From NCBI GenBank assembly GCA_964520645.1, contig CAZFND010000002.1, positions 9,424 through 73,423 of the forward strand: DNA of 64,000 nt, written 5' to 3'. Numbering within the stretch: the first letter of the stretch is position 1; the number at the start of each line of letters is the position of its first letter. Below are positions 1 through 64,000 of the stretch, piece after piece. The notes below the pieces were generated by a model. It was not told the origin of the DNA and ran no database searches. It saw only the letters and a program-made list of their open reading frames with translations. Position numbers and translations under genes: made by a program. Source of the DNA: an uncultured Candidatus Saccharibacteria bacterium (lineage in GTDB: Bacteria > Patescibacteriota > Minisyncoccia > Phycocordibacterales > JAKAEA01).

Positions 1-54
1 GGTACAAGAAAATATACCAAAAAACGGGAAAAAGTCTAGAGTTGGAGCCTTTCT

Positions 55-786
55 CTACATTTCTAAGATAAATTTCTCGAGCGCTACATCAAAGTCGTGT
101 ATCCCCCGTCGAGCATTGTGATAGATACTAATAAGATTACTTGAGATTTTCTTGAGCTCAGGTAAAGAGAAATTTTGTGCAAAGCCAAGAGACTTTTGAT
201 AGACAAATGGATTAAGTCCTGCTTCAGCCGCACTTTTTGTTTGAAGTGCAAGAAGAGTAGCTTTGATTTGCCAAAAGAGAATGCCATGTATTTCTTCATC
301 AGCTATTTCTCGCTGTTTGGCTTTTGTATACAGCACCCAAAGCTGCTTTTTATCTCTCCTGCCAAGAGCATCGGTAAGGCTAAATATATTGAAGTCTTTT
401 ATTTTAACCGCCCCCACACTAGAGGGTGTATCGAGTTCAAATTCTTGAATCTTCTCAGCATTCTTTTCAAACTTAGTAACTTCGGTTTTATTGAGTTCCC
501 CTTCGAGAAAAACAAATACGTTATCTGAAGCAGCTATATCTTTAATTCTTTTTAAAATTACTTCTTTTGCATCTTTATTTCTAAAGACATTGTCCACCTC
601 GATAATCGACTTACTAGCAAAAAGTCCAAGGCCACTGATATGTTCATCAAGCTCTGCTTCATTGAAGTTTTCATCCGTGATCTTAAGATGTGACGCATCA
701 GGCTTCTTTTTTAATAAAGAATTAACGAGATCATGAAGTTTCTCGCGTGACTTATCTATATTCGAGCCATACAACAAATAAATCAT
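55..786 (-). CDS. holA: DNA polymerase III delta subunit-like (HolA family)
   Basis: 243 aa ORF with delta-subunit-like N-terminus (MIYLLYG...), located directly upstream of polA; family call from overall pattern, no diagnostic motif. Confidence 0.5.
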   Translation of the reverse strand: MIYLLYGSNIDKSREKLHDLVNSLLKKKPDASHLKITDENFNEAELDEHISGLGLFASKSIIEVDNVFRNKDAKEVILKRIKDIAASDNVFVFLEGELNKTEVTKFEKNAEKIQEFELDTPSSVGAVKIKDFNIFSLTDALGRRDKKQLWVLYTKAKQREIADEEIHGILFWQIKATLLALQTKSAAEAGLNPFVYQKSLGFAQNFSLPELKKISSNLISIYHNARRGIHDFDVALEKFILEM

Positions 787-787
787 A

Positions 788-3220
788 TTAGAGTTCTTTC
801 ATACTTCCCCAACTCTCACCTACAGCGCAGTTTGCTTTGAGCACTACACCGGAAGTAGCTTCGAGGGGCAAGATATTTTGCATAATCTCTTTTATTTTTT
901 CACTAAGTGCCTGTACTCGATTATTTTTAATTTCAAAAATAAGTTCATCGTGCACTTGCAGCAAAAGATAAGCCTCTTCATCTAATTGCTGATCTTTTAT
1001 ATAGTCAGTAATTTTTATCATCGCGAGCTTAATAATATCAGCCTGACTTCCTTGAATCGGAGCATTGATAGCCATGCGTTCTGCACTAGCTTTGATAAAG
1101 GGAATTTTAGACTTAATTCCTTCAAAGTATCTTCGACGACCAAACACTGTTTCTGTATATCCATTACGTTCTGTTTCTGCTTTTACGTTATCAAGATATG
1201 TTGCAAGACCGGTAAATGTTTCAAAATAATCATTATAAAACTTTTGTGCCTCTTCACGTTTTGTTTCTTTGCCCAAGTTTGCACGCAAAGCATTTACACC
1301 CATACCGTAGAGAATGCCGAAGTTAATTACCTTTGCTTTGCGACGCATTTCTTTATCTACAGCTTCTGGTGCAACCTTAAATACTCGGGCCGCAACTTCA
1401 GTATGCACATCTCTTCCAGATTTAAATATCTCAATAAGATTTTCATCACCTGAAAGGAAAGCAGCAATACGAAGCTCGATTTGAGAATAGTCAAAAGCTA
1501 CGAGCTTAAATCCTTGTTCCGCAATAAATGCCCCACGAATATTTCTTCCTAATTCTGATTTAATAGGAATGTTTTGAAGGTTTGGATTGATCGATGCCAT
1601 TCGCCCAGTCGCTGCTCCTATTTGGAGGAATGTTGTATGCAGACGACTATCTGATTCAATAAGATTTGGAAGACTATCTATATATGTAGAAAGCAGCTTC
1701 TGTAACTCTCTGTATTGGAGAATAGAAGAAATTATAGGATGTAAGTCACGCATCTTCTCAAGTTCTGATTCTCGCGTCGATGCAGCACCTCCTGCAGTTT
1801 TCTTGAGGCCTTTTACTTTAAGCTGCATTTTTTCAAATAGAATAGAACCAAGTTGTCGTGGAGAATTAATATTGAATTCTTCACCTGCTTGTTCCCAAAT
1901 TTCTTTCTGAAGTTTTTCTAGTTCTTTATGATACTCTACACTTAAGTTTTTTAAATAGTTAGTATCGACTTTAATTCCCCGATCATGCATTGCATCAACA
2001 ACAGGAATAAGAGGGAGTTCTATATCGACATAAATTTTCTTGAGATTTCTTTTTTCTATTTCTGCAAGAATTGCTTCTCGCGCTGGAGCAAATGTTTCTT
2101 GCTTCGTAAATTGTAATATATCCTCAAGCTGTGGCTCCGATTGATTTGAATCAATGACAGAAAGTGCAAGCGCTGTTTCTCTAAGAATTTTTGGATCTAC
2201 ATTCTCTTTTATTTTTGGAAGTGAATTTTGAGAAGCATCAGGTGTGTCGCCAAATGCATCAGTCATTCCCAAGACTTCTTTGACGCGAGTACCAAGCATT
2301 TTAAATTCGAGTCGCTTAAATAGTGTTTCTACCGCTTTAATATCTACTGATTCTTTCCATTCTTTTTCTGGCAAAGAAAATTCTATGGGAGCATCCCGTC
2401 GTATAGTCGCAAGCATTTTTGAAAACAATGCTTCTTCCTCTCCTTCTGTAATAAGAGCAACAATCCGATCTGTGATTCCTGCTTCTTCTTTAAATTTTTT
2501 AGGATCTTTTTTGAGAACTTTGTACATATTCTCAATAGTGCCAAACTTTTGAATAAGAATTGTTGCTGTCTTTTCTCCAATACCTTTTATTCCAATAATA
2601 TTATCTGATGGATCACCTCTCAGTCCTTTGTAATCAGGAAGAAGAAGTGGACCAAAACCATAACGCTCTTTTACTCCCTCTTCGTCATACATGACAGTAT
2701 CTTTAATGCCTTTTCTTAAGGTATACACTTGGACGCGCTTATCATCAACAAGCTGCACCGTATCCATGTCTCCTGATGCAATGACAATGTCTATATCTTT
2801 ATTTTTTTTCATCTGCTCACAAATAGTGCCGAGCATATCATCTGCCTCAAAGCCAGGCTTGTCATATATAGGAATAGAAAAAGCAGTGAAAATATCTCGT
2901 GAACTTATCATCTGTGCGACAAGAGCTTCATCTGCTTTCTTGCGACCAGCTTTATAATCCTTATATGCTTCGTGTCTATATGTTGCCTGAGGCAAGTCGT
3001 AACATGCCACTACATAATTAGGTTTAAGTTCTTCTATTATTTTCAAAATCATTGCTGCAAGGCCATATAGTGCGCCTGTTGGCTCACCCTTACTTGAAGC
3101 AAAGTCAGGCATAGCATGATATGCCCGGTGCAATATTGCATGTGCATCTAGTAAAATGAGTTTCTTGCTGTGGTTCGCCGAAGCTTTTTGCGAAGGCGAC
3201 TTTGTTGTTAGTTTAGGCAT
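788..3220 (-). CDS. polA: DNA polymerase I (5'-3' exonuclease + polymerase domains; no recognisable 3'-5' proofreading domain)
   Basis: 810 aa; N-terminal FEN-type 5' nuclease motifs (ILLDAHAILHRAYHA, GFEADDMLGT); C-terminal family-A polymerase motifs (RRKAKVINFGILYGMG, QVHDELIFE). Confidence 0.85.
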   Translation of the reverse strand: MPKLTTKSPSQKASANHSKKLILLDAHAILHRAYHAMPDFASSKGEPTGALYGLAAMILKIIEELKPNYVVACYDLPQATYRHEAYKDYKAGRKKADEALVAQMISSRDIFTAFSIPIYDKPGFEADDMLGTICEQMKKNKDIDIVIASGDMDTVQLVDDKRVQVYTLRKGIKDTVMYDEEGVKERYGFGPLLLPDYKGLRGDPSDNIIGIKGIGEKTATILIQKFGTIENMYKVLKKDPKKFKEEAGITDRIVALITEGEEEALFSKMLATIRRDAPIEFSLPEKEWKESVDIKAVETLFKRLEFKMLGTRVKEVLGMTDAFGDTPDASQNSLPKIKENVDPKILRETALALSVIDSNQSEPQLEDILQFTKQETFAPAREAILAEIEKRNLKKIYVDIELPLIPVVDAMHDRGIKVDTNYLKNLSVEYHKELEKLQKEIWEQAGEEFNINSPRQLGSILFEKMQLKVKGLKKTAGGAASTRESELEKMRDLHPIISSILQYRELQKLLSTYIDSLPNLIESDSRLHTTFLQIGAATGRMASINPNLQNIPIKSELGRNIRGAFIAEQGFKLVAFDYSQIELRIAAFLSGDENLIEIFKSGRDVHTEVAARVFKVAPEAVDKEMRRKAKVINFGILYGMGVNALRANLGKETKREEAQKFYNDYFETFTGLATYLDNVKAETERNGYTETVFGRRRYFEGIKSKIPFIKASAERMAINAPIQGSQADIIKLAMIKITDYIKDQQLDEEAYLLLQVHDELIFEIKNNRVQALSEKIKEIMQNILPLEATSGVVLKANCAVGESWGSMKEL

Positions 3221-3221
3221 A

Positions 3222-3659
3222 TTATTCTCGTATATCTATCTCTCGGGTGTTTTCGTCTATAAAAGTGAAAAAAATTTTTTGGACTACGTCAGGAATAATA
3301 TCATCAACTTTTTCTGGCCATTCTATAAGAATGAGATTTCCGGGTTCTGAAGTTATTTCGTGCCAGCCAAGTGTTTCGAGTTCATCAGCACGCTCTAATC
3401 TGTATGCATCAATGTGAATAAGATGTGAAAAGGCTTTATTTTCTAATTTATATATTTTTTCTATTACAAACGTAGGACTCGTCACAGTTTCGGTAACTCC
3501 TAATGCTTCTGCAACAAACTGTGTGAACGTTGTCTTCCCTGCTCCAAGATCACCATAGAGACACACAATAGTAGCCGCAGACACATTTTGGGTGAGTGCT
3601 TTAATAAAATCAGTGGCTAGTTGCTGAGTTTGAGCGGGACTATTCGTACGAAATTTCAT
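3222..3659 (-). CDS. tsaE: tRNA threonylcarbamoyladenosine biosynthesis protein TsaE
   Basis: Walker A GDLGAGKTTF, SPTF, HIDAYRL, IEWPE motifs. Start set at ATG 3657-3659 (MKFRTN). The longer ORF to 3755 reads through a GC-rich terminator and is not credible. Confidence 0.7.
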   Translation of the reverse strand: MKFRTNSPAQTQQLATDFIKALTQNVSAATIVCLYGDLGAGKTTFTQFVAEALGVTETVTSPTFVIEKIYKLENKAFSHLIHIDAYRLERADELETLGWHEITSEPGNLILIEWPEKVDDIIPDVVQKIFFTFIDENTREIDIRE

Positions 3660-3680
3660 AGAAGTATAGTACCACAGACA

Positions 3681-3713
3681 AAAAAAGACGCTCGCCGGTG
3701 AGGGCGAGCGTCG
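3681..3713 (-). terminator. GC-rich intrinsic terminator (GACGCTCGCC-ggtgag-GGCGAGCGTC followed by T6 on minus strand)
   Basis: Perfect 10 bp stem plus U-run immediately 3' of the lipoprotein ORF stop. Confidence 0.6.
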
Positions 3714-3730
3714 GGGTGAAGAAACAAAGA

Positions 3731-4024
3731 TCAGTAGTTGCTGGACGGGCGGCATTCGGTGCGGTTGGTGTTGGTGTGGCTGGTCTTGTAGTCGCGGACA
3801 TCCACGTTGATGGGATATCCATTGCCACGACCACCTCCGTGCCAGGTCATGTCCGACCCAAAACGAACCGGGCCGTTACTGCGGACATCCCGCACGTAGT
3901 CCACCCTGGCCCCGTCCTTGTGCAGCTCCTCGTGGAACGAGGTCTCATGGTACACACGGCAGCCGGACATGAGGCTCAGCGACGCAACGATCACAACGAG
4001 AAGCGCGAAACGGGAAGTATTCAT
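3731..4024 (-). CDS. small secreted lipoprotein-like protein encoded in a GC-rich (~60%) insert
   Basis: 97 aa; signal peptide ending LMSG-C (lipobox-like) and Gly-rich mature part. Local GC is far above flanks; own terminator present. Confidence 0.45.
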   Translation of the reverse strand: MNTSRFALLVVIVASLSLMSGCRVYHETSFHEELHKDGARVDYVRDVRSNGPVRFGSDMTWHGGGRGNGYPINVDVRDYKTSHTNTNRTECRPSSNY

Positions 4025-4156
4025 AGACAGAGCTCCCTAAAGGGTTGGTTTCGGATCACTATTGAACTGTGTATATTATACCATATCGGTATATATTGTC
4101 AATGGGTGTATGAGTGGTTTGTTTGTGGCTTCAAACCAAGGTATTATTACTGATAT

Positions 4157-5833
4157 ATGATCCAATTTGACGAAGATAAGCAGAATAAAAAAGTAGACGA
4201 ATTACTCCATGACGAGCAAGAAGAACTCGCGCATACCCTCTCCCGCAAGTACGGCATCAATTATATAGATCTCACTACTGTTGCAGTAAATAGTGATGCA
4301 CTTCGTGTGATTAGTGAAGCTGAAGCACGAGCGGCAAAGCTTGCAGTGTTTGATATTGTTGCCAAGAAAATAAAAGTTGCAGTACAAGCCCCTGAAAACG
4401 AAGAAACAAAAAAGACTCTTGAAATATTTAAAGAAAATGGCTACATCGTGACTTTGTATATGGTTTCACTTCAAAGTCTTGAAAAAGTTTGGGGACGCTA
4501 TGCAGACCTTTCATTCTCAACTCAAACAAAAGGAGGTGCATTTGATATTTCTAGTGAAGAAATTGAGAAATTTTTGCAGAATGTTCATTCTCTAGAAGAT
4601 GTGAAGAAACTTATCTTCGAAACAATTGGCCAAAAGCAGACGTATAAGATTACAAAAATATTAGAAATTATTATTGCGGGCGCTCTTGCTCTTAAAGTTT
4701 CTGATATTCATATGGAGCCTGAAGAAAAAACAGTGCGTATCCGCTATCGACTCGACGGAGTACTTATGGATATTCTCGAACTCGCGAGTGACACCTTTGG
4801 ACTCCTCCTCTCTCGTATCAAGCTTATCGCAGGAATGAAACTCAATGTCACAGGATCTCAAGATGGACGATTTAGTATCGGTGTAGCAAATACAGAAATT
4901 GAAATTCGTGCATCTATTCTACCGAGTGCATACAATGAGTCTATTGTGCTTCGTGTACTTAATCCTGATTCAATTTCAGTACCATTTGAAGATCTTGGAA
5001 TTTCTCCTCGATTACTCAAAATTCTCGAACGAGAAATCAATCGTCCCGAAGGAATGGTGTTGACCACAGGCCCTACTGGATCAGGAAAGACCACAACGCT
5101 GTATGCGTTTATTAAAAAAGTATTTAGTCCTGAGATTAAGATTATTACAATCGAAAATCCTATCGAATATCACGTACCAGGTATTGTGCAAACTCAGACC
5201 GATGCAGACAAAGGCTACACATTCCTCGAAGGACTTCGCTCTGCTTTGCGACAAGACCCTGATGTAATCATGGTGGGAGAAATTCGAGATCAAGAAACAG
5301 CAGAAATTGCTATTAATGCCGCCCTAACTGGTCACTTGGTGTTCTCTACACTTCACACAAATAATGCAGCTGGAACATTCCCCCGCCTCATCGATCTTGG
5401 GGTAAACGCAAAAATTATTCCATCAGCAGTAAGTGTATCTATGGCACAACGACTCGTGCGCAAGCTCTGCCTACATTGCAAAAAAGAAATTCAGCTAGAA
5501 GGTAGAACAAAAGATGTTATTGAAAAAACATTTAAGAGTATAAAAAATCCTGATGAGTACATCGATCATGTTCCAACATCAATTTTTGAACCTGTTGGCT
5601 GTGTTACGTGTAATATGACAGGTTATATGGGACGACTGGGAATTTATGAAGCAATTTTGCGCACCGCAGAAATAGAAAAAGCGATAAAAGATAATCCAAG
5701 TGAACGTGATATATGGAAAGCAGCAGAAAATCAAAATATTTTGAACATGAAACAAGATGGAGTGATAAAAATATTAAAAGGAATCACCTCTTTACCAGAG
5801 CTTGAGCGTGTTGTAGATGTAGAAAATGACTAG
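4157..5833 (+). CDS. pilB: type IV pilus/T2SS assembly ATPase (PilB/GspE family) with C-terminal tetracysteine motif, orphan copy
   Basis: Walker A GPTGSGKTT, Asp box DPDVIMVGEIRD, His box LTGHLVFSTLHTN, CLHC...CVTC zinc motif; N-terminal GspE_N-like region. Confidence 0.8.
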   Translation: MIQFDEDKQNKKVDELLHDEQEELAHTLSRKYGINYIDLTTVAVNSDALRVISEAEARAAKLAVFDIVAKKIKVAVQAPENEETKKTLEIFKENGYIVTLYMVSLQSLEKVWGRYADLSFSTQTKGGAFDISSEEIEKFLQNVHSLEDVKKLIFETIGQKQTYKITKILEIIIAGALALKVSDIHMEPEEKTVRIRYRLDGVLMDILELASDTFGLLLSRIKLIAGMKLNVTGSQDGRFSIGVANTEIEIRASILPSAYNESIVLRVLNPDSISVPFEDLGISPRLLKILEREINRPEGMVLTTGPTGSGKTTTLYAFIKKVFSPEIKIITIENPIEYHVPGIVQTQTDADKGYTFLEGLRSALRQDPDVIMVGEIRDQETAEIAINAALTGHLVFSTLHTNNAAGTFPRLIDLGVNAKIIPSAVSVSMAQRLVRKLCLHCKKEIQLEGRTKDVIEKTFKSIKNPDEYIDHVPTSIFEPVGCVTCNMTGYMGRLGIYEAILRTAEIEKAIKDNPSERDIWKAAENQNILNMKQDGVIKILKGITSLPELERVVDVEND

Positions 5834-5840
5834 AAAACAA

Positions 5841-5875
5841 ATCGAGCAATCTTCAAGATTGCTCGATTGTTTAAA
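5841..5875 (+). terminator. hairpin (ATCGAGCAATCT/AGATTGCTCGAT) after pilB-like gene
   Basis: 12 bp perfect stem directly after the stop; weak T-tract (TGTTTAAAA). Confidence 0.4.
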
Positions 5876-5900
5876 AGGAGTACTATATTGATGTGTGGAA

Positions 5901-6083
5901 TATAAAAATCCACTTCATAAATCTCTAGGCAATACTTTTAACCTGACGTTAGAAGTTAAACATCCCTCTAAGGAGAATCCCAGCGATCACGCCGAGGCGA
6001 GAAAACCAGAGTTTCCTCGAAAAAATGCTATGATGCCATAAATGGCCCTTTGCCTAGAGACTTATATAGTGGATTTTTAAAAA
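5901..6083. repeat. imperfect ~30 bp inverted repeat arms enclosing ~117 nt (palindromic element / candidate structured RNA)
   Basis: Left arm tataaaaatccacttcataaatctctaggcaa pairs with right arm ttgcctagagacttatatagtggattttta (11+11 bp perfect with 4 mismatches between). Confidence 0.4.
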
Positions 6084-6185
6084 AACAGCCTCTTTGATGA
6101 GGTTGTTAGTAGTTTATCACGAAAGGCATTTAGTGTCAACCCCGACTCCCCTCTTGCATGGCTCTAATTATGATAGAATGTCTGT

Positions 6186-7229
6186 ATGACTCAACCTCCT
6201 AATGAGCAAGAAAATAACTTCGAACCTCAAGTTCCGCCTCAAGAAGAGAGCACTTTTCTTGATACTACCCTTCGACCTTCTCGTTGGGATGAATACATTG
6301 GCCAAAAAAATATAAAAGATAATTTAAAAATACTTCTCAAAGCTGCAGAAGAACGCAATCATCCTCCTGAGCACATTCTTTTTTATGGTCCACCAGGTTT
6401 GGGAAAGACAACACTCGCTCATCTTATTGCAAAAGAGATGAAGACTCAGATGAAAGTAACATCTGGCCCAGCAATAGAAAAAGTAGGCGATCTTGCTTCT
6501 GTCCTTACAAATCTCTCTCCCGGCGATATTCTTTTTATAGATGAAATCCACCGACTCAATAAAGCAATTGAGGAAGTATTGTATCCTGCAATGGAATCAG
6601 GATCACTCGATATTATTATCGGCAAAGGACCTTCAGCACGTACAATCCAGCTCGATCTACCACCATTTACCTTGATAGCAGCTACTACTCGAATAGCACT
6701 CCTCTCTTCCCCACTTCGATCACGCTTTTCGGGTGGAGTCTTTCGTCTCGAATTTTATACACAAGAAGAAATTGAAGAAATTGTTCATCGCTCTGCGCAC
6801 ATTCTTGGAATTAGTATTGGAAAAGATGGAGCACAAGAAATTGCACGACGAAGCCGCTTCACTCCCCGCACTGCCAATTATTTCTTAAAGCGCTGCCGAG
6901 ATTTTGCTCAAGTAAATAAAACAGATCTTAATAAACAGACCGTCGACAAAGCACTCGCGCTATTAGGTATCGATGCAATGGGTCTAACTCATTCTGATAG
7001 AACGATTCTCGAAACTATAGTTAAAAAATTTAATGGCGGGCCGGTAGGACTTAATACTATTGCTGCGTCCCTCTCAGAAGAACAAGCAACCATCGAAGAA
7101 TATAATGAGCCCTACCTAATTCAGGTTGGAATGCTCGAGAGAACTTCACGAGGACGAGTAGTCACTGATGCTGGCTACAAACATTTGGGAGTAAAGAATC
7201 CAAATTTAGATCAGGACAAACTTTTGTAA
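6186..7229 (+). CDS. ruvB: Holliday junction branch migration helicase RuvB
   Basis: GPPGLGKTTLA Walker A, DEIHRL, full-length AAA+ RuvB pattern. Confidence 0.9.
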   Translation: MTQPPNEQENNFEPQVPPQEESTFLDTTLRPSRWDEYIGQKNIKDNLKILLKAAEERNHPPEHILFYGPPGLGKTTLAHLIAKEMKTQMKVTSGPAIEKVGDLASVLTNLSPGDILFIDEIHRLNKAIEEVLYPAMESGSLDIIIGKGPSARTIQLDLPPFTLIAATTRIALLSSPLRSRFSGGVFRLEFYTQEEIEEIVHRSAHILGISIGKDGAQEIARRSRFTPRTANYFLKRCRDFAQVNKTDLNKQTVDKALALLGIDAMGLTHSDRTILETIVKKFNGGPVGLNTIAASLSEEQATIEEYNEPYLIQVGMLERTSRGRVVTDAGYKHLGVKNPNLDQDKLL

Positions 7230-7233
7230 GCAC

Positions 7234-7289
7234 GTCCCTCTCCTGGTAAGGAGAGGGTGGCCGACTTCTTAGGAGGACGGGTGAGGCGG
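7234..7289. repeat. GC-rich palindromic element copy 1 (inverted orientation): CCCTCTCCTggtaAGGAGAGGG ... GGGTGAGGCGG
   Basis: Near-identical to copies at 7696-7744, 50628-50663 and 56147-56184. Confidence 0.7.
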
Positions 7290-7293
7290 TGAT

Positions 7294-7644
7294 TCATAGA
7301 GAATTCTGAATGACCTCTATTACCTTCTCAAACTCATTTTTAATATCTATATTCTTAAACCTAAGTACCATGTATCCTTGTTCTTCAAAGAACAAAGTTC
7401 TTTGATTGTCATATATTTTTGATTCAGCCTCATCATGAACTCCCCCATCAATTTCGATAATAAGCTTCGCTGCTGCACAATAAAAATCAACAATGTAATA
7501 TCCAATACTGTGCTGCCGCCTGAACTTAACACCTAAATTTCTATTTCGTAACACTTCCCAAAGCTTTTTTTCATAAAAAGTACCATTTCTTCTTAGTTCT
7601 TGTCTTCTTCTTTTTAATTCTCGAATATTGTGAATCTTTTTCAT
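7294..7644 (-). CDS. DUF559 endonuclease-like (Vsr/restriction-endonuclease fold) small protein
   Basis: 116 aa from MKKIHNIRE; motifs LWEVLRNRNLGVKFRRQHSIGYYIVDFYC...LIIEIDGGVHD typical of DUF559. The ORF-track N-terminal extension to 7809 is translation of the flanking repeat. Confidence 0.6.
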   Translation of the reverse strand: MKKIHNIRELKRRRQELRRNGTFYEKKLWEVLRNRNLGVKFRRQHSIGYYIVDFYCAAAKLIIEIDGGVHDEAESKIYDNQRTLFFEEQGYMVLRFKNIDIKNEFEKVIEVIQNSL

Positions 7645-7695
7645 ATCTTTACTGTACAGAAATAGTAATAAAGAGATCATAAAAATATTATAAAG

Positions 7696-7744
7696 CCGCC
7701 TCACCCGTCCTACGGACACCCTCTCCTTACCAGGAGAGGGACGG
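7696..7744. repeat. GC-rich palindromic element copy 2: CCGCCTCACCC-N12-CCCTCTCCTTACCAGGAGAGGG
   Basis: Inverted copy of 7234-7289 flanking the DUF559 gene. Confidence 0.7.
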
Positions 7745-7784
7745 TATATTTGATTTTCGAAAAGCATACGAGTATAGTTTGTGC

Positions 7785-8315
7785 ATGGCTGGACATAATA
7801 AATGGTCAAAAATTAAACGACAAAAAGGTGCTTCTGACGCACAGCGCAGTAAGCTTTTTAGTAAAATGGTCCGCTTTATTGGTGTAGAAGCAAAGAAAGC
7901 AAAGGGCAATCTCACATCCCCTGGACTCAAATCTGCTATCGACGCAGCGCGCGCTGCCAACATGCCCAATGACACTATCGAACGTGCTATCAAAAAGGCA
8001 ACAACCGACAACTCAGCTGATATGGAATCTATTACCTATGAAGCTTATGGACCTGGAGGCTCTGCCCTTATCATTGAAGCTTTGACGGATAACAGAAATA
8101 AAGCTGCTCAAGAAATAAAATTTATTTTAAGTAAAAATGGAGCATCCCTTGCAGCAATGGGTGCTGCTTCATGGGCATTCACCAAAGAAAATAATGAATG
8201 GGTTGCTCAAACCACCACTCCTCTATCTGAAGAAGATAGTACTAAGCTCGAAGCACTTATAAATGAGCTCGAGGACAACGACGAAGTACAAAACGTATAC
8301 ACTAACGCTGAATAA
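7785..8315 (+). CDS. yebC: YebC/PmpR family transcriptional regulator (short form with internal deletion)
   Basis: MAGHNKWSKIKRQKG, ITYEAYGPGGSALIIE, C-terminal LEDNDEVQNVYTN; ~60 aa shorter than canonical YebC. Confidence 0.75.
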   Translation: MAGHNKWSKIKRQKGASDAQRSKLFSKMVRFIGVEAKKAKGNLTSPGLKSAIDAARAANMPNDTIERAIKKATTDNSADMESITYEAYGPGGSALIIEALTDNRNKAAQEIKFILSKNGASLAAMGAASWAFTKENNEWVAQTTTPLSEEDSTKLEALINELEDNDEVQNVYTNAE

Positions 8316-8317
8316 GC

Positions 8318-8815
8318 ATGAGGATACTTGCTATAGATCCAGGGTACGAACGACTCGGTATCGCTGTACTTGAGAAAAAAGGGGGTTCAAAAAAAGAAGA
8401 ACTTCTTTTTTCTACCTGTTTCTTTACCTCAAAAGATCTCCCCCATCCTACCCGCCTCGCACTTGTAGGAAAAGAAATTGAACGAGTCATCAAAGAATAT
8501 ACACCTACTCAATTGGCGATAGAAACATTGTTTTTTAGTAAAAATACAAAAACAGCTCTACAGGTAGCCGAAACACGTGGAGTCATTCTTTACCAAGCGG
8601 CAGCATCTGGACTAAAAATACATGAGTATTCCCCTGCCTCTATAAAAATTGCAGTAACTGGATATGGCAAAAGTGATAAGGAGCATGTTATAGCAATGGT
8701 AAGCAAACTCATCACACTTTCTAAGAAGATTAAATATGATGATGAATATGATGCAATAGCTACTGGAATCACCTTTTTTGCTACGTATCGTCCGTTATCC
8801 CCAGAAAAAAGGTAA
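8318..8815 (+). CDS. ruvC: crossover junction endodeoxyribonuclease RuvC
   Basis: MRILAIDPGYERLGIAV N-terminus with catalytic Asp; position after yebC is typical. Confidence 0.85.
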   Translation: MRILAIDPGYERLGIAVLEKKGGSKKEELLFSTCFFTSKDLPHPTRLALVGKEIERVIKEYTPTQLAIETLFFSKNTKTALQVAETRGVILYQAAASGLKIHEYSPASIKIAVTGYGKSDKEHVIAMVSKLITLSKKIKYDDEYDAIATGITFFATYRPLSPEKR

Positions 8816-8886
8816 CGTTCTTGCATTTTTTTCTAGATTTGATAAAACGTAAACATTAAAAATAATTAGCTTTGGTTTAACGTTAT

Positions 8887-9105
8887 ATGGCAGGACAATA
8901 TTTTGATGATATAGATTTAAAAGAAGAAACTGATATTGATTTTTTTAGTAAAAAAAGTCCAGATGATGAAGATGACACTGAGGAAGAAATCGATGAAGAA
9001 GAAGATGATGAAATAGATGAAGAAGCAGACCAATTTAGTGATGATGACGAGGAAGAGGATGAATTCGCTGGTATGCACGAAGTAGACGAAGAAGAAATGG
9101 TATAA
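8887..9105 (+). CDS. small highly acidic (D/E-rich) protein
   Basis: 72 aa, >50% Asp/Glu; followed directly by a strong intrinsic terminator. Confidence 0.4.
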   Translation: MAGQYFDDIDLKEETDIDFFSKKSPDDEDDTEEEIDEEEDDEIDEEADQFSDDDEEEDEFAGMHEVDEEEMV

Positions 9106-9116
9106 CTCTCAACAAA

Positions 9117-9145
9117 ACATCCGCCCTAGGGCGGATGTTTTCTAT
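9117..9145. terminator. bidirectional intrinsic terminator (ACATCCGCCC-ta-GGGCGGATGT + TTTTCT)
   Basis: 10 bp perfect GC-rich stem with T-runs on both strands, between acidic ORF (+) and tyrS (-). Confidence 0.7.
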
Positions 9146-10335
9146 TCAACTATTATTTTAATAAATCTTCTCTTCCCTATCTTATACACCCCTGACTGAG
9201 TGACGGTTGTCTCTGGTCCGGATATTTTTTCTCCTGTCTCTACGATAGTAATCGCACCCTCTTTCTCAAGACGTCTGAACTCTGATTTTGATTCTATAAT
9301 TCCCTCTTGGAGCAAGATTGCGGCAAGCATCGTGTTACGTGGCACAGTTACTTCCTTTGTGTCTTCTGGGATTCCACCCTTTTTAAATGTGTTAACAAAA
9401 TCTTCTTCTGCTTTCTGTGCTTTGTCGTGTCCGTGATAGATCGTGACAATTTCTCGAGCGAGTCGCATCTTTGCATCTTTAGGATTTGAGCCAGATTCCA
9501 ATTCTGTTTTAATTTTTTCTATATCAAATAGAGAGAGGTCCGTGCAAAGCGTAAAGTATTTAATAATAAGATCATCACGCACTGACATTACTTTGCCGTA
9601 CATATCACTAGGTTCATCAGTAATGTTGATAACATTTCCCCAACTTGTGGACATCTTTCTTCCATCAGTACCCTCGAGCATCTCGGTGGTAATAATGTCT
9701 TGTTCTACCTGACCATAGTGCTTTTGAATAATTCTTCCTGCTTTAAGGTTGAATAATTGATCAAACCCTCCGATTTCTATATCAGCTTTTACCATTACTG
9801 AGTCATAGCCTTGCATAAGTGGATACAAAAACTCTCGGAGCGATACTTCTTCCCCTTTATCAAAACGATCTTTGAAATTGCGGCGGTTGGACATTTGCTG
9901 TACTGAGAACGCTTCTGCCAATTCTGAAATCTCTCGCAATGTTAATTTTGAAAGCCACGTACTATTGTAGACAAATTCTGCTTTATCGACATCAATAATT
10001 TTTCCAATAATATTTTTGTATTCTTTAAGATTTTCTTGGACCTGCGCTTCGGTAAGCATTGGACGCTTATTCAATTTGTCAGATGCATCCCCCACTTGCG
10101 CAGTGAAGTCTCCAACAATCATTACCACCTTATGGCCCAAATCTTGAAATGCTCGCAACTTGCGAAGTGTAATAGCGCGCCCAATATGAATAGTCTTACC
10201 AGTAGGATCAATACCCAACTTAACTCTAAGTGGAACTCCTGCAGCGAGGCGTTTTTCTAAAGACTCTTTTACAAAGACATCTTCTACTCCTCGTGTAAGA
10301 AGCTCATGAATATCTTGTCGTATACTAGGTGTCAT
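9142..10335 (-). CDS. tyrS: tyrosyl-tRNA synthetase (class I, with C-terminal S4-like domain)
   Basis: HIGR (HIGH-like), KMSTS (KMSKS) motifs, GDFTAQVGDASDK signature region, S4-like C-terminus. Confidence 0.7.
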   Translation of the reverse strand: MTPSIRQDIHELLTRGVEDVFVKESLEKRLAAGVPLRVKLGIDPTGKTIHIGRAITLRKLRAFQDLGHKVVMIVGDFTAQVGDASDKLNKRPMLTEAQVQENLKEYKNIIGKIIDVDKAEFVYNSTWLSKLTLREISELAEAFSVQQMSNRRNFKDRFDKGEEVSLREFLYPLMQGYDSVMVKADIEIGGFDQLFNLKAGRIIQKHYGQVEQDIITTEMLEGTDGRKMSTSWGNVINITDEPSDMYGKVMSVRDDLIIKYFTLCTDLSLFDIEKIKTELESGSNPKDAKMRLAREIVTIYHGHDKAQKAEEDFVNTFKKGGIPEDTKEVTVPRNTMLAAILLQEGIIESKSEFRRLEKEGAITIVETGEKISGPETTVTQSGVYKIGKRRFIKIIVE

Positions 10336-10428
10336 TTCATAAAATTATCATATTTTGCTCGTATTGTCCTGCTTTTTATTGATAATCTCGTCTTATGATG
10401 ATACGATTGAAGACACAAACGTTACTCT

Positions 10429-12855
10429 ATGAGCATCAAATTTTGGAAGCAGTTTATTCTTATATTAACCGTATCGTTTTTAATTATTACGGGATGCGTT
10501 GCCCTCTGGGTGACAACGCTGCGTATTCCTGATTTAAGCTCATTTCAAGATAAAGCTCTCGAACAATCCACAAAGATATATGACAGAACAGGACAAATTG
10601 TCCTCTACAATGTGAACCAAAATGTACGCCGCCAAGTAGTACCTTTTGATCAAATTTCTCAAAATGTAAAAAATGCGACAATCGCTATTGAAGATGAGAA
10701 TTTTTATACTCATAAAGGTATTGAGATTACATCAATTATCCGAGCGATTGTCGCTGACTTAAAGACACTCGAATTTAGCCAAGGTGGATCTACTATCACT
10801 CAGCAAGTAATCAAGAATTCCCTACTAACAACTGACAAGAAAATTTCTCGAAAAATAAAGGAATGGGTACTTGCACTCAAACTTGAACGACAAATGAGTA
10901 AAGACGGTATTCTTAATCTTTACCTCAATAGCACATCGTATGGAGGAAGTTATTATGGTGTTGAAGAAGCAAGTCTTCATTTCTTAGGAAAGTCTTCTAA
11001 AGACTTAACTATTGCTGAGGCTGCATATATTGCAGCTCTCCCTCAAGCACCAAGCCTCTATTCTCCGTATGGAAATCATAAAAACCTCTTAGACGACCGC
11101 AAAAATCGCGTTCTCCTTAAGATGAAAGAGCTTAATTATATTACTGAAGCTCAATACAATGCTGCGCGGGCGGAAGTGGTAACATTCAAACCTCTTGATG
11201 ACCATAGTATAAAAGCTCCTCACTTTGTAATGTATGTAAAGGAATATCTTGTCCAAAAGTATGGAGAAGATGTAGTTAACAATGGAGAACTCAAGGTTAT
11301 TACATCCCTTGATTATGATCTTCAAAAACAAGCAGAAGAAATTACACTCAAGTATGCTCTTGAAAACAAGAAGAATTTTAATGCAGAAAATGCGGGAGTT
11401 GTTGCTATCGAACCATCTACTGGACAAATCCTTACAATGGTAGGTTCTCGTGATTATTTTGATACAAAAATTGATGGTAATTTCAACGTAACTCTTGCTC
11501 ACCGACAGCCAGGATCAGCATTCAAGCCTTTTGCCTATGCTACTGCATTTAATAAAGGGTACACTCCTGATACCGTACTCTTCGATGTGCCTACACAATT
11601 CTCCACAACCTGTGATGCACAAGGTAAGCCACTCAATCCAACAGCAGCGACAACAACCTGCTACAGTCCACAAAACTACGACTTAAAATTCCGTGGACCA
11701 ATGAGTCTTCGCAATGCACTTGATCAATCTATCAACATTCCAGCTATCAAAGTCCTCTATCTAGCAGGAATCAAAGATACACTCCAGACAGCAAAAGATA
11801 TGGGTATTACAAGCCTTGGTGATAGCAATCAGTATGGTCTTACACTTGTGCTTGGTGGAGGTGAAGTATCACCTCTTGAAATGACCAGTGCATATTCTGT
11901 TTTTGCAAACAATGGAATGCGCAATCCATATACTCCAATATTAAAAGTGACAGATAAAAATGGCAAAGTGCTCGAGGAATTCACCCCAAATCCAACACAA
12001 GCAATCCCAGAACAAACAGCACTTCTTATCAACGATGTACTTCATGATAATAATGCTCGACTCCCTCTTAATGGCGCTGGCGCTCCTACCGATTTTCCTG
12101 ATAAAGAAATAGCCTTGAAGACCGGTACAACAAATGATTACAAGGATGTGTGGATTGTTGGTTATACTCCCAAAATTGCAGTTGGTGCATGGGCTGGAAA
12201 TAACAACAATAGTCCAATGGTAAAAAAGACATCAGGAACTATCATCGCTCCTCTTTGGCGAGCATTTATGAATAAAGTATTAGAAAAGTATCCCGCAGAA
12301 ACCTTTAAGCGTCCTGATCCTATCGATCCTAATTTAAAACCAATTCTTCGTGGTGTATGGCAAGGAGATCAAGGAAGTGGAGTTCACTCTATTCTCTACT
12401 GGGTTGATAAAGATAATCCAAAGGGCCCTCCTCCAGCAAATCCTCAGCAAGATCCACAATTTACACTCTGGGAAACACCTATCCAAGCATGGGTAGTAAA
12501 TAATGGTGGAAATGTTCCTTCTCCAATAGAAAATGTATCAACACCTCCACAAACAACAATCATCTCCAATGATCCCAATCCTCATGTAACTATTACTAAT
12601 CCTATTCCAAACGGAGTATATTCACTTAATATTCCCATCATTGTTTCTATTCAGCACACAAATAAATTTCCTATCACAAAAGCCGAGTTGTATATAAATG
12701 GAAAACTTATATCTGTATCAGTAAAAGATCCATATAGTTTTACCTTTATCCCCCGAGAAATCCCCAGAATACGAGAATCAAATACTCTTAAAGTTGTTGT
12801 CTACGATAGTAATAATTCAAAAACAGAAAGCTCGGTAATATTTAGAGCTATCTAA
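10429..12855 (+). CDS. bifunctional class A penicillin-binding protein (transglycosylase + transpeptidase, PBP1A family)
   Basis: N-terminal TM, GT51 motif QGGSTITQQVIKN, transpeptidase SAFKPF (SxxK) and KTGTT motifs. Confidence 0.85.
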   Translation: MSIKFWKQFILILTVSFLIITGCVALWVTTLRIPDLSSFQDKALEQSTKIYDRTGQIVLYNVNQNVRRQVVPFDQISQNVKNATIAIEDENFYTHKGIEITSIIRAIVADLKTLEFSQGGSTITQQVIKNSLLTTDKKISRKIKEWVLALKLERQMSKDGILNLYLNSTSYGGSYYGVEEASLHFLGKSSKDLTIAEAAYIAALPQAPSLYSPYGNHKNLLDDRKNRVLLKMKELNYITEAQYNAARAEVVTFKPLDDHSIKAPHFVMYVKEYLVQKYGEDVVNNGELKVITSLDYDLQKQAEEITLKYALENKKNFNAENAGVVAIEPSTGQILTMVGSRDYFDTKIDGNFNVTLAHRQPGSAFKPFAYATAFNKGYTPDTVLFDVPTQFSTTCDAQGKPLNPTAATTTCYSPQNYDLKFRGPMSLRNALDQSINIPAIKVLYLAGIKDTLQTAKDMGITSLGDSNQYGLTLVLGGGEVSPLEMTSAYSVFANNGMRNPYTPILKVTDKNGKVLEEFTPNPTQAIPEQTALLINDVLHDNNARLPLNGAGAPTDFPDKEIALKTGTTNDYKDVWIVGYTPKIAVGAWAGNNNNSPMVKKTSGTIIAPLWRAFMNKVLEKYPAETFKRPDPIDPNLKPILRGVWQGDQGSGVHSILYWVDKDNPKGPPPANPQQDPQFTLWETPIQAWVVNNGGNVPSPIENVSTPPQTTIISNDPNPHVTITNPIPNGVYSLNIPIIVSIQHTNKFPITKAELYINGKLISVSVKDPYSFTFIPREIPRIRESNTLKVVVYDSNNSKTESSVIFRAI

Positions 12856-13105
12856 TAGCGTGAGGCGCTTTCTTACCCAAAAGATCTTGTAACTCTTTTA
12901 AAATAAGATCTTTTTTCATAAAAATCTCATTCTTAATAAGTGGGTGTGTTTTGAGGTATATACTTCCCTCTTTTACATCTATATCTTTCTCAGATAATTC
13001 TATTGATGTAATTTTTAATATTGCATTAAGAACAGGTTTTTTGAGAGCACCTGGTGTGGCTAATATAAGTTTAAACTTTTCTAAATATGAACCAAGGTTA
13101 TTCAC
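12848..13105 (-). CDS. small DUF721-like protein downstream of dnaN (possible DciA-family)
   Basis: 85 aa, position in dnaA-dnaN operon; weak family-level resemblance only. Confidence 0.3.
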   Translation of the reverse strand: MNNLGSYLEKFKLILATPGALKKPVLNAILKITSIELSEKDIDVKEGSIYLKTHPLIKNEIFMKKDLILKELQDLLGKKAPHAIR

Positions 13106-13108
13106 GTT

Positions 13109-14209
13109 TTATTTGTTTATAGGCATCACGAGATACATAAATGACTTATCATTCACTCCCCTCATAACCAATGGACGGGTGAGGCCATTAAACTCCAATG
13201 AGACGCTGTCAGACTCAATCGACTGTAAACAATCTATGATGTATTTGTAATTAAAGTTGATATCAATATCTTCTCCTTCATATACAGCCTCGAGAGCATT
13301 GGTATTTTCACCAACATCTGCATTTTTTGTCGCTAACTCAAAACTTTTTTCACTTGGGTGAGCTTTTATTGTGAGTTTATTAAACTTATCTGAGAAAATA
13401 GTAGCGATTTTGAACGCATTAGCTAAATCTTGCTTCAAAACAACAATATTGGTTTTGTAATCTTTTGGAATGATTTGTTTGTAATCCGGAAATACTCCAT
13501 CCACTATTCGAGATGTAAGATAAATACCATTGTAGGTAAATGAAATTTGGTTTTTTGTTAGAACAACATCAATATCCCCTTCTGCTGCATCTAAGATTCT
13601 TAGAATATCAGGAACATTTTTTACTGGAATAAGAAGAGAAGTGATATCTTTTGCTCCTTTAGACTTTACTCGCTTCTCTGCAAGACGGAATGAGTCTGTA
13701 GCAACAAAGAGTAGTCCTTCATCATCTGAGTAAATATAAATACTTGAAAGCTCTGGCTTCATACTTGATGTCGCCGAGCTATACCACACAGCTTTAATCC
13801 CCTTCACAAACTCTTTCGCATTGAGTTTAAATGATTTTTCATGTTCAAGAATTGGAATAGTTGGAAAATCTTCAAAGTTAATAGATTTAATAACTGTTGT
13901 ATTGGTGTCAGTAATAATTTTTAAATTATTATCCACAACTTCGAGCGTAATATTTTTTGAGCCAACTATATGAGACACGAAATTATTTACGATAGCTCCT
14001 GGAACGGCAATTCTGCCCTCCTGTTCAACTTTAACAGGTATAACGATCTCTATACCCAAATCAAGATTAGTCGCTCGAATTATGAGATCGTGGCCCTTCG
14101 CTTCAAATAAAATACAACTCAATACTGGTAGAGTAAGATTTTTGCCAGTAATTTTTTCTGCCTTACTTATTGCTTCTGCCAACCGTTCTTTCAGACATTC
14201 TATCTTCAT
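13109..14209 (-). CDS. dnaN: DNA polymerase III beta sliding clamp
   Basis: 366 aa, three-domain clamp pattern, directly downstream of dnaA. Confidence 0.85.
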   Translation of the reverse strand: MKIECLKERLAEAISKAEKITGKNLTLPVLSCILFEAKGHDLIIRATNLDLGIEIVIPVKVEQEGRIAVPGAIVNNFVSHIVGSKNITLEVVDNNLKIITDTNTTVIKSINFEDFPTIPILEHEKSFKLNAKEFVKGIKAVWYSSATSSMKPELSSIYIYSDDEGLLFVATDSFRLAEKRVKSKGAKDITSLLIPVKNVPDILRILDAAEGDIDVVLTKNQISFTYNGIYLTSRIVDGVFPDYKQIIPKDYKTNIVVLKQDLANAFKIATIFSDKFNKLTIKAHPSEKSFELATKNADVGENTNALEAVYEGEDIDINFNYKYIIDCLQSIESDSVSLEFNGLTRPLVMRGVNDKSFMYLVMPINK

Positions 14210-14457
14210 ATTCTTAATATATTATATATAAATACTATTACTACTATTATCACTGTGGATATGTGTATAACTTTATTATGTGGCTGTAAATATAACTTCT
14301 GTGACTAATATTTTTTAAGTATCTTGGGTATAAGTTTTTTTAAGTGTGGGTAGTTTTGTGAATAGTAATTTTTATCCCCATTTTGTTCTTTCTTTTCCCA
14401 CATGTTATATCCTCAGTATCCACATGTTTATCCCCAAACTTATCAACAGATTATTCA
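14210..14457. promoter_or_regulatory. candidate oriC: DnaA-box cluster and AT-rich unwinding stretch in dnaA-dnaN spacer
   Basis: At least 7 matches (7-9/9) to TTATCCACA/TGTGGATAA, e.g. TGTGGATAT 14255-14263, TTATCCCCA 14372-14380 and 14428-14436, TATCCACA 14418-14425, TTATCAACA 14442-14450; AT-only run 14215-14250. Confidence 0.6.
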
Positions 14458-15822
14458 CTATAAGAACATCGACCTGATCTGCTTTATCTCCTGTGCAAGA
14501 AGATGATTGGTTTTCATTTCACTTTTAATCTTCTCACATGAGTGAATAACGGTAGTATGGTCTCGCCCACCCAGCTTCTGCCCTATTGAAGGATATGACA
14601 CATCGAATTCTTCTCGAAGAATATACATAATGAGTTGACGTGGCTTTACGATTTCCTTTCGGCGGGTTTTTTCGTATATACTTGCCTCGTCTATATTATA
14701 GAAATCAGCGATTGTTTTAATAACATCCTTTACTGAAACTGCCTTTTTAGGTTTTGAGTTGTTTTTTATAAGGTTCTTTATCTCCCCTACATTGAGTTCC
14801 TTACCTTTTATCTGAGATTGCATGATGACAGAGTTCAATACTCCTTCGAGTTCTCGAATATTTCCATCTATCGTTGAAGCAATATACTCAACGACATCAG
14901 GAGAAATGTCGAAATTTTGCATTTTTGCTTTAGCTCGCAATATTGCTGCACGTGATTCTTGATCAGGATGTGGAATATCTATGATCATTCCTGCTCCGAA
15001 GCGTGATTTGAGGCGCTCTTCTAGATGCGGAATGTAATTTGGGTGTTTATCAGATGAAAACACAATCTGCTTATTATCATCATAGAGATTGTTAAATAGA
15101 TGGAAGAGTTCTTCTTGAGTTTTCTCTTTACTTGATAGGAACTGAATATCATCCATGATTAATACATCGTACTTTCGGTACTTCTCCTTAAATGTATTCA
15201 TTTTGTTATTTTGGACTGAGTTTATGTAGTCGAGTGCAAAGCGTTCTGATGTAAGGTAGAAGATCTTACGTGATGTTGTTGTTTTGAGATTGTTTCCGAG
15301 AGCTTGAATAAGGTGTGTCTTTCCTCTTCCTGTGTCTCCATAGATGAAAAGAGGGTTGTACGTAATGCCTGGTTTCTTAATAACAGCTTGAGACGCAGCA
15401 TATGCAAGCTCGTTAAAAGGGCCAACTACAAAGGAATCAAAGGTGTAGCGAGGATTTAAGTTATCTTCTTTGTTGATATAGAAGTCATTAAGTGGAAGTT
15501 CGCTTGTTGGGTTGATGGGAAGTTGTTTGGTGTGTTCCTGAGGAGGTTTCTTACCTTCATCTTTAGAGACGATGTATTCAAGGCCACGGATGTCAGCCAT
15601 ATTTCGCAAACACTTGATGATGAACTTGTGGAATTTATTTGATAGCCAGTCTTTAACAAAAACATTTGGAACACTGAGATGTACTATCCCCTCATCTATC
15701 TTAGTGATGTAGGTGTTTTTAAACCACATGTTGAAATTTGCTTTCGAAACATTAAGCTCAATTTCAACAAGCGCATTCTCCCAAAGTTTTTTTGTATCAA
15801 TCATAAGTGGTTGGGGAAACAT
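14458..15822 (-). CDS. dnaA: chromosomal replication initiator DnaA
   Basis: AAA+ Walker [17 protein letters not shown] Walker B, C-terminal DNA-binding helix-turn-helix region. Confidence 0.9.
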
Positions 15823-15970
15823 TTTTAGTATGTTTATTATATATGCTATTTTTTTTTGTAAAACTTGTGGAGGTGGTAGAAGTATGTTAATAACATGTGT
15901 ACAACTGTGGATAAATAAAAAAACACAGACAATTATTTACTTTTTAAGCTTTTTAGCATATACTCATCAC

Positions 15971-16105
15971 ATGTCTAGAACATACAATCCTAAAAAAGGA
16001 AAGCGAGTAAAAACTCATGGTTTCTTAGCTCGACAATCTACCCCTGGTGGAAAGAACACTATAAAGCGCCGACGCGCAAAGGGACGCAAGAAGCTTACTG
16101 TCTAA
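15971..16105 (+). CDS. rpmH: 50S ribosomal protein L34
   Basis: [44 protein letters not shown]; start set at internal ATG 15971. Confidence 0.9.
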
Positions 16106-16115
16106 ACCCGGGTTT

Positions 16116-16454
16116 ATGTTACCGCGGATACGAAGAGTACCCAAAAAACTATTTCAACAGGTAGTAGAACATGGTAAAAGTTACCATTCTACCTATATTT
16201 CTCTGCGTATTATTAAAAATCCGGTGGAAGAACCGAGCAGATTTGCCTTTTCTATTCCCAAGAAGCTTGATAAACGGGCCACTCGACGCAATTACCTTCG
16301 ACGAAAAGGGCTCTCACTTCTTACTCCACATCTTTCTACCTTCCCCACTGGTTTTGTGGGTGTATTCTTTGCAAAGCCTGGGCTTAATACTATTTCTACC
16401 ATTGAATACGGCCAAGAAATAGCTTTTCTTATAGAAAAAGTTTCTCAACTATAA
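16116..16454 (+). CDS. rnpA: RNase P protein component
   Basis: Basic ~110 aa protein directly after rpmH with RnpA pattern. Confidence 0.8.
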   Translation: MLPRIRRVPKKLFQQVVEHGKSYHSTYISLRIIKNPVEEPSRFAFSIPKKLDKRATRRNYLRRKGLSLLTPHLSTFPTGFVGVFFAKPGLNTISTIEYGQEIAFLIEKVSQL

Positions 16455-16480
16455 AGGAATGTAGTATAGTAATTACCATT

Positions 16481-17194
16481 ATGACACACGGATTTTTTGC
16501 CACATTATTTTATATACCTATCTATAACGTTCTTATTTTTGTTATTAATTCTATTCCCGGCCATAGTGCAGGAATCGCTGTTATTGCTGTGACGGTTATT
16601 ATTCGTCTTGTGCTCTACCCCCTTTCTCGAAAATCTATCAAAACACAGCTTCAGATGCGTCAGATTGAGCCGGAAGTTCAAAAAATTAAGGAAAAGGTAA
16701 AAGATCGCCAAGAACAAGCTCGTCAGCTCATGCAGCTTTATAAAGATAAAGATGTAAATCCATTTGCAGGATTATTCCTTATCCTCATTCAGTTCCCTAT
16801 TCTTATTGGACTCTATCGAGTTTTTATTAGTGGTTTGCCAAAGATCGATGCAACACTCCTCTATTCATTCGTTCATATGCCAGCATCTGTAGGAATGACC
16901 TTTCTTGGCATCAATTTAATGCAGAAGAGTATTATTGTCGCTATTCTTACGGTTATCACTCAATTTATTCAGCTCAATCTTGCGCTTCCTTCTGTTAAAA
17001 AAGGAGACGATGCTTCATTTAAAGGTGATCTTGCGTATAGTATGAATATGCAGATGAAGTACATCTTCCCACTCATTATCTTCCCTATTGCTTATATTTC
17101 TGCCGTTATTGGTCTTTACCTTCTTACAAGTAATATCTTTATGATCTTCCAAGAACTCTACGTACGGAAGACACTTAAGAAGCACTATAAATAA
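16481..17194 (+). CDS. yidC: membrane protein insertase YidC (short form)
   Basis: 237 aa multi-TM protein with YidC/Oxa1 core; rpmH-rnpA-yidC synteny. Confidence 0.8.
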   Translation: MTHGFFATLFYIPIYNVLIFVINSIPGHSAGIAVIAVTVIIRLVLYPLSRKSIKTQLQMRQIEPEVQKIKEKVKDRQEQARQLMQLYKDKDVNPFAGLFLILIQFPILIGLYRVFISGLPKIDATLLYSFVHMPASVGMTFLGINLMQKSIIVAILTVITQFIQLNLALPSVKKGDDASFKGDLAYSMNMQMKYIFPLIIFPIAYISAVIGLYLLTSNIFMIFQELYVRKTLKKHYK

Positions 17195-18436
17195 TTATCG
17201 AGTAGTTGTAGCTGTTGAAGTACTAAGTTTGTAGCTCCACAACGTTGAATCTTTTTTGTTGGTAAAAAGGAGATAATTTTCACTATCACTAAGTATTGGG
17301 TTTATTACATCTATACTCTGCTTGTATGCACCAGTAAGGCTTACAATAAGTTGTCCTAGTCCTGTTACGGCGTTTATTTTATAAATGTCATCAGTAAATG
17401 AGACTCTTCCCTGGTACCAGTTGTTAGGATATGTTCCTTCGGGAATAGATGTTGGAATTCCGCAGTAAATAATATTCTTTTCTTTTGTAGACCATACACA
17501 CTTTTCGCTCAAGGTGTTCACAAAAGCTCCCTGAGAAGATCCGGTTTTTATAGTATAGAAATAAAGTCGTGCTGTATCATTTGAATATGCAACTGTAGAG
17601 AGTGAGGGGTTTGCTAGTGTTGTAAGACCAGGAACTCCACCTAGTACTTTTTTAACTGTACCGCTCGTAGAAAGGAAATACATACTTCCTGGTACACCTG
17701 ATGCAGCCTTAGATGTAAGTGCAATTGTATTATCTGACGGCCATGAGGCAAGCCACTCTCCTACAGGAGAACTCCATATTTGAGAAGAAGCTCCCTTTGC
17801 AGAAATAAGTATCCCTCGCGCTCCCCCACTAGTAGTGGTTATATAAAACATCTGTGTCTTTTGAGGAGAAATAGCAAGATTATCAATATTTGTTGACATC
17901 AATGTGCCTTTCAATTCGTTTTTAATAGTTGTGTCTGGAGATGAGCTACTTGTTTTTACTAATTGTGCGTTTAATGTATTAATTACCTCATTATCTGACA
18001 CATATCGTAATACGGTGGTGCTTCCATTATTCATCCAGTATGATTCTTGAATTTTTGGAATTGTAGTATTTGAAATTTTTGTCATTACACCAGTCACTAG
18101 ATCTACATCAAAAATATGACTTGAAGCAAGATCTGCATAGCGTGCTTTAGTTGATGTTTTTGTTTCAAGAACGATACCGTTGCCTGCTGGTTCGGTAGAG
18201 AGATGCATAAGTGCATCTACGGGGATTCTTAGTGTTGTATCTCCACGTACTCCCCCATTATTTTGCCCTGTACCACCATTATTTGTAGCATTACCAGAAC
18301 TACCAAATGGTAAATCGGTATTTGCTTGGTCTAGTGGTGTCTTTGTTGTTGTCTTTTTAAAAAATAAAATATACACAGATACACCGACTGCTAGTACAAA
18401 GAATATGAGACTGATAATAAGTATTTTTTTGAGCAT
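17195..18436 (-). CDS. membrane-anchored beta-rich protein (last gene of T4SS-like operon), function unknown
   Basis: N-terminal TM helix, Gly/Asn-rich linker, S/T-rich beta-rich ectodomain. Confidence 0.4.
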   Translation of the reverse strand: MLKKILIISLIFFVLAVGVSVYILFFKKTTTKTPLDQANTDLPFGSSGNATNNGGTGQNNGGVRGDTTLRIPVDALMHLSTEPAGNGIVLETKTSTKARYADLASSHIFDVDLVTGVMTKISNTTIPKIQESYWMNNGSTTVLRYVSDNEVINTLNAQLVKTSSSSPDTTIKNELKGTLMSTNIDNLAISPQKTQMFYITTTSGGARGILISAKGASSQIWSSPVGEWLASWPSDNTIALTSKAASGVPGSMYFLSTSGTVKKVLGGVPGLTTLANPSLSTVAYSNDTARLYFYTIKTGSSQGAFVNTLSEKCVWSTKEKNIIYCGIPTSIPEGTYPNNWYQGRVSFTDDIYKINAVTGLGQLIVSLTGAYKQSIDVINPILSDSENYLLFTNKKDSTLWSYKLSTSTATTTR

Positions 18437-18440
18437 ATAT

Positions 18441-18857
18441 TTAGAGTTTGATATTGAGTAAGTCGGGTATTCTTGTTAAATCTGGATTAATTGTAGTTAA
18501 GAGTAGATATGAAATAGCGATAAGGAGCATTCCCCACAATGTACGCTGAATAATTGTCTTCCCCTCCAGTTTATTAGAGTATGCATCAGTAGACATATAA
18601 AGAAGCCCGCCATAAATAATAACAACAACAGCAAGTATTGATGTGATACCGATAGCAATAAAGAACATTGCTCGGATATATCCTGGCAAATCTGTAGGAA
18701 CAGGATTGCCCGTATTGTCTTTTATTGGTGCCAAAGGAACGTATGTTGTGTTATCTAATGCTGTTTGTGCCTGAGCAGTTCCAATAAGAATAGTATTAAA
18801 CAAGACTAAGCTGAGCAGTGCTACCATTCCCCATTTTTTTGAGATAGATGTCATCAT
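18441..18857 (-). CDS. VirB2/TrbC-like pilin candidate
   Basis: 138 aa: signal peptide (…GTAQA-QT) then two hydrophobic helices separated by a short polar loop, the architecture of T4SS pilins; found within VirB4 operon. Confidence 0.35.
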   Translation of the reverse strand: MMTSISKKWGMVALLSLVLFNTILIGTAQAQTALDNTTYVPLAPIKDNTGNPVPTDLPGYIRAMFFIAIGITSILAVVVIIYGGLLYMSTDAYSNKLEGKTIIQRTLWGMLLIAISYLLLTTINPDLTRIPDLLNIKL

Positions 18858-19888
18858 TGTGCCTTAAAATTCATTGTTACCCCGCTTCCTGCATACTGAA
18901 GCAATCCTGTTGGAGATTTTATAGAAACACTTACGTTTGATGCCCCACTTGTTCCTTGAGGAGGACGAAGAGTAATCATGTTTGTGCTATTTACTTGAGA
19001 TACAGGACTGCCGTTAATTGACCAGCTGTAATTGAGAAGTGTACCATCGTGAGCTGTTGGTGTACTAAAGTAGTATGGTGCAGCTTTTACTCTAATTTCA
19101 GCGTTCTTCAAATCATATGATGATCCCAATGCTTGATTGTAGCGTGTACCATAAAGTGGATTGTCTTCGTACATAAGGACTACAGGAGCTTGAGGGTTAA
19201 TACTTACACGTCCAATACCTGAGAAACTTACAGCAGAATCTGCTGATGTTACTTTTACAGAAATGTTAAGTGGTCGTAGGATAATAGATCCTTGAAGGCG
19301 AATACTGTCTTTGCCATATCCAGAAGCTGAACCAATAACACCGCTATCAGTTTCCCAGGTGTACACAAGCGTTTTGGGATCTGCCATTACTCCATTGACT
19401 ACATAATTTGGGAGAGCTGCTACGGTGATTTCTCCTTGGTATGGGAAAAGTCCCTTCCCTTTATAAAATGGTGGTGTATATGTATGTGCATCCCACACTA
19501 GATCTACTTCAGCGGGAGAAATAGTGATAGTTTTAATGATTGGAAGTCCAGAAGATGTAATAATTGCTGCCGCAACTTCCTTTGTTGTTCCATTTGCTCC
19601 CGCTTGTACTACTACTGAGGTAAGTCCCTTCCCCGAGTTGATCTTAGTACCATTTATAGACCATATAATTGTCGTGGTATTTAGATCAATAGAAAAACTT
19701 TTAATACTAACTGTTGTATTTTGATTTGGTTTAGGAAATTCAGGATTTATTTGAATAGTAACTGGATCATTACCCGGCAATACTTGTGCCTGGGTACTTG
19801 GAGCAACAACAAATAAGGATAGAGCTATGAAAATTCCTATGACAAACGTGGTTTTGATGTTCATGGGAAGAATAATTGTTCTATACAT
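18854..19888 (-). CDS. secreted beta-rich protein, unknown function (T4SS-like operon)
   Basis: Signal peptide …APSTQA-QV; Ig-like/beta-sandwich composition. Confidence 0.4.
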   Translation of the reverse strand: MYRTIILPMNIKTTFVIGIFIALSLFVVAPSTQAQVLPGNDPVTIQINPEFPKPNQNTTVSIKSFSIDLNTTTIIWSINGTKINSGKGLTSVVVQAGANGTTKEVAAAIITSSGLPIIKTITISPAEVDLVWDAHTYTPPFYKGKGLFPYQGEITVAALPNYVVNGVMADPKTLVYTWETDSGVIGSASGYGKDSIRLQGSIILRPLNISVKVTSADSAVSFSGIGRVSINPQAPVVLMYEDNPLYGTRYNQALGSSYDLKNAEIRVKAAPYYFSTPTAHDGTLLNYSWSINGSPVSQVNSTNMITLRPPQGTSGASNVSVSIKSPTGLLQYAGSGVTMNFKAQ

Positions 19889-19932
19889 TATACTATACCT
19901 TCTATCTATAGCACTGTGTATTACGTATTACC

Positions 19933-20391
19933 CTACTCTGCGTTTTTTCGGGGCACGGTAGCTATTCTTCCTGATGTACCCTGCACAGTGTTTCTGTTGG
20001 GTTTTATGCTTCGCTCGGTGATACCTGGTTGTTTATTATAAATAGCCTGAGTTTTATTTAATGCCTTTTCTCCCATCGGGATTTGTTCTTTTGCTATCTG
20101 TTCTCCATTAATAATAAGAATATTCAACAACACACCCAATGTAATTTCGGGTAGTATACTGAGAATAGGAATAAACCCAATAATAAACGACACCACTACG
20201 CTACCCATAAGTTTATTATTTTTTGTAAAAGGAAAACCTAATTCTCTAAACCAGAAAAAGAAAATAAGCCATGCGAGTACATCAACCACAATGTTTACTA
20301 TTGGAATGAGGCTTATAAGATCAAGCACAGCTGCAGTACAGATCATTGCTAATGCTGTTACGGTAGATATTTTTTTTACTGAGTTACTCAT
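19933..20391 (-). CDS. small polytopic membrane protein (T4SS-like operon)
   Basis: 3-4 predicted TM helices; 4 bp from VirB4 stop. Confidence 0.4.
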   Translation of the reverse strand: MSNSVKKISTVTALAMICTAAVLDLISLIPIVNIVVDVLAWLIFFFWFRELGFPFTKNNKLMGSVVVSFIIGFIPILSILPEITLGVLLNILIINGEQIAKEQIPMGEKALNKTQAIYNKQPGITERSIKPNRNTVQGTSGRIATVPRKNAE

Positions 20392-20393
20392 AG

Positions 20394-22190
20394 TTATGAC
20401 GTCATGTCTTCCTTTGCCTTCTTAATTGCAAGAATTTGAGATGGGTCAGAGGTAATAATTTGATCCTCAGTATATGAAGCAATGATCTTAATGGCGACGT
20501 GCTTTACACCTGCAAAGAAAATTCCCTCCCCCACTGCAGATTCAAGCAACAAATATTTTTCTTCGTCAGTAAGACTGAAGGTTTGTTGAAGTTTGTCTAT
20601 TGATGATGGAGATTGCTTAAGGAGAAGCTGGATAGATGAGTTTGTAATAATAGGAAGTCCGTATGGAGACTTAAGGAAATCATCCACGTCTTGAGTAATT
20701 GTCGCAAGACCGAGGTAATACTTTCGTCCTCGCTTAGCAAGACCAAGCAAGAATGATGCGGTATCTTCTGATTTCATCATCCACCATGCTTCATCAATTA
20801 CGAGCAATCGCTTCTTAATATTCTTTCGAATAGTGTTCCAGATATAGTGAGTCACTATATACATAGCAATAGGCTTAAGTTCATCTTCCATGTCTCGTAC
20901 TGAGAAGACTATGAACTTTTTGTTCATATCTACGTTTGTTGGCTGATTGATGAAGCCTGACCAAGTACCCTTTGTGTATTTAGAAAGTCGCTGAACGAGT
21001 GATCCCCCTCCTTCCATACCACTCAATACCATTTCAAAGTCAGAGAGAAGTGGTGGTTCGTTTTTTGAGAAATCACTTTCTGACGTAATGTCTTTGAGTG
21101 CATATGTTTCGGTGATAGCACGGTCGATAATAGCATCTTCTTCTGGAGTGAGGCCTCCCATCATAATGCGGAAAAGGCCTACAAGATTAATAATATTGGA
21201 TCGCAATACACTTGCTGGAGATTCATCTGGTCCTATAGGAGGAAGATCGAAGGGATTGATGTGGTGTTCTGAGTTAAGAGATATGTTGAAGTAGCGCCCC
21301 CCTGTTGCCTCAGCGAGGTATTCGTATTCTCGTTCTGGGTCAATAACAATAACTTCAGTATCAAACATGAGGGTTCGGAGAATTTCGAGCTTTGTTGTAT
21401 ATGATTTTCCAGAACCTGACTTGGCGAAGGTAATGGAATTGTAGTTTTCGAGAGAAAATCGATCAAAGAGGACCAAGCTTGAGTTGTGACGATTGATTCC
21501 ATAGAGTATTCCCCTATCTGACGTAAGGTCAAATGATACGAATGGGAATAAACTTGAAAGTGGAGATGAATTGAGCTTTGACGTCACAGCTAATTCATCA
21601 TTCAAGAGCGGAGTCATTGTTCTAAATCCTTGTTCTTGTTGGAAAAGTGCAGGCTTTACGTAAATAAGCTTAGATTCAAGCATTGATTTTATTTCCGACT
21701 CTACTTTATCCAATTCTGCTTCTGAATCTCCATAAATAGAAATATAAAGCCCAACATCGAAGAGCTTTTCTTGTGCTTGTTGAAGCTGATCTCGAAGATT
21801 TTCGAGGTCTTGGTAGGCGGTGTCGAGCATTGGGTCTCGGACGAGGCCCTTCTCTTCTCGAATAGATATCTGACTTTGTACTTCAGCTACTTTTTTCTGA
21901 AATTGTCTCAATACTGCTGCTGTTTCGATGGGATTGATATAAATAGAAACGTCGAAAATCTTATCAAGATTGATAATAGGAGAAAACCAACTTTCCATAA
22001 GAAAGCGTGGGTATGAAATAACGAAGAATGTTCGTACTATTTTTTCTCCCAAGTTAAGAGACTTTGGAGATACCTTAAGTGCAGATGGTGCAATAATATC
22101 CTTTAATTCAAGGGCAGCAGCTTCATACATCTGATTTGGAAGGAATTGAAGTGGTTCTTCTTTCTTTTTTAAAAAATCAAAAATACCCAT
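20394..22190 (-). CDS. VirB4/TraC/CagE-family conjugative ATPase (ATPase portion)
   Basis: Walker A FAKSGSGKSYTT, VIDPEREY, Walker B LLVIDEAWWM, TQDVDDF; AAA_10-type domain. Confidence 0.8.
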   Translation of the reverse strand: MGIFDFLKKKEEPLQFLPNQMYEAAALELKDIIAPSALKVSPKSLNLGEKIVRTFFVISYPRFLMESWFSPIINLDKIFDVSIYINPIETAAVLRQFQKKVAEVQSQISIREEKGLVRDPMLDTAYQDLENLRDQLQQAQEKLFDVGLYISIYGDSEAELDKVESEIKSMLESKLIYVKPALFQQEQGFRTMTPLLNDELAVTSKLNSSPLSSLFPFVSFDLTSDRGILYGINRHNSSLVLFDRFSLENYNSITFAKSGSGKSYTTKLEILRTLMFDTEVIVIDPEREYEYLAEATGGRYFNISLNSEHHINPFDLPPIGPDESPASVLRSNIINLVGLFRIMMGGLTPEEDAIIDRAITETYALKDITSESDFSKNEPPLLSDFEMVLSGMEGGGSLVQRLSKYTKGTWSGFINQPTNVDMNKKFIVFSVRDMEDELKPIAMYIVTHYIWNTIRKNIKKRLLVIDEAWWMMKSEDTASFLLGLAKRGRKYYLGLATITQDVDDFLKSPYGLPIITNSSIQLLLKQSPSSIDKLQQTFSLTDEEKYLLLESAVGEGIFFAGVKHVAIKIIASYTEDQIITSDPSQILAIKKAKEDMTS

Positions 22191-22191
22191 A

Positions 22192-22842
22192 TTAGCTTAA
22201 TTTAATTGGTTTTTCGGTCTCACCAGGATTGAAAAGCTTGTAAAATAGTTCGACTACTTCTTCGGTACCAAGCTGTGCGACACGGATACCGCAGCGTGTT
22301 AATCCTTGCTCTACTACAGAAATACGCTCTTCAAGCTGTGCTCTACTCTCTTCAAAGAGTTCATCATCCTTTTTTCGTGCCGCATCCCCTTCCTTCTTTT
22401 TAAATGGATTAAGTGAAAGTGAAGAAGCTCCTGTCTTAAGAAGTGCGGGAGAATATGGAATCACAATAAAGAAACTTTTTGTCATGATATTGGTAGTGTC
22501 TGTAAAGTTCTTGATGAATCCAATATATTCTTGTGTTTGGATTTTCATGAGGTCAGATGCTTGTTTCTTTTTTCGTTCTTCAAGAAGCGCAATATAAGGA
22601 GCAATATTGAGTCGGCGAGATTCGATGAATATTTGGATCGAGAAATCGAGTGAGTTTAATAAATCCTGAAATTGAGTCAAAATAGCTCCCTGCTCGTCTT
22701 CTGACTTAAGCGCAAAGTTGAGAGATGAAGCAAGAATAATAGCTCGCATTGAGCCGTCTTTAAGAATAGCCAAGCCATCTCTAATTTCTTTTATCGGTAC
22801 AAAATCTTGTGTTGATTTTCCAGCAAGAGGTGCCATATTCAA
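22192..22842 (-). CDS. VirB4 N-terminal domain encoded as separate ORF (split virB4)
   Basis: 216 aa with Gram-positive VirB4 N-terminal pattern (PIKEIRDGLAILKDGSMRAIIL…). Its stop TAA sits 1 nt before the ATG of the ATPase ORF; combined length 814 aa matches full VirB4. Confidence 0.5.
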   Translation of the reverse strand: MNMAPLAGKSTQDFVPIKEIRDGLAILKDGSMRAIILASSLNFALKSEDEQGAILTQFQDLLNSLDFSIQIFIESRRLNIAPYIALLEERKKKQASDLMKIQTQEYIGFIKNFTDTTNIMTKSFFIVIPYSPALLKTGASSLSLNPFKKKEGDAARKKDDELFEESRAQLEERISVVEQGLTRCGIRVAQLGTEEVVELFYKLFNPGETEKPIKLS

Positions 22843-22884
22843 TTATTGTATCACTACTTACTATGAATCCCCAGTGAATATCTT

Positions 22885-23319
22885 TTATTCTTCTTCAGGT
22901 TTTTGTGCTGGGGCAGTCCCCTTTGTGTCGAGACTCCATGTCATATCTTTCAATTTGCTATTAGAAATATTTGGGATAATAGAATTGGGACTGTTTGTGA
23001 AATTTACAGGGATACTTTTGGTAACCGTTTCTTCTTTTTTTCTCCAGATATAAAGCTTAGGACCAAAGTAATACGTAATTGCTGATTCGACGACAAAGAT
23101 GAAGGGTTTGTTATTTACTTTATAGAATGCTAACGCTACTGCAAATGCAGCAACAGGAATTATCAGCAAGATTGCTAAATAGAAAGAGATTGGAGATACT
23201 GAGAGATAAATAATCAATGACAACCCTGCCCCACCGATAAGGTAGATAAACTGACGAAATGTTAATGGGCCGAAGATTTTGTCTTCAACTTCAATAAATT
23301 GAGGAACTTGGTACTTCAT
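22885..23319 (-). CDS. PrgI/TcpE (VirB3-like) family membrane protein
   Basis: N-terminal …EDKIFGPLTFRQFIYLIGGAGLSLIIYL… followed by two TM helices, the PrgI-family architecture; immediately upstream of virB4. Confidence 0.5.
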   Translation of the reverse strand: MKYQVPQFIEVEDKIFGPLTFRQFIYLIGGAGLSLIIYLSVSPISFYLAILLIIPVAAFAVALAFYKVNNKPFIFVVESAITYYFGPKLYIWRKKEETVTKSIPVNFTNSPNSIIPNISNSKLKDMTWSLDTKGTAPAQKPEEE

Positions 23320-23348
23320 ATAACCTTATTTTCTCATGAGGCTTACTT

Positions 23349-24095
23349 TTATTCAATCACTTCTCGATACGGATCTTTATTAAGGAGTTCATTACGAGGA
23401 GAACCACTTGGCAATTCTGCATTGTGAGGAGCTTGTGGAAGGTTTTCAGGGATCTTCACGTCTTGTTTTGGCATACTTGTTGTTGCGCTCAGTCGAGTAT
23501 TCATAATAGAAGGCGCTGCTGGGGTCACAGGTCGAGTGTAAGCTGTGGTTACTTGCTTTAAGGGAGTAATATTCTTTACTGCTTGAGCAACATCCTGTGC
23601 GGTAAATTGTGGTTTTGGCGCAGTAGTCATTTGGCTAGGAGTTGAGATAGGCTTTTGTACTTGAGAAAGAAGAATAGATGGCGCACTCTTTTGTGTTTGT
23701 GGCGCGCTCGGTGTGCTATATGTCATCTGAATCTTTTGAGCGTTCATTGCTTGGATAGATGTGGGAGTGGGTTCAGTCTTCTTTGCCTCCCCTTCGAGAA
23801 GTGTATGTGCTGGCGCTAGAATGACATTACCTACATCAAGTACTACACTATTTGCATCTTCAGGGCTTACTTTATAGAGAGAGGTAAGATTTTGTGTAAA
23901 TTCTGTAATTGAGCTTACGCCAACAAGGAGAGCAAATATATTTTGTGAGAATGCATCAAATATAGAATCATCAATTCCATACTTCCCTGCTATAGCGTCT
24001 ACAGACTCTGCTACTTCATCTGACATGATGAAGTCTTGCAATGTGCCAGGAAGCTTTTGAAATGCATCATTTAGTTGTGTTTGAGTGTAATTCAT
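23349..24095 (-). CDS. hypothetical protein with globular N-domain and Pro/Thr/Gln-rich disordered C-terminus
   Basis: ORF in operon; low-complexity composition. Confidence 0.4.
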   Translation of the reverse strand: MNYTQTQLNDAFQKLPGTLQDFIMSDEVAESVDAIAGKYGIDDSIFDAFSQNIFALLVGVSSITEFTQNLTSLYKVSPEDANSVVLDVGNVILAPAHTLLEGEAKKTEPTPTSIQAMNAQKIQMTYSTPSAPQTQKSAPSILLSQVQKPISTPSQMTTAPKPQFTAQDVAQAVKNITPLKQVTTAYTRPVTPAAPSIMNTRLSATTSMPKQDVKIPENLPQAPHNAELPSGSPRNELLNKDPYREVIE

Positions 24096-24101
24096 AGTGT
24101 T

Positions 24102-26690
24102 TTAACCAACAAAATTATTTGACGGTGGTGTCTGAGGTGCTGGTTGTGGGTTATTTGCTGCTGTTTGTGTAGGTGCGGGTTGAGGAGCCGCCGCAGGTGC
24201 TGCATTTGCTGTTTGGTTAGTTTGTTGTGCTGTTGGGTTATTGAGATTGATCAATTTATCACGAGTCTCCTTACTTATTTTTTGATTTTTAGTAATAGCT
24301 AAGATATCTTGTTTATCAAAATATTTATTAATTTTAGGGTTCAAAAGAAGATCAGATGGTAAGTCCTTAAGAAGATTTTGCTCAATTTTTTGAACGTCCT
24401 CAGCTTTAATTTCCTCACCTTTTACAAGTTTGTCTCTAAGTTTATCTTCTGCTGCAGCAAGTTTTTCTTCCTGATTAAGTTTCTTTGATCGTGTCTTATC
24501 AAGGAAGTCTTGAGCAGCTTGCTTATGACCTTCTACTGTACTTCTAAATCGAACATTAAATCTTCCAGGAGTTGCTAACTGAGCAGCATACTTTTTCTGT
24601 TCCTCTTCTATCTCTCGTGCTTTTGCTCTCTCATATGATTTAAGCTTGGTTTCTGCTTCCTTAATTGCATCTGTACGTTTTTTGAGTTCTACAGGATCAG
24701 TTACTCCATTTGCTACAACTTCTGTATAATCAGATTTTGCTTTCTTTATAGCTTCTTTACTATTTGTAATATTCTGTAGAGTTTCATCTGAAGCCTTGCC
24801 TACACTTAGAATATCATTTTCTCCTTGCTTCTTACGTGTTTCTAATACAGCTTTATATCCCCCTACCCCAGTATTAGTATTCAAGCCAAATTTTTCTCCT
24901 GTCTTTGTGTTTCGAGCGTCAAAGCTTGCTTTAGCAAGTTTTTCGGCAGTGGCAAGTTTTGCTTCAGCTGTTTTTCGAGTTATTGCATTTGCTGAAAGCG
25001 CATCTTTTCTCCATTGTTCTTCATTACTCTTTAGAGTTGTAAGAGCTCGTTTACCTACTGTATTACGCAATGCTGCTGCTGTAGCGCCGGCTGTTGCACC
25101 TCCTGCTGCACGTTTAGAGTATGAAGTAATTCTGTCTGTTCCCCACTTTCCTACTGTACCCACTATTGCTGCACCTTGAGTTGCATAGCTTTTTGCAACA
25201 TTTGTTGCCACATGAATGAAGACGATAACAAGAATAAAGTTGATCACAATACCCGTGTTGCTACCCACAGAGTCTACATTGAGTGCGTCGGAGAACCCGC
25301 CACTTGCCCCCGTCATTTTCTTAAGATTATCTAAGAGTATAAAGAGTACCCAGAAGAGTGCCATAAAGAGAGGAGCAAAAATAAGCTGGCCCATGAGGGT
25401 ATCCCACCATTTTTTTGCTGTTGCCTGAGTTGCAGGGAGCGTCCACGCCACAAAGGCTATAGGAGATAGAACAAGAAGGACAATAAGGACGACAAATCGT
25501 AGGACAAACAACCAGGCAATAGTAAGAAACGTAAATGCTGTAATAAGCATGAAGACAGATCCTCCTATAGCAATAAGAAATATCTTGTCATAGCCTGTTT
25601 GTGCGGATGCTTTTGATGGATCAAGCCCCATTCCTCCGTAGATAGTTGCAAGGCCAACTGAGTTCATGATTTTTCCTCCAAATCCTTTACACTGAACGCC
25701 TGCAAATTTCTCACATGCATATTGGGTGTTTTGGTCTACTGCGAGCGCTCTATAAAAACCTAGGGTTACAATGTTTGAGGCATCGATTGCTGCTTTTGTA
25801 AAAAAGAGACTGAAGTTAATAAGAAGACCAATAATAATTATTTTTATAAGAGTGTTTTTTGTTGCCCCAGTCAATCTTCCTAGGATAATAAGCACGGTGA
25901 TATACAGCAGGGCAAAAATAAATATCATATTTGCTAGATCTCGAAAAACTGTCCAGGCTGTAGTGATTGAAGGTGCTCCTTTTATAAACTCAGCCATGTT
26001 AAGGACAGTATATGTAAGGATTTGGTTTAGAATAAGAGCACAGAGGCCAAGTATGTATCCACAGAGTGTCAGGATAATATAAGCAACTCCTGCAACAACC
26101 TGCTTTACACATATCCACCAATTGATAAATGGAATTCCATAACTAGTACCAAAACATACGTTTTCTTGAGATGATTTTGCATTGCTGACATCTTGTTGTG
26201 TTGCTGCGTTTCCATTATTTACCTGATTGTTGTGTGCTTGAGCAGCAACTAAATCTGTGTTTGCACCAGCATAATCTCCTTGCTGAGCCTTATTTATTGC
26301 ACTATCACTAAGAGTTTGCACCTGAGTTGCTTGTCCTTGTGCTAGGGTTACTTGCCTATTTGCCGAATCAAGGGCTCGTTGAGCATTATCACAATTAGTG
26401 TTTGTTGTACACGCAGTTCCACTGAGGTTTGGGTATGCATCACGAGCTTGTTGTGCATTATTTGCAACTATTTTTGCATTTTGTAGATTTGTATTTGCAG
26501 TTGCAACTTGTTGGGCAGCAGCAGCTTTTATTTGATCAACTTTTACTGTATCAACTTGAGGTGTGGGTGTTGAGGGTTGTGTTGTTTGAGCTTCTGCTTG
26601 ATTTAATAAAAGTGTAGAGAAGTTGAAAGGCGCAGCAAAAGTGCTGATGAGAAGAAGTGCTGTAAATAATGATGTAAGTATTTTTTTCAT
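24102..26690 (-). CDS. VirB6/TrbL-like polytopic membrane protein with Q/A/N-rich N-tail and charged coiled-coil plus P/Q/A-rich C-tail
   Basis: 862 aa; signal peptide, ~7-8 TM helices in residues ~180-520, long K/E-rich helical region, terminal PQ-rich repeat. Confidence 0.5.
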   Translation of the reverse strand: MKKILTSLFTALLLISTFAAPFNFSTLLLNQAEAQTTQPSTPTPQVDTVKVDQIKAAAAQQVATANTNLQNAKIVANNAQQARDAYPNLSGTACTTNTNCDNAQRALDSANRQVTLAQGQATQVQTLSDSAINKAQQGDYAGANTDLVAAQAHNNQVNNGNAATQQDVSNAKSSQENVCFGTSYGIPFINWWICVKQVVAGVAYIILTLCGYILGLCALILNQILTYTVLNMAEFIKGAPSITTAWTVFRDLANMIFIFALLYITVLIILGRLTGATKNTLIKIIIIGLLINFSLFFTKAAIDASNIVTLGFYRALAVDQNTQYACEKFAGVQCKGFGGKIMNSVGLATIYGGMGLDPSKASAQTGYDKIFLIAIGGSVFMLITAFTFLTIAWLFVLRFVVLIVLLVLSPIAFVAWTLPATQATAKKWWDTLMGQLIFAPLFMALFWVLFILLDNLKKMTGASGGFSDALNVDSVGSNTGIVINFILVIVFIHVATNVAKSYATQGAAIVGTVGKWGTDRITSYSKRAAGGATAGATAAALRNTVGKRALTTLKSNEEQWRKDALSANAITRKTAEAKLATAEKLAKASFDARNTKTGEKFGLNTNTGVGGYKAVLETRKKQGENDILSVGKASDETLQNITNSKEAIKKAKSDYTEVVANGVTDPVELKKRTDAIKEAETKLKSYERAKAREIEEEQKKYAAQLATPGRFNVRFRSTVEGHKQAAQDFLDKTRSKKLNQEEKLAAAEDKLRDKLVKGEEIKAEDVQKIEQNLLKDLPSDLLLNPKINKYFDKQDILAITKNQKISKETRDKLINLNNPTAQQTNQTANAAPAAAPQPAPTQTAANNPQPAPQTPPSNNFVG

Positions 26691-26693
26691 CGT

Positions 26694-28709
26694 TTATTTT
26701 ACAATTACCGTTCGAATCGCCGTAGTTGCTGGTAATCCCCCACTGTCCTTCACGTCATAATTGATGACATACGTACCCGGAACTGTTGTATTTACTGTAC
26801 CTGTTACTACTACTTGCGCAGTGAGTGTTGCTTCGTCATCAGTCTCATCCTTTGCCACATATCCTGGTTCTGTGAATGTTGAGTTCAGTGGAATTGTCAT
26901 CTGGGTTTGTCCTTTCAAACCTATAATTGGAGGGTTGTTAGCAAAGACTTCCATTTCGGGAATAGTAAGATATTCAACTTTATTATATGTAGATTGAATT
27001 CGAACATAGCGTCCTTTTATATTTGGGGGAAGATTAAGGGTATATGGATTTTGATAGTTTTGTATGAGAACATCACTTGTCCAAATAGGCAGTGCACTTC
27101 CTCCTGAACGATTTCCCTGACTGTCACTTGGTGCAGTGTCGAACACTTGAACAACAAATGTAAGTTTCGTACCAAGCCCATATGACCATGGGTCATGTCG
27201 CTGATAAACAACAATTTTACTGAGGTCAAATAGTTTGTTCAAATCTACTTCAATCCATTGAGCTGGATTACTAGGAGGTCCGAAATATTCATTCATTGGT
27301 CCTGTATATCCTACATATGCTTGCCAATCTGCTTGATCACCATTTACAAGTTTTGAAGGATAATAACCATTACTACCGCTATCTTTACGGATACTTGATG
27401 CATATACTGATTTATTTAGTGCAACATTCACCTGAGGTTGGACATATGTTGATCCACTAGGAGTACTAATTGCTATATCTTCTGGTTTATATGATTGAAC
27501 TTGGTTAACATTATCCTGATAAGTATTGTATGAAGAAGAACAAGCAGCTTGAGCATCATTGGTAATCTGACCTATATTAGTATTAGATGATGAAGTTTGT
27601 TTACATGCTGATTGAAGGACTTGTTGTACAGTAGGTGGTGTGTGTGTACCTCCCCCTCCTCCTGAAGAGCGATTTGCACCAAGCAATCCCCCAGCACCAC
27701 TAATAACTGTCTGGAAGAGTTGGTTGGCAAGAGCATTAAAGATTTTATCAAGATCATCTGCAAGGCCAAGCTGCTCAGCGGGTACATCGAGCTGATTTTG
27801 GAGTGTGCCACCAATCACCTTTCCTGGTGTTTGTATCTGGCAATCATCTCCAGGAGAGCGTCCTCCAAAGCTTGCATTGTTACCTGCTACTCCAAATGAT
27901 CCTGATCCTCCATATTGGTTATAGCTTGTTCCATCTGCTGATGTACATTCTGACCATGAAAGGAATCCCCCACCCCAACTAAGTTTTGCAGCTTCAATTC
28001 CTTGTCGGCCACCAATTCGAGCACCCATTTTTGACGATGCTTTAAGGTAACTTCCGTATGGATTGTTATTATCACTCACACTAATTTTAAACCAGTCATC
28101 CCAGGTTTGTTGTTCGAAGTTGGTGATGGCACCATCAATGTTGTTGAGAACTTGTGTGAGTGTACAACGTGGAGTCCCAGGACCTTCTGAACCGTATGAA
28201 TAATCGAGCGCAAGTTGAAGTTGAATTTGTAGTTTAAATGGACTACAGAGAAATGCGAGATCAGAGCCCAAGATGAATTCTCCAGCAATTTGGTCTGCTA
28301 TATCGAGGGCAAATTGGCCGGGATTGCTAATAAATGCGGGTTTACCTTCAAATCCAGAGTTGATCCAAGTAACGATTTGCTGAGTCATTTGTTGAAGGAT
28401 AAATTTTCCAATTGCGAGAGCTAGACCGTGCTCGATACAGTCCTTCATGAGTGTTGATTGACTTGCTCCTGCTTGGGCTCCAGAGGTAAAGATCTGTCCA
28501 GCAGCAGATACTGGTACTGAGAGTGCTGCTGCGGCAGCAGATGCAGTAGTGTTCAATCCTACCGCTGCAAAAAATTGTGGAAGACAACTTGAGAAGCCGG
28601 CTTCTGCCTTTTTGGGTGGCATAGTAAGAAGACTAAAAGGCACTACAAGTATAATTGCGAGGAAGAGGCTTATTATTTTTTTATACATTGATACGTGCAT
28701 ACTCTCCAT
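26694..28709 (-). CDS. large secreted protein with discoidin (F5/8 type C)-like and C-terminal DUF5011-type Ig-like domains
   Basis: Signal peptide; region …QWIEVDLNKLFDLSKIVVYQRH…GRYVRIQ resembles F5/8-type-C; C-terminus …TVPGTYVINYDVKDSGG…RTVIV resembles DUF5011. Confidence 0.45.
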   Translation of the reverse strand: MESMHVSMYKKIISLFLAIILVVPFSLLTMPPKKAEAGFSSCLPQFFAAVGLNTTASAAAAALSVPVSAAGQIFTSGAQAGASQSTLMKDCIEHGLALAIGKFILQQMTQQIVTWINSGFEGKPAFISNPGQFALDIADQIAGEFILGSDLAFLCSPFKLQIQLQLALDYSYGSEGPGTPRCTLTQVLNNIDGAITNFEQQTWDDWFKISVSDNNNPYGSYLKASSKMGARIGGRQGIEAAKLSWGGGFLSWSECTSADGTSYNQYGGSGSFGVAGNNASFGGRSPGDDCQIQTPGKVIGGTLQNQLDVPAEQLGLADDLDKIFNALANQLFQTVISGAGGLLGANRSSGGGGGTHTPPTVQQVLQSACKQTSSSNTNIGQITNDAQAACSSSYNTYQDNVNQVQSYKPEDIAISTPSGSTYVQPQVNVALNKSVYASSIRKDSGSNGYYPSKLVNGDQADWQAYVGYTGPMNEYFGPPSNPAQWIEVDLNKLFDLSKIVVYQRHDPWSYGLGTKLTFVVQVFDTAPSDSQGNRSGGSALPIWTSDVLIQNYQNPYTLNLPPNIKGRYVRIQSTYNKVEYLTIPEMEVFANNPPIIGLKGQTQMTIPLNSTFTEPGYVAKDETDDEATLTAQVVVTGTVNTTVPGTYVINYDVKDSGGLPATTAIRTVIVK

Positions 28710-28712
28710 GTA

Positions 28713-29714
28713 TTATCCAACTAAATGGGCAAACGAATACCCTGGCTCCCCTTGCCCAAAGACTATCCCCTGTAATTTAAAGTATAAATTTACTGCCTGG
28801 AAAATAACTCCAGTATCCGTTGCTACATCTTGATATCGCTTTACTGCAGCAAGTGTAATAACAGGATCCTTGAGGAGCTTAGCAAGACCTTGATCTACCT
28901 CTATTACCTGGCTGAAATTATTGAGGATATTTATGTGAAGTGATACCGCACTACTTGGAACAGGTACGGAGAGAAATCCCTTAAGCATATTTTGGTATGA
29001 TGTGATGATTGCATTTAGTTGGGCAATATCCTTTGGATCTTGGCTATCAACTGCGCGTTCAATAATAATCAATTCATTTTCAGGATTTTTGGGAGCGTTA
29101 GTCAAAATGACTTGGCCCATTGCATTGCCATATGCGCGAAGTGCATCAGCAGAATTTGAAGAATCGATTCTAAAATCTTTTTGGGTGTATGTTTTTGCAG
29201 ATGAAACACCAAATGTAGTTCGTCCGATGATATTTGCTGCTATTTCTTCTTGAATTTCAGGTGTAATGTTTCCACCAGTCTTGCGAAGACTCATATAGTC
29301 ACTAAATACTTCTCGAGCGAGTGCTTGAGTTGCTGTTTCATCTTTTGATGAAGTAGTTGTTGTGGCTGCAGTTGCAACAGTTGATCCCCCATTATTCTTA
29401 TCTTTAGGACCTTTTACAAGAGGGTTTCGCTCAGCTTTTATTTCTGCACCATCTGATGTGCCGTCTCCATCTGTGTCAGCCTTACGAGGATCTGTACCAA
29501 TGAGCACCTCTTCCCAGTCAGGAAGACCATCATTGTCTGAATCTTTTGTATTTACCTCAGTTTGAATATTATTTTCAGGAATTACTGAAAGAATTTGTTG
29601 TCGTGAACTTATTGTTGTAGATTTTGGAGAATAAAGAGCCGCAAAAACAATACCGCCTACTGCAGCCACACATGCAATAATGATTGGTATAATTTTTTTT
29701 GAAGGTAAGGCCAA
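28713..29714 (-). CDS. membrane-anchored protein with thrombospondin type-3 (Ca-binding) repeats; first gene of T4SS-like operon
   Basis: N-terminal TM; DSDNDGLPDWEEV…DTDGDGTSDGAE repeats. Confidence 0.45.
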   Translation of the reverse strand: MALPSKKIIPIIIACVAAVGGIVFAALYSPKSTTISSRQQILSVIPENNIQTEVNTKDSDNDGLPDWEEVLIGTDPRKADTDGDGTSDGAEIKAERNPLVKGPKDKNNGGSTVATAATTTTSSKDETATQALAREVFSDYMSLRKTGGNITPEIQEEIAANIIGRTTFGVSSAKTYTQKDFRIDSSNSADALRAYGNAMGQVILTNAPKNPENELIIIERAVDSQDPKDIAQLNAIITSYQNMLKGFLSVPVPSSAVSLHINILNNFSQVIEVDQGLAKLLKDPVITLAAVKRYQDVATDTGVIFQAVNLYFKLQGIVFGQGEPGYSFAHLVG

Positions 29715-29796
29715 GGTATTGCAATACTATTTCCATATATTATAGCAGCTCATGGGGAAATGTTGTTAATTTCCTGGGGATAAATCGTGATATACT

Positions 29797-30900
29797 GTGG
29801 ACATGTATCGAAAAATTTATTTTTTCTACGGTGTGATTCTATTTTTCTTACTTTTTACGGGTTTTGCATCTATTGAGTCAGTGCATGCACAGGTTTCTTC
29901 AAATAATTTTCTATTTACTAGAAGTTTGAAGCTTGGAGACAATAACAATGATGTAATAATGCTTCAAAAAGTGTTAAACAGTAGCCCAGATACCCAGATT
30001 GCCTTCTCAGGAGTGGGGTCACCAGGCCAAGAAACTACTTATTTCGGCCTATTAACCCAACGAGCGGTCATAAAATTCCAAAATAAGTATGCTTCAGAAG
30101 TTCTTTTCCCCGGAGGGTTTGTGTCAGGAACTGGCTTTGTAGGGCCATTAACTATCAAAAAACTCAATAATGTATCAGGTATTTTTATTGTATCACAACA
30201 AAATAACCAAAATATACTTAATCCTAGACCTATTTTTGATATTTATAGTACAGATAAGAAAATCCAAGATGCTCAAATTTCGATAGTTCAACAAAACAAA
30301 AATACCCAAAATAAGCCCGATGTAAGCGCTATTTTTAATGATCTCTATAGAGTAGCCATCTATACACTCTCTAAATATAGTGGCGTAAGTGGTAGTACTT
30401 TCACGATAAACGGGGCTGGATTTGATACAAATGGCTCAAACACAGTGTATTTTGGTGGAACATACTCTATAAATGCGACAGTAGTAAATGAAAATGTACT
30501 TTTAGTAAAGATTCCACAAATTCCTGCAGGAAGATACGATCTAGCCGTAAAAAGTAGCTTTGGAATAAGTAATACTAAGTTTTTTGTTGTGACTACTCCC
30601 TCCTCGCCTCAGGTAAGTGTGGCTTCAATTAGCCCTAGTACCGTACGTTTTGGGGATACTATCACGGTAACTGGCGTAGGATTTACCACTAAAAACAATG
30701 AAATTCAAACTAATTTAGGAATTTTTAAGAATATCGGCTCTCCTGATAGCAAAACTATGACATTTACGTTTTCCCCAGAAGTTCTTAGAGATGCAATTGC
30801 AAGCGGAAGGAGTTATAATCAAACGATGAAAGTTACCCTCTATGTAGTAAATGATAATGGTATAACCGTTACCCCTCAATCTTTTAATGTTTCTTTTTAA
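29797..30900 (+). CDS. secreted protein with peptidoglycan-binding-like domain and IPT/TIG-like beta-sandwich repeats
   Basis: Signal peptide …VHA-QV; PG_binding_1-like segment (VIMLQKVLN…GLLTQRAVIKFQ); repeated GxTFTINGAGF / TITVTGVGF modules; divergent from operon promoter. Confidence 0.45.
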   Translation: MDMYRKIYFFYGVILFFLLFTGFASIESVHAQVSSNNFLFTRSLKLGDNNNDVIMLQKVLNSSPDTQIAFSGVGSPGQETTYFGLLTQRAVIKFQNKYASEVLFPGGFVSGTGFVGPLTIKKLNNVSGIFIVSQQNNQNILNPRPIFDIYSTDKKIQDAQISIVQQNKNTQNKPDVSAIFNDLYRVAIYTLSKYSGVSGSTFTINGAGFDTNGSNTVYFGGTYSINATVVNENVLLVKIPQIPAGRYDLAVKSSFGISNTKFFVVTTPSSPQVSVASISPSTVRFGDTITVTGVGFTTKNNEIQTNLGIFKNIGSPDSKTMTFTFSPEVLRDAIASGRSYNQTMKVTLYVVNDNGITVTPQSFNVSF

Positions 30901-31285
30901 TTACATGCTCTTCCTTAATATCATTAAAAAATCATTTGTAGTAACGCTTATTACCCTATTTATCTTTTTCTTTAGTGTGGCTCCTGTATGGGCACAAGGT
31001 GTAAATCCATTCAATTTTGGTGGAATAGTAGCTTTTTCCTATCTTTGTACATGTTCACTCAATTGGGTTGTTACGATTGTTGGTCCTAAGCCTGCTATAT
31101 TGAGTTATTATTACACACCTCAATTTGCGAATTTTCAGCTTCCGCGTATGGGAGTATGGACATTAGGAACATACACACCTGGTGCTGTATGTCTTGATTG
31201 GTATCCCGGATTTCCACCTTTTTGTGCTCCTTCATGGATGGTTCCCTTTGGAACGATCTTACCTCTCGTAGGAACGAGTTTATAA
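30887..31285 (+). CDS. small secreted Cys/aromatic-rich protein
   Basis: Signal peptide …APVWA-QG, 6 Cys in ~95 aa mature part; start may be ATG at 30905. Confidence 0.35.
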   Translation: MFLFNYMLFLNIIKKSFVVTLITLFIFFFSVAPVWAQGVNPFNFGGIVAFSYLCTCSLNWVVTIVGPKPAILSYYYTPQFANFQLPRMGVWTLGTYTPGAVCLDWYPGFPPFCAPSWMVPFGTILPLVGTSL

Positions 31286-32065
31286 AACTCTCGTTAATTC
31301 CTTCCACTTCTCAAGGGGCACATCTTCTGCTCGTGCTTTAGGCGAGATATTTAATTTCTCAAATAGTTCCAATAAGTTTTGATTGGGAAATAATTCTTTG
31401 ATATTCCCCATCAGCATTTTGCGTTTGTGGGCAAATCCTTCTTTAATAAGTGTGAAGAATTTTTCTTCTGAAATATCAGTGAAGAAATCTTTTGAAATAT
31501 TTTCTATTAATAAAATAGCGGAATCAACATTTGGTTCTGGAGAGAAATATTTTGCTTTAACTGTTTTTATATATTTAGGTTTTCCATATGCTTTCACACT
31601 TAATGAAAGAATACTTTCTTTTTCATCACGTGCCACTATTCTTTCGGCTACTTCTTTTTGAACTAAAAGCACCATGCGAGAAGGTTGATGCATTTCAGTC
31701 AGAAACTTTCTTAAAAGTACTCCCGTAATATAGTACGGAATATTCGCTGCTAATTTGTAAGTATAAGAATACTGACTGAGTAATGAATCCAAATCTATTT
31801 CAAGAATATCTCCAGAAATTAATTCTAACTTTTTTTGTTCTATCTCTACTTTGAATTTTTCTTGAAGAATAGGTATAAGTTCTTCATCTTTTTCCACGGC
31901 AATTACCTTCCCTGCTTGAGCGAGCAAGACTTCGGTAAGTGCTCCTTTACCTGGTCCAATTTCTAGAACTACATCTGAGCCAGTAAGCTTCGCTGCGTCT
32001 TGAATAAGTCTGAGGGCTTCTTTTGATTTTAGAAAATTCTGACCGAGAGATTTTTTTGCGTACAT
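31280..32065 (-). CDS. rsmA: 16S rRNA (adenine1518/1519-N6)-dimethyltransferase RsmA/KsgA
   Basis: GQNFL, SAM-binding EIGPGKGALT, full KsgA pattern. Confidence 0.85.
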   Translation of the reverse strand: MYAKKSLGQNFLKSKEALRLIQDAAKLTGSDVVLEIGPGKGALTEVLLAQAGKVIAVEKDEELIPILQEKFKVEIEQKKLELISGDILEIDLDSLLSQYSYTYKLAANIPYYITGVLLRKFLTEMHQPSRMVLLVQKEVAERIVARDEKESILSLSVKAYGKPKYIKTVKAKYFSPEPNVDSAILLIENISKDFFTDISEEKFFTLIKEGFAHKRKMLMGNIKELFPNQNLLELFEKLNISPKARAEDVPLEKWKELTRVL

Positions 32066-32066
32066 G

Positions 32067-34016
32067 TTAGTCGAAATAAATAGTCTTTAAGCTTGTGCGT
32101 CGACTATTCTTTTTTGTTTCAGCTTCAACAAGTTCATCATCCATTTCCACCATAAATTCTGAAGGAAGATTCATTTGCTTTGAACCAAAGATAGTTCGCA
32201 TACCTGCATATGTCAAGAATAACTTTTTGCGAGCACGAGTGAGTGCAACATAAAAGAGTCGGCGTTCTTCCTCGGTGTCTGTATTCTTATTGTTGTCTCC
32301 CATTCGCTGATGAGGGAAAAGATTTTCTTCAAGCCCAGTAATAAATACGTAATCAAATTCAAGACCCTTGGCTGCATGTACGGTCATAAGCTTTACTGCA
32401 TCTTGGTTCTTAATGAGAGAATCTTGATCGGTAGCAAGTGCGGCATCAGCTAACAAGCTCTCAATACCTTCTTGTGGAGTGAGACCATCATATTTTGTGG
32501 CAAGAGTTACGAGTTCCTTACTGTTTTCTATTCGCTCCAAATCTTCTTCAGTTCCCAACTTTTTGAATGACTCTTCGATACCAGTTGCTTTAATAATAAA
32601 CTTTATTGTCTCACTTGGTTTGCTCTTCTCACTTATTTCTTTTATTGAATTCAATATAGTATAAAAATCATCTATCTTTTTCTTTGTTCCAGCAGGAAGT
32701 GTGTCTTTCTGATCAGAAAGAACTTTTAAGAGTGTAACTTTCCCAATACCTCGTGCAGGTACGTTAATAACACGTTTAATATCAGATAGTGATTCAGGAT
32801 TGAGTGCTGCACGAAGATACGAAAGAATATCTTTTACTTCTTTTCGTTCAAAAAATCGTACACCAAGTACTTGATGTGGAAGACTGTGCGTGAGCAATGC
32901 TTCTTCAAGAACACGAGACTGGAAGTTGGCTCGGTACAAAATAGCGATTTCTCGAGGTGACACTCCTTTTTTAATTAATTCCTCTGTTTTTTCGGCAATA
33001 AAGTCTGCTTCTTCTGCTTCATCGTATCCCGTGAAGACACCGATCTTTTCTCCCTCTCCGTTTTTTGTGAACAGTTTTTTCTCACGTCTCATCTTATTCT
33101 TCTCGATGATTCGGTTGGCTGCGGTAAGAATTGTTTGGGTTGAGCGATAATTTTCTTCAAGTAAAATCACTTTTGCTTCTGGATAATCTTTTTCAAAGTT
33201 AAGAATATTTTGAATATCAGCACCTCGCCATGAATAGATCATCTGATCGATATCCCCCACTACACAAATATTGCGTTCTTTTTTTGCCAACAATTTTGCA
33301 ATACTATATTGCACTTTGTTTGTATCTTGATATTCATCGATGTGAATGTATTTCCAAATATTTTGATAATGAGTGAGAACTTCTTCGTTGTCACGCAAAA
33401 GAATAACTGTCTTTAATAGTAAATCATCAAAATCAAGGGCTTTTTCTTTCTTAAGTGCCATTTCATATTTCTGCCAAATGTCTGCCACAATTCTCTGGAA
33501 ATATTGATTCCCTACTTTTGCTGCATATGAGCCTGCTGTTTCGAGATTTCCTTTTTCTCGAGAAATAGTATTGAGTATTTTCCCTGGTTCAAATTGCTTT
33601 GGATCAAGACCTGCTTCCTCAACTGCTTCTTTTACAGCTCGCTTAGAATCATTACGATCAAAAATAGCAAAGTGTCGAGGAAGACCAAGTACATGGGCAT
33701 TCTCCTTAATAATGTGTACTCCAAGAGAGTGGAAAGTACTTAAGAATGGTCGCTCATTGAAAGAGATAGGAAGATTGAGTTCTTTATCATCTTCCATAAG
33801 CTTTTCTACACGCTCACGCATTTCTTTCGCCGCTTTATTCGTAAATGTAATTGCAAGAATATTTTTTGGCTCAACTCCGTCCTTGATAAGTGAGAGGATT
33901 CGGTGAGTTACGGTTTTTGTCTTCCCAGCTCCTGCTCCAGCAAGAATAAGAAGCGGTCCATTCTTATGAATGACCGCTTCTTGCTGCTGCTGATTTAACC
34001 CTTCGAGATATTTCAC
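32067..34016 (-). CDS. pcrA: ATP-dependent DNA helicase PcrA/UvrD family
   Basis: Motif I AGAGAGKTKT, DEYQDTN, and other SF1 motifs (VGDIDQMIYSWRGA etc.). Confidence 0.85.
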   Translation of the reverse strand: MKYLEGLNQQQQEAVIHKNGPLLILAGAGAGKTKTVTHRILSLIKDGVEPKNILAITFTNKAAKEMRERVEKLMEDDKELNLPISFNERPFLSTFHSLGVHIIKENAHVLGLPRHFAIFDRNDSKRAVKEAVEEAGLDPKQFEPGKILNTISREKGNLETAGSYAAKVGNQYFQRIVADIWQKYEMALKKEKALDFDDLLLKTVILLRDNEEVLTHYQNIWKYIHIDEYQDTNKVQYSIAKLLAKKERNICVVGDIDQMIYSWRGADIQNILNFEKDYPEAKVILLEENYRSTQTILTAANRIIEKNKMRREKKLFTKNGEGEKIGVFTGYDEAEEADFIAEKTEELIKKGVSPREIAILYRANFQSRVLEEALLTHSLPHQVLGVRFFERKEVKDILSYLRAALNPESLSDIKRVINVPARGIGKVTLLKVLSDQKDTLPAGTKKKIDDFYTILNSIKEISEKSKPSETIKFIIKATGIEESFKKLGTEEDLERIENSKELVTLATKYDGLTPQEGIESLLADAALATDQDSLIKNQDAVKLMTVHAAKGLEFDYVFITGLEENLFPHQRMGDNNKNTDTEEERRLFYVALTRARKKLFLTYAGMRTIFGSKQMNLPSEFMVEMDDELVEAETKKNSRRTSLKTIYFD

Positions 34017-34035
34017 TCAAACACTATATCACCAC

Positions 34036-34569
34036 TTATTTAAAAGACAAAAATGTGGATTTTTTTACGGCAAAAAGAGTAAAAAATTGAATAACTCTCA
34101 CCAAAAATCTAGAAAATGTAGATGATTCTTGTGGTGTAAGGATTGCTCGGCCGACTTCGGTTTTTGTAATATCAATTTTTTCTTCTGCCACAACCTGACT
34201 TTTTTCAATTTCTATCACAGGAGCTCGAAGTGTTGCTTCGTAGTCGTTAAAAAATGTATTATCCTGGCGAATTTCTTCTTGGAGTTCTTTTGGAAGTGGA
34301 ACTACAGGAGTTTTTTCTAGAAGGAGCTCTAATTGAAGTTTGCGGATATCGAGTTTGCGAATTTCATTTTCTAGAGCTGCTCGCTTGGTCTTTGTTCTCT
34401 TTTTTTGTTCAAGTTCCTTAATGAGTGCTTTTGTTTCATGAATTTTGTGCTGAAGGTCTGCCAATTCACGTTCAAACTCTGTCCAATGTTCAAGTACGTC
34501 CTCTTTTTTTACTTTTAATTCTTTAAATTTGGTGACCATGTGATGCGAGATATTCTTATTCTCTATCAT
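34036..34569 (-). CDS. hypothetical coiled-coil protein
   Basis: K/E-rich heptad-like sequence; exact start uncertain. Confidence 0.3.
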   Translation of the reverse strand: MIENKNISHHMVTKFKELKVKKEDVLEHWTEFERELADLQHKIHETKALIKELEQKKRTKTKRAALENEIRKLDIRKLQLELLLEKTPVVPLPKELQEEIRQDNTFFNDYEATLRAPVIEIEKSQVVAEEKIDITKTEVGRAILTPQESSTFSRFLVRVIQFFTLFAVKKSTFLSFK

Positions 34570-34826
34570 ACTCTATTTTTTATTTTTTGTGGAAGTCATT
34601 TTTTATCCCCAAGGGTGTGGATAGCAGTCGATTGACATAAGATTCTCATAGTTTATAGTTACTGAGTCATCTAATTTTCGATGACTCAGTGCAAATTCCG
34701 ACCGCTTTTTTATGGCTTAATGAAGCCATTTTATACCGACACACTGTTTTATCCCTTAAAATTAGGCTTATTTTACGCATTCCCCAGGATCCTAAGCAGT
34801 CTGTTCAAAAATCTTCGACTGTTTGG

Positions 34827-35846
34827 GTGATAAAAGTGATATTTATAGGGCTTTTTACGGTCCAGATGAGTATACCGCATACCGTAGAAGCTAGTATTAT
34901 ATCTATAATTAGCCATATATTCTCCCCTACGACTGTAGCGGCTGAGGAGAGTAATGGTGATACTTCCCAAAAAATGGCTCTATTAGAGGCTCCTGTTAAC
35001 CCTACCGCTACTGGAAGTATCCCTTCTCCTAAGGTAAGTGTAGTGGATAATGCCCTTATGCCAGAAGGAGTAGTGCCGCCTACTGCTGCTATTTCTCATA
35101 CTCATGAAGATGATAGTGAAAGTAATGCTATTACTACCTATACCGTAAAAGCAGGAGATAATATCTCTACAATAGCCGAAAATAACGGTATTTCTATAAA
35201 CACTATACTCTGGGCGAATAATTTAAAGAGAGACGTTACTCTTAAGGTAGGTCAAAAGCTCGTTATCCTACCTATTTCAGGTATTAGTCATAAAATAGTA
35301 TCAGGAGATACCCTTCAGGCTATTGCTATCAAATATCATGGTGATGCAGCAGAAATTGCGGCATACAACGATATCGTAGACAGTAAACTTCAAATTGGGG
35401 ATATTATTGTTATCCCTGATGGTGAACCTCTCGCAAAACCATCAACAGGTATTAGTGTTACTACTCCTGTTTCAAATATATCTAATTCTGGATATTACAT
35501 CCGCCCTATCAAAGGTGGTACAAAGACGCAGGGTATTCATGGAAGTAATGCTGTCGACTTAGCAGATGCCTGTGGAACGCCTATTTATGCAGCAGCAGCT
35601 GGAAATGTGATGATTAGTAAGAGTAGTGGATTGTGGGATGGTGGCTACGGTAACTATGTAGTAATTAGTCACCCTAATGGTTCTCAGACCCTATACGCTC
35701 ACATGACCAAGGCGATCGTAAGTGAAGGTGACTCTGTAACTCAAGGCCAAATGATAGGTACTATTGGTGCAACAGGTAAAGTAGCTGGTGCTACAGGATG
35801 CCACGTTCACTTTGAGATTAGAAACGGTGGTAGAAATCCTTTCTAG
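34827..35846 (+). CDS. LysM-domain M23 family peptidase
   Basis: LysM motifs (YTVKAGDNISTIA…; HKIVSGDTLQAIA…) and M23 catalytic region (GIHGSNAVD… HVHFEI). ORF extends up to 34689 (GTG); probable start GTG 34827-34836 before signal-like segment. Confidence 0.7.
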   Translation: MIKVIFIGLFTVQMSIPHTVEASIISIISHIFSPTTVAAEESNGDTSQKMALLEAPVNPTATGSIPSPKVSVVDNALMPEGVVPPTAAISHTHEDDSESNAITTYTVKAGDNISTIAENNGISINTILWANNLKRDVTLKVGQKLVILPISGISHKIVSGDTLQAIAIKYHGDAAEIAAYNDIVDSKLQIGDIIVIPDGEPLAKPSTGISVTTPVSNISNSGYYIRPIKGGTKTQGIHGSNAVDLADACGTPIYAAAAGNVMISKSSGLWDGGYGNYVVISHPNGSQTLYAHMTKAIVSEGDSVTQGQMIGTIGATGKVAGATGCHVHFEIRNGGRNPF

Positions 35847-37411
35847 CCAATTCTTTTCGGTCTATATTGCAGGGCTTCGAGGATCGCCGTGCTATCAATA
35901 ATGTCTTTTCCGCTCAAATCAGCAATGGTTTGAGCTAATTTCATAATACGGTGATGGGCTCTTCCAGATAAATTGAGCTTTTCAGATGATGTATTGAGTA
36001 TTTGTTTTGCTTCGGTCTCCATATTGATATAGCGAGATATCTCTTTTGCATTCATTTCGCTATTAAGAGTAATCTTACGGTGATTATCTTTGAATCGTTC
36101 TAATTGTCTAGATCGAGCTTTTTCGATGCGCTCACGTATTTGCGCAGTATTTTCTCCTGAAGATACTTTCTCAGTAAGTGCCGAGTGCTTTACTGCTGAC
36201 ACTTCTGTCCATAAATCGATTCTATCTATAACTGGCCCTGATATTTTGCGCTGATACTGGGCAATACGCAGGCTTGTGCAGGTGCAATCCTTTTGAGTAC
36301 TACCATAGTAGCCACACGGGCATGGATTCATGGCTACGACGAGGATAACATGTGCCGGAAACGTCGATGTTCCTCGTGCTCGAGAAATAGTTACTACCCT
36401 ATCTTCGAGTGGCTGGCGAAGTGAATCGATGACCAACCGATTGAATTCGGGAAATTCATCCATGAATAATACTCCCCGATGGGCCAGGGTAATTTCGCCG
36501 GGCTTTGGAAATGTTCCTCCACCTACTATAGAAATGTAGGATGATGTGTGATGGGGAGATCGAAATGGTGGATCAGTTACCAAATCATCTTTTAATATTC
36601 CTGCTACTGAGTGGATGGAGGTAACTTCAAGCACTTCTTCAAATGAAAGATGTGGAAGAAGATGGCAAAATGCTTTTGCGAGCATAGTCTTTCCTGTCCC
36701 TGGTGGGCCGTACATAGCAATGTTGTGTCCGCCGGCCGCTGCTATCTCCAATCCCCGCTTTGCTCCCTCCTGCCCATAGATATCACTAAAGTCGACATCT
36801 ATTTGTTTTGAAACATAATTAATTTCTGTTATTTCTTGAGGAGTAATTTTTAATCGTTCTTTTGGCTCCTGACCTTCTTTAACACGCTCTTTCTTTTCAT
36901 TAATGTGATCAATAATTTCTGTCAGTGTATGCGCGCCATATATAGTAATTCCTGAAATAAGTGCAGCTTCACGAGCGTTTTCTATTGGCAAAAACAGTTC
37001 GGTAAAGCCTGCCTTTACAGCTTCACGTGCGAGAGGTAGGACTCCCGTAATTGGTCTCAATTCTCCATCAAGTGAAAGTTCTCCCAAGAATAATTTTTTC
37101 TCTGGGTCGAAACGAATTTCATCTGAAGCAGCTAAGTATGACAGTGCGATCGGAACATCAAAGTGTGGACCTTCTTTCTTAATATCAGCAGGAGCAAGAG
37201 AAATAATTACTTTTTGATTCTTACTCTTCGGAGAGACATATCCCGAATTTTTGATTGCAGCAGAGACTCTGTCTCGGGATTCTTCTACAGCTTTGTCAGG
37301 TAGCCCAACAATTGTAAACGAATGTAGACCTCGTGAGAGGTCTACTTCAATAGAAATAATGGTTGCTCTAACAAGATTTGCTTGTGCACTATATACTTTT
37401 GAAAAGCTCAT
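35843..37411 (-). CDS. comM: YifB/ComM family Mg-chelatase-like AAA+ ATPase
   Basis: Lon-like N-domain, Walker A YGPPGTGKT, LFMDEFPEF, C-terminal ChlI-like region. Confidence 0.8.
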   Translation of the reverse strand: MSFSKVYSAQANLVRATIISIEVDLSRGLHSFTIVGLPDKAVEESRDRVSAAIKNSGYVSPKSKNQKVIISLAPADIKKEGPHFDVPIALSYLAASDEIRFDPEKKLFLGELSLDGELRPITGVLPLAREAVKAGFTELFLPIENAREAALISGITIYGAHTLTEIIDHINEKKERVKEGQEPKERLKITPQEITEINYVSKQIDVDFSDIYGQEGAKRGLEIAAAGGHNIAMYGPPGTGKTMLAKAFCHLLPHLSFEEVLEVTSIHSVAGILKDDLVTDPPFRSPHHTSSYISIVGGGTFPKPGEITLAHRGVLFMDEFPEFNRLVIDSLRQPLEDRVVTISRARGTSTFPAHVILVVAMNPCPCGYYGSTQKDCTCTSLRIAQYQRKISGPVIDRIDLWTEVSAVKHSALTEKVSSGENTAQIRERIEKARSRQLERFKDNHRKITLNSEMNAKEISRYINMETEAKQILNTSSEKLNLSGRAHHRIMKLAQTIADLSGKDIIDSTAILEALQYRPKRIG

Positions 37412-37461
37412 GTCTAAAGTATAGAACAGGAGACATGAAGAGAACTTCAAGAAAAAATCAA

Positions 37462-37818
37462 TTATTTCTTCATATGCTCTTTGCAGGTAGGAGCTGCAGG
37501 ATTGGCTTCAAGCCGGTCTTGTTCGATTTGTTTATTGCACACTTCACACAATCCATAGGTATTGGTATCTATTTTTGTGAGTGCAGCATCAATTTCTCGG
37601 AGGCGAGTTTCGAGCTGAGTCACAAGTGCAGTATTTTCTTCGTAAGATTCAATACGGTCTGCTGTTTCATTTTCATCGGGAAGGTCGGTTTCCATATCTC
37701 CAGGCACTGCTACCCAATTTTCTGGATCCTTTGCATCTTTGATAATGCCAACTCCCTTTAATTCACTAATAACTAACGCTCGTTCTTCTTCAAGTTTCTT
37801 TTTGAAAGGTGTATTCAT
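37462..37818 (-). CDS. DksA/TraR-family C4 zinc-finger protein
   Basis: C-terminal CEVCNKQIEQDRL…CKEH zinc-finger after coiled-coil. Confidence 0.55.
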   Translation of the reverse strand: MNTPFKKKLEEERALVISELKGVGIIKDAKDPENWVAVPGDMETDLPDENETADRIESYEENTALVTQLETRLREIDAALTKIDTNTYGLCEVCNKQIEQDRLEANPAAPTCKEHMKK

Positions 37819-37853
37819 GCCTCACATGATAGCAAGTCCCCTTGGTAATGCAA

Positions 37854-38837
37854 CTATCGGCTGTATTGAGATGTAATAAGTCGAGTAAATACTTCTTTGA
37901 GTGTGGCTTCGTTGGTCGTTATAACAATAGTTTGTTTGTCGGGAAGTGAGTACATGAGTATTGGCTGCTGACTAGCATTTTTGAGTACACGTACATCTTT
38001 GTTTTGGACGACAAGGTCAGAAAATGTTGATGAAGCTTCTGGTGCAAAGCTCCACAAATCTTTACTGATTGTTTTTTCCCATGCTACCATCCCAGCAAAT
38101 GCATTTTCGTATGACGATGTTTTTAAAATAATAAATGGTTGAGGATTTGTCTGAAGCTGAAGTCCCATAACATATTCAGGCGTAAGTGATCGAATAAGTG
38201 CTGAGGGCATGTTTGTATAAAGTCGTGTAGCAATATCTTGTCCTCCGAGTGCCATTTTTGTTCCTGAAGTAGTGCTTGCAACAAAGAAGTTGAATCGTAT
38301 CAATCCGTTTGATCCTCCTTTTTGTTCGGCTTTTTGATCAGAAATAATTTGTTGAATGGACTTTTGATTGTCTACCGTAACATCCAGAAATTGTTCTGTT
38401 GCCAGAATCGTACTCACATTTGTAAGTGGTGGAGGTGGTGTTGGTTTACGAAATTGTATGAGTAAAAATGCACCAAATCCTGCAATACCAGCAAGTACTA
38501 ATATGCCACTTAAAAAGAGAATAGATATATTCTTTTTATCATCTTCAGGTTTGAGATTTACTGGCTTTGGATGAGCCTGTTGTTCTGCAACGGCTACTTT
38601 TGTTACCGAAACATTATTTTGAGTTACAACTTCTGCAATATCACTTTGGTAGGTGCGAAGATTTTTTATGATATGTTCTGAGTGTAAATCTTCTATTGAA
38701 TCATGTATTGATGCATGGGGAGCTTGAGGAATAACATTTGAAGCCTCAAGTGTATTGAGTGCATTTCCATTTACATCAACTGTTGGATAGAGTGGCTTAC
38801 CGGCAATACCATTTGGATTTTGTTTTTGTTCATCCAT
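37854..38837 (-). CDS. single-pass membrane protein, unknown function
   Basis: TM at ~110-130; no recognisable motif. Confidence 0.35.
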   Translation of the reverse strand: MDEQKQNPNGIAGKPLYPTVDVNGNALNTLEASNVIPQAPHASIHDSIEDLHSEHIIKNLRTYQSDIAEVVTQNNVSVTKVAVAEQQAHPKPVNLKPEDDKKNISILFLSGILVLAGIAGFGAFLLIQFRKPTPPPPLTNVSTILATEQFLDVTVDNQKSIQQIISDQKAEQKGGSNGLIRFNFFVASTTSGTKMALGGQDIATRLYTNMPSALIRSLTPEYVMGLQLQTNPQPFIILKTSSYENAFAGMVAWEKTISKDLWSFAPEASSTFSDLVVQNKDVRVLKNASQQPILMYSLPDKQTIVITTNEATLKEVFTRLITSQYSR

Positions 38838-38865
38838 AGTCCACTTTACTATACCACGATCTTGC

Positions 38866-40971
38866 CTACGGTTGTTTTATGAATTGTGGATCAGCTTGCT
38901 TAATAGAAAGATTGATTCGTTTCTTTTCATCAATCTCTTTTATGATCACCGGTACCTTATCCCCAACTTTTAAATATTTAGAAACATTATCGATCCTAAA
39001 AGGAGCAATTTCAGATACATGCACGAGACCTTCTGCATTGGGGCCAATTCTTACAAAAGCACCAAATTCTGCTATCTTTATAACTTCCCCTGTAAAGCGC
39101 TCACCTGGTTTGTACTCTTTTGTCATGCCAGCAATAATGTCGCCAGCTGCTGTAGCTGATCCGTTTTTTCCCGTAATAAATACAGTGCCATCATCTTCGA
39201 TAGTAATATCTGCTCCCGTTTTTTCTTTAATTCCCTTCACCATCTTTCCTCCAGGTCCAATTATCATGCCAATCTGATCAGGATTGATTTTAAGAGCAAT
39301 GATTTGAGGTGCATTAGGAGAAATGTTATTTCGTGGACGTGCAATTTCTTTTTCTATCACATCTAATATCTGCATACGTGCGGTATGTGCTTTCTCTAAT
39401 GCTTCTTTCAAAATCTTTACCGGAATCCCACTAATTTTTACATCCATTTGAATTGCTGTGATACCGTTTCGAGTGCCTGCAACTTTAAAGTCCATGTCTC
39501 CATGATGATCTTCTGGCCCTTGAATATCAGTAAGGAGCACATATTCTGTTGGTGAATGAAGCATCAGTCCAGAAGCAATACCTGCAACAGGAGCACTGAT
39601 TGGCACTCCAGCGTCCATAAGAGCAAGTGTTGATGCGCACACAGAGGCCATAGAAGTCGATCCATTTGATGCCATTGATTCTGATACTATACGGATAGTG
39701 TATGGAAATGTTTCTTTTGATGGAATAACGGGAACAAGTGCTTTTTCTGCGAGAGCGCCATGCCCTACCATTCTTCGATTTGTCCCTCCTACTCTTCCAG
39801 TTTCTCCAGTTGAGAATGGAGGAAAGTTGTAGTGATGCATAAATCGCTTTGCTGTTTGTTCTTCTATACCATCGATAAGTTGGGCATCTTGTGGGCCACC
39901 AAGTGTAAGTGCAGAAAGGACGTGCGTTTCTCCGCGATAAAATATTCCTGATCCATGAAGGATTGGAGAGATTCCTCCAGCTTGTGCATAGAGTGGTCGG
40001 ACTTCATCAAGGCCTCTTCCATCTGCTCTTCGCTTGTTGTTAATAGCTTCTGCGTGAATGAGAGAATTTACTTGTTCTTCATAATACTCATCTGCAAGAG
40101 TATGTGAATGGTCTGGAAATGTTTGTTTATATAATTCGAGCCATGACTTTTTAGAATGTTCTAATGCTTCTTTGCTTGAGTGTGAAGAAAAAATAGTATC
40201 TCTAAGTGTAGGTGCTATCTTTTCTTTAAAAAGAGAAATGAGTTCTTGTGGAATTTCTGGTTTAGGAAGACTGATTTTGGGTGTACTAAACTCTTTAATA
40301 ATTTTCTGTTGAAATGCTTGAAGCTTCTCTATCTCCTCTATAGCACGATCGAGTGCTTCTCCCGCACGTGCATTGCTTATTTCCCTACTTCCCACTTCAA
40401 TCATATTAATATTTCCATCTTTTCCGCATGCAACTAAATCAAATTCATGATCTGGGTGTTCTCGTGTTGTATAAGTAGGATTGATGTCAAAAGAAGTGTT
40501 GTTTTTATTTTTTCCTATTCTGATAGCACTTACCGGACCATTCCATGGTATTGGCGATGTTCCAAGAGCAAGAGATGCTGCAAGTACACCAAGTACATCA
40601 GGATCATCCTGATCGATAGAGAGAACAGTAATAATAATTTGCACTTCACGGCGAATCCACTGATCAAACAATGGTCTAATAGTACGATCTACAATTCGTC
40701 CACTTAAAATGGCTTCATCTGAAGGCTTGCCTTCTCGTCGCATGAATCGTGAGCCGAGAATTTGGCCTGAAGCATAAAATTTTTCTTCGTATTCTACAGT
40801 AAGAGGAAAAAAGTCTGCATCTTTGTCAGACTTCCCCATTACCGCTGTTGCCATCACTACGGTATTCCCATAAGTAATCATTACTGATCCATGGGCCTGA
40901 TTTGCTAAATCATTAAATTCTGCTGTAAGTGTTTTTCCACCGATTTCAAGAGAATATTGTTTTTTTTGCAT
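38866..40971 (-). CDS. pnp: polyribonucleotide nucleotidyltransferase (PNPase)
   Basis: 701 aa with two RNase PH domains, KH (IGPGGK) and S1 C-terminus; rpsO upstream. Confidence 0.9.
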   Translation of the reverse strand: MQKKQYSLEIGGKTLTAEFNDLANQAHGSVMITYGNTVVMATAVMGKSDKDADFFPLTVEYEEKFYASGQILGSRFMRREGKPSDEAILSGRIVDRTIRPLFDQWIRREVQIIITVLSIDQDDPDVLGVLAASLALGTSPIPWNGPVSAIRIGKNKNNTSFDINPTYTTREHPDHEFDLVACGKDGNINMIEVGSREISNARAGEALDRAIEEIEKLQAFQQKIIKEFSTPKISLPKPEIPQELISLFKEKIAPTLRDTIFSSHSSKEALEHSKKSWLELYKQTFPDHSHTLADEYYEEQVNSLIHAEAINNKRRADGRGLDEVRPLYAQAGGISPILHGSGIFYRGETHVLSALTLGGPQDAQLIDGIEEQTAKRFMHHYNFPPFSTGETGRVGGTNRRMVGHGALAEKALVPVIPSKETFPYTIRIVSESMASNGSTSMASVCASTLALMDAGVPISAPVAGIASGLMLHSPTEYVLLTDIQGPEDHHGDMDFKVAGTRNGITAIQMDVKISGIPVKILKEALEKAHTARMQILDVIEKEIARPRNNISPNAPQIIALKINPDQIGMIIGPGGKMVKGIKEKTGADITIEDDGTVFITGKNGSATAAGDIIAGMTKEYKPGERFTGEVIKIAEFGAFVRIGPNAEGLVHVSEIAPFRIDNVSKYLKVGDKVPVIIKEIDEKKRINLSIKQADPQFIKQP

Positions 40972-41010
40972 GAGCTAAGTGTAGCAAAAAATGTTTTGAT
41001 ATAGCAAAAG

Positions 41011-41601
41011 TTATGCTTTTACTTCTGGTTCTTGATCAGGAGCTTTCTCTTGTGTTTGAGATCGAGGCTTAAATCGTCGTTCTGGGCGTGAGTTGTATCC
41101 CAAGAGATATTTGCGAGGATTTGTTGAAAGATCAATGAATTCATCTGCTGATTCTTTGAGCTTTTGTGATGTTGATTGTCCAAATGACACTACTTCTACC
41201 TGGCAGCCTTCATTTATTTTCAAATATTCTACAAGAGGCACGAAGTCTCCATCCCCTGATACAAGTATTACGGTATCAAGCTTAGGTGCCATTTTGATAG
41301 CATCTACGGCAAGACCTACATCCCAGTCAGCTTTCTTAGCACCACCAAAAAAGACTTGAAGGTCTTTTGTTCGAGCTTCAATTCCCATTTTTTCTAATGC
41401 TTCAAAAAAGTTTTTCTCATCCCCTGATTCTGTGGTGATGACATAGGCCATTGCTCGAATGAGCGCTCGGCCAGCGAGGACATCTTTTACTACTTGTCCA
41501 AAGTTAACACGTGTTTGATATAAATTTTTTGCACTATGATATAAATTTTGTGTATCTATGAAAATACCAACTCGTTGTTCTTTATGTTTAATTACGGTCA
41601 T
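41011..41601 (-). CDS. NYN/LabA-like (DUF88) domain protein
   Basis: VGIFIDTQNLYHS and VILVSGDGDF motifs. Confidence 0.6.
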   Translation of the reverse strand: MTVIKHKEQRVGIFIDTQNLYHSAKNLYQTRVNFGQVVKDVLAGRALIRAMAYVITTESGDEKNFFEALEKMGIEARTKDLQVFFGGAKKADWDVGLAVDAIKMAPKLDTVILVSGDGDFVPLVEYLKINEGCQVEVVSFGQSTSQKLKESADEFIDLSTNPRKYLLGYNSRPERRFKPRSQTQEKAPDQEPEVKA

Positions 41602-41664
41602 GTATATGTCTACTATTAATAAAAATAAAAGCGCGATCTTTATGGTATCACGCTTTTATCTCTA

Positions 41665-41937
41665 TTACGATTTTTTCTTTAGATTGAGCTTCTTAAGAAG
41701 TGCAGTATATCGCTTTGGATTCTTCTTCTGAAGATAGTTGAGGTGACTTTGTCGCCCTGCAACCATTTGGAGTAATCCTCGGCGTGAATGCTTATCATTA
41801 CTGTTTTTCTTCAAATGCGCAGTGAGCTCTTCGATTCTCTTAGTCAAAAGAGAAACCTGAACCTCAGGAGAACCTGTGTCAGTGTCGTGAATGGCTGTTA
41901 ATTTAATCGTTTTCTGTTTTTTTGTCTTACTTAACAT
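41665..41937 (-). CDS. rpsO: 30S ribosomal protein S15
   Basis: MLSKTKKQK…[25 protein letters not shown]…[10 protein letters not shown]; start at ATG 41935-41937. Confidence 0.85.
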
Positions 41938-41992
41938 GATTGTAGATAATAGCATAAAAGCCAAAAATGTGCAAGGATGATATACTATTTGC

Positions 41993-42925
41993 ATGGATTT
42001 AGAGCTTTTAAAGAAGGATTTCCTTGATTATACCGAGATAGAAAAAGGTAGAAGTCTTAAGACTCGAAGGAACTACGATCACTATTTAACCGTGTTTTTA
42101 AGCCATACTAAGCTCAAACACCCCCAAGATATTACCGATGATGTCCTTCGAGAATACCGCCTCTGGCTCAACCGTCAGCCTGCTCGGCTTAAGGAAGGCA
42201 CACGAGCTTATGAAGGAATTCACGAAAATCTCAAAAAAAGAACTCAAAACTATTATTTAATCGCACTTCGAGCATTTCTTAAGTATTTAGTGCGACGAGA
42301 TATTACGTCATTGTCGCCAGAACGTATAGAATTAGCCAAAGTTCCTGAGCGCTCTCTCGATCTCATCTCCTCCGAGGAGCTTGATCGACTCATGAAGGCT
42401 CCCGATGGTGCAGACCTTAAGAGTTTGCGTGATAAAGCAATACTAGAACTCTTTTTCTCTACCGGACTTCGTGTATCTGAGCTCTGTTCCCTTCCTCGAG
42501 AGCTTGATATCAAGAAAGATGAATTCTCTGTGCGAGGGAAAGGCGGAAAGGTTCGGGTTGTTTTTCTTTCAGAAAATGCTCGCCAAGCACTAGCTGCATA
42601 TCTTAAAGAAAGAAAAGATATGGATGATGCTCTCTTTGTGCAGATTTCCAAAAATCAGAATGATAAACAATCTCTCAGACTTACTGCGCGCTCTATCGAA
42701 CGCATCATCAAACATTATGCAATTAAAGCAGGAATATCAAAGAAAGTGACTCCTCACGTAGTACGACACAGCTTTGCTACAGATTTACTCCAGAATGGCG
42801 CTGATTTGCGCTCAGTCCAAGCCCTCTTAGGTCATGCCAATATTGCTACGACACAGATTTATACCCACGTTACCGATAAGCACCTCAAAGAAATTCACAA
42901 GAAGTTCCATAATAAAGGAAAATAA
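41993..42925 (+). CDS. xerC: tyrosine recombinase XerC/XerD family
   Basis: R…K…HxxR…Y catalytic residues ([24 protein letters not shown]). Confidence 0.8.
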
Positions 42926-42939
42926 CTTATGATAGTGGG

Positions 42940-43719
42940 ATGAAAATCATCTCATGGAATGTGAATGGCCTGCGCGCTCTCCACAAAAAGGGCAATTTTG
43001 CATGGATTATCAACGAATCTCCAGACTTCTTCTGCTTACAAGAGGTAAAAGCAAGTCCAGATCAGCTCGTAGACGAGATTAAGGTATTACAAGGCTATAC
43101 TGCATACTTTGATTATTCAAAAGTGAAGAAGGGATACAGTGGTGTCGCTATTTATACTAAGCACACACCTCTTAAGGTGGATTATGGAATGGGAATAGAG
43201 GAATTTGATCTAGAAGGTAGATTGTTAGCCCTACATTACAAAGATTTTGTTTTGTTTAATATTTATTTTCCTAATGGAGGAGGAGGTCCTGTTCGCTTAG
43301 ACTATAAACTCAGATTTTATGATGCTTTCTTAGCGTATATAGAGAAAATAAGAAAGACAGGTAAGAAAATAATCTTTTGTGGTGATGTAAATACCGCGCA
43401 TGAAGCAATTGACCTAGCTCGACCAAAGGAAAATGAAGAAAATACTGGCTTTTTGCCGGAAGAGCGAGCGTGGATTGATGAGGTGGTCAATCATGGATAT
43501 GTAGATGTCTATCGGCACCTCTTCCCTACCAAAAAGGATGTCTATACCTATTGGGACATGAAGAGTGCAGCACGAGAGCGAAATGTCGGATGGAGAATAG
43601 ATTACTTTTTTGTCTCAAATGATCTTGTAAAGGACATAAAAAACGTAACAACTCACACAGAAATTTTGGGATCTGATCACTGTCCTTTAGAGCTTGAGTT
43701 CAAAAAGTCTCTAATCTAG
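42940..43719 (+). CDS. xth: exodeoxyribonuclease III (Xth)
   Basis: MKIISWNVNGLRA…, SDHCPL C-terminus. Confidence 0.85.
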   Translation: MKIISWNVNGLRALHKKGNFAWIINESPDFFCLQEVKASPDQLVDEIKVLQGYTAYFDYSKVKKGYSGVAIYTKHTPLKVDYGMGIEEFDLEGRLLALHYKDFVLFNIYFPNGGGGPVRLDYKLRFYDAFLAYIEKIRKTGKKIIFCGDVNTAHEAIDLARPKENEENTGFLPEERAWIDEVVNHGYVDVYRHLFPTKKDVYTYWDMKSAARERNVGWRIDYFFVSNDLVKDIKNVTTHTEILGSDHCPLELEFKKSLI

Positions 43720-44018
43720 GCTGTGTATATTGACACGGGCTTGACAAGGACATTGTACAGATTTTGAAATGTCTTTTATATGTTGACATAAATGATGAGG
43801 GTGATATTCTTATACCAGAACAAAGGTGAAGAACACGAGAAGATATAGGATGTTGGGTGTCGTAATGCTGGAGATCGCGCATTGTCGCTCAGCATATTAC
43901 CTACCTACTAACATGAATCTTATCAAGTTCACTAACCAAGAGTTCATTTTTTTACGGCAGTGTCCTTAACCAATTTCTGGGGGATGCTGCTTTTTTTTGG
44001 CTGAAAATATATATAAAA

Positions 44019-44047
44019 TAACGAGCCTAATCGGCTCGTTATTTTAA
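44019..44047. terminator. bidirectional terminator (AACGAGCC-taatc-GGCTCGTT + ATTTT)
   Basis: 8 bp stem with A/T runs both sides, between convergent xth and cca. Confidence 0.55.
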
Positions 44048-44052
44048 TAATC

Positions 44053-45540
44053 TTATTCTACAAAGTGCTTTTTCCGTATTTCTTCTATCTTTTTCTCGTC
44101 TTCTAGCTCTTTTGACTCTTTTCCCTTTTCACCCAATGCTTTAAGCTCTGCTTCTGGTAATATAATCAGCTCTTGAGCCCTTTTTTTTAAATATTCTGGG
44201 GTATTAAGCTTGGGATCTTCGAGTACTTCTTCAAGGAGTGCATGAAGTACATATCCAATCTTAGGTCCTGGTGTTACATGTGTAACATCCATAATCTTTT
44301 TGCCATCAATCTTCAACATGCCTACAGAAATTGGATCACGTAATACTTCTTCGATCATTGCATGATATTTGCGAAGTCGGTATGGACTTTCTTTGGGTCT
44401 GCCGGTCCCTATACGGTCCGCCACGCGAAGATTCATGAGGTCCCATACATTATCACTACCCACATTCACGATGAGCCTTCTAACGGCAGAATTGGTGATT
44501 GTTTCGGTATCAGAGAAAAACATATGCCATCGAACAAGTTTCACTATCTTATCCATCATCTTCTGGGGGAACTTGAGATTAGTAAGAATGTTTCGTGTGA
44601 AACGTGCTCCTACTACCTCATGGCCATAGAAGGTCCACTTTACTTTACCAGGAGTCTTGCGACGGGTGTCTGGCTTACCAATATCGTGAAATAGAGCCGC
44701 AAGACGGATATCAAGAGGCCATTTCTTGTCTGCGGTAAGCTGCACAGAGCGAAGGAGGTGTTCCCATACGTCGTATTGGTGCACCCCACCCTGATCAATG
44801 CCTATTCCAAGCTCTAGCTGTGGAACAACATACTTGAGAGTATCGCACTCGTGCATAAGCTCTAGTCCCCTTTTAGGATAATCTGACATAATGATTCGGC
44901 TAAACTCATCTCGGATTCTTTCCTTTGAGACTGCTTCAAGCAAATAAGCGTTATTTTTAAGGGCTTTTTGTGTTTCTCCTTCAATAGCAAAGTTGAGCTC
45001 ACATGAGAGTCTAATAGCTCGTAGAATTCTTAAAGCATCCTCTGTAAATCTGTCATGAGCGTTCCCTACTGTACGTATAATCTTAGCCTCCAAATCTTCT
45101 TGTCCTTTATAAAGGTCAATAAGTTGGCCTTTAAATGGATCAAGGCCAATTGCGTTAATCGTAAAGTCACGTCTCTTAAGGTCATCATCGAGGTTCTTGC
45201 TAAAGGTTACACTGTCTGGACGTCTTTTATCTGAATACCCTGTTTCTAGGCGATATGGAGTGACTTCAATTACTTTAAGACTTTCATCAATCCCCTCTGT
45301 CTCATTGACTATCCCTACTGTACCAAAGGAGTTTTCATAGAATGTCTCTTTGAAAAGCTTGATGATTTCTTCAGGGACAGCATTGGTTGTTATGTCCCAG
45401 TCCTTAGGCTTTCTGTCCAATACAAGATCTCGTACACATCCCCCTATTAAATAAGCTTCAAAACCAGCATCTTTCAGTGTCTTTGCTGTTGTTAGTACTT
45501 CTTCAGGTATTTTGTTTATCAGTGTTTTAGCTGAGTTCAT
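44053..45540 (-). CDS. cca: CCA-adding enzyme / poly(A) polymerase family with HD domain
   Basis: GGCVRDLVLDRKPKDWDITT nucleotidyltransferase motif, HD motif region (FHDIGK). Confidence 0.75.
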   Translation of the reverse strand: MNSAKTLINKIPEEVLTTAKTLKDAGFEAYLIGGCVRDLVLDRKPKDWDITTNAVPEEIIKLFKETFYENSFGTVGIVNETEGIDESLKVIEVTPYRLETGYSDKRRPDSVTFSKNLDDDLKRRDFTINAIGLDPFKGQLIDLYKGQEDLEAKIIRTVGNAHDRFTEDALRILRAIRLSCELNFAIEGETQKALKNNAYLLEAVSKERIRDEFSRIIMSDYPKRGLELMHECDTLKYVVPQLELGIGIDQGGVHQYDVWEHLLRSVQLTADKKWPLDIRLAALFHDIGKPDTRRKTPGKVKWTFYGHEVVGARFTRNILTNLKFPQKMMDKIVKLVRWHMFFSDTETITNSAVRRLIVNVGSDNVWDLMNLRVADRIGTGRPKESPYRLRKYHAMIEEVLRDPISVGMLKIDGKKIMDVTHVTPGPKIGYVLHALLEEVLEDPKLNTPEYLKKRAQELIILPEAELKALGEKGKESKELEDEKKIEEIRKKHFVE

Positions 45541-45620
45541 GAGACAATTCTATGATATTTTTTGATTTTTCCCTAATTTAAGGTTATTATACACAACATT
45601 GTTTTTGTTAGTTGTAATTT

Positions 45621-45692
45621 GCGCCCGTAGCTCAACGGATAGAGTACCGGTCTTCGGAACCGTGGATGTGGGTTCGATTCCTGCCGGGCGCA
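45621..45692 (+). tRNA. tRNA-Arg (anticodon TCG)
   Basis: Manual cloverleaf: acceptor GCGCCCG/CGGGCGC, T-loop TTCGATT, anticodon loop CTTCGGA; 27-43 mismatch lowers confidence in anticodon call. Confidence 0.6.
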
Positions 45693-45782
45693 CAGTATTC
45701 TTTGGAAAAAGAATATAAATAATATATTCGTTTACGAAGTTTTGGCGGGCGTGTCCCGCCGAAGTTCGCAGAGCGAACGTAG

Positions 45783-45853
45783 GCGGGTATGGTTTAGTGG
45801 TAGAATACGTCCTTGCCAAGGATGAGACGGGAGTTCGATTCTCCCTACCCGCA
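45783..45853 (+). tRNA. tRNA-Gly (anticodon GCC)
   Basis: Acceptor GCGGGTA/TACCCGC, anticodon loop TTGCCAA, T-arm GGGAG-TTCGATT-CTCCC. Confidence 0.75.
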
Positions 45854-46214
45854 CAAGCTCAACAAAAAGACGGCCTACAATAGGCCGTCTTTTTGTATAT
45901 GTCTTTGTCCCCACCTCTTTATTAACACTTTCTATATAATTAGCCACAATCCTGTGGAAAACTGTGGATAACTCTGGGGATATGTGTATAAAAGACACAT
46001 GGTAATGTCTTTTGACTTCCCTACCATCAAGTCGTCAATTTGATAAAAGAGCTATATTATTAGCCGTGTTTTATAAGACAGAGTGAGTAATTCAAATACG
46101 TTTCACGTGAAACCATATATTGTGTTATTTATGAAACATTTAAGTTAATTTGATGAAAAATTTATGCCTGTACTAGTACTCTAGAGCTATTAGTAATAGG
46201 TAATAATAAGTTTC

Positions 46215-46640
46215 ATGTCAAACAAAACCAAGCAAAACAAGGGGGATAGGCGCACAAAAAAGCGTAAAATAGGTGATCTAGGGGAGAATATAGCAGTAAC
46301 GTTTCTTATGAAACAGGGTTTTGACGTAGTAGATAGGAATTACTTAAAGAAATATGGGGAATTGGATATTGTGGCTATAAAGGGGGAAATCTATCATTTC
46401 ATAGAGGTAAAGAGTGTTTCATGTGAAAGCTTTCCAGATGTTAATCATGAAACAGATAGCTATAGGCCAGAGGATAATGTCCATGGGTATAAGCTTAAAA
46501 GACTGTCAAAGACAATTCAGGCCTATATCCTTGAGAAACAGGTCTATGAAAGGGAATGGCAGTTTGATATTGCTGTTGTATATCTCAATACAATAACGCG
46601 TACAGCCAGGGTGAAACTCTTAGAAGACATTATTTTATAA
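46215..46640 (+). CDS. yraN: YraN family (UPF0102) endonuclease-like protein
   Basis: GDLGENIAVTFLMKQGFDVVDRNY…GELDIVA…IEVK pattern. Confidence 0.6.
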   Translation: MSNKTKQNKGDRRTKKRKIGDLGENIAVTFLMKQGFDVVDRNYLKKYGELDIVAIKGEIYHFIEVKSVSCESFPDVNHETDSYRPEDNVHGYKLKRLSKTIQAYILEKQVYEREWQFDIAVVYLNTITRTARVKLLEDIIL

Positions 46641-46684
46641 GCTTTTTTTGATATTTCACACTCCTGTGCTAGTATTCATGGAAT

Positions 46685-46757
46685 CGGAGTGTGGTGTAAC
46701 GGCTAACATTCCTGTTTTGGGAACAGGCGACTCCGGGTTCGAATCCCGGCACTCCGA
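46685..46757 (+). tRNA. tRNA-Pro (anticodon TGG)
   Basis: Acceptor CGGAGTG/CACTCCG, anticodon arm CCTGT-TTTGGGA-ACAGG, T-arm CCGGG-TTCGAAT-CCCGG. Confidence 0.75.
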
Positions 46758-46763
46758 CACGTA

Positions 46764-47081
46764 ATGTCTAAAAAGTTTCAAAAGAGGGTAGAGGATTTTG
46801 TGTGTGAGAAATGTGGTTTTGCTATGAAAAGTAATGGTTTTACCAACCATTGCTCACAATGCCTATGGTCAAAACATGTAGATGTTAATCCAGGGGATAG
46901 GGAAGCAGTGTGTGGTGGCCTTATGCAGCCTGTAGATTTTGTAAAGGAGAAGCTCAATTACATGATCACTCATCAATGCACTGTCTGTGGGTATCAGAAG
47001 AGAAATAGGCTTGCTCCAGAGGACAACTTTGATAAGGCTCTTGAAATTGTAAAGAAAAAGGCAGATAAATTGCTAGGATAA
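46764..47081 (+). CDS. RNHCP-domain zinc-ribbon protein
   Basis: FVCEKCG…FTNHCSQCLWSKHVD…GDREAVCGGLM…CTVCG; pattern of RNHCP family. Confidence 0.45.
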   Translation: MSKKFQKRVEDFVCEKCGFAMKSNGFTNHCSQCLWSKHVDVNPGDREAVCGGLMQPVDFVKEKLNYMITHQCTVCGYQKRNRLAPEDNFDKALEIVKKKADKLLG

Positions 47082-47108
47082 TAGTTTTTTGATATAGTAT
47101 TTCTCATT

Positions 47109-47179
47109 GCGGGATTAGTTTAATGGTAGAACTACAGTTTTCCAAACTGTTGGCAGGAGTTCGATTCCCCTATCCCGCA
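47109..47179 (+). tRNA. tRNA-Gly (anticodon TCC)
   Basis: Acceptor GCGGGAT/ATCCCGC, anticodon arm ACAGT-TTTCCAA-ACTGT, T-loop TTCGATT (one A-C mismatch in T-stem). Confidence 0.65.
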
Positions 47180-47192
47180 CAGAAAAACAAAA

Positions 47193-47216
47193 AATCAGCT
47201 CTAGGCTGATTTTTTG
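47193..47216. terminator. hairpin AATCAGC-tctag-GCTGATT + TTTTTG (bidirectional)
   Basis: Follows tRNA-Gly on + strand and overlaps the stop codon of minus-strand membrane gene. Confidence 0.5.
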
Positions 47217-47812
47217 TTTGATCTCTTTTTACCTTCGAGAGCCTGTAGCACTGTTTCTCCGATAATGATCACTGAAGAGATAATGAGTATGATAGCGGCC
47301 ATCCAGAGCCATGGTTGAGAGGGGACATTGATCATGTGCTCTATGTGTCTATGTACAAACCCTATAGCAAAGGCACTCCACCATCCCACTTGAGAAATAG
47401 TTGATGCAACGGCCATTCTAAATTGCTCTCGAGCAGGAAGGGCATCAACGTCACCTAGTTTCTCCACATTTTTCTTAATAAAATGTAGAAATACACCATT
47501 TACTGCGACCAAGCCTACAAAGAAGAGCTTTATCATCGTAAGGTTGTCGATATATCCCTTAAGCGTAATAAGGCCAATACCTGAGAGAATAAGACCGGTG
47601 AGGCCAAGCCAGATAAGCTTTGTAGAGACATTTGCTACTTGATGTACTTGAGAAAGCTTCATGTGCTTTACCATCCACATGAGGCCAAACGTGTCTATGG
47701 TAATAACACTTCCTATAGCAATGATAAAAGAAATAACATGAATAAATAAGAAACCATAAAAAAGTGGTGTATCCATACTAAAAGTATAGCAAAAAAATAT
47801 TAAAATAAACAA
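47201..47812 (-). CDS. polytopic membrane protein, unknown function
   Basis: ~6 TM helices. Confidence 0.4.
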   Translation of the reverse strand: MFILIFFCYTFSMDTPLFYGFLFIHVISFIIAIGSVITIDTFGLMWMVKHMKLSQVHQVANVSTKLIWLGLTGLILSGIGLITLKGYIDNLTMIKLFFVGLVAVNGVFLHFIKKNVEKLGDVDALPAREQFRMAVASTISQVGWWSAFAIGFVHRHIEHMINVPSQPWLWMAAIILIISSVIIIGETVLQALEGKKRSNKKSA

Positions 47813-47824
47813 GAATAAAAAGAA

Positions 47825-47860
47825 GTAACAAAAAGCCTCACTCCAAGAGTGAGGCTTTTT
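47825..47860. terminator. bidirectional intrinsic terminator AAGCCTCACTC-caa-GAGTGAGGCTT flanked by A7/T5
   Basis: 11 bp perfect stem; downstream of hup (minus strand). Confidence 0.65.
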
Positions 47861-47878
47861 GTGTAAGAGGGAATAAGA

Positions 47879-48151
47879 TTATCTTACAGAATCCTTAAGA
47901 GCCTTTGCTGCTCTAAACTTAGGTACTCGCATTGCGGGTACATCTACCATTTCCCCCGTTCGAGGATTTCGAGCCTTTCGAGCTGCTCGCTGCTTTGCTG
48001 AGAAAATACCAAGACCTGCAATAGAGATTTCGTCGCCTTTCTTAAGCCCAGCAACTATTGTCTCAATCATTGTCTCGACTGCTTGCTCGGCCTGAACTTT
48101 TGTTCCACCAAGCTTTGCATGAACTGCGTCTACGATGCCTGCTTTATTCAT
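47879..48151 (-). CDS. hup: DNA-binding protein HU
   Basis: MNKAGIVDAV…GLGIFSAKQRAARKARNPRTGEMVDVPAMRVPKFRA. Confidence 0.85.
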   Translation of the reverse strand: MNKAGIVDAVHAKLGGTKVQAEQAVETMIETIVAGLKKGDEISIAGLGIFSAKQRAARKARNPRTGEMVDVPAMRVPKFRAAKALKDSVR

Positions 48152-48256
48152 AAACTTATATTATTAAAGTTATTAATTCGACTTTGTAATGCTAATATAA
48201 TTATATATGAAGCCATTTTTCAAGCTAGTCCTTAAAAAATTACAAAACAAAATTAG

Positions 48257-49786
48257 CTACCTTGCAAATTCTATGATTCTTGTCTCTCGAATGACGGTAA
48301 CTTTGATTTCTCCAGGGTACTTGAGCTCACTTTCTATGCGCTGTGCAATGTCTCGAGCAACACTCTTTGCTTCAAGATCTGACATGTCGGCTGGATTGAT
48401 AAAAACCCTTATTTCTCGCCCTGCTTGGAGAGCATAGGCTTTTTCTACTCCCTTGAATGTTGTAGCAATTTTCTCTAAATCTTCGAGACGCTTGAGGTAA
48501 TTTTCGACAGTATCACGTCGTGCACCTGGTCGTGATCCAGAAATAGCATCTGCTGTTTGGACAATGACTGATTCAACAGTTTCATATGGATATTCATTGT
48601 GATGAGCCTGCATTGCCTTTATAATCTCCTCTGATGCACCAAACTTCTGAAGGATTCTTCGTCCGATTTCTACGTGAGTACCTTGTACTTCATGGTCTAC
48701 TGCTTTACCAATGTCATGGAGGAGGGCACCAGCTTTGGCTACTGAGACGTTTGCTCCCAATTCTTCTGCAATAATTCCTGCAACATGGGACATTTCTATA
48801 GAGTGCTGAAGAACGTTTTGGCCATAACTTGTTCTAAAATATAATCTTCCCAAAATGTGAACAATTCTAGGGTCCAAGTTGAAGACCCCACACTCGTATA
48901 CTGCAGCTTCACCCTTTTCTTTAATAGTTTTATTGATTTCATTCTTAGCCTTTTCTACCATTTCCTCAATCTTTGCTGGCTGAATACGGCCATCAGCAAT
49001 GAGTAATTCGAGAGCAACTCTCGCAATCTGTCTTCGTACAGGATTGAATGAAGAGATAGTGATAGAGCCTGGAGTATCATCTATGATAATTTCTACACCA
49101 GTTGCACGCTCAAATGCCTTTATATTTCGCCCTTCTTTTCCAATAATCTTACCTTTTATTTCATCTCCAGGAATTGGTACACTTGTTGCCATAACATCGG
49201 AAGAAACAGAGTTTCCAAGGCGTTGTATAGCGGTCGTAAGGATTTCTTGAGCTCTTTTTTCTAATTTTTCACTAGCCTGATGTTCTAATTTTTGAAGACG
49301 TACTAAGATATCCTCTTCATAATTCTTACTTGCAACCTTAATAAGCTCTTCTTTTGCTTCTTCTGTGCTTAGTCGGGCAATTTTTTCTAATTCTTTGAGC
49401 TTATTACTTTCAAGGCCATCTACTTTTTCTTTAATAGCCTTAATTTCAGCGATTTTTTGCTTAAGATTTTCAACTTCTCCATCAATATCTGTTTGTCGTT
49501 TGTCTAATAATTCTTCTTTTTTAATCAATCGGTCCTCAGTTTTCTTAAGCTTTTCTTCTTTTTCCTTTATTTCTAGCCGTACTTCACGAAGTGTATCGAG
49601 GGATTTCTTTTCAGCTTCAGCTGTTATTCTTTTGGCTTCTTCCTCGGCACCTCCTAATAAATGTTTGATATCTACTTCAATTGAGCTCTTTTTACGAAGC
49701 GCAATGAATATCCGCAAAAAATATCCTCCGACGACTCCACACACACTAGTGAGGAGTACTAAGAGGAATGCTAATGGTAATGACAT
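48257..49786 (-). CDS. rny: ribonuclease Y
   Basis: N-terminal TM, coiled coil, KH (IIGKEGRNIKA) and HD (LLHDIGKA) domains. Confidence 0.85.
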   Translation of the reverse strand: MSLPLAFLLVLLTSVCGVVGGYFLRIFIALRKKSSIEVDIKHLLGGAEEEAKRITAEAEKKSLDTLREVRLEIKEKEEKLKKTEDRLIKKEELLDKRQTDIDGEVENLKQKIAEIKAIKEKVDGLESNKLKELEKIARLSTEEAKEELIKVASKNYEEDILVRLQKLEHQASEKLEKRAQEILTTAIQRLGNSVSSDVMATSVPIPGDEIKGKIIGKEGRNIKAFERATGVEIIIDDTPGSITISSFNPVRRQIARVALELLIADGRIQPAKIEEMVEKAKNEINKTIKEKGEAAVYECGVFNLDPRIVHILGRLYFRTSYGQNVLQHSIEMSHVAGIIAEELGANVSVAKAGALLHDIGKAVDHEVQGTHVEIGRRILQKFGASEEIIKAMQAHHNEYPYETVESVIVQTADAISGSRPGARRDTVENYLKRLEDLEKIATTFKGVEKAYALQAGREIRVFINPADMSDLEAKSVARDIAQRIESELKYPGEIKVTVIRETRIIEFAR

Positions 49787-49984
49787 GTTAAAGCGATACT
49801 TCGCCTTTTATACTGTAGAAGTAAGAGTAAATAGAATATGAAGTTTCAGTATGTTGGAATTTTTCATTCGAGTTTCTTGAGTACAATTACTGCCGCGCAT
49901 CAAAGCAAAGCCATCAATTAAATCTGATTAATGGCTTCATCATACAAGAATTATGAAACATTGTCTAATTAGACAGAAAAGATA

Positions 49985-50554
49985 CTAGAAAACTTTGTCG
50001 ATAATACCGTATTTCTTAGCCTCATCTGCGTCCATGAAATAGTCACGGTCAACATCTTTCTCTATCTGAGCAACAGATTTGCCGGTATTTTCTGCGAGAA
50101 TCTTATTAAGTCGCTCTCGAGTCTTGATAATTTGCTTTGCGGTAATCTCAATATCAGAAGCACGTCCTTCGGCACCGCCCCAAGGCTGGTGAATCATGAT
50201 TTCTGAGTTTGGAAGGGCAAATCGCTTACCTTTCTTACCAGCAGAGAGGAGAAGTGCGCCTGCAGAAGCTGCAATCCCTACGCACACAGTAGAAACATCA
50301 GGCTTAATGTGGTTCATGGTATCAAGAATAGCCAACGCAGATGTTACTGATCCTCCAGGAGAGTTGATATAAAGAGAAATATCTTTCTTTGGATCTTCTG
50401 ATTGAAGGAAAAGAAGCTGGGCGATGATAATATTAGCTACATTGTCGTCTATTGGGCCAGCAAGGAAAATAAGTCGCTCTCGGAGCAATCGTGAGTAAAT
50501 GTCATAGGCTCGCTCGCCAAATTGTGATTTTTCGATAACTGTTGGGATTAACAT
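49985..50554 (-). CDS. clpP: ATP-dependent Clp protease proteolytic subunit
   Basis: [11 protein letters not shown] (Ser), IMIHQP (His) catalytic motifs. Confidence 0.9.
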
Positions 50555-50627
50555 AGGTTATTTATATATATAAGTGAATGGGGACAGTATACTATTGGGG
50601 AGAAGTTTTGCAAATTATGCATAAATA

Positions 50628-50663
50628 CCGCCTCACCCTAGCCCTCTCCTTACCAGGAGAGGG
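50628..50663. repeat. GC-rich palindromic element copy 3 (CCGCCTCACCC-tag-CCCTCTCCTTACCAGGAGAGGG)
   Basis: Same family as 7234-7289/7696-7744/56147-56184. Confidence 0.7.
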
Positions 50664-50683
50664 AAGTCTTAGCTTTTACTGTA

Positions 50684-51067
50684 GTGTTACGCTATAATCT
50701 TCTCATGACTCGATTAATTTCATTTATCGCTGGTATAGTACTTATTATTTTCTCAGTTGGGTATAGTTATTTATTTGGTAAAACGCATGATAGTCTTGAG
50801 GTTCTTACAATAGCAGGAATTCCTTTAATTATAGGTTTGTTTTTATCTCTTGTTCCTGCTATTTCTTATCTATTTAGAAATAATAAAAATCTTACTAAAA
50901 GTGTACACCCAGCAATAATATGGGGAATTTGGTTAGTTTTGTATGTTACTACTCCATTATCTGGTAATTACATGTTTATTGTAGGAAATGCCGCTCGAGT
51001 TTTCTTTGTGGTAGGAGTTTTATCTTTAATTACTTACCTAATGAATTCAAGAAAGAACACTAATTAA
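50684..51067 (+). CDS. small membrane protein (4 TM), unknown function
   Basis: Hydrophobic ORF; start codon uncertain. Confidence 0.35.
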   Translation: MLRYNLLMTRLISFIAGIVLIIFSVGYSYLFGKTHDSLEVLTIAGIPLIIGLFLSLVPAISYLFRNNKNLTKSVHPAIIWGIWLVLYVTTPLSGNYMFIVGNAARVFFVVGVLSLITYLMNSRKNTN

Positions 51068-51070
51068 TAC

Positions 51071-51826
51071 ATGCGTCTCCATCGATTTTTCATAGAAGAG
51101 CAGCTTCGCAATAAAAAAGAGATTACTATCTTGGAAGAAGAGCTTCTTCATCAGCTCAAGCATGTATTCAGGCTTAATGCTGGAGACAAGCTTATTCTTC
51201 TTGATAATTCTGGCTATGAGTACATGTCAGAAATCCTTTTGCTTACGAAGAGCAAAGCTGAAATAAAGATACTTAGTTCTGATCTTTCAGAAAACATTCC
51301 CAATACAGATAAAGAAGTGTGGCTTTTTGCATCTTTAATAAAGAAAGATAATTTTGAATGGATTATAGAAAAAACGACAGAACTTGGAATTTCGCATATT
51401 GTCCCAGTAATATCAGCTCGTACAGAAAAGAAAGAACTTAATATAGAACGAGCGCATAAGATTATAAAAGAAGCATCTGAACAGTCAGGAAGGGGAATAA
51501 TGCCTCTTTTACATGATACGAGAAATTTAGAGGATGCTATTGCGCATGCTCAAGAGCAAAATATTAATTTAATAGCATTTCATCTTGATGGTGATGCTTT
51601 TAATTTAGATCATGTATTACATAACCAGAGTAAGTTAGAAAAATCTTTAGGCATTTCATCGGAACATAAAAAATCGGGAATTCTTATTGGCCCAGAAGGA
51701 GGATGGAGTGATAATGAAATTCTATTATTTAAAACAAAAAATATACCCATCTATTCTATGGGCAAACAAGTGCTAAGAACTGAAACAGCGGCGATTGCAA
51801 TTTGTGCACTTATCTTATTAAAATAA
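51071..51826 (+). CDS. rsmE: 16S rRNA (uracil1498-N3)-methyltransferase RsmE
   Basis: MRLHRFFIEE N-terminus, PUA-like then SPOUT domain pattern (GPEGGWSDNE). Confidence 0.7.
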   Translation: MRLHRFFIEEQLRNKKEITILEEELLHQLKHVFRLNAGDKLILLDNSGYEYMSEILLLTKSKAEIKILSSDLSENIPNTDKEVWLFASLIKKDNFEWIIEKTTELGISHIVPVISARTEKKELNIERAHKIIKEASEQSGRGIMPLLHDTRNLEDAIAHAQEQNINLIAFHLDGDAFNLDHVLHNQSKLEKSLGISSEHKKSGILIGPEGGWSDNEILLFKTKNIPIYSMGKQVLRTETAAIAICALILLK

Positions 51827-51836
51827 ATACAGTATA

Positions 51837-52049
51837 ATGTTGAGTATGAAAAGCATAAAATTAGTATCTTTATTAGCAGTTGTATTTGTAATTGTAGACA
51901 TCATCATTCTTACTATTTTAAAAATAATGGGAAGTATTGATGCGACTCAATATACAGATACACTGACTAAATCATTAAGTATACTTGGTGTTGTCTATGT
52001 CGGTGTTCTTGTAATTTCTCTTGTTCTAAGTTTCTTCAGTTCTAAATAA
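51837..52049 (+). CDS. small two-TM membrane protein
   Basis: 70 aa hydrophobic ORF. Confidence 0.3.
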   Translation: MLSMKSIKLVSLLAVVFVIVDIIILTILKIMGSIDATQYTDTLTKSLSILGVVYVGVLVISLVLSFFSSK

Positions 52050-52130
52050 TTGACTTATCTTATTTAAGTTGTATAGTGTTATTGGAGTGAGTTTAATTAT
52101 ATAATCTTCATTAAGAAGGGAGTGTACCTT

Positions 52131-52409
52131 TTGACGACTGACTACAAAGAGTTTCCGACTGGCAGTAAGTGGGAGAGAGAGTATCGACAGAGAATCAAGG
52201 CAATTGTTGATCGAGCAAGGGCAGAAGAGGAGGCGAAGAAGGCAGGAATACCCAATACCACCGTTGAGATCAATCCTGAGCAGCAACCTCAGACACCAAT
52301 GCCGCCTCGATCGAAGATATCTCCCCAAAAAGTCTTGGCAATTTTGGGCGCAGAGAATCCGAAGATCCGTTGTGCTCGTCGTAGGACAGATGATCTTCCG
52401 AAAAAATGA
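52131..52409 (+). CDS. small basic protein (paralog 1) in GC-elevated islet
   Basis: TTG start 9 nt after SD AAGAAGGGAG (alternative GTG 52122); C-terminal KVLAILGAENPKIRCARRR shared with paralog 2; own GC-rich terminator. Confidence 0.4.
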   Translation: MTTDYKEFPTGSKWEREYRQRIKAIVDRARAEEEAKKAGIPNTTVEINPEQQPQTPMPPRSKISPQKVLAILGAENPKIRCARRRTDDLPKK

Positions 52410-52418
52410 ATACCAATA

Positions 52419-52450
52419 GGCCCGGGATGTAATCCCGGGCCAGTTTTTAT
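52419..52450 (+). terminator. GC-rich intrinsic terminator GGCCCGGGAT-gtaa-TCCCGGGCC + AGTTTTTAT
   Basis: 9-10 bp perfect stem plus T-run. Confidence 0.7.
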
Positions 52451-52557
52451 GTAAAGATCGTTACAAGTTGTTAATTGACTAAGTGTTTTTTAGTTGTAAA
52501 CTCTACAATAGATTTCTAAGGTATTATTCATTCACTTTCTTGTTGAAAGGATTCGGC

Positions 52558-52872
52558 ATGGCGAAGTGTCCTCGATGTGGCATGGAGCGGAAGAGAGGGC
52601 GACACATCTGCATCAATCCCACGGTTCCTCCTCGTTTGTCCAAATCGCAACGAAAGCTGAAGAAAGCAAGGGAAAGAAGAAGGGAAGAGGCTGCTGAACG
52701 TGAACAAAGAGTGGCAGCACTCATACAGAGCCAAAAGGTAGATCCTAATGAGCTTCGTTCTTGGAAATTTACCAAAACGCAGCTGCCACCCAAGCAACCG
52801 CCTTATGCAAAGGTTGTTGCAATTCTGAAAGCTGGAACACCTGCCGAAAGACAAGCACGAAAACGTGCGTAA
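52558..52872 (+). CDS. small basic zinc-ribbon-like protein (paralog 2)
   Basis: MAKCPRCG… N-terminus after AAAGGA SD; Arg/Lys-rich; C-terminal KVVAILKAGTPAERQARKRA similar to paralog 1. Confidence 0.45.
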   Translation: MAKCPRCGMERKRGRHICINPTVPPRLSKSQRKLKKARERRREEAAEREQRVAALIQSQKVDPNELRSWKFTKTQLPPKQPPYAKVVAILKAGTPAERQARKRA

Positions 52873-52886
52873 TCTGTTCAATCACA

Positions 52887-52916
52887 AACCCCACGCATGT
52901 GCGTGGGGTTTATTTT
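52887..52916 (+). terminator. GC-rich intrinsic terminator AACCCCACGCA-tg-TGCGTGGGGTT + TATTTTAT
   Basis: 11 bp perfect stem plus T-run. Confidence 0.7.
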
Positions 52917-52927
52917 ATATTTAGATT

Positions 52928-53989
52928 TTATTTTTGACTCTCCAACATCAGTATTACTTTTTCGCGGGTGAGAGTTGTATTGAGATATGTATTGATTGCG
53001 AGGGGATCGGCATCTTTGTATTGTGCCATGAGATGCTTAGCTTCGTGCTCAATAGTTTCTTTGTCGGCACTAATTTTTTCTTGAACAGCTATTGTATCAA
53101 GAATGACACTAAGCTTTGCTCGCTTTTCTGCATCGGGCAACCATTCTTTTCGTAAATCTTCAGGAGTCTTTTTGATATGCTTTAGGTAGTCTTCTACTTT
53201 GAGGCCCATACCCATGATATCTCCTTCAAACTGAGCAAACATTCTCTGAAGTTCGTTATCTATAAGTATTTGGGGAAGCTTAACATCGGTATCTGCAACG
53301 AGTTTTTCAAGAAGTTTAATTCGCTTCTTTTCTTTTGTGCGATGTTCTTTTTCTTTAAGAAGATTTTCTTTTGCTTTTGCCTTAAAGTCTGCAACATCAG
53401 TAAAGTTACCAAGAGTTTTTACAAACTCATCGTTGAATTCGGGCATATGCTTTGCAGTCTCTTCTTCAGAGTGATTGTGACCGGCATCTTTATTTACTTT
53501 ATGAAATTCTTGATGCGCTTTTTGTTTTCGTACTTCGGTAATAACATCTTCAATCTCTTTGTCAGTCACTTCGATCTTTTCATCTTTTTCTGCCATTTCT
53601 TTCTTGGCAATTTTTTTAAAATCAGGAAGTTTTACTTCAGGCATGACTGCAATTTTGATTTTGAATTCGATAGGATTGCCAGGAGCGAGCTTGGTAATTC
53701 CAATCTGTGGGCGACCAATAAAGTTGGGTGCATTTTTTTCAATAATCTCAGGAGCAACATCTTTGAATGCCATTTCTGCAGCTTCTTCAAGAATGTAAAT
53801 TTCTCCAACTTTTTCTACCAATACTTTTTCTGGAATATGACCCTTTCTAAATCCAGGAACATTGATACTCTCGCCAATATCTTTGAGAGCTTTTTTTCTA
53901 TATTCAGGAATAGCAGCAAGAGTAATTTCACCCGTGATTTCTACTTCAGAATTTTCTGTTTTTGTTACTTTTATGTTTTCGTATTTCAT
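52928..53989 (-). CDS. tig: trigger factor lacking the central PPIase (FKBP) domain
   Basis: N-terminal ribosome-binding domain with GFRKGHIP signature joined directly to C-terminal chaperone domain; 353 aa vs ~430 canonical. Confidence 0.7.
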   Translation of the reverse strand: MKYENIKVTKTENSEVEITGEITLAAIPEYRKKALKDIGESINVPGFRKGHIPEKVLVEKVGEIYILEEAAEMAFKDVAPEIIEKNAPNFIGRPQIGITKLAPGNPIEFKIKIAVMPEVKLPDFKKIAKKEMAEKDEKIEVTDKEIEDVITEVRKQKAHQEFHKVNKDAGHNHSEEETAKHMPEFNDEFVKTLGNFTDVADFKAKAKENLLKEKEHRTKEKKRIKLLEKLVADTDVKLPQILIDNELQRMFAQFEGDIMGMGLKVEDYLKHIKKTPEDLRKEWLPDAEKRAKLSVILDTIAVQEKISADKETIEHEAKHLMAQYKDADPLAINTYLNTTLTREKVILMLESQK

Positions 53990-54010
53990 ACTAGCGTTTC
54001 TTTAGTGTTC

Positions 54011-54547
54011 TTATTTTTTATATTTAGTTTGGTAGAGTGAGATAGATTTTTTTACCGCTTCGAGTGCTGCCTTTTTGTCCATAACACTATTGATAGTAAC
54101 AGGAGCAGGCTTACCCTTGAGTTGCTTGTATGTTTCAAAGAAATGAGTAAATTCTTTGATCATGTGCTTGTTGAGATCAGGAAGATCTTGAGTATCATCC
54201 CATCGCTTATCTTCAACAGGGACAGCAATAACTTTGTAATCAGAATCTCCAGAATCAGTCATATCCATCACTGCTACAGGGCGCACTCTTACAAGAATAC
54301 CTGGAGCGAGAGGGAATGTAGTGAGGACGATCACATCAAGTGGATCTCCATCATCCCACAATGTCTGTGGAACATATCCATAATCAAATGGGTAGGGAGC
54401 GTACGAATAATTTGCTCGATCAAGTGCGATGAGACCTGTTTCTTTGTCGATCTCATACTTGTTAAAAGAACCCTTTGGAATTTCGATAATCGTATTAAAT
54501 TCCTCTGGAATTTTTTTACCGGCTGAAACATCGTGCCATAGATTCAT
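54011..54547 (-). CDS. ppa: inorganic pyrophosphatase
   Basis: Family I PPase pattern (DPLDVIVL, YKVIAVPVED). Confidence 0.85.
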   Translation of the reverse strand: MNLWHDVSAGKKIPEEFNTIIEIPKGSFNKYEIDKETGLIALDRANYSYAPYPFDYGYVPQTLWDDGDPLDVIVLTTFPLAPGILVRVRPVAVMDMTDSGDSDYKVIAVPVEDKRWDDTQDLPDLNKHMIKEFTHFFETYKQLKGKPAPVTINSVMDKKAALEAVKKSISLYQTKYKK

Positions 54548-54574
54548 GATATTTTTTAATTATTTTGTAATTAA

Positions 54575-55792
54575 TTATTCTGCGTCTACGTTTGCGTTGA
54601 AGTCTTTCAAATCTTTGAACCCCGCGTCTGCATCTGCAGGTTTTTTACCTTCTCCTTGTGCACTTCCTAGATTTTCTCCTTTTACTGATTGGATATCAAT
54701 TCTCCATCCTGTGAGCTTAGCTGCAAGGCGAACGTTTTGTCCTCCTTTACCAATAGCGAGAGACTGCTGATCTTCTGATACTTGTACTTGAGCTGTTTTT
54801 TCAGCTTCATTTACAGAGACACTTAATACTTTTGCAGGAGAAAGAGCATCTTCGATAAATTGCTTTGGATCTGCTGCCCATTCAATAATATCAATTTTTT
54901 CTCCACCGAGTTCACTCATAACTGTAGATACCCGTACTCCTCGCTGACCTACAAGAGATCCAACAGGATCAATATGAGAGTCAGTTGAATGTACTGCAAT
55001 CTTTGTTCGAGATCCTGCTTCACGAGCAACTGCTTTTATTTCTACAGTTCCAGCTGCAATTTCGGGAGCTTCAGTTTCAAAAAGCTTGATTAAGAATTTT
55101 GGATGAGAACGTGAAAGTCTCAAAAAGATTCCACGAGGAGTTTCTTCTACTCTGTAGAGATATGCTCGAAGTCGTTCACCTTGTCGATATCGTTCACCAG
55201 GAATTTGTTCTTCATAAGGAAGAATTCCACTTGCGCGGCCCATATCAACGAAAATGTTTCCTCGTTCGATTCTCTGAACAGTTCCAGAGACAATTTCACC
55301 TTCTCGCTTTCCGAATTCTCCAAGAACAGAAACTTTTTCTGCTTCACGAATCTTTTGGATAATAACCTGCTTTGCTGTCTGAGAAGCGATGCGGCCATAA
55401 TCATCTTTCATTTCAAGAGGGAAAACTACTTCTTCATCAATCTGAGCGTCCTTTTTAATTTTTCGAGCATCATTTAAGAGAATATGATGTTCTGGGTTGA
55501 AAATAATTTTATCATTCTCATCTTCTTTGATTTCAGGAATTTCGGGGATAGAACCGTCTTCATTTGGCATGATGATGTCTTTTTCATCCACGACAATTTT
55601 GACCTGATAGAATTCAGTCTTACCTGATTCAATATCAAATTTTGCCCGGACAATCTGTCCTTTTTTACCGTAGTCCTTTCGGTATGCGGTAGCGAGGGCA
55701 GCTTCAATAGCTTCAAGAATCTTAGCTTTTGGAATGCCTCGTTCTTCTTCGAGCTGATCGAGCACAGAGTGTATTACTTTTAAGTCAAACAT
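54575..55792 (-). CDS. nusA: transcription termination/antitermination factor NusA
   Basis: N-terminal domain, S1 and two KH domains (IGKGGQNVRLA). Confidence 0.85.
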   Translation of the reverse strand: MFDLKVIHSVLDQLEEERGIPKAKILEAIEAALATAYRKDYGKKGQIVRAKFDIESGKTEFYQVKIVVDEKDIIMPNEDGSIPEIPEIKEDENDKIIFNPEHHILLNDARKIKKDAQIDEEVVFPLEMKDDYGRIASQTAKQVIIQKIREAEKVSVLGEFGKREGEIVSGTVQRIERGNIFVDMGRASGILPYEEQIPGERYRQGERLRAYLYRVEETPRGIFLRLSRSHPKFLIKLFETEAPEIAAGTVEIKAVAREAGSRTKIAVHSTDSHIDPVGSLVGQRGVRVSTVMSELGGEKIDIIEWAADPKQFIEDALSPAKVLSVSVNEAEKTAQVQVSEDQQSLAIGKGGQNVRLAAKLTGWRIDIQSVKGENLGSAQGEGKKPADADAGFKDLKDFNANVDAE

Positions 55793-55899
55793 TATAATTT
55801 TTATTAATTTTTTAAAAAAAATGGCCCGCCGTGAGGCGAACTTGATTCCATAATAATAGGCTGGATTGGCGATTTTGTCAATCTTTAGTATTTAACCAA

Positions 55900-56100
55900 A
55901 AAATAGCCCCCGTCGACACTTGTCGAACGGGGGCAGAGATGTGAGCTTCACGGGATGCGGGAATGTCTGGCTTTGCGTAAGCCCGCGCTTACGATACCTG
56001 CCAGGATCACCAATGCGGTCAGGAACAGTCCCATTGTCTTCACTCCATGAATAAGCCAGCGCGCAACCGTGCGCGCTTACAAAAGAGCTTACGTACTCGA
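55900..56100 (-). ncRNA. candidate GC-rich structured RNA (unknown class) with promoter and intrinsic terminator, upstream of nusA
   Basis: Minus strand: TTGACT-N17-TACATT promoter near 56105-56135; several GC-rich hairpins; ends with GCCCCCGUUCGACA-agug-UCGACGGGGGC + U6 at ~55905-55941. No credible ORF. Confidence 0.3.
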
Positions 56101-56146
56101 GCAATGTAACATTGTATTTGATAATAGTCAAGTTATATAACCATAA

Positions 56147-56184
56147 CGCCTCACCCCTGGCCCCTCTCCTTACCAGGAGAGGGG
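56147..56184. repeat. GC-rich palindromic element copy 4 (CGCCTCACCC-ctgg-CCCCTCTCCTTACCAGGAGAGGGG)
   Basis: Same family as other three copies. Confidence 0.7.
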
Positions 56185-56261
56185 AAGTGGTTTTGTACTT
56201 GTCCCCACAGTCCTACAATCAATAGAAGAGTAAATTTGTTATACTTAAAGAAACTATCTCT

Positions 56262-58010
56262 ATGCATATTGAAGAAACACAGTTACTTAATTTTATTTTA
56301 GACTCGGGGCTTGTTTCTCGCTCAGATGTAGAAGCTGCACGTGATGAGGCTCAGGCGCAGGGAACAAGTGTCGGTAAGCTTCTTGTACAACAAGGAAAGC
56401 TCACTGACAATGAACTTCGTCGTATGCAGGCGTATGTGCTCGGTATCCCTTTTGTAGACTTGAAGGGTCAAAAGCTTGATATAGAAGTACTATCTCTCAT
56501 TCCAGAGCCTATTGCTCGCAATCACACTATTGTTGCCTTTAAAAAGACTGATGTATCTCTTGAGGTTGCTATGCTCGATACCGAAGACCTTTCTGCTATC
56601 GACTTTATCAAAAAGAAGACACGACTCAAGATTTTGCCTCGACTTACTGACAATGAGTCCATGAAAGCTGCACTTGTGCAGTATCAGAAGAGCTTGAAGG
56701 CAGAATTTGGAGATATTATCCAAAAAGAAGTAGGTTCACTTACGACAGCACTCAATAAAGAGGAAGTAAGTTCTGAAACTGATCTTAAAAAGCTCGCTGA
56801 AGATTTGCCTGTTGTGCGAGTGGTGGATACATTGCTTAAGCATGCAATTATTCAAAATGCATCTGATATTCATATCGAGCCAATGGAGACAGAAGTGCTT
56901 GTGCGCTATCGAATAGATGGATTGCTCCATGATGCCATGGTACTTCCTGCAAATGCCGGACAATCTATCACTGCCCGTATCAAAGTGCTTTCCAACTTAA
57001 AGCTTGATGAAAAGCGATTGCCTCAGGATGGACGATTTAAAATAGAATCAAATAATGAAAAAGTATCTTTTCGTGTATCTATTCTCCCAACATACTATGG
57101 AGAAAAGACGGTAATGCGATTGCTCCGAGAAAGTGTTTCTGGCTTTACTCTCGAATTCCTTGGATTTCATGGAACGGGTCTTGAAAAGATTCATGATGCA
57201 ACAAAGCTTGCTACGGGAATGATTCTTACAACAGGTCCTACAGGATCAGGAAAGACTACTACGCTCTATACTGTACTCGATATTCTTAATACACCTGATG
57301 TAAATATTTCTACTATTGAAGATCCTGTTGAATACCAGATGAAACGAATCAATCAGACTCAAGTTAAGCCTGATATTGGATTCACGTTTGCTTCAGGGCT
57401 TCGATCACTCGTACGACAAGATCCGGATATTATTATGGTGGGGGAAATTCGTGATAATGAAACAGCATCTCTTGCAGTAAACGCTGCGCTTACGGGACAC
57501 TTAGTGCTTTCGACATTGCACACCAACTCTGCAGCAGGAGCTATTCCTCGTCTTATTGATATGAAAGTAGAACCATTTCTTATTGTTTCTACGGTGAACG
57601 TAATTATCGGTCAGCGTCTTATTCGAAAACTTGCAGGAGAAAAAGAAGAATATTTTCTTACTCAAGCCGAAATTGCTCAGTTAGGAAAATCAATTGATCT
57701 TGAGAAAGTTCTTACATTCCTTGTTGAAGAGAAAGTAGTAAAGGCGGGAACAACATGGGACAAAGTTCCGTTCTATCGTCCTAAGCCATCATCAGAAACT
57801 GAAGATGGATTTAAGGGACGAGTAGGAATTCATGAAGTGCTCAAAGTATCTCCTTCAATTCGTGAACTTATTATGCAAGGAAAGACTGCTCAGGACATCG
57901 AAGCGCAAGCGCGCAGTGAAGGTATGATGACTATGATAGAAGATGGAATATTTCAGGCAGTACAAGGATTAACAACAATAGAAGAAGTTCTACGAGTCAT
58001 AACAGAATAA
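56262..58010 (+). CDS. pilB: type IV pilus assembly ATPase PilB (GspE family), operon copy
   Basis: GPTGSGKTTT, DPDIIMVGEIRD, LTGHLVLSTLHTN; no tetracysteine motif. Confidence 0.8.
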   Translation: MHIEETQLLNFILDSGLVSRSDVEAARDEAQAQGTSVGKLLVQQGKLTDNELRRMQAYVLGIPFVDLKGQKLDIEVLSLIPEPIARNHTIVAFKKTDVSLEVAMLDTEDLSAIDFIKKKTRLKILPRLTDNESMKAALVQYQKSLKAEFGDIIQKEVGSLTTALNKEEVSSETDLKKLAEDLPVVRVVDTLLKHAIIQNASDIHIEPMETEVLVRYRIDGLLHDAMVLPANAGQSITARIKVLSNLKLDEKRLPQDGRFKIESNNEKVSFRVSILPTYYGEKTVMRLLRESVSGFTLEFLGFHGTGLEKIHDATKLATGMILTTGPTGSGKTTTLYTVLDILNTPDVNISTIEDPVEYQMKRINQTQVKPDIGFTFASGLRSLVRQDPDIIMVGEIRDNETASLAVNAALTGHLVLSTLHTNSAAGAIPRLIDMKVEPFLIVSTVNVIIGQRLIRKLAGEKEEYFLTQAEIAQLGKSIDLEKVLTFLVEEKVVKAGTTWDKVPFYRPKPSSETEDGFKGRVGIHEVLKVSPSIRELIMQGKTAQDIEAQARSEGMMTMIEDGIFQAVQGLTTIEEVLRVITE

Positions 58011-58011
58011 T

Positions 58012-59229
58012 ATGCCAAAATTCACCATTCATAGTGTAAATAATGCAGGAGAAGAACATACAGAAGTATTAGAAGCCAAAGACCAAATGGCTATCTATAA
58101 TGATCTTAAGTTAAAGGGGGAGACACTTGTTTCTGCAGAAGAAATAGATCCTGCAAAAAAGAAAAGTGTTTTTCAAATGGAATTGTTTGGTCGTGTAAAG
58201 CTTCATGACAAAATTGTTTTTGCTCGAAACTTGGGAGCAATGATGGAAGCTGGACTTTCGATGTCTCGTTCGCTTACTGTGATAGAACGTCAAACAAAAA
58301 GTAAAAGATTTAAGAATATTATTTCTACGCTCAATAAAAGTATTGGTCAGGGTAATACCCTAAGTGGAAGTATGGTGCAATTTAAAGATGTTTTTCCTCA
58401 GCTTATGATATCGATGATAAAAGCTGGGGAAGAGTCGGGATCTATTGCCCAATCACTGCGAACTGTAGCTAATCAAATGGAAAGTACCTATAAACTGACA
58501 AAAAAGATTCAGGGAGCAATGATGTATCCAGGTATTATTGTGTGCGCAATGATTATTATCGGGTTCTTTATGTTGACCTATGTTGTGCCAACGTTGAGTG
58601 CCACCTTTAAAGATCTCAATGCAGAATTACCTATTAGTACGAGAATAGTGATGGGAACAAGTGATTTTATTGTGGCCCACTATCTTATTACCATTCTTGG
58701 TATTCTTGGTGCGGGAATTGCACTCTATCTATCTTCTAAAACATCATGGGGTAAGCGCGCTCTCGATTTTATTGTGCTGCATATACCTATTATTTCTCCG
58801 TTAGTAAAAGAGGTTAATGCTGCCCGAACAGCGCGTACTCTTTCTTCACTTCTTTCTGCGGGTGTAGATGTGGTGATTGCTACACAGATTACAAAGGACG
58901 TACTTCAAAATTCTTATTACAAAGAAGTGCTCGAATTGGTACGAACTAAGATTGAAAAAGGTGAATCAATCGCAGAAATTTTTGCTCAAAAGGAATATTT
59001 ATATCCATTATTTGTTGCTGAAATGATCTCTGTCGGAGAGGAAACAGGTCAACTTTCACAAATGCTCTTAAGTGTTGCTGTTTTTTATGAAAATGAAGTC
59101 GATCAAAAGACAAAAGATATGTCTTCTATTATTGAGCCATTCCTCATGATATTCATTGGATTGGTAGTAGGATTTTTTGCAATTTCGATGATTAGTCCAA
59201 TTTATTCTTTGGGCAATCATATTAATTAA
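58012..59229 (+). CDS. pilC: type IV pilus inner-membrane platform protein PilC (GspF family)
   Basis: 405 aa, duplicated GspF domain with 3 TM segments, directly after pilB. Confidence 0.8.
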   Translation: MPKFTIHSVNNAGEEHTEVLEAKDQMAIYNDLKLKGETLVSAEEIDPAKKKSVFQMELFGRVKLHDKIVFARNLGAMMEAGLSMSRSLTVIERQTKSKRFKNIISTLNKSIGQGNTLSGSMVQFKDVFPQLMISMIKAGEESGSIAQSLRTVANQMESTYKLTKKIQGAMMYPGIIVCAMIIIGFFMLTYVVPTLSATFKDLNAELPISTRIVMGTSDFIVAHYLITILGILGAGIALYLSSKTSWGKRALDFIVLHIPIISPLVKEVNAARTARTLSSLLSAGVDVVIATQITKDVLQNSYYKEVLELVRTKIEKGESIAEIFAQKEYLYPLFVAEMISVGEETGQLSQMLLSVAVFYENEVDQKTKDMSSIIEPFLMIFIGLVVGFFAISMISPIYSLGNHIN

Positions 59230-59230
59230 T

Positions 59231-59683
59231 ATGAAGCAGCATCAGGGATTTAGCATTATAGAAATACTCATTGTTCTTGGTATTATGGCTATTTTAACGG
59301 GAATAACATTTAGTGTGTTTTCGAGTGTGAAAAAAGCCCAGGCGCTTGAAAAAGATCGAGATTCAATTATAGAGGTATTGCGCCAAGCTCGGAGCCAAAC
59401 ACTTTCTTCAAAAAACGCATCTCAATACGGTGTGCATATTACTTCATCTCAAATTACATTGTTTACCGGTACATCATATTCTGTAGGCAATAGCTCAAAC
59501 CAAGATTTTATTTTACAGGGATCAGACACTATTGTAACTATTAGTCTCACGGGAGGGGGAAGTGATGTTGTCTTCAATCGTCTTACAGGAGAAACCAATC
59601 AAAATGGAACAATTACAATTTCTTCTCCTAGTACATCACAAACAAAAACTGTTACAATATACAAAACAGGTTTAGTAGAATAA
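59231..59683 (+). CDS. type IV pilin-like protein (class III signal peptide)
   Basis: N-terminus …HQG-FSIIEILIVLGIMAIL (G/FxxxE prepilin cleavage/methylation motif). Confidence 0.6.
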   Translation: MKQHQGFSIIEILIVLGIMAILTGITFSVFSSVKKAQALEKDRDSIIEVLRQARSQTLSSKNASQYGVHITSSQITLFTGTSYSVGNSSNQDFILQGSDTIVTISLTGGGSDVVFNRLTGETNQNGTITISSPSTSQTKTVTIYKTGLVE

Positions 59684-59684
59684 T

Positions 59685-60164
59685 ATGCGTCATTCATCAC
59701 AACGTGGCATGGGACTTATTGAGATCGTCATAGGCTCAGCTATTATTGTGACTGGGATTTTGGGTTTAATTTCTGCGTACGCTACGTTTGTAAATTATGC
59801 GTTTTCTACTCAGCATAATGTAGAAGCGGCATTTATTGGCGAAGAAGGATATGAAGCTCTCACCTTTTTACGAGATGCAAGTTGGAATAGCAATATTAAG
59901 AGTCTTTCTACCACTACAACATATTCACTCTTGTGGACGGGGAGTGCTTGGGCTACTACAACAGTGCCACAATATGTAGATGGACTCTTTTTACGGCAGT
60001 TTACTATTACCGATGTTGTGCGTGATGGAAGTGATCGTATTGCAAGCTCAGGTACCTACGATCCAAATACAAAGAAAGTGACCGTCACAGTAGCATATTG
60101 GCAAGGACATGCGACAACAACCCAAACACTCTCAAGTTATATTACAAATCTCTATGGCAATTAA
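59685..60164 (+). CDS. minor pilin-like protein
   Basis: …QRG-MGLIEIVIGSAIIV prepilin-like N-terminus. Confidence 0.5.
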   Translation: MRHSSQRGMGLIEIVIGSAIIVTGILGLISAYATFVNYAFSTQHNVEAAFIGEEGYEALTFLRDASWNSNIKSLSTTTTYSLLWTGSAWATTTVPQYVDGLFLRQFTITDVVRDGSDRIASSGTYDPNTKKVTVTVAYWQGHATTTQTLSSYITNLYGN

Positions 60165-60648
60165 TATTCGTAACAACAAAGGATTTTCGTTGGTAGAAAT
60201 GCTCATTTATGTGACATTGCTCGCTACCATTCTTCTTTTAGTCATCAACACCGTTCTTTCATTTAGTTCTTCATATCGACAATTGGCGGCGCTTCGAGCA
60301 GCGGAGCACTCTGGTATTGATGCGATGGAGCGTATTACACGTGATATTCGCCAAGCCAGCAGCGCAGACACTTCTATAGCAGGTGCACTTACGCTAGTTG
60401 CTACATCTAACAGTGTTTCTACAACTACTCGATTCTATGTTCAGAATAATGTCCTAAATGTAGATATAAATGGCACATACTATGGCCCACTTACTACCTC
60501 AAATGCTTCAGTAACAAATATTACGTTTACACTTCTTACGAATTCTACATCTAAGGCTGTAAAAGTAGATATGACCGTGCAAGGAATAAGTGGCACAGTA
60601 ACAAAAACAAAGACGTATCATTCAACAATTGTATTAAAAGGATCATGA
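60154..60648 (+). CDS. minor pilin-like protein
   Basis: Start ATG 60154 gives MAINIRNNKG-FSLVEMLIYVTLLA prepilin motif; overlaps previous gene by 11 nt. Confidence 0.5.
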   Translation: MAINIRNNKGFSLVEMLIYVTLLATILLLVINTVLSFSSSYRQLAALRAAEHSGIDAMERITRDIRQASSADTSIAGALTLVATSNSVSTTTRFYVQNNVLNVDINGTYYGPLTTSNASVTNITFTLLTNSTSKAVKVDMTVQGISGTVTKTKTYHSTIVLKGS

Positions 60649-62402
60649 TCAAAAAAAATCCACAATCAGGACAGGCAATGCTTACCGCAGTAATCTTTTT
60701 TCTGGTTATTTCTTCGACGGTAGTACTTGGTGTTGCTACTCCTATTTTAAAGCAAGCACGTATCTCTCGAGATTTAATTTATTCAAAACAAAGTTATCTC
60801 TTAGCTGAAGGAGGATTGGAAGATTCATTGTATCGAGTGAAGAATAATATGGCTATTGTTTCTGGAGAGACTATCGTTGTAAATGGCTATACTACAACAC
60901 TCACTATTATTAATACTTCAACAGGAAAAACATTAATTGCTGAATCTGATCGTGATGGATATGTTCGAAAAATGGAAGCAGATATTGTTCAGGGTGCCGG
61001 TGTTGCCTTTAACTATGGAGTCCAGGTAGGTACAGGAGGTTTTGTTATGGCCAATAACTCTAATGTTCAGGGAAATGTGTATGTAAACGGTGACATTACA
61101 GGTTCTAACGGAGCGTATATTACAGGAACGGTTATTGCAGCAAATACCGCAGCTCAAACAACAGATCAGGCAAATGAGACACCTAGTTCAATTAGCTCAT
61201 GTACTGCATCAAATTGTATTGATTTTAGAAAAACTTCAAACGTACGAGATGTTGCACAAAGTTTTCAAGTGTCTACCTCAACGCCGATCAATAAAATTCA
61301 GCTTTATGTTAAAAAAACAGGAACACCTGGAAATGTGACCGTAAATATTGTGACTGATTCAAGTGGATCACCAAGCTCAAACGTTTTAGCTCAAGGAACA
61401 CTCAGTTCTGCAGCGGTGACTACGAATTTTGGGTGGATAGATGTTGTGCTAACAACAAATCCAGGATTTGTACCTGGTACAACATATTGGATTGTGACCA
61501 ATAATGGTACACAGAGCTCAACAAATTATTACACAATAGGTGCAAATACTTCGTACATAAGTGGGGTTACAAAAATTGGTCAGTACAATAGTAGTTGGCA
61601 GGATACAAGTCCTTCAGGTTTGGATATGTATTTCAGGCTTTATTTAGGTGGTCTTACTGCTACAATAAATGGAGTAACTATAGGTACGGGTTCAACAGGG
61701 GATGCTTGGGCGCACAATGTTACAAATTCTACAATCCGAGGTTCCTTGTATTGTCAGACAGGTAGTGGAAATAATAAATCATGTAATACAAGTAGAACCG
61801 ATCCTTCACCAACTGCATTTCCTGTTTCAGATGCTAATATTCAGCAATGGAAGGATGATGCTTCAGCGGGTACTCTCTATACTGGTAATAAAACTCAAAA
61901 TGGTGGAAGTCTTGGTCCGATAAAGATTACCGGCAACTTAACACTTTCAGGGAACATCACGCTTACTGGAACCGTGTGGGTGCAAGGAAATATTACAAGT
62001 AGTAATAATGCGAGTGTGCAACTTGCTGCTGGATATGGTGGCAATAGTGGTGTAATTGTTGCAGATGGAAGAGTTAGTCTTAGTAACAACGTTACATTTA
62101 GCGGTTCTGGCCTAACAGGAAGTTATATTATGTTGCTCACTACTAGTGATTGTCCGACAAGTGCATCATGTGGCGGTAGTTATGCTATTGATGTATCTAA
62201 TAATGTGGGTGCCGTTATTTTGAATGCGCAAAAAGGTACTCTTCACTTTAGTAATAATGCTACGACAAAAGCTGCTACAGCAAATACTATTAGTCTTGAT
62301 AACAATGCTTCCGTTATTTATGAATCTGGATTGGCAGATCTTAACTTTTCAAGTGGCCCATCTGGTGGATGGAATGTGACATCATGGAGTGAAGTTCAGT
62401 AG
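60645..62402 (+). CDS. large minor-pilin-like protein lacking Glu+5 (GspK/PilX-like)
   Basis: 585 aa; N-terminal hydrophobic pilin-like helix (…G-QAMLTAVIFFLVI) without E5; S/T/N/G-rich beta-rich body. Confidence 0.4.
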   Translation: MIKKNPQSGQAMLTAVIFFLVISSTVVLGVATPILKQARISRDLIYSKQSYLLAEGGLEDSLYRVKNNMAIVSGETIVVNGYTTTLTIINTSTGKTLIAESDRDGYVRKMEADIVQGAGVAFNYGVQVGTGGFVMANNSNVQGNVYVNGDITGSNGAYITGTVIAANTAAQTTDQANETPSSISSCTASNCIDFRKTSNVRDVAQSFQVSTSTPINKIQLYVKKTGTPGNVTVNIVTDSSGSPSSNVLAQGTLSSAAVTTNFGWIDVVLTTNPGFVPGTTYWIVTNNGTQSSTNYYTIGANTSYISGVTKIGQYNSSWQDTSPSGLDMYFRLYLGGLTATINGVTIGTGSTGDAWAHNVTNSTIRGSLYCQTGSGNNKSCNTSRTDPSPTAFPVSDANIQQWKDDASAGTLYTGNKTQNGGSLGPIKITGNLTLSGNITLTGTVWVQGNITSSNNASVQLAAGYGGNSGVIVADGRVSLSNNVTFSGSGLTGSYIMLLTTSDCPTSASCGGSYAIDVSNNVGAVILNAQKGTLHFSNNATTKAATANTISLDNNASVIYESGLADLNFSSGPSGGWNVTSWSEVQ

Positions 62403-62430
62403 GATATACATGATGTGCTACAATATTTGA

Positions 62431-63195
62431 ATGAAGAAATCGAAAAAGATTATTGTCGGTAATTGGAAAATGAATCCGGCGACAGAAGAAGATGCTCTTA
62501 AAATAGTACGAGGCATCAATCGGGGAATTATAGAATCAAAAAATGTAGAAGCGGTGGTTTGTCCTTCATTTCTCCATTTAAATTTGGTTCAAAGAAATAA
62601 TAAAGATAGAAAATTTACTGTAGGTGTTCAAAACATATTTCAAGAAGAAAAAGGCTCATATACAGGAGAAGTATCAGTAGGAATGGTGAAGGATGCCGGA
62701 GCTAAATATGTCATTCTTGGTCATTCAGAAAGCCGAAAATTGGGAGAAACTGATGAAGTTATAAATAAAAAGATTCATCTCGCACTCGCTCATGAGATTA
62801 CTCCCATTATTTGCATCGGTGAAGCTAAGCGTGATGAAGAAGGTCATTATCTAGGATTTATAAAACAGCAGCTTCAACAAGCCTTGCGAAGAGTAGGACC
62901 AAGTCAGCTGAGCTCCCTAGTTATTGCCTATGAGCCTATTTTTGCTATTGGTGCAGCAGAAGCTATGAAGCCAGGAGATGTGCACGGTATGACTATTTTC
63001 ATCAAGCGCACGATTATGGAGCTCTTTAAGATAAAGATGGTGTCACTTCCTATTTTGTATGGAGGCGCTGTAGACCCTACTAATGCTCATGCCATTCTTA
63101 CCAATGGAGATGCAGATGGATTGCTTATTGGACGACAGAGTCTTGATGCGACAAGCTTTTTAGAAATAATCAACATTGCTCGAGCAATAAAATAA
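62431..63195 (+). CDS. tpiA: triosephosphate isomerase
   Basis: Family pattern incl. catalytic region (ILGHSESR, IGEAK…E, AYEPIFAIG). Confidence 0.85.
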   Translation: MKKSKKIIVGNWKMNPATEEDALKIVRGINRGIIESKNVEAVVCPSFLHLNLVQRNNKDRKFTVGVQNIFQEEKGSYTGEVSVGMVKDAGAKYVILGHSESRKLGETDEVINKKIHLALAHEITPIICIGEAKRDEEGHYLGFIKQQLQQALRRVGPSQLSSLVIAYEPIFAIGAAEAMKPGDVHGMTIFIKRTIMELFKIKMVSLPILYGGAVDPTNAHAILTNGDADGLLIGRQSLDATSFLEIINIARAIK

Positions 63196-63196
63196 T

Positions 63197-64000
63197 ATGA
63201 AGTATAAAACACTGAAAGATATTGGAGATATTACCGGGAAAAGAGTCCTCGTGCGTCTTGATTTCAATGTTCCAATTAAAGATGGAAAGGTTGTCGATGA
63301 TTTTAGAATTATTAAATCTCTACCTACTATCAAATTTCTGCAAGATAACAATGCAAAAGTTATTATCTTAGCTCATATAGAAGGGGATGAGCATTCTCTT
63401 AAACCTGTATTTGAAGTATTGAAATCCCATATCCCAACAATTTCTTTTTGTGAAGACTGCATAGAAGAAGGAGACAAGCATTCGCTTGAACTTAAAAATG
63501 GGGATGTGATGTTGTGCGAAAACTTAAGACTCTATGATGGAGAGAAAAAAAATGATCCTGAATTTTCTGCTAAGCTTGCATCACTTGGAGATCTCTATGT
63601 AAACGATGCCTTTTCTGTATCGCACCGCAAGCATGCGTCTGTCGTCGGAGTAGCTAAGCTATTGCCGGGGTTCCTTGGCTTACAATTTGAAGAAGAAATC
63701 ACTAATCTTTCAAAATGTTTTAAACCAGAACATCCATTTGTATTTATATTAGGAGGAGCAAAGTTTGCCACCAAGTTGCCATTAGTCCAAAAGTTTCTTC
63801 CTCTTGCTGATTACATATTTATAGAAGGTGCTCTTACTAATGACTTTTTTAAAGCAAAAGGGTTAGAAGTTGGAGTTTCTCTTGTTTCTTCAGAACCGAT
63901 GGATATCACGTCACTTATTAATAATCCCAAAATTCTGCTTCCATCTGATGTAGTTGTGCAATCAAGTAGAGGAGTTGAAACAAAGTTAGCAACAGATGTG
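63197..64000 (+). CDS. pgk: phosphoglycerate kinase (5' part, runs off window)
   Basis: N-terminus …KRVLVRLDFNVPIKDGKVVDDFRI…, no stop before window end. Confidence 0.8.
   Translation, partial: MKYKTLKDIGDITGKRVLVRLDFNVPIKDGKVVDDFRIIKSLPTIKFLQDNNAKVIILAHIEGDEHSLKPVFEVLKSHIPTISFCEDCIEEGDKHSLELKNGDVMLCENLRLYDGEKKNDPEFSAKLASLGDLYVNDAFSVSHRKHASVVGVAKLLPGFLGLQFEEEITNLSKCFKPEHPFVFILGGAKFATKLPLVQKFLPLADYIFIEGALTNDFFKAKGLEVGVSLVSSEPMDITSLINNPKILLPSDVVVQSSRGVETKLATDV

Follow-up and report, generated by a model that had tools for sequence, protein, structure and literature searches.

The locus studied here raises the question of whether three adjacent genes for exported proteins with binding-type modules (A, B and C) encode parts of the T4SS whose operon they lie in or beside, cargo of that system or mere neighbours of it. 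An earlier note had picked them out within the window (the whole stretch of 64,000 nucleotides analysed), and its observation is confirmed by exact open reading frames: gene A (26694..28709, minus strand, 671 aa), an exported multidomain protein and second gene of the operon; gene B (28713..29714, minus strand, 333 aa with a TTG start), a bitopic membrane protein and first gene of the operon; and gene C (29797..30900, plus strand, 367 aa with a GTG start), a divergently transcribed secreted protein. Their homologues number 87, 238 and 243, respectively. The interpretation offered with it, namely that all three are substrates or surface components used to bind another cell or its wall, is partly supported. 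On balance we think it probable that A and B are Sec-exported, extracytoplasmic parts of the T4SS rather than its cargo, with A in a VirB5-like role that may involve host contact.

The window covers the origin-proximal dnaN, dnaA, rpmH, rnpA and yidC region of a chromosome of Paceibacteria/Parcubacteria type (Patescibacteria). Directly downstream of A, and like it on the minus strand, lies a gene for a VirB6-like polytopic membrane protein (24102..26690, 862 aa, at least six hydrophobic segments), which is itself without a Pfam match, while TrbL_3 matches its orthologue in related locus L001. The operon genes from 17195 to 24095, all on the same strand, are g248 (23349-24095), PrgI/VirB3 (22885-23319, Pfam PrgI), a 216-aa ORF for a TrsD-like N-terminal piece of VirB4 (22192-22842, NCBIfam VirB4_plasma and TrsD), the VirB4 ATPase (20394-22190, Pfam P-loop_TraG, AAA_10 and DUF87), g152 (19933-20391), the secreted g344 (18854-19888), g138 (18441-18857), which is VirB2-like by topology and whose L002 orthologue matches Pfam TrbC weakly, and g413 (17195-18436). 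Using Ti-plasmid TraG and TraA as queries, neither T4CP nor relaxase was detectable within the window. Together with the VirB4, TrsD and PrgI matches, TrbL_3 on the VirB6 orthologue, the dnaA/dnaN/yidC surroundings and agreement with a published description (Quinonero-Coronel et al. 2025, PMC12102498), this identifies the T4SS that the earlier note had placed here as the already described chromosomal, vertically inherited, relaxase-less and MPF-FATA-like operon of Patescibacteria. The published system likewise has VirB4, a separate TrsD-like VirB4-N, PrgI/VirB3, a VirB6-like protein and a VirB2-like pilin, adjoins dnaA and has no relaxase or T4CP nearby. Unlike the window, however, its component list holds nothing corresponding to A or B; adhesins were not detected for the Patescibacteria T4SS (PMC12102498), and TSP3, PF16403, discoidin and DUF4141 go without mention in the text or supplements examined of that report. 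A and B are, in other words, conserved, exported and previously unremarked first genes of a described operon of ultrasmall, Paceibacteria-type bacteria, whose T4SS is, according to a summary in PMC12857230 of Wang et al. 2023, essential in Southlakia epibionticum.

That A and B belong to this operon follows from their arrangement in 83 A-anchored related loci from many candidate phyla, where a fixed order (uvrD–ksgA–B–A–VirB6–PrgI–TrsD–VirB4–…–VirB2-like) provides the linkage of orthologues to virB4 that the earlier note had proposed as a check. B immediately precedes A in 81 of the 83 loci and VirB6 is present in 80, the remaining three being contigs that end at A; in every informative locus, i.e. 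where the contig runs on past A, VirB6 comes next. The stop of B and the start of A are separated by a median of 2 nt and the stop of A and the start of VirB6 by a median of 3 nt (3 nt each in the window itself). B and A are the two genes nearest the promoter in a T4SS operon of rigidly conserved layout.

Gene A combines a family-wide core with variable additions. Its 87 word-indexed homologues reach E-values down to 1e-187; an exhaustive profile search returned 6833 cluster representatives at E<=1e-3, and relatives occur in 429 species-representative genomes. A hydropathy scan predicts a signal peptide (residues 1-37, 28599..28709) that ends at an A-x-A site (…PPKKAEA/G), with A37, the -1 residue of the predicted cleavage site, invariant among 74 homologues; aligned N-termini show P-x-K-A-x-A followed by Q/I-(P/V)-V-x-D. 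By the same N-terminal alignment, the mature N-terminal region (residues 38-94, 28428..28598) begins with a (Q)[WFI][VP]V.D..N..QN motif in most relatives, and the sub-lineage of the window's A carries an insertion ahead of 'SVPVSAAGQI'. The core proper (residues 95-340, 27690..28427) is covered by 87/87 homologues and has four conserved Cys residues and the motifs WINSGF.G.PAF … LCSPF … CTL … NNPYG … GFLS..C … C..TPG; it contains no known domain, with no sequence match in Pfam, NCBIfam or PDB, and its AF2 model is of low confidence (pLDDT 40-70). This Cys-containing stretch of about 250 aa is the only family-wide part of A, the C-terminal modules being common to only about 20 of the 87 homologues.

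In the window's A, these modules are a discoidin or galactose-binding-like beta-sandwich (residues ~431-590, 26940..27419) and an Ig-like domain (residues 596-670, 26700..26924). The latter, PF16403 (Bact_surface_Ig-like, formerly DUF5011), scores 66.5 bits (cut-off 27) and is modelled by AF2 with pLDDT >90. For the former, Pfam F5_F8_type_C scores 28.4 on residues 447-575, barely above its cut-off of 28.2, and F5_F8_type_C_2 scores 27.5 against 27.8; despite such near-threshold scores, its AF2 model (pLDDT 75-96 over the module, >85 over the part that F5_F8_type_C matches) and Foldseek matches in the PDB to lectinolysin, SpX-3 and eel fucolectin/CBM32 (E 1e-8 to 1e-6, target TM up to 0.84) confirm, at the level of the model, a CBM32 or F-type-lectin-like fold and hence a putative carbohydrate-binding module. 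Both assignments of the earlier note for A (a discoidin-like domain and DUF5011) hold up, as does its description of B as carrying TSP3 repeats behind a membrane anchor; its label of 'eukaryote-like' modules does not, since the matched families (TSP3_bac, Bact_surface_Ig-like, CBM32/F-lectin-like) are bacterial. Known CBM32/F-type lectin modules from Gram-positive species (lectinolysin, S. pneumoniae SpX, the C. perfringens GH89 CBM32) have the same beta-sandwich fold and are likewise appended to a larger secreted protein, albeit with only 14-20% identity to the module of A and on carriers that are enzymes or pore-forming toxins rather than T4SS-operon proteins. Among 74 species homologues of A the discoidin module recurs in 3-4, PF16403 in 3 and TIG, PKD and InlK_D3 once each; PKD and Flg_new variants are also found among A homologues. 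Moreover, identity among homologues is 45-65% in the core as opposed to 24-42% in the discoidin domain. At the C-terminus of A, the lectin-like and Ig modules are additions specific to a lineage.

B, by contrast with the modular end of A, is conserved as a whole. Its family is Patescibacteria-wide at about 320 aa, and nearly all of its homologues (E down to 1e-125) measure 300-350 aa. A single N-terminal hydrophobic segment found by hydropathy scan (residues 4-31, 29622..29705), modelled by AF2 as a helix at residues 8-27, is the membrane anchor; it is followed by two Ca-binding repeats of the bacterial TSP3 type (DSDNDGLPDWEE and DTDGDGTSDGAE; residues ~56-100, 29415..29549; Pfam TSP3_bac, 46.8 bits, cut-off 25) and by an extracytoplasmic, all-helical bundle domain of generic fold (residues 128-330, 28725..29333). 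TSP3_bac occurs in 112 of 113 family members, and D58, D60, D62, G63, D66, W67, E68, E69, D80, D82, D84, G85 and D88 vary little or not at all. The Ca-binding D-x-D-x-D-G-x-x-D repeat is shared with bacterial TSP3 surface proteins such as Myxococcus CglD and MtsD, but matches of the CglD/MtsD families to B are confined to the ~50-residue repeat region (25-26 bits versus cut-offs of 400-800), and B differs in being short, anchored and equipped with a helical-bundle ectodomain. We regard these repeats as Ca-binding structural repeats, not as a demonstrated adhesion module.

C stands apart from A and B. Behind a signal peptide (29797-29889, hydropathy scan) it has a borderline PG_binding_1-like segment (29944-30090) that scores 19.2 in the whole protein and 22.9 in isolation against a cut-off of 23, while many full-length C homologues pass. 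Where the earlier note saw TIG repeats, one TIG domain is clear (residues 188-255, 30358-30561; 41.4 bits, cut-off 20.9) and a second TIG-like or Ig-like domain is marginal (30619-30885; 20.0 bits, same cut-off). Many of its homologues (E down to 1e-79) combine PF01471 with PF01833. C is present in only 15 of the 83 loci (about one fifth), invariably placed between ksgA and B with opposite orientation, a position also held by 4/4 full-length orthologues examined. The end of C is overlapped by g132 (30887..31285, plus strand), which encodes 132 aa with a signal peptide (hydropathy scan) and four Cys, matches no Pfam or NCBIfam family and was found in 10 of the 83 loci; with an ORF of ~129-134 aa after C in L001 and L084-L086, it is the usual partner of C. 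By operon place, signal peptide and anchor, A and B support the idea of surface components tied to the secretion genes; C is a lineage-specific accessory neighbour of the operon, and C and g132 may be seen as an accessory pair, probably wall-associated, inserted in a variable ksgA|B slot.

What role might A play? Its only recurrent family matches are T4SS components: Pfam DUF4141 matches 12 of 74 homologues (best 5e-8; in L066, residues 21-50 at 31.8 bits, cut-off 30), and NCBIfam TrbJ models match 7, 3 and 1 (11/74), confined to the N-terminal ~60 residues. In hhalign, the A family aligns with pTiC58 VirB5 over 22 columns of the N-terminal motif (E 0.016), and pTiC58 TrbJ yields nothing. The window's own A has no DUF4141 or TrbJ match, and a profile search of the PDB with A finds no VirB5, nor does Ti VirB5 as query. 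The likeness thus rests on ~30-60 N-terminal residues including part of the signal peptide. These weak but recurrent matches, and its place directly upstream of VirB6, make A a candidate for a VirB5-like subunit of a tip or stalk, with host-binding modules that could be swapped, a hypothesis whose link is thin. VirB5/TrbJ and DUF4141 (TraI-position) proteins share with A a cleavable signal peptide, with many A relatives a similar stretch of the first ~20-40 mature residues, and with its gene the place upstream of a VirB6-type gene (virB5-virB6; trbJ-trbK-trbL; DUF4141 genes adjoining traJ in Bacteroides conjugative transposons); a VirB2-like pilin coexists in those systems too. On the other hand, A (520-670 aa) is 2-3 times larger than VirB5/TrbJ (~220-250 aa), has an unrelated Cys-containing core modelled with low confidence and, in the window, adds lectin and Ig modules to an N-terminus from which the likeness is absent, and beyond which it stops elsewhere.

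A scenario can nonetheless be envisaged in which B, anchored by its one N-terminal helix, displays two Ca-binding TSP3 loops and a helical-bundle ectodomain, and most likely acts as a structural or wall-spanning element of the T4SS, since anchor, loops and ectodomain are all conserved across the family. Cleavage after A-x-A would expose the N-terminus of A, which is VirB5/TrbJ- and DUF4141-like in most relatives, followed by a disulfide-containing core. In the R388 system, VirB5 is seated on VirB6 and projects its N-terminus; given that A is always directly upstream of VirB6 and that the operon has a VirB2-like pilin, A may dock on VirB6 in the same way and end up at the distal end of a pilus or stalk, where cells would meet. 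In the lineage of the window's A, its C-terminus would have gained a candidate sugar binder and an Ig-like domain, where other lineages have a PKD, a TIG or an internalin-like module or nothing extra, and such add-ons may tune which host surface gets recognised. An adhesion-type use is supported by expression data from methanogen-parasitising Paceibacteria, in which T4SS pilins and secreted proteins whose folds are of the PG-binding, Ig-like, galactose-binding and PKD kinds are highly expressed together (Kuroda et al. 2024, PMC10936435). These come from the same bacterial class as A and C and invite the same interpretation, although they were not placed in a T4SS operon and the likeness is one of module types. 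Judging from sequence, binding of another cell or its wall by A, B or C is plausible.

Synteny taken alone is a weak argument for a function shared with the T4SS, as housekeeping genes ksgA (78/83) and uvrD (72/83) are conserved at the locus almost as often as B and A. A, B and C might then be ordinary envelope or wall proteins that adjoin the T4SS only through an origin-proximal block frozen in Paceibacteria, all the more so as surface proteins at large often carry PG-binding, Ig and TSP3 modules, C is missing from ~80% of the loci and the ksgA|B slot also holds unrelated genes (UbiA, AAA_14/DUF4143). This appears rather unlikely to us: while ksgA directly adjoins B in roughly half of the loci, with both on one strand, its distance to B ranges from -16 to 3842 nt, in contrast to gaps of 2-3 nt for B-A and A-VirB6 in nearly all of them, VirB6 comes after A in every informative locus, and recurrent family matches of A are restricted to DUF4141 and TrbJ. 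Delivery of A, B and C to a host cell as T4SS substrates or effectors, the other option named in the earlier note, we hold to be very improbable, even though the genes lie in or beside a secretion operon, carry binding modules and belong to a relaxase-less system thought to serve something besides conjugation (PMC12102498), and Sec-exported cargo of a T4SS has a precedent in pertussis toxin (PMC12857230). All three proteins have N-terminal Sec signals or anchors (B being held in the membrane) which makes them exported components as opposed to classical T4SS substrates; Ti-plasmid queries detected no T4CP in the window; and A and B, which hold a constant position, are universally present and have a well-conserved core, are unlike typical fast-turnover effectors. 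Being as conserved and as tightly coupled as VirB6, they look like machine parts.

Another reading makes the core of A an undetected enzyme, e.g. a VirB1-like wall or glycan hydrolase that its lectin and Ig modules would direct to polysaccharide, in the manner of glycoside hydrolases bearing CBM32. In its favour, glycoside hydrolases and toxins are the typical carriers of CBM32/F-lectin modules, few Patescibacteria T4SS loci have a VirB1 homologue (PMC12102498) and AF2 models the core, at low confidence, as partly helical plus a small sheet. We consider this improbable, however: no hydrolase family in Pfam, NCBIfam or PDB matches the core, its near-invariant positions hold chiefly Gly, Pro, aromatic residues, Asn and the four Cys, with neither a conserved acid pair nor a conserved His, and most A family members are without any CBM. 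Besides, a peptidase is already conserved at the locus, a protein with two LysM and a Peptidase_M23 domain (Pfam) encoded upstream of uvrD (34689..35846, plus strand), with a counterpart in the corresponding position in L001-L003 and L084-L086. LysM/M23-containing VirB1-like proteins are known in Patescibacteria and associated with VirB4 in Paceibacteria (PMC12102498), and the one found here is a possible candidate for a VirB1-type wall-remodelling partner of the T4SS.

Our survey of related loci identifies protein A (671 aa, 26694..28709(-)) and protein B (333 aa, 28713..29714(-)) as core genes of the Paceibacteria T4SS operon, as conserved in it as VirB6. Six-frame ORFs of 83 loci (80 species-representative, 3 assembly loci) were queried with the window proteins and returned the A core in 83/83, B in 81/83, the VirB6-like protein in 80/83, ksgA in 78/83, uvrD in 72/83, PrgI in 71/83, TrsD in 68/83 and VirB4 in 67/83; lower counts of the distal genes are explained by contig ends, and the three in which VirB6 is missing end at A. 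Gene order was constant: uvrD–ksgA–[C, g132]–B–A–VirB6–(g248)–PrgI–TrsD–VirB4–(g152)–g344–g138–g413–yidC (ORFs with a g are named by their length in aa). VirB6 comes right after A in 79/79 informative loci at a median gap of 3 nt, which is also the gap in the window, and B is separated from A by a median of 2 nt; the distance from ksgA to B ranges from -16 to 3842 nt. Together, these counts and the constant order bear out the linkage to the T4SS that the earlier note had proposed for A and B. As ksgA and uvrD are almost equally conserved at the locus, synteny alone does not prove function; it is the tight coupling, combined with a common envelope topology, that ties A and B to VirB6.

Relatives of the conserved region of A were found by profile search in 429 species-representative genomes, whose record titles all point to Patescibacteria, and the family comprises 6833 representatives of 50%-identity clusters at E<=1e-3 and 4205 at E<=1e-30. 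A tblastn search of 72,556 plasmids gave no match to an A homologue and thus nothing that would point to an origin on mobile elements. An exact look-up of the window A in assemblies likewise returned no record, and the bacterium is placed through its relatives, which bear Parcubacteria or Paceibacteria labels. Submitters gave roughly half of the related loci L004-L083 the title 'uncultured Candidatus Saccharibacteria bacterium'; these show exactly the Paceibacteria-type order of the records for Kaiser-, Zambryski-, Taylor-, Nomura- and Wolfebacteria, and their Saccharibacteria labels may be generic.

The operon (17195..29714, minus strand) lies after yidC and includes B, A, VirB6-like, PrgI, TrsD-like and VirB4 genes, all on the minus strand. 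Its VirB6-like polytopic protein (862 aa) has at least six TM-like segments and itself no Pfam match, and an orthologue matches TrbL_3. PrgI/VirB3 scores 44.9 bits with PrgI, and g138 (138 aa, minus strand) has a VirB2-like topology, its orthologue matching TrbC weakly. VirB4 is split (20394-22842) into a TrsD-like N-terminal protein (216 aa; VirB4_plasma, conju_CD1110 and TrsD matches) and an ATPase (598 aa; P-loop_TraG, AAA_10 and DUF87 matches) with 1 nt between them, an arrangement kept across related loci and already reported for Patescibacteria (PMC12102498). Using phmmer with Ti TraG and TraA, a search of limited sensitivity, we found neither a relaxase nor a coupling protein (T4CP) in the 64-kb window. 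The operon is the Patescibacteria MPF-FATA-like, dnaA-proximal and relaxase-less T4SS described by Quinonero-Coronel et al. 2025 (PMC12102498), and since that system is itself published, our locus is a member of a known system.

All three ORFs of the cluster, including the divergent C (367 aa, 29797..30900(+)), are present at exactly these coordinates, and homologue counts and best non-self E-values (87 and 1e-187 for A, 238 and 1e-125 for B, 243 and 1e-79 for C) show them to be real genes. Database versions of B (318 aa) and C (313 aa) start later than the window ORFs, the differences spanning 29670-29714 and 29797-29958, respectively, and the signal peptide is absent from the shorter C. As homologues extend over the longer N-termini, the long starts of B and C look correct.

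The modules assigned to these proteins in the earlier note were largely recovered. In A, the DUF5011 Ig-like domain (now PF16403) scores 66.5 bits against a Pfam cut-off of 27 with the full profile (1-71) covered; the discoidin (F5/8 type C) domain is borderline in Pfam (F5_F8_type_C, 28.4 bits versus 28.2) and agrees with both AF2 and Foldseek, being a beta-sandwich that is confident in the AF2 model and resembles bacterial fucose-lectin and CBM32 structures (E 1e-8, TM up to 0.84). Identity to the lectins is just 14-20% in the Foldseek alignments, and carbohydrate binding is predicted. B carries two TSP3_bac Ca-binding repeats (PF18884, 46.8 bits versus 25) behind a membrane anchor, seen as a single N-terminal helix at residues 4-31. 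For C, in which a PG_binding_1-like segment and two TIG-like domains follow the signal peptide, the first IPT/TIG repeat (PF01833) is clear at 41.4 bits against 20.9 and the second marginal at 20.0 against the same cut-off; PG_binding_1 (PF01471) reaches 19.2 bits with the whole protein and 22.9 with the isolated segment (cut-off 23), and is precomputed on many full-length C orthologues. It is the label 'eukaryote-like' that proved inaccurate, because all matched families are bacterial surface-protein modules.

Residues ~95-340 of A are the sole region common to all homologues, and contain the motifs WINSGF.G.PAF, LCSPF, CTL, NNPYG, GFLS and TPG as well as four conserved Cys. This core has no match in Pfam, NCBIfam or PDB, where the profile search returned noise alone, and its AF2 model (pLDDT 40-70) was left out of fold inference owing to low confidence. 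Every family member opens with a hydrophobic segment ending in P-x-K-A-x-A, the last Ala of which is invariant, and the predicted mature N-terminus in most members reads (Q)[W/F/I][V/P]V.D..N..QNTITA. Family length has its mode at ~530 aa, compared with 671 aa for the window copy. Of 74 species-level homologues, 3-4 have discoidin, 3 have PF16403, and one each has TIG, PKD_4 and InlK_D3; PKD and Flg_new variants are found among the 87 homologues. Within the module-bearing sub-lineage, identity to the window A is 45-65% in the core, 24-42% in the discoidin domain and 13-36% in the linker. In the window A, discoidin and Ig modules form a lineage-specific extension.

B presents a different picture. 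TSP3_bac is found in 112/113 relatives, and the acidic residues of the consensus D-x-D-x-D-G-x-x-D are invariant across all 113, so the repeats, predicted to bind Ca, belong integrally to the conserved protein and are not an adhesion module acquired later. The ectodomain is a helical bundle (AF2 pLDDT >90) with conserved residues Y140, Y195, E214, Y240, H260, N265 and D283, and in our reading B is a structural partner anchored in the membrane.

What, then, might A contribute to the operon? When its 74 homologues were scanned against the whole Pfam and NCBIfam libraries, two recurrent families alone emerged, both on the N-terminus: Pfam DUF4141 in 12/74 (best E 5e-8) and TrbJ, whose NCBIfam models hit 7, 3 and 1 homologues (11/74; best E 2.3e-5). 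One DUF4141 match, at residues 21-50 of the A homologue from locus L066, exceeds the gathering score (31.8 bits versus a cut-off of 30). The similarity spans just ~30-60 residues, part of the signal peptide included, and the window's own A, which has an insertion at its N-terminus, matches neither DUF4141 nor TrbJ. With hhalign, the N-terminal profile of A aligned to Ti VirB5 over 22 columns ('ALPKKAEAQWVVTDPGNIVQST' over 'LSVGPARAQFVVSDPATEAETL', E 0.016), and the A N-terminus gave nothing against pTiC58 TrbJ. Searching the same profile against PDB retrieved no VirB5, a negative that is weak given that Ti VirB5 itself matches no PDB VirB5 by sequence.

TrbJ is the P-type VirB5, and gene position adds to the likeness. 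virB5 precedes virB6 on pTiC58, and trbJ lies upstream of trbL; DUF4141 proteins adjoin traJ (VirB6-type) in Bacteroides conjugative transposons, and like VirB5, TrbJ and DUF4141 genes, that of A sits immediately upstream of a VirB6-type gene. The structure from R388 shows VirB5 as a pentamer sitting on that of VirB6, the N-terminus of VirB5 projecting in the manner of a pore-former. VirB5, however, is an elongated helical bundle of ~220-250 aa with a small appendage (TraC/TrwJ fold), whereas A has 671 aa and a distinct conserved core. From the N-terminal matches, the VirB6-adjacent position and the VirB2-like pilin we tentatively put A forward as a candidate VirB5-like subunit, a reading that we consider possible and still rather doubtful. 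A VirB5 is missing from the accounts of the Patescibacteria-clade system in Quinonero-Coronel et al. 2025 (PMC12102498) and in a 2025 nomenclature review, and it may be speculated, at similarly modest confidence, that the A family is the missing VirB5-equivalent, its C-terminus a plug-in site for host-recognition modules and B its Ca-dependent anchored partner. In such a scenario, Sec-exported A would dock on VirB6, prime assembly of the VirB2-like pilus and then ride at the pilus tip; its C-terminus would accept modules (lectin and Ig here, PKD, TIG, internalin-like or none elsewhere), and membrane-anchored B would assist in a Ca-dependent manner. If true, the module of A would help to set which host cell surface a Paceibacteria lineage attaches to and feeds from.

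The earlier note had left open whether A, B and C are surface components or substrates of the T4SS. Surface components they seem to be; that they are classical substrates is, to our minds, very improbable. Such substrates are cytoplasmic proteins lacking a Sec signal, which the coupling protein recruits by a signal that is internal or at the C-terminus, whereas a Sec-type hydrophobic N-terminus is present in each of A, B and C, and the search of the window gave no T4CP. Moreover, A and B have the traits of machine parts: both are universal, coupled and conserved in their core. It is the pertussis toxin, a precedent for Sec-exported T4SS cargo (PMC12857230), that keeps the probability above zero. 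Nor does A resemble the PrgB-type adhesins of Gram-positive conjugation systems, which are large, encoded with the T4SS and LPXTG-anchored: A ends in '…TAIRTVIVK' and has neither an LPXTG motif nor a C-terminal TM, and there was no match to a PrgB-type family in Pfam or NCBIfam. This agrees with the survey of Patescibacteria T4SS, which found no adhesins, PrgB-type included (PMC12102498).

C and g132, the latter small, secreted and containing four Cys, form a positionally stable, lineage-restricted accessory pair. They occur in 15/83 (C) and 10/83 (g132) A-anchored loci, always between ksgA and B and on the opposite strand, and it is this fixed position in few loci that marks them as accessory. 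In the reverse check, 4/4 full-length C orthologues were divergent beside B–A–VirB6 and followed by an ORF of ~130 aa. A putative wall-binding role of the pair is plausible. Presence of C does not correlate with the length of A (Mann-Whitney p = 0.17), and a promoter/terminator scan of the divergent B|C region gave fewer sites than shuffles.

The ksgA|B junction (29715-31279 in the window; L004-L083) is a variable insertion slot, without an insert in roughly half of the loci, ksgA abutting B (<120 nt) in 38/77. Its inserts include ~670-aa signal-peptide proteins without any family match (L017, L045, L046) and anchored proteins of 240-280 aa on the operon strand (L009, L053, L064, L080). UbiA and AAA_14/DUF4143 genes are inserted elsewhere, for which reason we rejected the idea of a dedicated 'adhesin slot'.

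Further genes may belong to the envelope part of the system. Both g344 (18854-19888, minus strand; conserved in 60/83 loci) and g413 (17195-18436, minus strand; 50/83) have a signal peptide or anchor, and g344, with a weak PKD-like match (E 0.013), may be another Ig-like extracellular component. A gene for a protein with two LysM domains and Peptidase_M23 (34689-35846) keeps its place upstream of uvrD in all relatives examined (L001-L003, L084-L086) and could be a VirB1-type wall-remodelling enzyme of the T4SS.

To our knowledge, Southlakia epibionticum is the one genetically tractable Patescibacterium. In the summary of Wang et al. 2023 given in PMC12857230, the T4SS is described as essential in this species, in connection with its epibiotic growth. 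In methanogen-parasitising Paceibacteria, Kuroda et al. 2024 (PMC10936435) saw high expression of T4SS pilins and of secreted PG-binding, Ig-like, galactose-binding and PKD-fold proteins, which they took as adhesion-related; the likeness of these to A and C lies in module types, and no link from the galactose-binding or PGBD genes of that study to A or C emerged. TSP3, PF16403, discoidin and DUF4141 are mentioned neither in the text nor in supplementary material of PMC12102498. New at the level of annotation are A and B as conserved operon components, the interchangeable C-terminal modules of A, predicted to be binding modules, and its putative TrbJ/DUF4141-like N-terminus. The observation behind the earlier note is confirmed and its interpretation partly supported. 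What is gained is better annotation and a testable lead on how T4SS and host meet, not a new kind of system: A and B are concrete candidates for the host-contact end of the Patescibacteria T4SS, the mechanistic part being inferred.

The window is chromosomal and origin-proximal, with dnaA, dnaN and yidC beside the operon, has a uniform GC content (35-41%) and also codes for polA, a PilB-like ATPase, ruvB, a class A PBP, rpmH and rnpA. Type IV pilus machinery is encoded in the same 64 kb as the T4SS: two T2SSE (PilB/GspE-type) ATPase genes lie at 4157-5833 and 56262-59229, and a T2SSF/PilC gene comes after the second. In the Kaiserbacteria loci L002 and L003, the T4SS operon holds a bAvd/23S_rRNA_IVP-type gene (14917-15315), of the family of accessory proteins of diversity-generating retroelements, flanked by its PrgI and TrsD-like genes, and no reverse transcriptase is listed in the 21-kb loci around it. 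Four tRNA genes are located on the plus strand of the window at 45621-47179.

Follow-up and report, generated by a model that had tools for sequence, protein, structure and literature searches.

The locus described here extends over positions 52047-52918 of a stretch of 64,000 nucleotides that was analysed as a whole (hereafter the window) and consists of two tandem mini-cassettes on the same strand. Each of them comprises a sigma-70-like promoter, a leader of 46-48 nt, a Shine-Dalgarno site, a small open reading frame (ORF1 and ORF2, respectively) and a strong GC-rich terminator (Table 1). The pair is placed between two housekeeping genes, rsmE and tig. The genes around it code for RNase Y, ClpP, RsmE, trigger factor, inorganic pyrophosphatase and NusA, translation genes (rsmE, tig, nusA) being well represented among them. 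Within a species-representative genome set the nearest relatives of the trigger factor are MAG-derived and carry the labels Candidatus Saccharibacteria (46%) and Candidatus Kaiserbacteria (40%), which places the source among CPR/Patescibacteria-like bacteria. ORF2 and tig are convergent with terminator 2 lying in between, and the tig stop codon (52928-52930) follows 16 nt past this terminator. On the rsmE side the pair is preceded by a small AT-rich ORF (mem70), the stop codon of which (TAA) coincides with the first three bases of the promoter pattern common to both cassettes. A 14/15-nt direct repeat (51808-51822 / 52053-52067) brackets mem70; its occurrence was estimated to be within chance for AT-rich DNA.

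Table 1. Features of the two cassettes and of the ORF preceding them (positions in the window).
Feature	Position	Strand	Description
mem70	51837..52049	+	70-aa ORF; two transmembrane helices predicted; AT-rich, native composition
Cassette 1 promoter	52047..52077	+	-35 TTGACT 52050-52055, 16-nt spacer, -10 TATAGT 52072-52077
Dyad 1, candidate operator	52053..52069	.	ACTTA-N7-TAAGT in promoter spacer, overlaps -35 hexamer
ORF1	52131..52409	+	92 aa from TTG 52131; Shine-Dalgarno GGGAG 52118-52122
ORF1 C-terminal conserved motif	52329..52388	+	KVLAILGAENPKIRCARRRT, residues 67-86; BLASTP and shuffle test
Terminator 1	52419..52448	+	10-bp stem, 8 G-C pairs, GGCCCGGGAT/ATCCCGGGCC, then TTTTT
Cassette 2 promoter	52472..52502	+	-35 TTGACT 52475-52480, 16-nt spacer, -10 TAAACT 52497-52502
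Dyad 2, candidate operator	52478..52494	.	ACTAA-N7-TTAGT, position as in cassette 1
ORF2	52558..52872	+	104 aa; ATG; Shine-Dalgarno AAAGGA 52546-52551, 6 nt upstream of ATG
ORF2 N-terminal C2HC knuckle	52567..52611	+	CPRCGMERKRGRHIC, residues 4-18
ORF2 C-terminal conserved motif	52810..52869	+	KVVAILKAGTPAERQARKRA, residues 85-104; two short helices predicted
Terminator 2	52886..52918	+	11-bp perfect stem AAACCCCACGC/GCGTGGGGTTT and T-rich tail

A preliminary description of this DNA had reported two adjacent small basic ORFs of about 93 and 104 aa, and this proved to be correct with products of 92 or 95 aa (pI 9.9) and 104 aa (pI 11.3). The two values for ORF1 reflect alternative start codons. 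TTG at 52131 is more plausibly the start than GTG at 52122, since GGGAG lies 8 nt upstream of it; the 95-aa product that results from the GTG is present in a public protein collection (source NCBI), and so is the exact ORF2 product. Both proteins are very basic, lysine and arginine together making up 20 of the 92 residues in ORF1 and 29 of the 104 residues in ORF2. Single-sequence AlphaFold2 models predict for both a long charged helix (pLDDT >90), a Pro/Gln-rich linker of low confidence and short C-terminal helices. The conserved C-terminal motif is laid out as a hydrophobic KV[LV]AIL helix, a G/N/T-P turn and then an Arg/Lys-rich helix; in the models it appears as two helices in ORF2 and as one clear helix with a 3-residue turn in ORF1. 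It was also noticed in the preliminary description that the second ORF opens with CPRCG. The motif is indeed there, and its putative ligands (C4-x2-C7-x8-H16-x-C18) amount to three cysteines and one histidine only, in a segment that AlphaFold2 models as a short β-hairpin at low confidence (pLDDT 62-67). ORF1 has no such knuckle and shows 12 unrelated residues in place of the CPRCG-x8-HIC of ORF2.

The promoter regions of the two cassettes are identical in 21/27 nt and share a 31-nt pattern, TAATTGACT-N7-TTT-N-AGTTGTA-N-A-N-T, which was derived post hoc from aligning the two sites and is found nowhere else in the window. The dyads located in the promoter spacers differ from each other at one position, and this difference is mirrored in both arms, leaving the palindrome intact in each copy. 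True dyads of the form ACTWA-N7-TWAGT occur twice in the window, both times in these promoters, but their arms are only 5 bp long and they were noticed post hoc. The terminators start 9-13 nt past the stop codons of the ORFs and are predicted to fold with -21.4 kcal/mol (52419-52441, z -4.5) and -20.6 kcal/mol (52886-52911, z -5.3), each hairpin being followed by a T-run. A gene cassette of an integron consists of a promoterless ORF and an attC site (an imperfect palindrome of at least 57 nt with a GTTRRRY core) and is located next to intI. Integron gene cassettes were rejected as an explanation because each ORF has its own promoter and the hairpins are perfect stems of 23-26 nt with T-runs and without a GTTRRRY core.

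A homology search with both peptides had been proposed in the preliminary description, and no homologue was found in protein, domain, phage, plasmid, viral or metagenome collections. With ORF2, phmmer against 1.84 billion representative proteins retrieved only ORF2 itself; this exhaustive search covered ORF2, and since ORF1 is not detected by ORF2 at the thresholds applied, equally divergent relatives would be missed. For both ORFs a word-indexed search of 5.8 billion clusters returned self matches only. At E<=10 nothing above noise was obtained with Pfam, PHROGs, NCBIfam or PADLOC. Sequence and fold searches of the PDB gave no match, and tblastn against phages and plasmids was negative. Peptide-pattern scans were equally negative in IMG/VR (both ORFs) and in JGI metagenomes (ORF2). 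The back-translated C-terminal motif had 0 matches in IMG/VR with a strict pattern and 85 with a loose one, which is about the estimated chance number, and in no case did the match form the C-terminus of a small basic ORF. A small number of them represent N-termini of phage proteins of the type M..E.TIKVLAILKAAYPNSY and were judged to be unrelated. No relatives carrying the two genes were found. Judged by these comparisons, the pair consists of orphan or taxonomically restricted genes.

The same holds for the particular families that the features of the products bring to mind. No DNA- or RNA-binding domain was detected in either product. Residues 3-22 of ORF2 (KCPRCGMERKRGRHICINP) resemble, by eye, the CPxCG...HRVC of the ribosomal protein bL32 and the C-x2-C...RKGR..ICxNP of bL36. 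These proteins are likewise small and very basic, and translation genes are abundant around the pair. In contrast with bL32 and bL36, the ligand spacing of ORF2 is different, the ligands are three cysteines and one histidine, the other 80 residues have no counterpart, and ORF1 lacks the knuckle altogether. No ribosomal model of Pfam or NCBIfam was matched at E<=10, and the sole zinc-ribbon-named model returned (NCBIfam ribbon_DG_selen) reached 13.5 bits against a cut-off of 130. Membership of ORF2 in bL32, bL36 or a curated zinc-ribbon family was therefore rejected, as there is no profile match and the spacing differs from that of the four-ligand families.

In several respects the pair corresponds to the taxonomically restricted prokaryotic genes surveyed by Vakirlis and Kupczok (2024, PMC11293555). 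The genes are short and without homologues outside their lineage, largely disordered or helical in prediction, composed of sub-optimal codons and absent from the orthologous region of a relative. According to that work the GC content of orphan genes from gut microbiomes closely matches their own genome, whereas our pair lies 11 GC points above its genome with a GC3 that is 3-4 sd over the native expectation. A further difference is that the pair represents two deeply diverged paralogues.

The relationship between ORF1 and ORF2 is visible mainly in the C-terminal motif, which in both proteins follows a Pro-rich stretch as had been described before and is identical in 11/20 positions (KVLAILGAENPKIRCARRRT versus KVVAILKAGTPAERQARKRA). 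Pairwise BLASTP gave E=0.003, and the score of the local alignment was reached by 6/2000 composition-preserving shuffles (p about 0.003); these statistics are of modest significance and concern one stretch of 20 residues. The designation as a paralogous pair in the preliminary description thus receives moderate but not strong support from the motif, the predicted architecture, the leaders and the 31-nt promoter pattern. An old tandem duplication is the simplest reading because several lines of moderate weight agree, namely the motif, the promoter segment, the leaders, the layout of the genes and the architecture of the AlphaFold2 models. The deep divergence of the two paralogues speaks for descent from a family of greater age, present in a donor not yet sampled, and against de novo birth from AT-rich intergenic DNA of the locus.

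A foreign source is also suggested by composition. The preliminary description gave a local GC content of about 50% exceeding that of the flanks, and the measured values agree with it (0.49-0.50 in the ORF bodies against 0.23-0.35 in the flanks, promoters and leaders). The window as a whole has 0.386. With native codon use GC contents of 0.437 (ORF1) and 0.469 (ORF2) would be expected, which means that about half of the GC excess comes from an amino-acid content rich in Arg, Ala, Pro, Gly and Glu and the remainder from atypical synonymous usage. The comparison of codon usage and GC3 with core genes that had been recommended previously was carried out for the given amino-acid sequences with the window's own codon table as reference, and both ORFs came out as clearly non-native. 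GC3 is 0.46 in ORF1 (z 4.3) and 0.40 in ORF2 (z 3.0) against an expected 0.27 +/- 0.045, and the log-likelihood of the synonymous codons deviates with z -5.1 and -4.7, respectively. By the same measures the controls HU, tig and mem70 resemble native genes. Because GC3 and synonymous codons are so far from native values while the controls conform to them, a foreign origin is supported, and the non-native codons make it less likely that the genes were born de novo from the AT-rich spacer at this site.

The comparison with relatives points in the same direction. In the closest relative found, the metagenome contig L003 (tig 66% and rsmE 54% identical), rsmE and tig are convergent and their stop codons lie 36 bp apart with a bidirectional terminator, as opposed to 1101 bp in the window, where the junction holds mem70 and the two GC-rich cassettes. 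This comparison relies on one informative relative. As only 36 bp separate rsmE and tig there, the pair is to be seen as a lineage-specific insertion at the convergent rsmE/tig junction, although a deletion may have occurred in the lineage of L003 instead of a gain here. Mem70 is likewise missing from the junction of L003; it is part of the additional 1.07 kb but, with its native composition, is distinct from the GC-rich pair. Taken together, the junction without the pair in L003 and the strongly non-native synonymous codons support horizontal acquisition, which the preliminary description had already considered. No significant direct repeats that could mark an insertion flank the pair, no integrase or transposase is located nearby (the neighbours being housekeeping genes), and no tRNA target is present at the site, with the nearest tRNAs 5 kb away.

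From these data we consider it probable that the cassettes are two real and independently transcribed coding genes, i.e. ancient and strongly diverged paralogues of an orphan family that were introduced from a foreign source into the rsmE/tig junction of a CPR-like genome with low GC content. A rather improbable alternative is that a former mobile element or phage left them behind as decaying or neutral remains, perhaps transcribed and translated but without a present function in the cell. Such remnants could well be orphans with foreign codons that are absent from L003 and have landed between convergent genes, where an insertion would be neutral, and the two copies have indeed diverged almost to the detection limit. 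Arguing against decay are promoter hexamers and Shine-Dalgarno sites that are intact, ORFs that are uninterrupted and terminators that retain perfect stems, all of this despite saturated synonymous divergence. Moreover, the sole clearly retained protein segment was kept through synonymous changes, and the integrase, transposase or repeat boundaries of a mobile element are missing in the vicinity.

Less probable still is that the cassettes are genes for small non-coding RNAs (about 360 and 410 nt) and that the ORFs are by-products of a composition rich in G+C and purines. Where a genome is AT-rich, islands of high GC content are often RNA genes, and in the present case the GC elevation is limited to the transcribed bodies, which are delimited by clear promoters and terminators. 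Non-coding sequence would also exhibit non-native codon usage and a lack of protein homologues, and long antisense ORFs are found in addition to the sense ones. Folding of the transcript bodies, on the other hand, is no better than that of shuffles (z +0.52 for cassette 1 and +0.14 for cassette 2, compared with -3.0 for the neighbouring small-peptide islet). Rfam 15 contains no match at the gathering score, the E-value mode yields nothing beyond terminator look-alikes with at most half of the gathering score, and no tmRNA was found; known structured RNAs were discarded for the same reason together with the absence of excess structure. Both ORFs are preceded by Shine-Dalgarno sites at the correct spacing. 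The sense ORFs are also significantly long, as dinucleotide shuffles of the respective cassette reach the length of ORF1 in 5/2000 cases and that of ORF2 in 11/2000 (p about 0.0025 and 0.0055).

A further argument comes from the comparison of the cassettes with each other, whose similarity within the motif is visible at the protein and not at the nucleotide level. When each of the six frames of one cassette was compared with each of the six of the other, the annotated frames scored highest of the 36 pairings in local protein alignment (58, followed by 38). Different codons are used for 9 of the 11 residues that the two motifs have in common, and at the nucleotide level the agreement falls to 26/60, which points to selection acting on the protein. 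The antisense frames of 100 and 117 aa, taken for compositional artefacts in the preliminary description, are without the support that the sense frames have. The cassettes are thus most likely protein-coding, as the preliminary description had assumed in preference to a structured RNA element, and from ORF-length statistics, the best frame pair, the different codons, the lack of excess folding and the negative Rfam search we infer that they are translated.

As to function, the products probably bind nucleic acids, considering their charge, the zinc knuckle and the helical content. The most likely activity would be binding via the basic C-terminal hairpin, complemented by the knuckle in ORF2. 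It may be speculated that the promoter palindrome between -35 and -10 is the binding site of each protein, or of a shared regulator, and that transcription is repressed in this way, with ACTTA-N7-TAAGT as the operator of ORF1 and ACTAA-N7-TTAGT as that of ORF2. Dyads of this kind would suit dimeric regulators; these might be the two products, each of them adapted to the operator of its own gene. Such autoregulation, proposed on the basis of short motifs recognised post hoc, is possible rather than likely.

Among known systems the autoregulated repressors of phages and plasmids with a Cro/Xre-like helix-turn-helix (HTH) or a ribbon-helix-helix (RHH) fold are similar to the pair in size and in their foreign origin. 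They act on palindromic operators inside their own promoters, and in the pair a short palindrome, the candidate operator, lies between -35 and -10 of each gene. The predicted C-terminus with a hydrophobic first and a basic second helix is also HTH-like. It differs from Cro/Xre-like repressors in that the motif ends after two short helices, so that the canonical recognition helix may be missing, and in that the arms of the dyads have only 5 bp. No HTH or RHH family was matched in Pfam, PHROGs and NCBIfam at E<=10, and for want of a profile match membership in these regulators was rejected. Small helical nucleoid-associated proteins such as GapR are a further group among the closest known systems.

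A more far-reaching version regards the pair as a new small family of DNA-binding regulators, in which each paralogue has co-evolved with its own operator after the duplication, and at the same time as part of a wider, as yet undescribed pattern of GC-rich mini-islets with single genes that stem from a donor with higher GC content; we consider this combination decidedly doubtful. The mini-islets in question, each with its own promoter and terminator, would be the pair itself and those of the lipoprotein (3.7-4.0 kb) and the toxin-like peptide (55.9-56.1 kb). The donor could be, for example, the host bacterium of an episymbiont or the phages of this host. A protein search for the donor, carried out with the lipoprotein (97 aa) from its GC-rich islet, returned no candidate and not even the lipoprotein itself.

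Toxin-antitoxin and defence modules are common among orphan islets, and two adjacent small foreign genes in a window with another islet that looks like a type I toxin invite the interpretation as a two-gene toxin-antitoxin or defence/anti-defence module. Nevertheless, this is very unlikely, as a terminator of -21 kcal/mol and a second promoter between the genes are incompatible with an operon, the products are paralogous and do not represent two different folds, and no toxin or antitoxin model was matched in PADLOC, Pfam, PHROG or NCBIfam. A type II toxin-antitoxin system in particular was rejected since there is no co-transcribed operon and no match in PADLOC or Pfam.

That foreign reads were merged into a MAG contig by an error of assembly or binning is extremely improbable: composition does jump sharply at the ORF boundaries and the contig seems to come from a metagenome and to be CPR-like, but the GC-rich parts measure only 280-320 bp each, with host-like, AT-rich promoter and leader sequences between and around them, the mem70 stop codon overlaps the promoter pattern of cassette 1, the tig stop codon follows terminator 2 closely, and two embedded segments of this kind are not expected from a chimeric join.

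If the two genes are expressed, they would represent a protein family without detectable relatives among about 15 billion predicted proteins, in a poorly understood lineage with reduced genomes. As paralogues located side by side with their own promoter variants they would be a compact test case for the acquisition, duplication and regulatory wiring of orphan genes, and they could be used to probe whether CPR genomes acquire small genes from partners with higher GC content. Orphan small ORFs are common in such genomes, and should the pair prove not to be expressed, it would add another example to the many that are hypothetical.

A minor point concerns the terminators, which the preliminary description had characterised as GC-rich and of the same style as in the lipoprotein islet. 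GC-rich terminators are present at both ORFs, but the style is not exclusive to the islets because some native genes, too, have terminators with perfect stems behind them (at 5840, 44014, 45862 and 47828). The sole islet-specific trait is the almost all-G/C stem with 8 G-C pairs, which occurs at 3687 and 52419.

Of all segments of the window, the short GC-rich one encoding a small lipoprotein-like protein is the most clearly foreign. Its GC content amounts to 59.5% and its GC3 of 0.77 lies 11 sd over the native expectation, i.e., the value predicted from the codon use of the window for the same amino-acid sequence. This islet possesses a consensus promoter (TTGACA-17-TATAAT) and a terminator stem with 8 G-C pairs. 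Its product had no match in Pfam, and a search against a large protein index returned zero candidates, the protein itself included.

Features of the window discussed in the text (window positions)
Feature	Position	Strand	Description
Lipoprotein islet	3687-4045	minus	97-aa protein with lipobox-like LSLMSGC signal
Repeat element copies	7235-7290; 7696-7741; 50629-50664; 56140-56184	minus; plus; plus; plus	
DUF559 ORF	7294-7809		Vsr-like endonuclease
tRNA cluster	45.6-47.2 kb		Arg, Gly, Pro, Gly
RNHCP-domain protein	46764-47081	plus	zinc-ribbon protein, 105 aa
Block between clpP and tig	50684-52920	plus	
Direct repeat	51808-51822; 52053-52067		14/15 nt
70-aa ORF	51837-52049	plus	two transmembrane helices predicted
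Trigger factor (tig)	52928-53989	minus	short, 353 aa; Pfam matches
Third GC-rich mini-islet	55890-56130	minus	GC about 50-56%
Terminator of this mini-islet	55906-55934		strong, GC-rich; end of islet transcript

A further mini-islet resembles a type I toxin mRNA. Its promoter (TTGACT-17-TACATT) is followed by a structured leader, within which the GGAG Shine-Dalgarno site is base-paired, and the transcript folds far more strongly than shuffled sequences (z -3.0). It encodes a hydrophobic peptide of 28-31 aa with a basic tail, (MKT)MGLFLTALVILAGIVSAGLRKARHSRIP, for which a Pfam search gave no match; an antisense RNA for this islet was not identified.

Adjoining this toxin-like islet is one of the four copies in the window of a repeat element, CCGCCTCACCC...CCCTCTCCTTACCAGGAGAGGG, which contains a perfect 8-bp hairpin; 0 copies would be expected by chance. 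The DUF559 ORF is flanked by two copies in inverted orientation, and another is located between clpP and a 127-aa membrane ORF. The element may be REP/MITE-like or associated with DUF559.

Gene order was compared between window positions 49985-53989 and positions 9953-12282 of a contig of a Kaiserbacteria relative (L002). There, clpP lies about 0.6 kb downstream of tig on the same strand and is followed by rny. In the window the two genes are separated by the plus-strand block, which comprises the 127-aa membrane ORF, rsmE, the 70-aa membrane ORF and the GC-rich pair ORF1 and ORF2. Since rsmE is already convergent with tig in a closer relative (metagenome contig L003), the rsmE-tig rearrangement predates this pair. 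The 70-aa ORF, which starts 10 nt past rsmE, is also absent from the rsmE-tig junction of L003. Its composition is fully native and very AT-rich (GC 0.28), and the direct repeat is found on both sides of it. Either this ORF is spurious or it represents a native gene specific to the lineage.

In the neighboring trigger factor Pfam matched the domains Trigger_N and Trigger_C only; an FKBP-type PPIase domain is missing from the region between the two. The RNHCP-domain gene and a UPF0102 (YraN-like nuclease) gene are interleaved with the tRNA cluster.

What the first reader, a model, noticed from the sequence alone, without database searches (positions are those of the whole stretch)
55890..56140. 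GC-rich, highly structured ~200 nt transcription unit upstream of nusA
On the minus strand a sigma70-like promoter (TTGACT-N17-TACATT) precedes ~200 nt with several strong GC hairpins (e.g. AGCGCGCA-accg-TGCGCGCT, CGTAAGC-ccg-GCTTACG). It ends in a textbook intrinsic terminator (GCCCCCGTTCGACA…TCGACGGGGGC + T6). A second weak hairpin plus T8 follows before the nusA start. No plausible ORF is present. It could be an independent small RNA (6S-like size) or a leader/attenuator of the nusA operon. I could not match it to SRP RNA, tmRNA or RNase P RNA signatures.
Basis: seen in the sequence. Interest (0 to 1): 0.5.

Follow-up and report, generated by a model that had tools for sequence, protein, structure and literature searches.

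The report
Orphan small membrane-peptide gene beside nusA

Summary
The described sequence features are real. On the minus strand there is a TTGACT-N17-TGnTACATT promoter, about 200 nt of roughly 55-58% GC RNA in a 38.6% GC genome, and a 12-bp GC-rich terminator followed by U6. "No plausible ORF" is wrong. A GGAG sits 8 nt before an ATG that opens a 28-codon ORF, MGLFLTALVILAGIVSAGLRKARHSRIP, with a transmembrane helix and a basic tail. None of 5000 shuffles gave an equivalent SD-led hydrophobic ORF.

The unit is not a nusA leader. nusA has its own consensus promoter plus a 5' hairpin and U-tract downstream of the unit's terminator. That promoter and hairpin are conserved, with compensatory changes, across Paceibacteria relatives. 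The closest relatives (87-90% NusA identity) have a pilB-nusA spacer of about 185 nt, against 469 nt here, and lack the unit.

There is no Rfam, Pfam, NCBIfam, PHROG or PDB match, and no homologue in any collection searched.

Best reading: a lineage-specific, probably foreign, small membrane-peptide cassette (GC3 0.66 against 0.25 for host genes). It resembles type I toxins, but no antitoxin RNA was found. A non-coding sRNA remains a serious rival. Interest is moderate to low without expression data.

The parts
56103..56131 (-). Promoter of the unit: -35 TTGACT (56131-56126), 17-nt spacer, TG (56111-56110), -10 TACATT (56108-56103). The inferred transcription start is about 56097.
   Evidence: consensus scan, 9 of 12 matches plus an extended -10. 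No expression data.
56051..56092 (-). 5' UTR stem-loop: outer stem GUAAGCU/GGCUUAU enclosing a perfect 8-bp hairpin AGCGCGCA-CGGU-UGCGCGCU (56077-56058).
   Evidence: (I10).
56043..56046 (-). Shine-Dalgarno-like GGAG, 8 nt upstream of the ATG. In the predicted fold it is paired with the 3' end of the ORF (unpaired probability 0.05 or less).
   Evidence: The host genome otherwise has essentially no SD motifs.
55948..56034 (-). Small ORF of 28 codons plus TGA: MGLFLTALVILAGIVSAGLRKARHSRIP, with a hydrophobic helix (residues 3-19) and a basic C-terminal tail. An in-frame GTG at 56043 would give 31 aa.
   Evidence: ORF list; 0 of 5000 shuffles with SD+ATG and 6 of 5000 with any start gave an ORF of at least 20 aa that was equally hydrophobic. 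GC3 of 0.66 against 0.24-0.28 in host genes.
55976..55993 (-). Perfect 7-bp hairpin inside the ORF, CGUAAGC-GCGG-GCUUACG. It repeats the GUAAGCGCG sequence of the 5' UTR hairpin.
   Evidence: D4, D6, I7.
55948..55966 (-). The last ORF codons and the stop (CAUUCCCGCAUCCCGUGA). In the predicted fold they pair with the SD and start-codon region (56050-56025) and occlude the ribosome-binding site.
   Evidence: MFE pair table and base-pair probabilities. Prediction only.
55898..55934 (-). Intrinsic terminator: 12-bp GC-rich stem with one bulged U (55934-55906), then UA and U6 (55903-55898).
   Evidence: (I4, I9).
56146..56184 (+). One copy of a genome-wide bipartite repeat (A/C)CGCCTCACCC-N-CCCTCTCCTTACCAGGAGAGGG, lying 14 nt upstream of the unit's -35. 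It is context, not part of the transcript.
   Evidence: four copies in the window against 0.02-0.6 expected. Two of them bracket a DUF559 gene at 7294-7643.
55853..55881 (-). The nusA promoter itself, TTGACA-N17-TATTAT (11 of 12 matches), downstream of the unit's terminator.
   Evidence: Conserved in relatives.
55814..55841 (-). Conserved nusA leader hairpin GUUCGCC-UCAC-GGCGGGC plus CA and U8. It starts about 5 nt after the inferred nusA transcription start and ends 22 nt before the nusA ATG (55792).
   Evidence: found in 59 of 87 relatives under a strict hairpin-plus-T-run criterion; all 7 pairs show compensatory changes.

Best explanation
The 55897-56131 segment (minus strand) is an autonomous mini-gene specific to this lineage. 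A sigma70-type promoter drives an mRNA of about 200 nt, and its only sensible product is a 28-residue single-pass membrane peptide (MGLFLTALVILAGIVSAGLRKARHSRIP). A strong intrinsic terminator ends the transcript before the separate nusA promoter.

The cassette was inserted or acquired in the pilB-nusA spacer of this Paceibacteria (Patescibacteria/CPR) genome. Its origin is probably a GC-richer, SD-using source. The unit has about 55% GC, GC3 of 0.66 and a GGAG ribosome-binding site. The host has 38.6% GC, GC3 of about 0.25 and essentially no SD motifs.

In the predicted fold, the last codons of the ORF pair with the SD and the AUG. Translation would therefore be intrinsically throttled, as in mRNAs of type I toxins and other small membrane peptides. 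The peptide has the toxin-like architecture: a transmembrane helix followed by a basic tail.

Shown: the anatomy, the absence from relatives, the atypical composition and the non-randomness of the ORF. Inferred: transcription, translation, foreign origin, RBS occlusion and any toxic or membrane activity.
For: 1. Coherent anatomy on one strand, in order: promoter, 5' hairpin, GGAG-N8-ATG, 28-codon ORF, stop, a 13-nt gap, then terminator plus U6.
2. The ORF is not a chance product of the composition. Of 5000 dinucleotide shuffles of the transcript, 0 gave an SD+ATG ORF of at least 20 aa with a 17-residue hydrophobicity at or above the observed 2.49. Only 6 did so with any start codon and no SD.
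3. The peptide passes the sequence-independent type I toxin filters of Fozo et al. 2010 (PMC2887945): 16-70 aa, at least 10 of 15 hydrophobic residues (it has 12 of 15), a polar or charged C-terminus, and an intergenic location that is longer than in relatives lacking it.
4. It is an insertion. The pilB-nusA spacer is 469 nt here against 182-193 nt in the three closest relatives (87-90% NusA identity), which align on both sides of the unit. The unit has no blastn, nhmmer or tblastn match in 88 related nusA loci.
5. Composition looks foreign. The window holds a second GC-rich orphan cassette of the same style: a 97-aa lipoprotein gene at 3731-4024(-), with GGGAG 8 nt before its ATG and a GC-rich terminator plus T7.
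6. A relative (L025, 75% NusA identity) carries a non-homologous 49-aa transmembrane protein gene, with an AGGAGG SD and its own promoter and terminator, at the same position upstream of the nusA promoter. Small membrane-protein cassettes therefore do occupy this site.
7. The SD and AUG have unpaired probabilities of 0.08 or less in the ensemble.
Against: - No homologue of the peptide or of the DNA was found anywhere, so there is no test of purifying selection on the ORF.
- No gene caller annotated the ORF.
- The host genome makes almost no use of SD sequences, so the GGAG could be a structural nucleotide rather than a ribosome-binding site.
- High GC in an AT-rich genome is also the classic signature of a structural RNA.
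- The predicted mRNA body is not significantly more stable than shuffles (z = -1.55), so the RBS-occlusion helix is only a prediction.
- For the toxin reading specifically, no convincing antisense promoter or terminator was found, the unit is single-copy, and it matches no known toxin family.
Confidence: 0.5

Rival explanations
1. A lineage-specific non-coding small RNA. The GC-rich hairpins would be the functional part and the 28-codon ORF would be incidental or vestigial.
For: - A GC island in an AT-rich genome with its own promoter and terminator.
- Two perfect 7-8-bp hairpins and repeated GUAAGCGCG/GCUUAC segments that allow alternative pairings.
- The host rarely uses SD sequences.
- No gene caller called the ORF.
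Against: - No Rfam hit, even at E <= 10.
- The body without the terminator is not significantly more stable than shuffles (z = -1.55).
- The opposite strand folds at least as well (z = -2.28 for the body and -4.7 for the whole), so the stability is largely compositional.
- An SD-led transmembrane-like ORF arose in 0 of 5000 shuffles.
- The unit is absent from all relatives, so it is not a conserved housekeeping RNA.
Confidence: 0.28
2. A complete type I toxin-antitoxin module. The peptide would be a membrane toxin, and an antisense RNA from the + strand (for example from TTGTCA-N18-AAAAAT at 55875-55904, ending at the 56161-56184 hairpin plus GGUUUUG) would be the antitoxin. This is a more specific version of the best explanation.
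For: - The peptide's architecture and size fit.
- The RBS is occluded in the predicted fold.
- The locus shows a presence/absence polymorphism like that of zorO.
- A + strand terminator-like hairpin lies just beyond the 5' end of the mRNA.
- The + strand RNA folds with a 13-bp end-closing helix that uses three G-U pairs and would be weaker on the minus strand.
Against: - The only + strand promoter-like site facing into the unit has a poor -10 (AAAAAT), which is simply the A-run of the terminator.
- No + strand terminator lies within the unit.
- There is no tandem duplication.
- No Hok, Ldr, Fst, TisB, Ibs or other Pfam/NCBIfam family matches.
Confidence: 0.15
3. An inert scrap of foreign or decayed DNA, such as a remnant of a gene or mobile element, with fortuitous promoter-like and terminator-like sequences.
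For: - It is an orphan, single-copy and has atypical composition.
- It sits next to a repeat family that elsewhere brackets a DUF559 endonuclease gene.
- Promoter-like hexamers are no more frequent than chance in this AT-rich spacer.
Against: - No frame has any protein homologue. The 79-aa frame spanning the whole unit found nothing.
- There are no terminal inverted repeats.
- The flanking 13-nt direct repeats are not significant: 357 of 1000 shuffles reach the same alignment score.
- Promoter, SD, ORF and terminator occur in the correct order and spacing on one strand.
Confidence: 0.12
4. A leader or attenuator of the nusA operon.
For: It lies upstream of nusA on the same strand.
Against: - A strong terminator and then an 11-of-12 consensus promoter separate it from nusA.
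- Relatives keep the nusA promoter and leader hairpin but lack the unit.
Confidence: 0.03

Closest known systems
Chromosomal type I toxins with a transmembrane helix and charged tail (Fst/Ldr superfamily, PepA1/SprA1, ZorO, TisB). Search criteria are those of Fozo et al. 2010, PMC2887945.
   Same: - A peptide of about 30 aa with one transmembrane helix and a basic C-terminus.
- A free-standing intergenic cassette with its own promoter and terminator.
- An mRNA predicted to hide its own ribosome-binding site.
- Present in one lineage and absent from close relatives with a shorter spacer, as with zorO in O157 against K-12.
   Different: - No sequence similarity to any toxin family.
- No identifiable antisense or trans antitoxin RNA.
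- Not tandemly duplicated.
- Lacks the conserved Trp of Fst/Ldr.
- Toxicity is untested.
- The host is a CPR bacterium, in which I know of no described type I system (my own knowledge; the paper search returned none).
Non-toxic small regulatory membrane proteins of bacteria, such as AcrZ, MgtS, KdpF and CydX (recalled from general knowledge, not tested here).
   Same: Size, a single transmembrane helix and an unannotated short ORF.
   Different: Those proteins are usually encoded next to or within the operon of the complex they modulate, and they are conserved across relatives. This ORF is an orphan with foreign composition.
NusA-responsive leader terminators of nusA operons, as in the B. subtilis rimP-nusA leader (Mondal et al. 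2016, recalled and cited in PMC8060035) and the E. coli metY-nusA leader terminators.
   Same: This applies to the second hairpin (55841-55814), not to the GC-rich unit. It is an intrinsic-terminator-like hairpin plus U-tract between the promoter and nusA, conserved across the class.
   Different: Here the hairpin begins only about 5 nt after the inferred start site. NusA dependence is untested. The element has no Rfam family.
6S RNA, SRP RNA, RNase P RNA and tmRNA.
   Same: Comparable size to 6S RNA and a GC-rich stable RNA appearance.
   Different: - No covariance-model match, even at E <= 10.
- No rod-with-central-bubble fold.
- Absent from relatives.

Membership tests
Type I toxin-antitoxin system | Short ORF (under 70 aa) with a predicted transmembrane segment, defined as at least 10 of 15 residues from I, V, L, F, C, M, A. 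| tested here: met
   The ORF is 28 aa. The stretch LFLTALVILAGIVSA has 12 of 15 hydrophobic residues (criterion from PMC2887945).
Type I toxin-antitoxin system | Polar or charged C-terminal cluster. | tested here: met
   The tail is LRKARHSRIP, with 4 Arg/Lys and 1 His.
Type I toxin-antitoxin system | An antitoxin sRNA that base-pairs with the toxin mRNA, either cis-antisense or encoded nearby. | tested here: inconclusive
   The only + strand candidate is TTGTCA-N18-AAAAAT at 55875-55904, which has a weak -10. The only + strand terminator-like site is at 56161-56194. No RNA data are available.
Type I toxin-antitoxin system | Sequence membership in a known toxin family (Hok/Gef, Ldr, Fst, TisB, Ibs, ShoB, TxpA and others). 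| tested here: not met
   No Pfam or NCBIfam hit at E <= 10. There were 0 hits in 1.84 billion representative proteins.
Type I toxin-antitoxin system | Growth arrest or membrane damage on overexpression. | not testable with these tools
   This needs an induction experiment.
Type I toxin-antitoxin system | Toxin mRNA folded so that the SD and start codon are sequestered. | tested here: inconclusive
   The MFE and ensemble pair the SD and AUG with 55966-55948. However, the stability of the body is within the range of shuffles (z = -1.55), and no covariation test is possible.
6S RNA or other housekeeping RNAs (SRP, RNase P, tmRNA) | Match to the family covariance model, and conservation in related genomes. 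| tested here: not met
   Rfam at gathering threshold and at E <= 10 gave no relevant hit. ARAGORN found no tmRNA. The unit is absent from 88 related loci.
nusA operon leader or attenuator | Located between the nusA promoter and nusA, and conserved with nusA. | tested here: not met
   The unit lies upstream of the conserved nusA promoter and is missing in relatives. The 55841-55814 hairpin, by contrast, meets both criteria.
MITE, REP or IS-derived element | Terminal inverted repeats or target-site duplication, and multiple copies. | tested here: not met
   The unit is single-copy in the window and has no terminal inverted repeats. The flanking 13-nt direct repeat is not significant. The adjacent 39-nt repeat at 56146-56184 is multi-copy, but it is a separate element.

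The most novel reading that the evidence does not exclude
The cassette is a horizontally acquired type I-toxin-like membrane-peptide module in a CPR/Patescibacteria genome, which would be the first of its kind there. In these reduced, largely SD-less and leaderless genomes, the pilB-nusA spacer next to a DUF559-associated repeat would act as a landing pad that repeatedly captures small membrane-protein cassettes. Supporting observations are the non-homologous 49-aa cassette in L025 and the TrmB-family and 284-aa insertions at the same spacer in L086, L087 and L089.
Probability: 0.15. Interest if true: 0.55.

Novelty: new member of a known kind. Interest (0 to 1): 0.35.

Why it matters
If the peptide is made, it adds an unannotated, apparently foreign membrane peptide to a CPR genome. 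These organisms have tiny gene sets, and small proteins and toxin-antitoxin biology in them are almost unexplored. It also shows that 'GC-rich island means structural RNA' can mislead in AT-rich genomes when small foreign coding cassettes are present.

The by-product may matter more generally. A conserved promoter-proximal terminator hairpin in the nusA leader across Paceibacteria is a testable candidate for NusA autoregulation in a lineage with no genetics.

Without expression data the unit itself remains a single orphan locus, so its immediate importance is modest.

Tried and rejected
- Rfam at gathering threshold over the whole window, and at E <= 10 over 55750-56300, gave only chance-level hits such as snoRNAs.
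- ARAGORN found no tmRNA.
- Pfam, NCBIfam, PHROGs and PDB sequence searches with the 28-aa and 31-aa peptides found nothing.
- An exact look-up of five candidate small ORFs in the 15-billion-protein collection found none had been called as a gene.
- The search for homologous proteins and the search for related loci refuse queries under 40 aa.
- phmmer of the 31-aa form against 1.84 billion representatives gave 0 hits.
- A codon-class degenerate pattern for 21 codons of the ORF gave 0 hits in viral contigs and 0 in JGI metagenomes.
- blastn and tblastn against plasmids and phages gave only chance matches of about 25-40 nt.
- The 79-aa frame spanning the unit, tested as a possible decayed gene, has no homologue and no Pfam hit.
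- blastn, nhmmer and tblastn of the unit against 89 nusA loci and 13 repeat-bearing metagenome loci matched nothing except the same-sample Logan contig L081.
- The flanking 13-nt direct repeats, considered as a target-site duplication, are not significant.
- I considered a fragment of a pilin N-terminal helix, because the type IV pilus genes are next door. The resemblance is only weak and non-significant: 52% over 21 aa at E = 0.13 in L053, and 37% over 24 aa at E = 1.1 with the ORF at 60645. I set this aside.
- A translation-coupled attenuator acting on the unit's own terminator is unlikely. The stop codon is 13 nt before the stem, so a terminating ribosome would barely reach it.

Full report
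**Setting.** The window has 38.6% GC. It comes from a Patescibacteria (CPR) genome of the Parcubacteria/Paceibacteria group. NusA (54575-55792, minus strand) is 63-79% identical to NusA of Taylorbacteria-, Nomurabacteria- and Kaiserbacteria-like MAGs in the species-representative genomes, and at most 90% identical to anything in the 15-billion-protein collection. The finding lies in the 469-nt spacer between nusA (-) and a divergent pilB/T2SSE ATPase gene (56262-58010, +; Pfam T2SSE and MshEN). That gene heads a type IV pilus cluster.

**Checking the observation.** All the quoted motifs exist on the minus strand.
- Promoter: TTGACT (56131-56126), a 17-nt spacer, then TG-n-TACATT (-10 at 56108-56103).
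- An 8-bp perfect hairpin AGCGCGCA/UGCGCGCU (56077-56058), nested in an outer GUAAGCU/GGCUUAU stem.
- A 7-bp hairpin CGUAAGC-GCGG-GCUUACG (55993-55976).
- A 12-bp GC-rich terminator with one bulged U (55934-55906), followed by UA and U6.
- A second promoter, a second hairpin and T8 before the nusA ATG.

The region is the second-highest GC peak of the 64 kb window, about 3.9 sd above the mean. The full 203-nt RNA folds at -80.7 kcal/mol with z = -3.3. Without the terminator the body has z = -1.55, with 17 of 200 shuffles folding as well. The reverse strand folds at least as well. So 'highly structured' largely reflects GC content and the terminator. No Rfam family matches, at gathering threshold or at E <= 10.

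The centre of the transcript reads GGAG-N8-ATG and then 28 codons: MGLFLTALVILAGIVSAGLRKARHSRIP (56034-55948). That is an 18-residue uncharged hydrophobic helix followed by a basic tail.
- In 5000 dinucleotide shuffles of the transcript, none produced an SD+ATG ORF of at least 20 aa with equal hydrophobicity. Only 6 did so with any start codon and no SD.
- The peptide passes the sequence-independent filters used to discover type I toxins (PMC2887945).
- In the predicted ensemble, the SD and AUG pair with the last codons of the ORF (55966-55948), with unpaired probabilities of 0.08 or less. The mRNA would mask its own ribosome-binding site. This is a prediction only.

**It is not part of the nusA leader.** Directly after the unit's terminator comes an 11-of-12 consensus promoter, TTGACA-N17-TATTAT (55881-55853). 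It is followed after about 11 nt by the hairpin GUUCGCC-UCAC-GGCGGGC plus U8, and then by nusA. This promoter-plus-hairpin module is conserved.
- It aligns base-for-base in the closest relatives: L082 at 90%, L083 at 88%, and L084/L085 at 87% NusA identity.
- A strict hairpin-plus-T-run search found it in 59 of 87 nusA loci. Stems include GUUCGCC/GGCGAAC, GUCCGUU/AACGGAC, AGUCCUG/CAGGGCU and GACUGCCC/GGGCGGUC.
- All 7 consensus pairs show double (compensatory) changes. The sequences were selected for having a hairpin, so the paired fraction is biased.

In those closest relatives the pilB-nusA spacer is only 182-193 nt, and the GC-rich unit is simply absent. The unit has no blastn, nhmmer or tblastn match in any of the related loci. 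The only hit is a Logan contig from the same sample, which independently confirms the junction between the nusA promoter and the terminator.

**Origin.**
- The ORF has GC3 of 0.66, against 0.24-0.28 for nusA, pilB, pilC and another host gene.
- None of about 45 long ORFs in the window has GGAG, GAGG or AGGA upstream, and many look leaderless. A GGAG-led ORF is therefore foreign in style.
- The highest GC peak of the window (3690-4030) is a second orphan cassette of the same style: a 97-aa lipoprotein gene with GGGAG 8 nt before the ATG and a GC-rich terminator plus T7.
- The pilB-nusA spacer is variable in relatives. L087 and L089 carry a TrmB-family gene there, L086 carries a 284-aa ORF, and L025 carries a non-homologous 49-aa transmembrane protein gene with an AGGAGG SD and its own promoter and terminator, just upstream of the nusA promoter.
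- Fourteen nt upstream of the unit's -35 lies one of four copies of a bipartite repeat, CCGCCTCACCC-N-CCCTCTCCTTACCAGGAGAGGG. Elsewhere in the window two inverted copies bracket a DUF559 endonuclease gene inserted between ruvB and yebC. I found no terminal inverted repeats, and no significant target duplication around the unit itself.

**Searches for relatives all failed.**
- Pfam, NCBIfam, PHROGs and PDB.
- phmmer against 1.84 billion representative proteins.
- A codon-class pattern in viral and JGI metagenome contigs.
- Plasmid and phage blastn and tblastn.
- The 79-aa frame that spans the unit.

There is therefore no evidence for a decayed larger gene. It also means I cannot test coding against RNA by substitution pattern.

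**Interpretation.** The most economical reading (about 0.5) is a lineage-specific, probably horizontally acquired cassette expressing a 28-aa membrane peptide from a self-occluding mRNA.
- It works like, and looks like, a type I toxin gene. Two defining features of that family are not established: no credible antisense promoter or terminator was found, and there is no family homology. I therefore do not file it as a member. The full toxin-antitoxin reading gets about 0.15.
- A lineage-specific non-coding sRNA is the main rival (about 0.28). A GC island with a promoter and terminator is what such RNAs look like in AT-rich genomes, and the host hardly uses SD motifs. Against it are the ORF statistics, the non-exceptional fold stability and the lack of conservation.
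- Inert foreign DNA (about 0.12) and a nusA leader (about 0.03) are less likely.

**Verdict.** Interest is 0.35. The conserved nusA leader terminator and the DUF559-associated repeat family are side observations worth their own follow-up.

Noticed in passing
window 55814-55881 (-); also L002-L089, roughly 20-220 nt upstream of each nusA start: A conserved nusA leader across Paceibacteria. It consists of TTGACA-N17-TAnnnT, then 7-12 nt, then the hairpin AGUUCGCC-loop-GGCGRRCU and U6-8. The stem shows compensatory changes. It is a candidate NusA-autoregulated promoter-proximal terminator and has no Rfam family.
   Followed up: partly
window 7233-7289 (-), 7696-7741 (+), 50628-50664 (+), 56146-56184 (+): Four copies of a bipartite repeat, CCGCCTCACCC-N(2-22)-CCCTCTCCTTACCAGGAGAGGG, against fewer than 1 expected. 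Three of the four have the 'head' facing a promoter about 14 nt away. Translated, it gives the 'GEGPGVR'-type pseudo-peptide often seen in spurious ORFs.
   Followed up: partly
window 7233-7741; L082 6790-7214: A DUF559 (Vsr-fold endonuclease) gene at 7294-7643(-) is bracketed by two inverted copies of the repeat and sits between ruvB and yebC. In the closest relative, a DUF559 gene is preceded by a covarying version of the same hairpin (CCCCTCCC...GGGAGGGG) plus GGGGTGAGAAC. This suggests a DUF559-associated, possibly mobile, element.
   Followed up: partly
L090-L102 (JGI metagenome contigs): The exact 20-mer CCTCTCCTTACCAGGAGAGG occurs in 13 metagenome contigs with GC from 0.38 to 0.69. It often has a CCTCACCCC head or its inverse nearby. 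The repeat family therefore spans very different genomes. None of these loci encodes DUF559 within the stretch held.
   Followed up: partly
window 3690-4030 (-): The highest GC island of the window (0.625). It is an orphan 97-aa lipoprotein gene at 3731-4024 (signal peptide plus LMSGC lipobox), with GGGAG 8 nt before the ATG and the terminator GACGCUCGCC-CUCACC-GGCGAGCGUC plus U7. It has no homologue in the protein collection.
   Followed up: partly
whole window: The genome makes essentially no use of Shine-Dalgarno motifs (0 of about 45 long ORFs). Many genes have a -10-like box about 7 nt before the ATG, which suggests widespread leaderless mRNAs.
   Followed up: partly
L025 2620-2870: A relative (75% NusA identity) carries a free-standing 49-aa transmembrane protein gene (MRRHETGLVLIFVCSCVLTGIFATIDYYAKRGRAERQTLSCYYDNGRCK) with an AGGAGG SD and its own promoter and terminator. 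It sits at the same place upstream of the nusA promoter and is not homologous to the window's peptide.
   Followed up: partly
L086 1991-2845; L087 115-879; L089 1651-2415; L003 2490-2770; L024 2600-2770: The pilB-nusA spacer is a variable site in this clade. Different relatives carry a TrmB-family regulator, a 284-aa ORF, or other GC-rich terminator-ended segments there.
   Followed up: no
L076 2850-2900: A Nomurabacteria-like relative has a variant of the repeat (CCCCTCTCCTTACTAAGGGGAGGGG followed by GGTGAGTGGGG) directly upstream of its nusA promoter. Its orientation relative to nusA is the same as in the window.
   Followed up: no
window 55936 / L081: The independent Logan assembly of the same sample breaks its contig inside the unit's terminator hairpin. 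This could reflect hairpin-related assembly trouble or a presence/absence polymorphism of the unit in the population.
   Followed up: no
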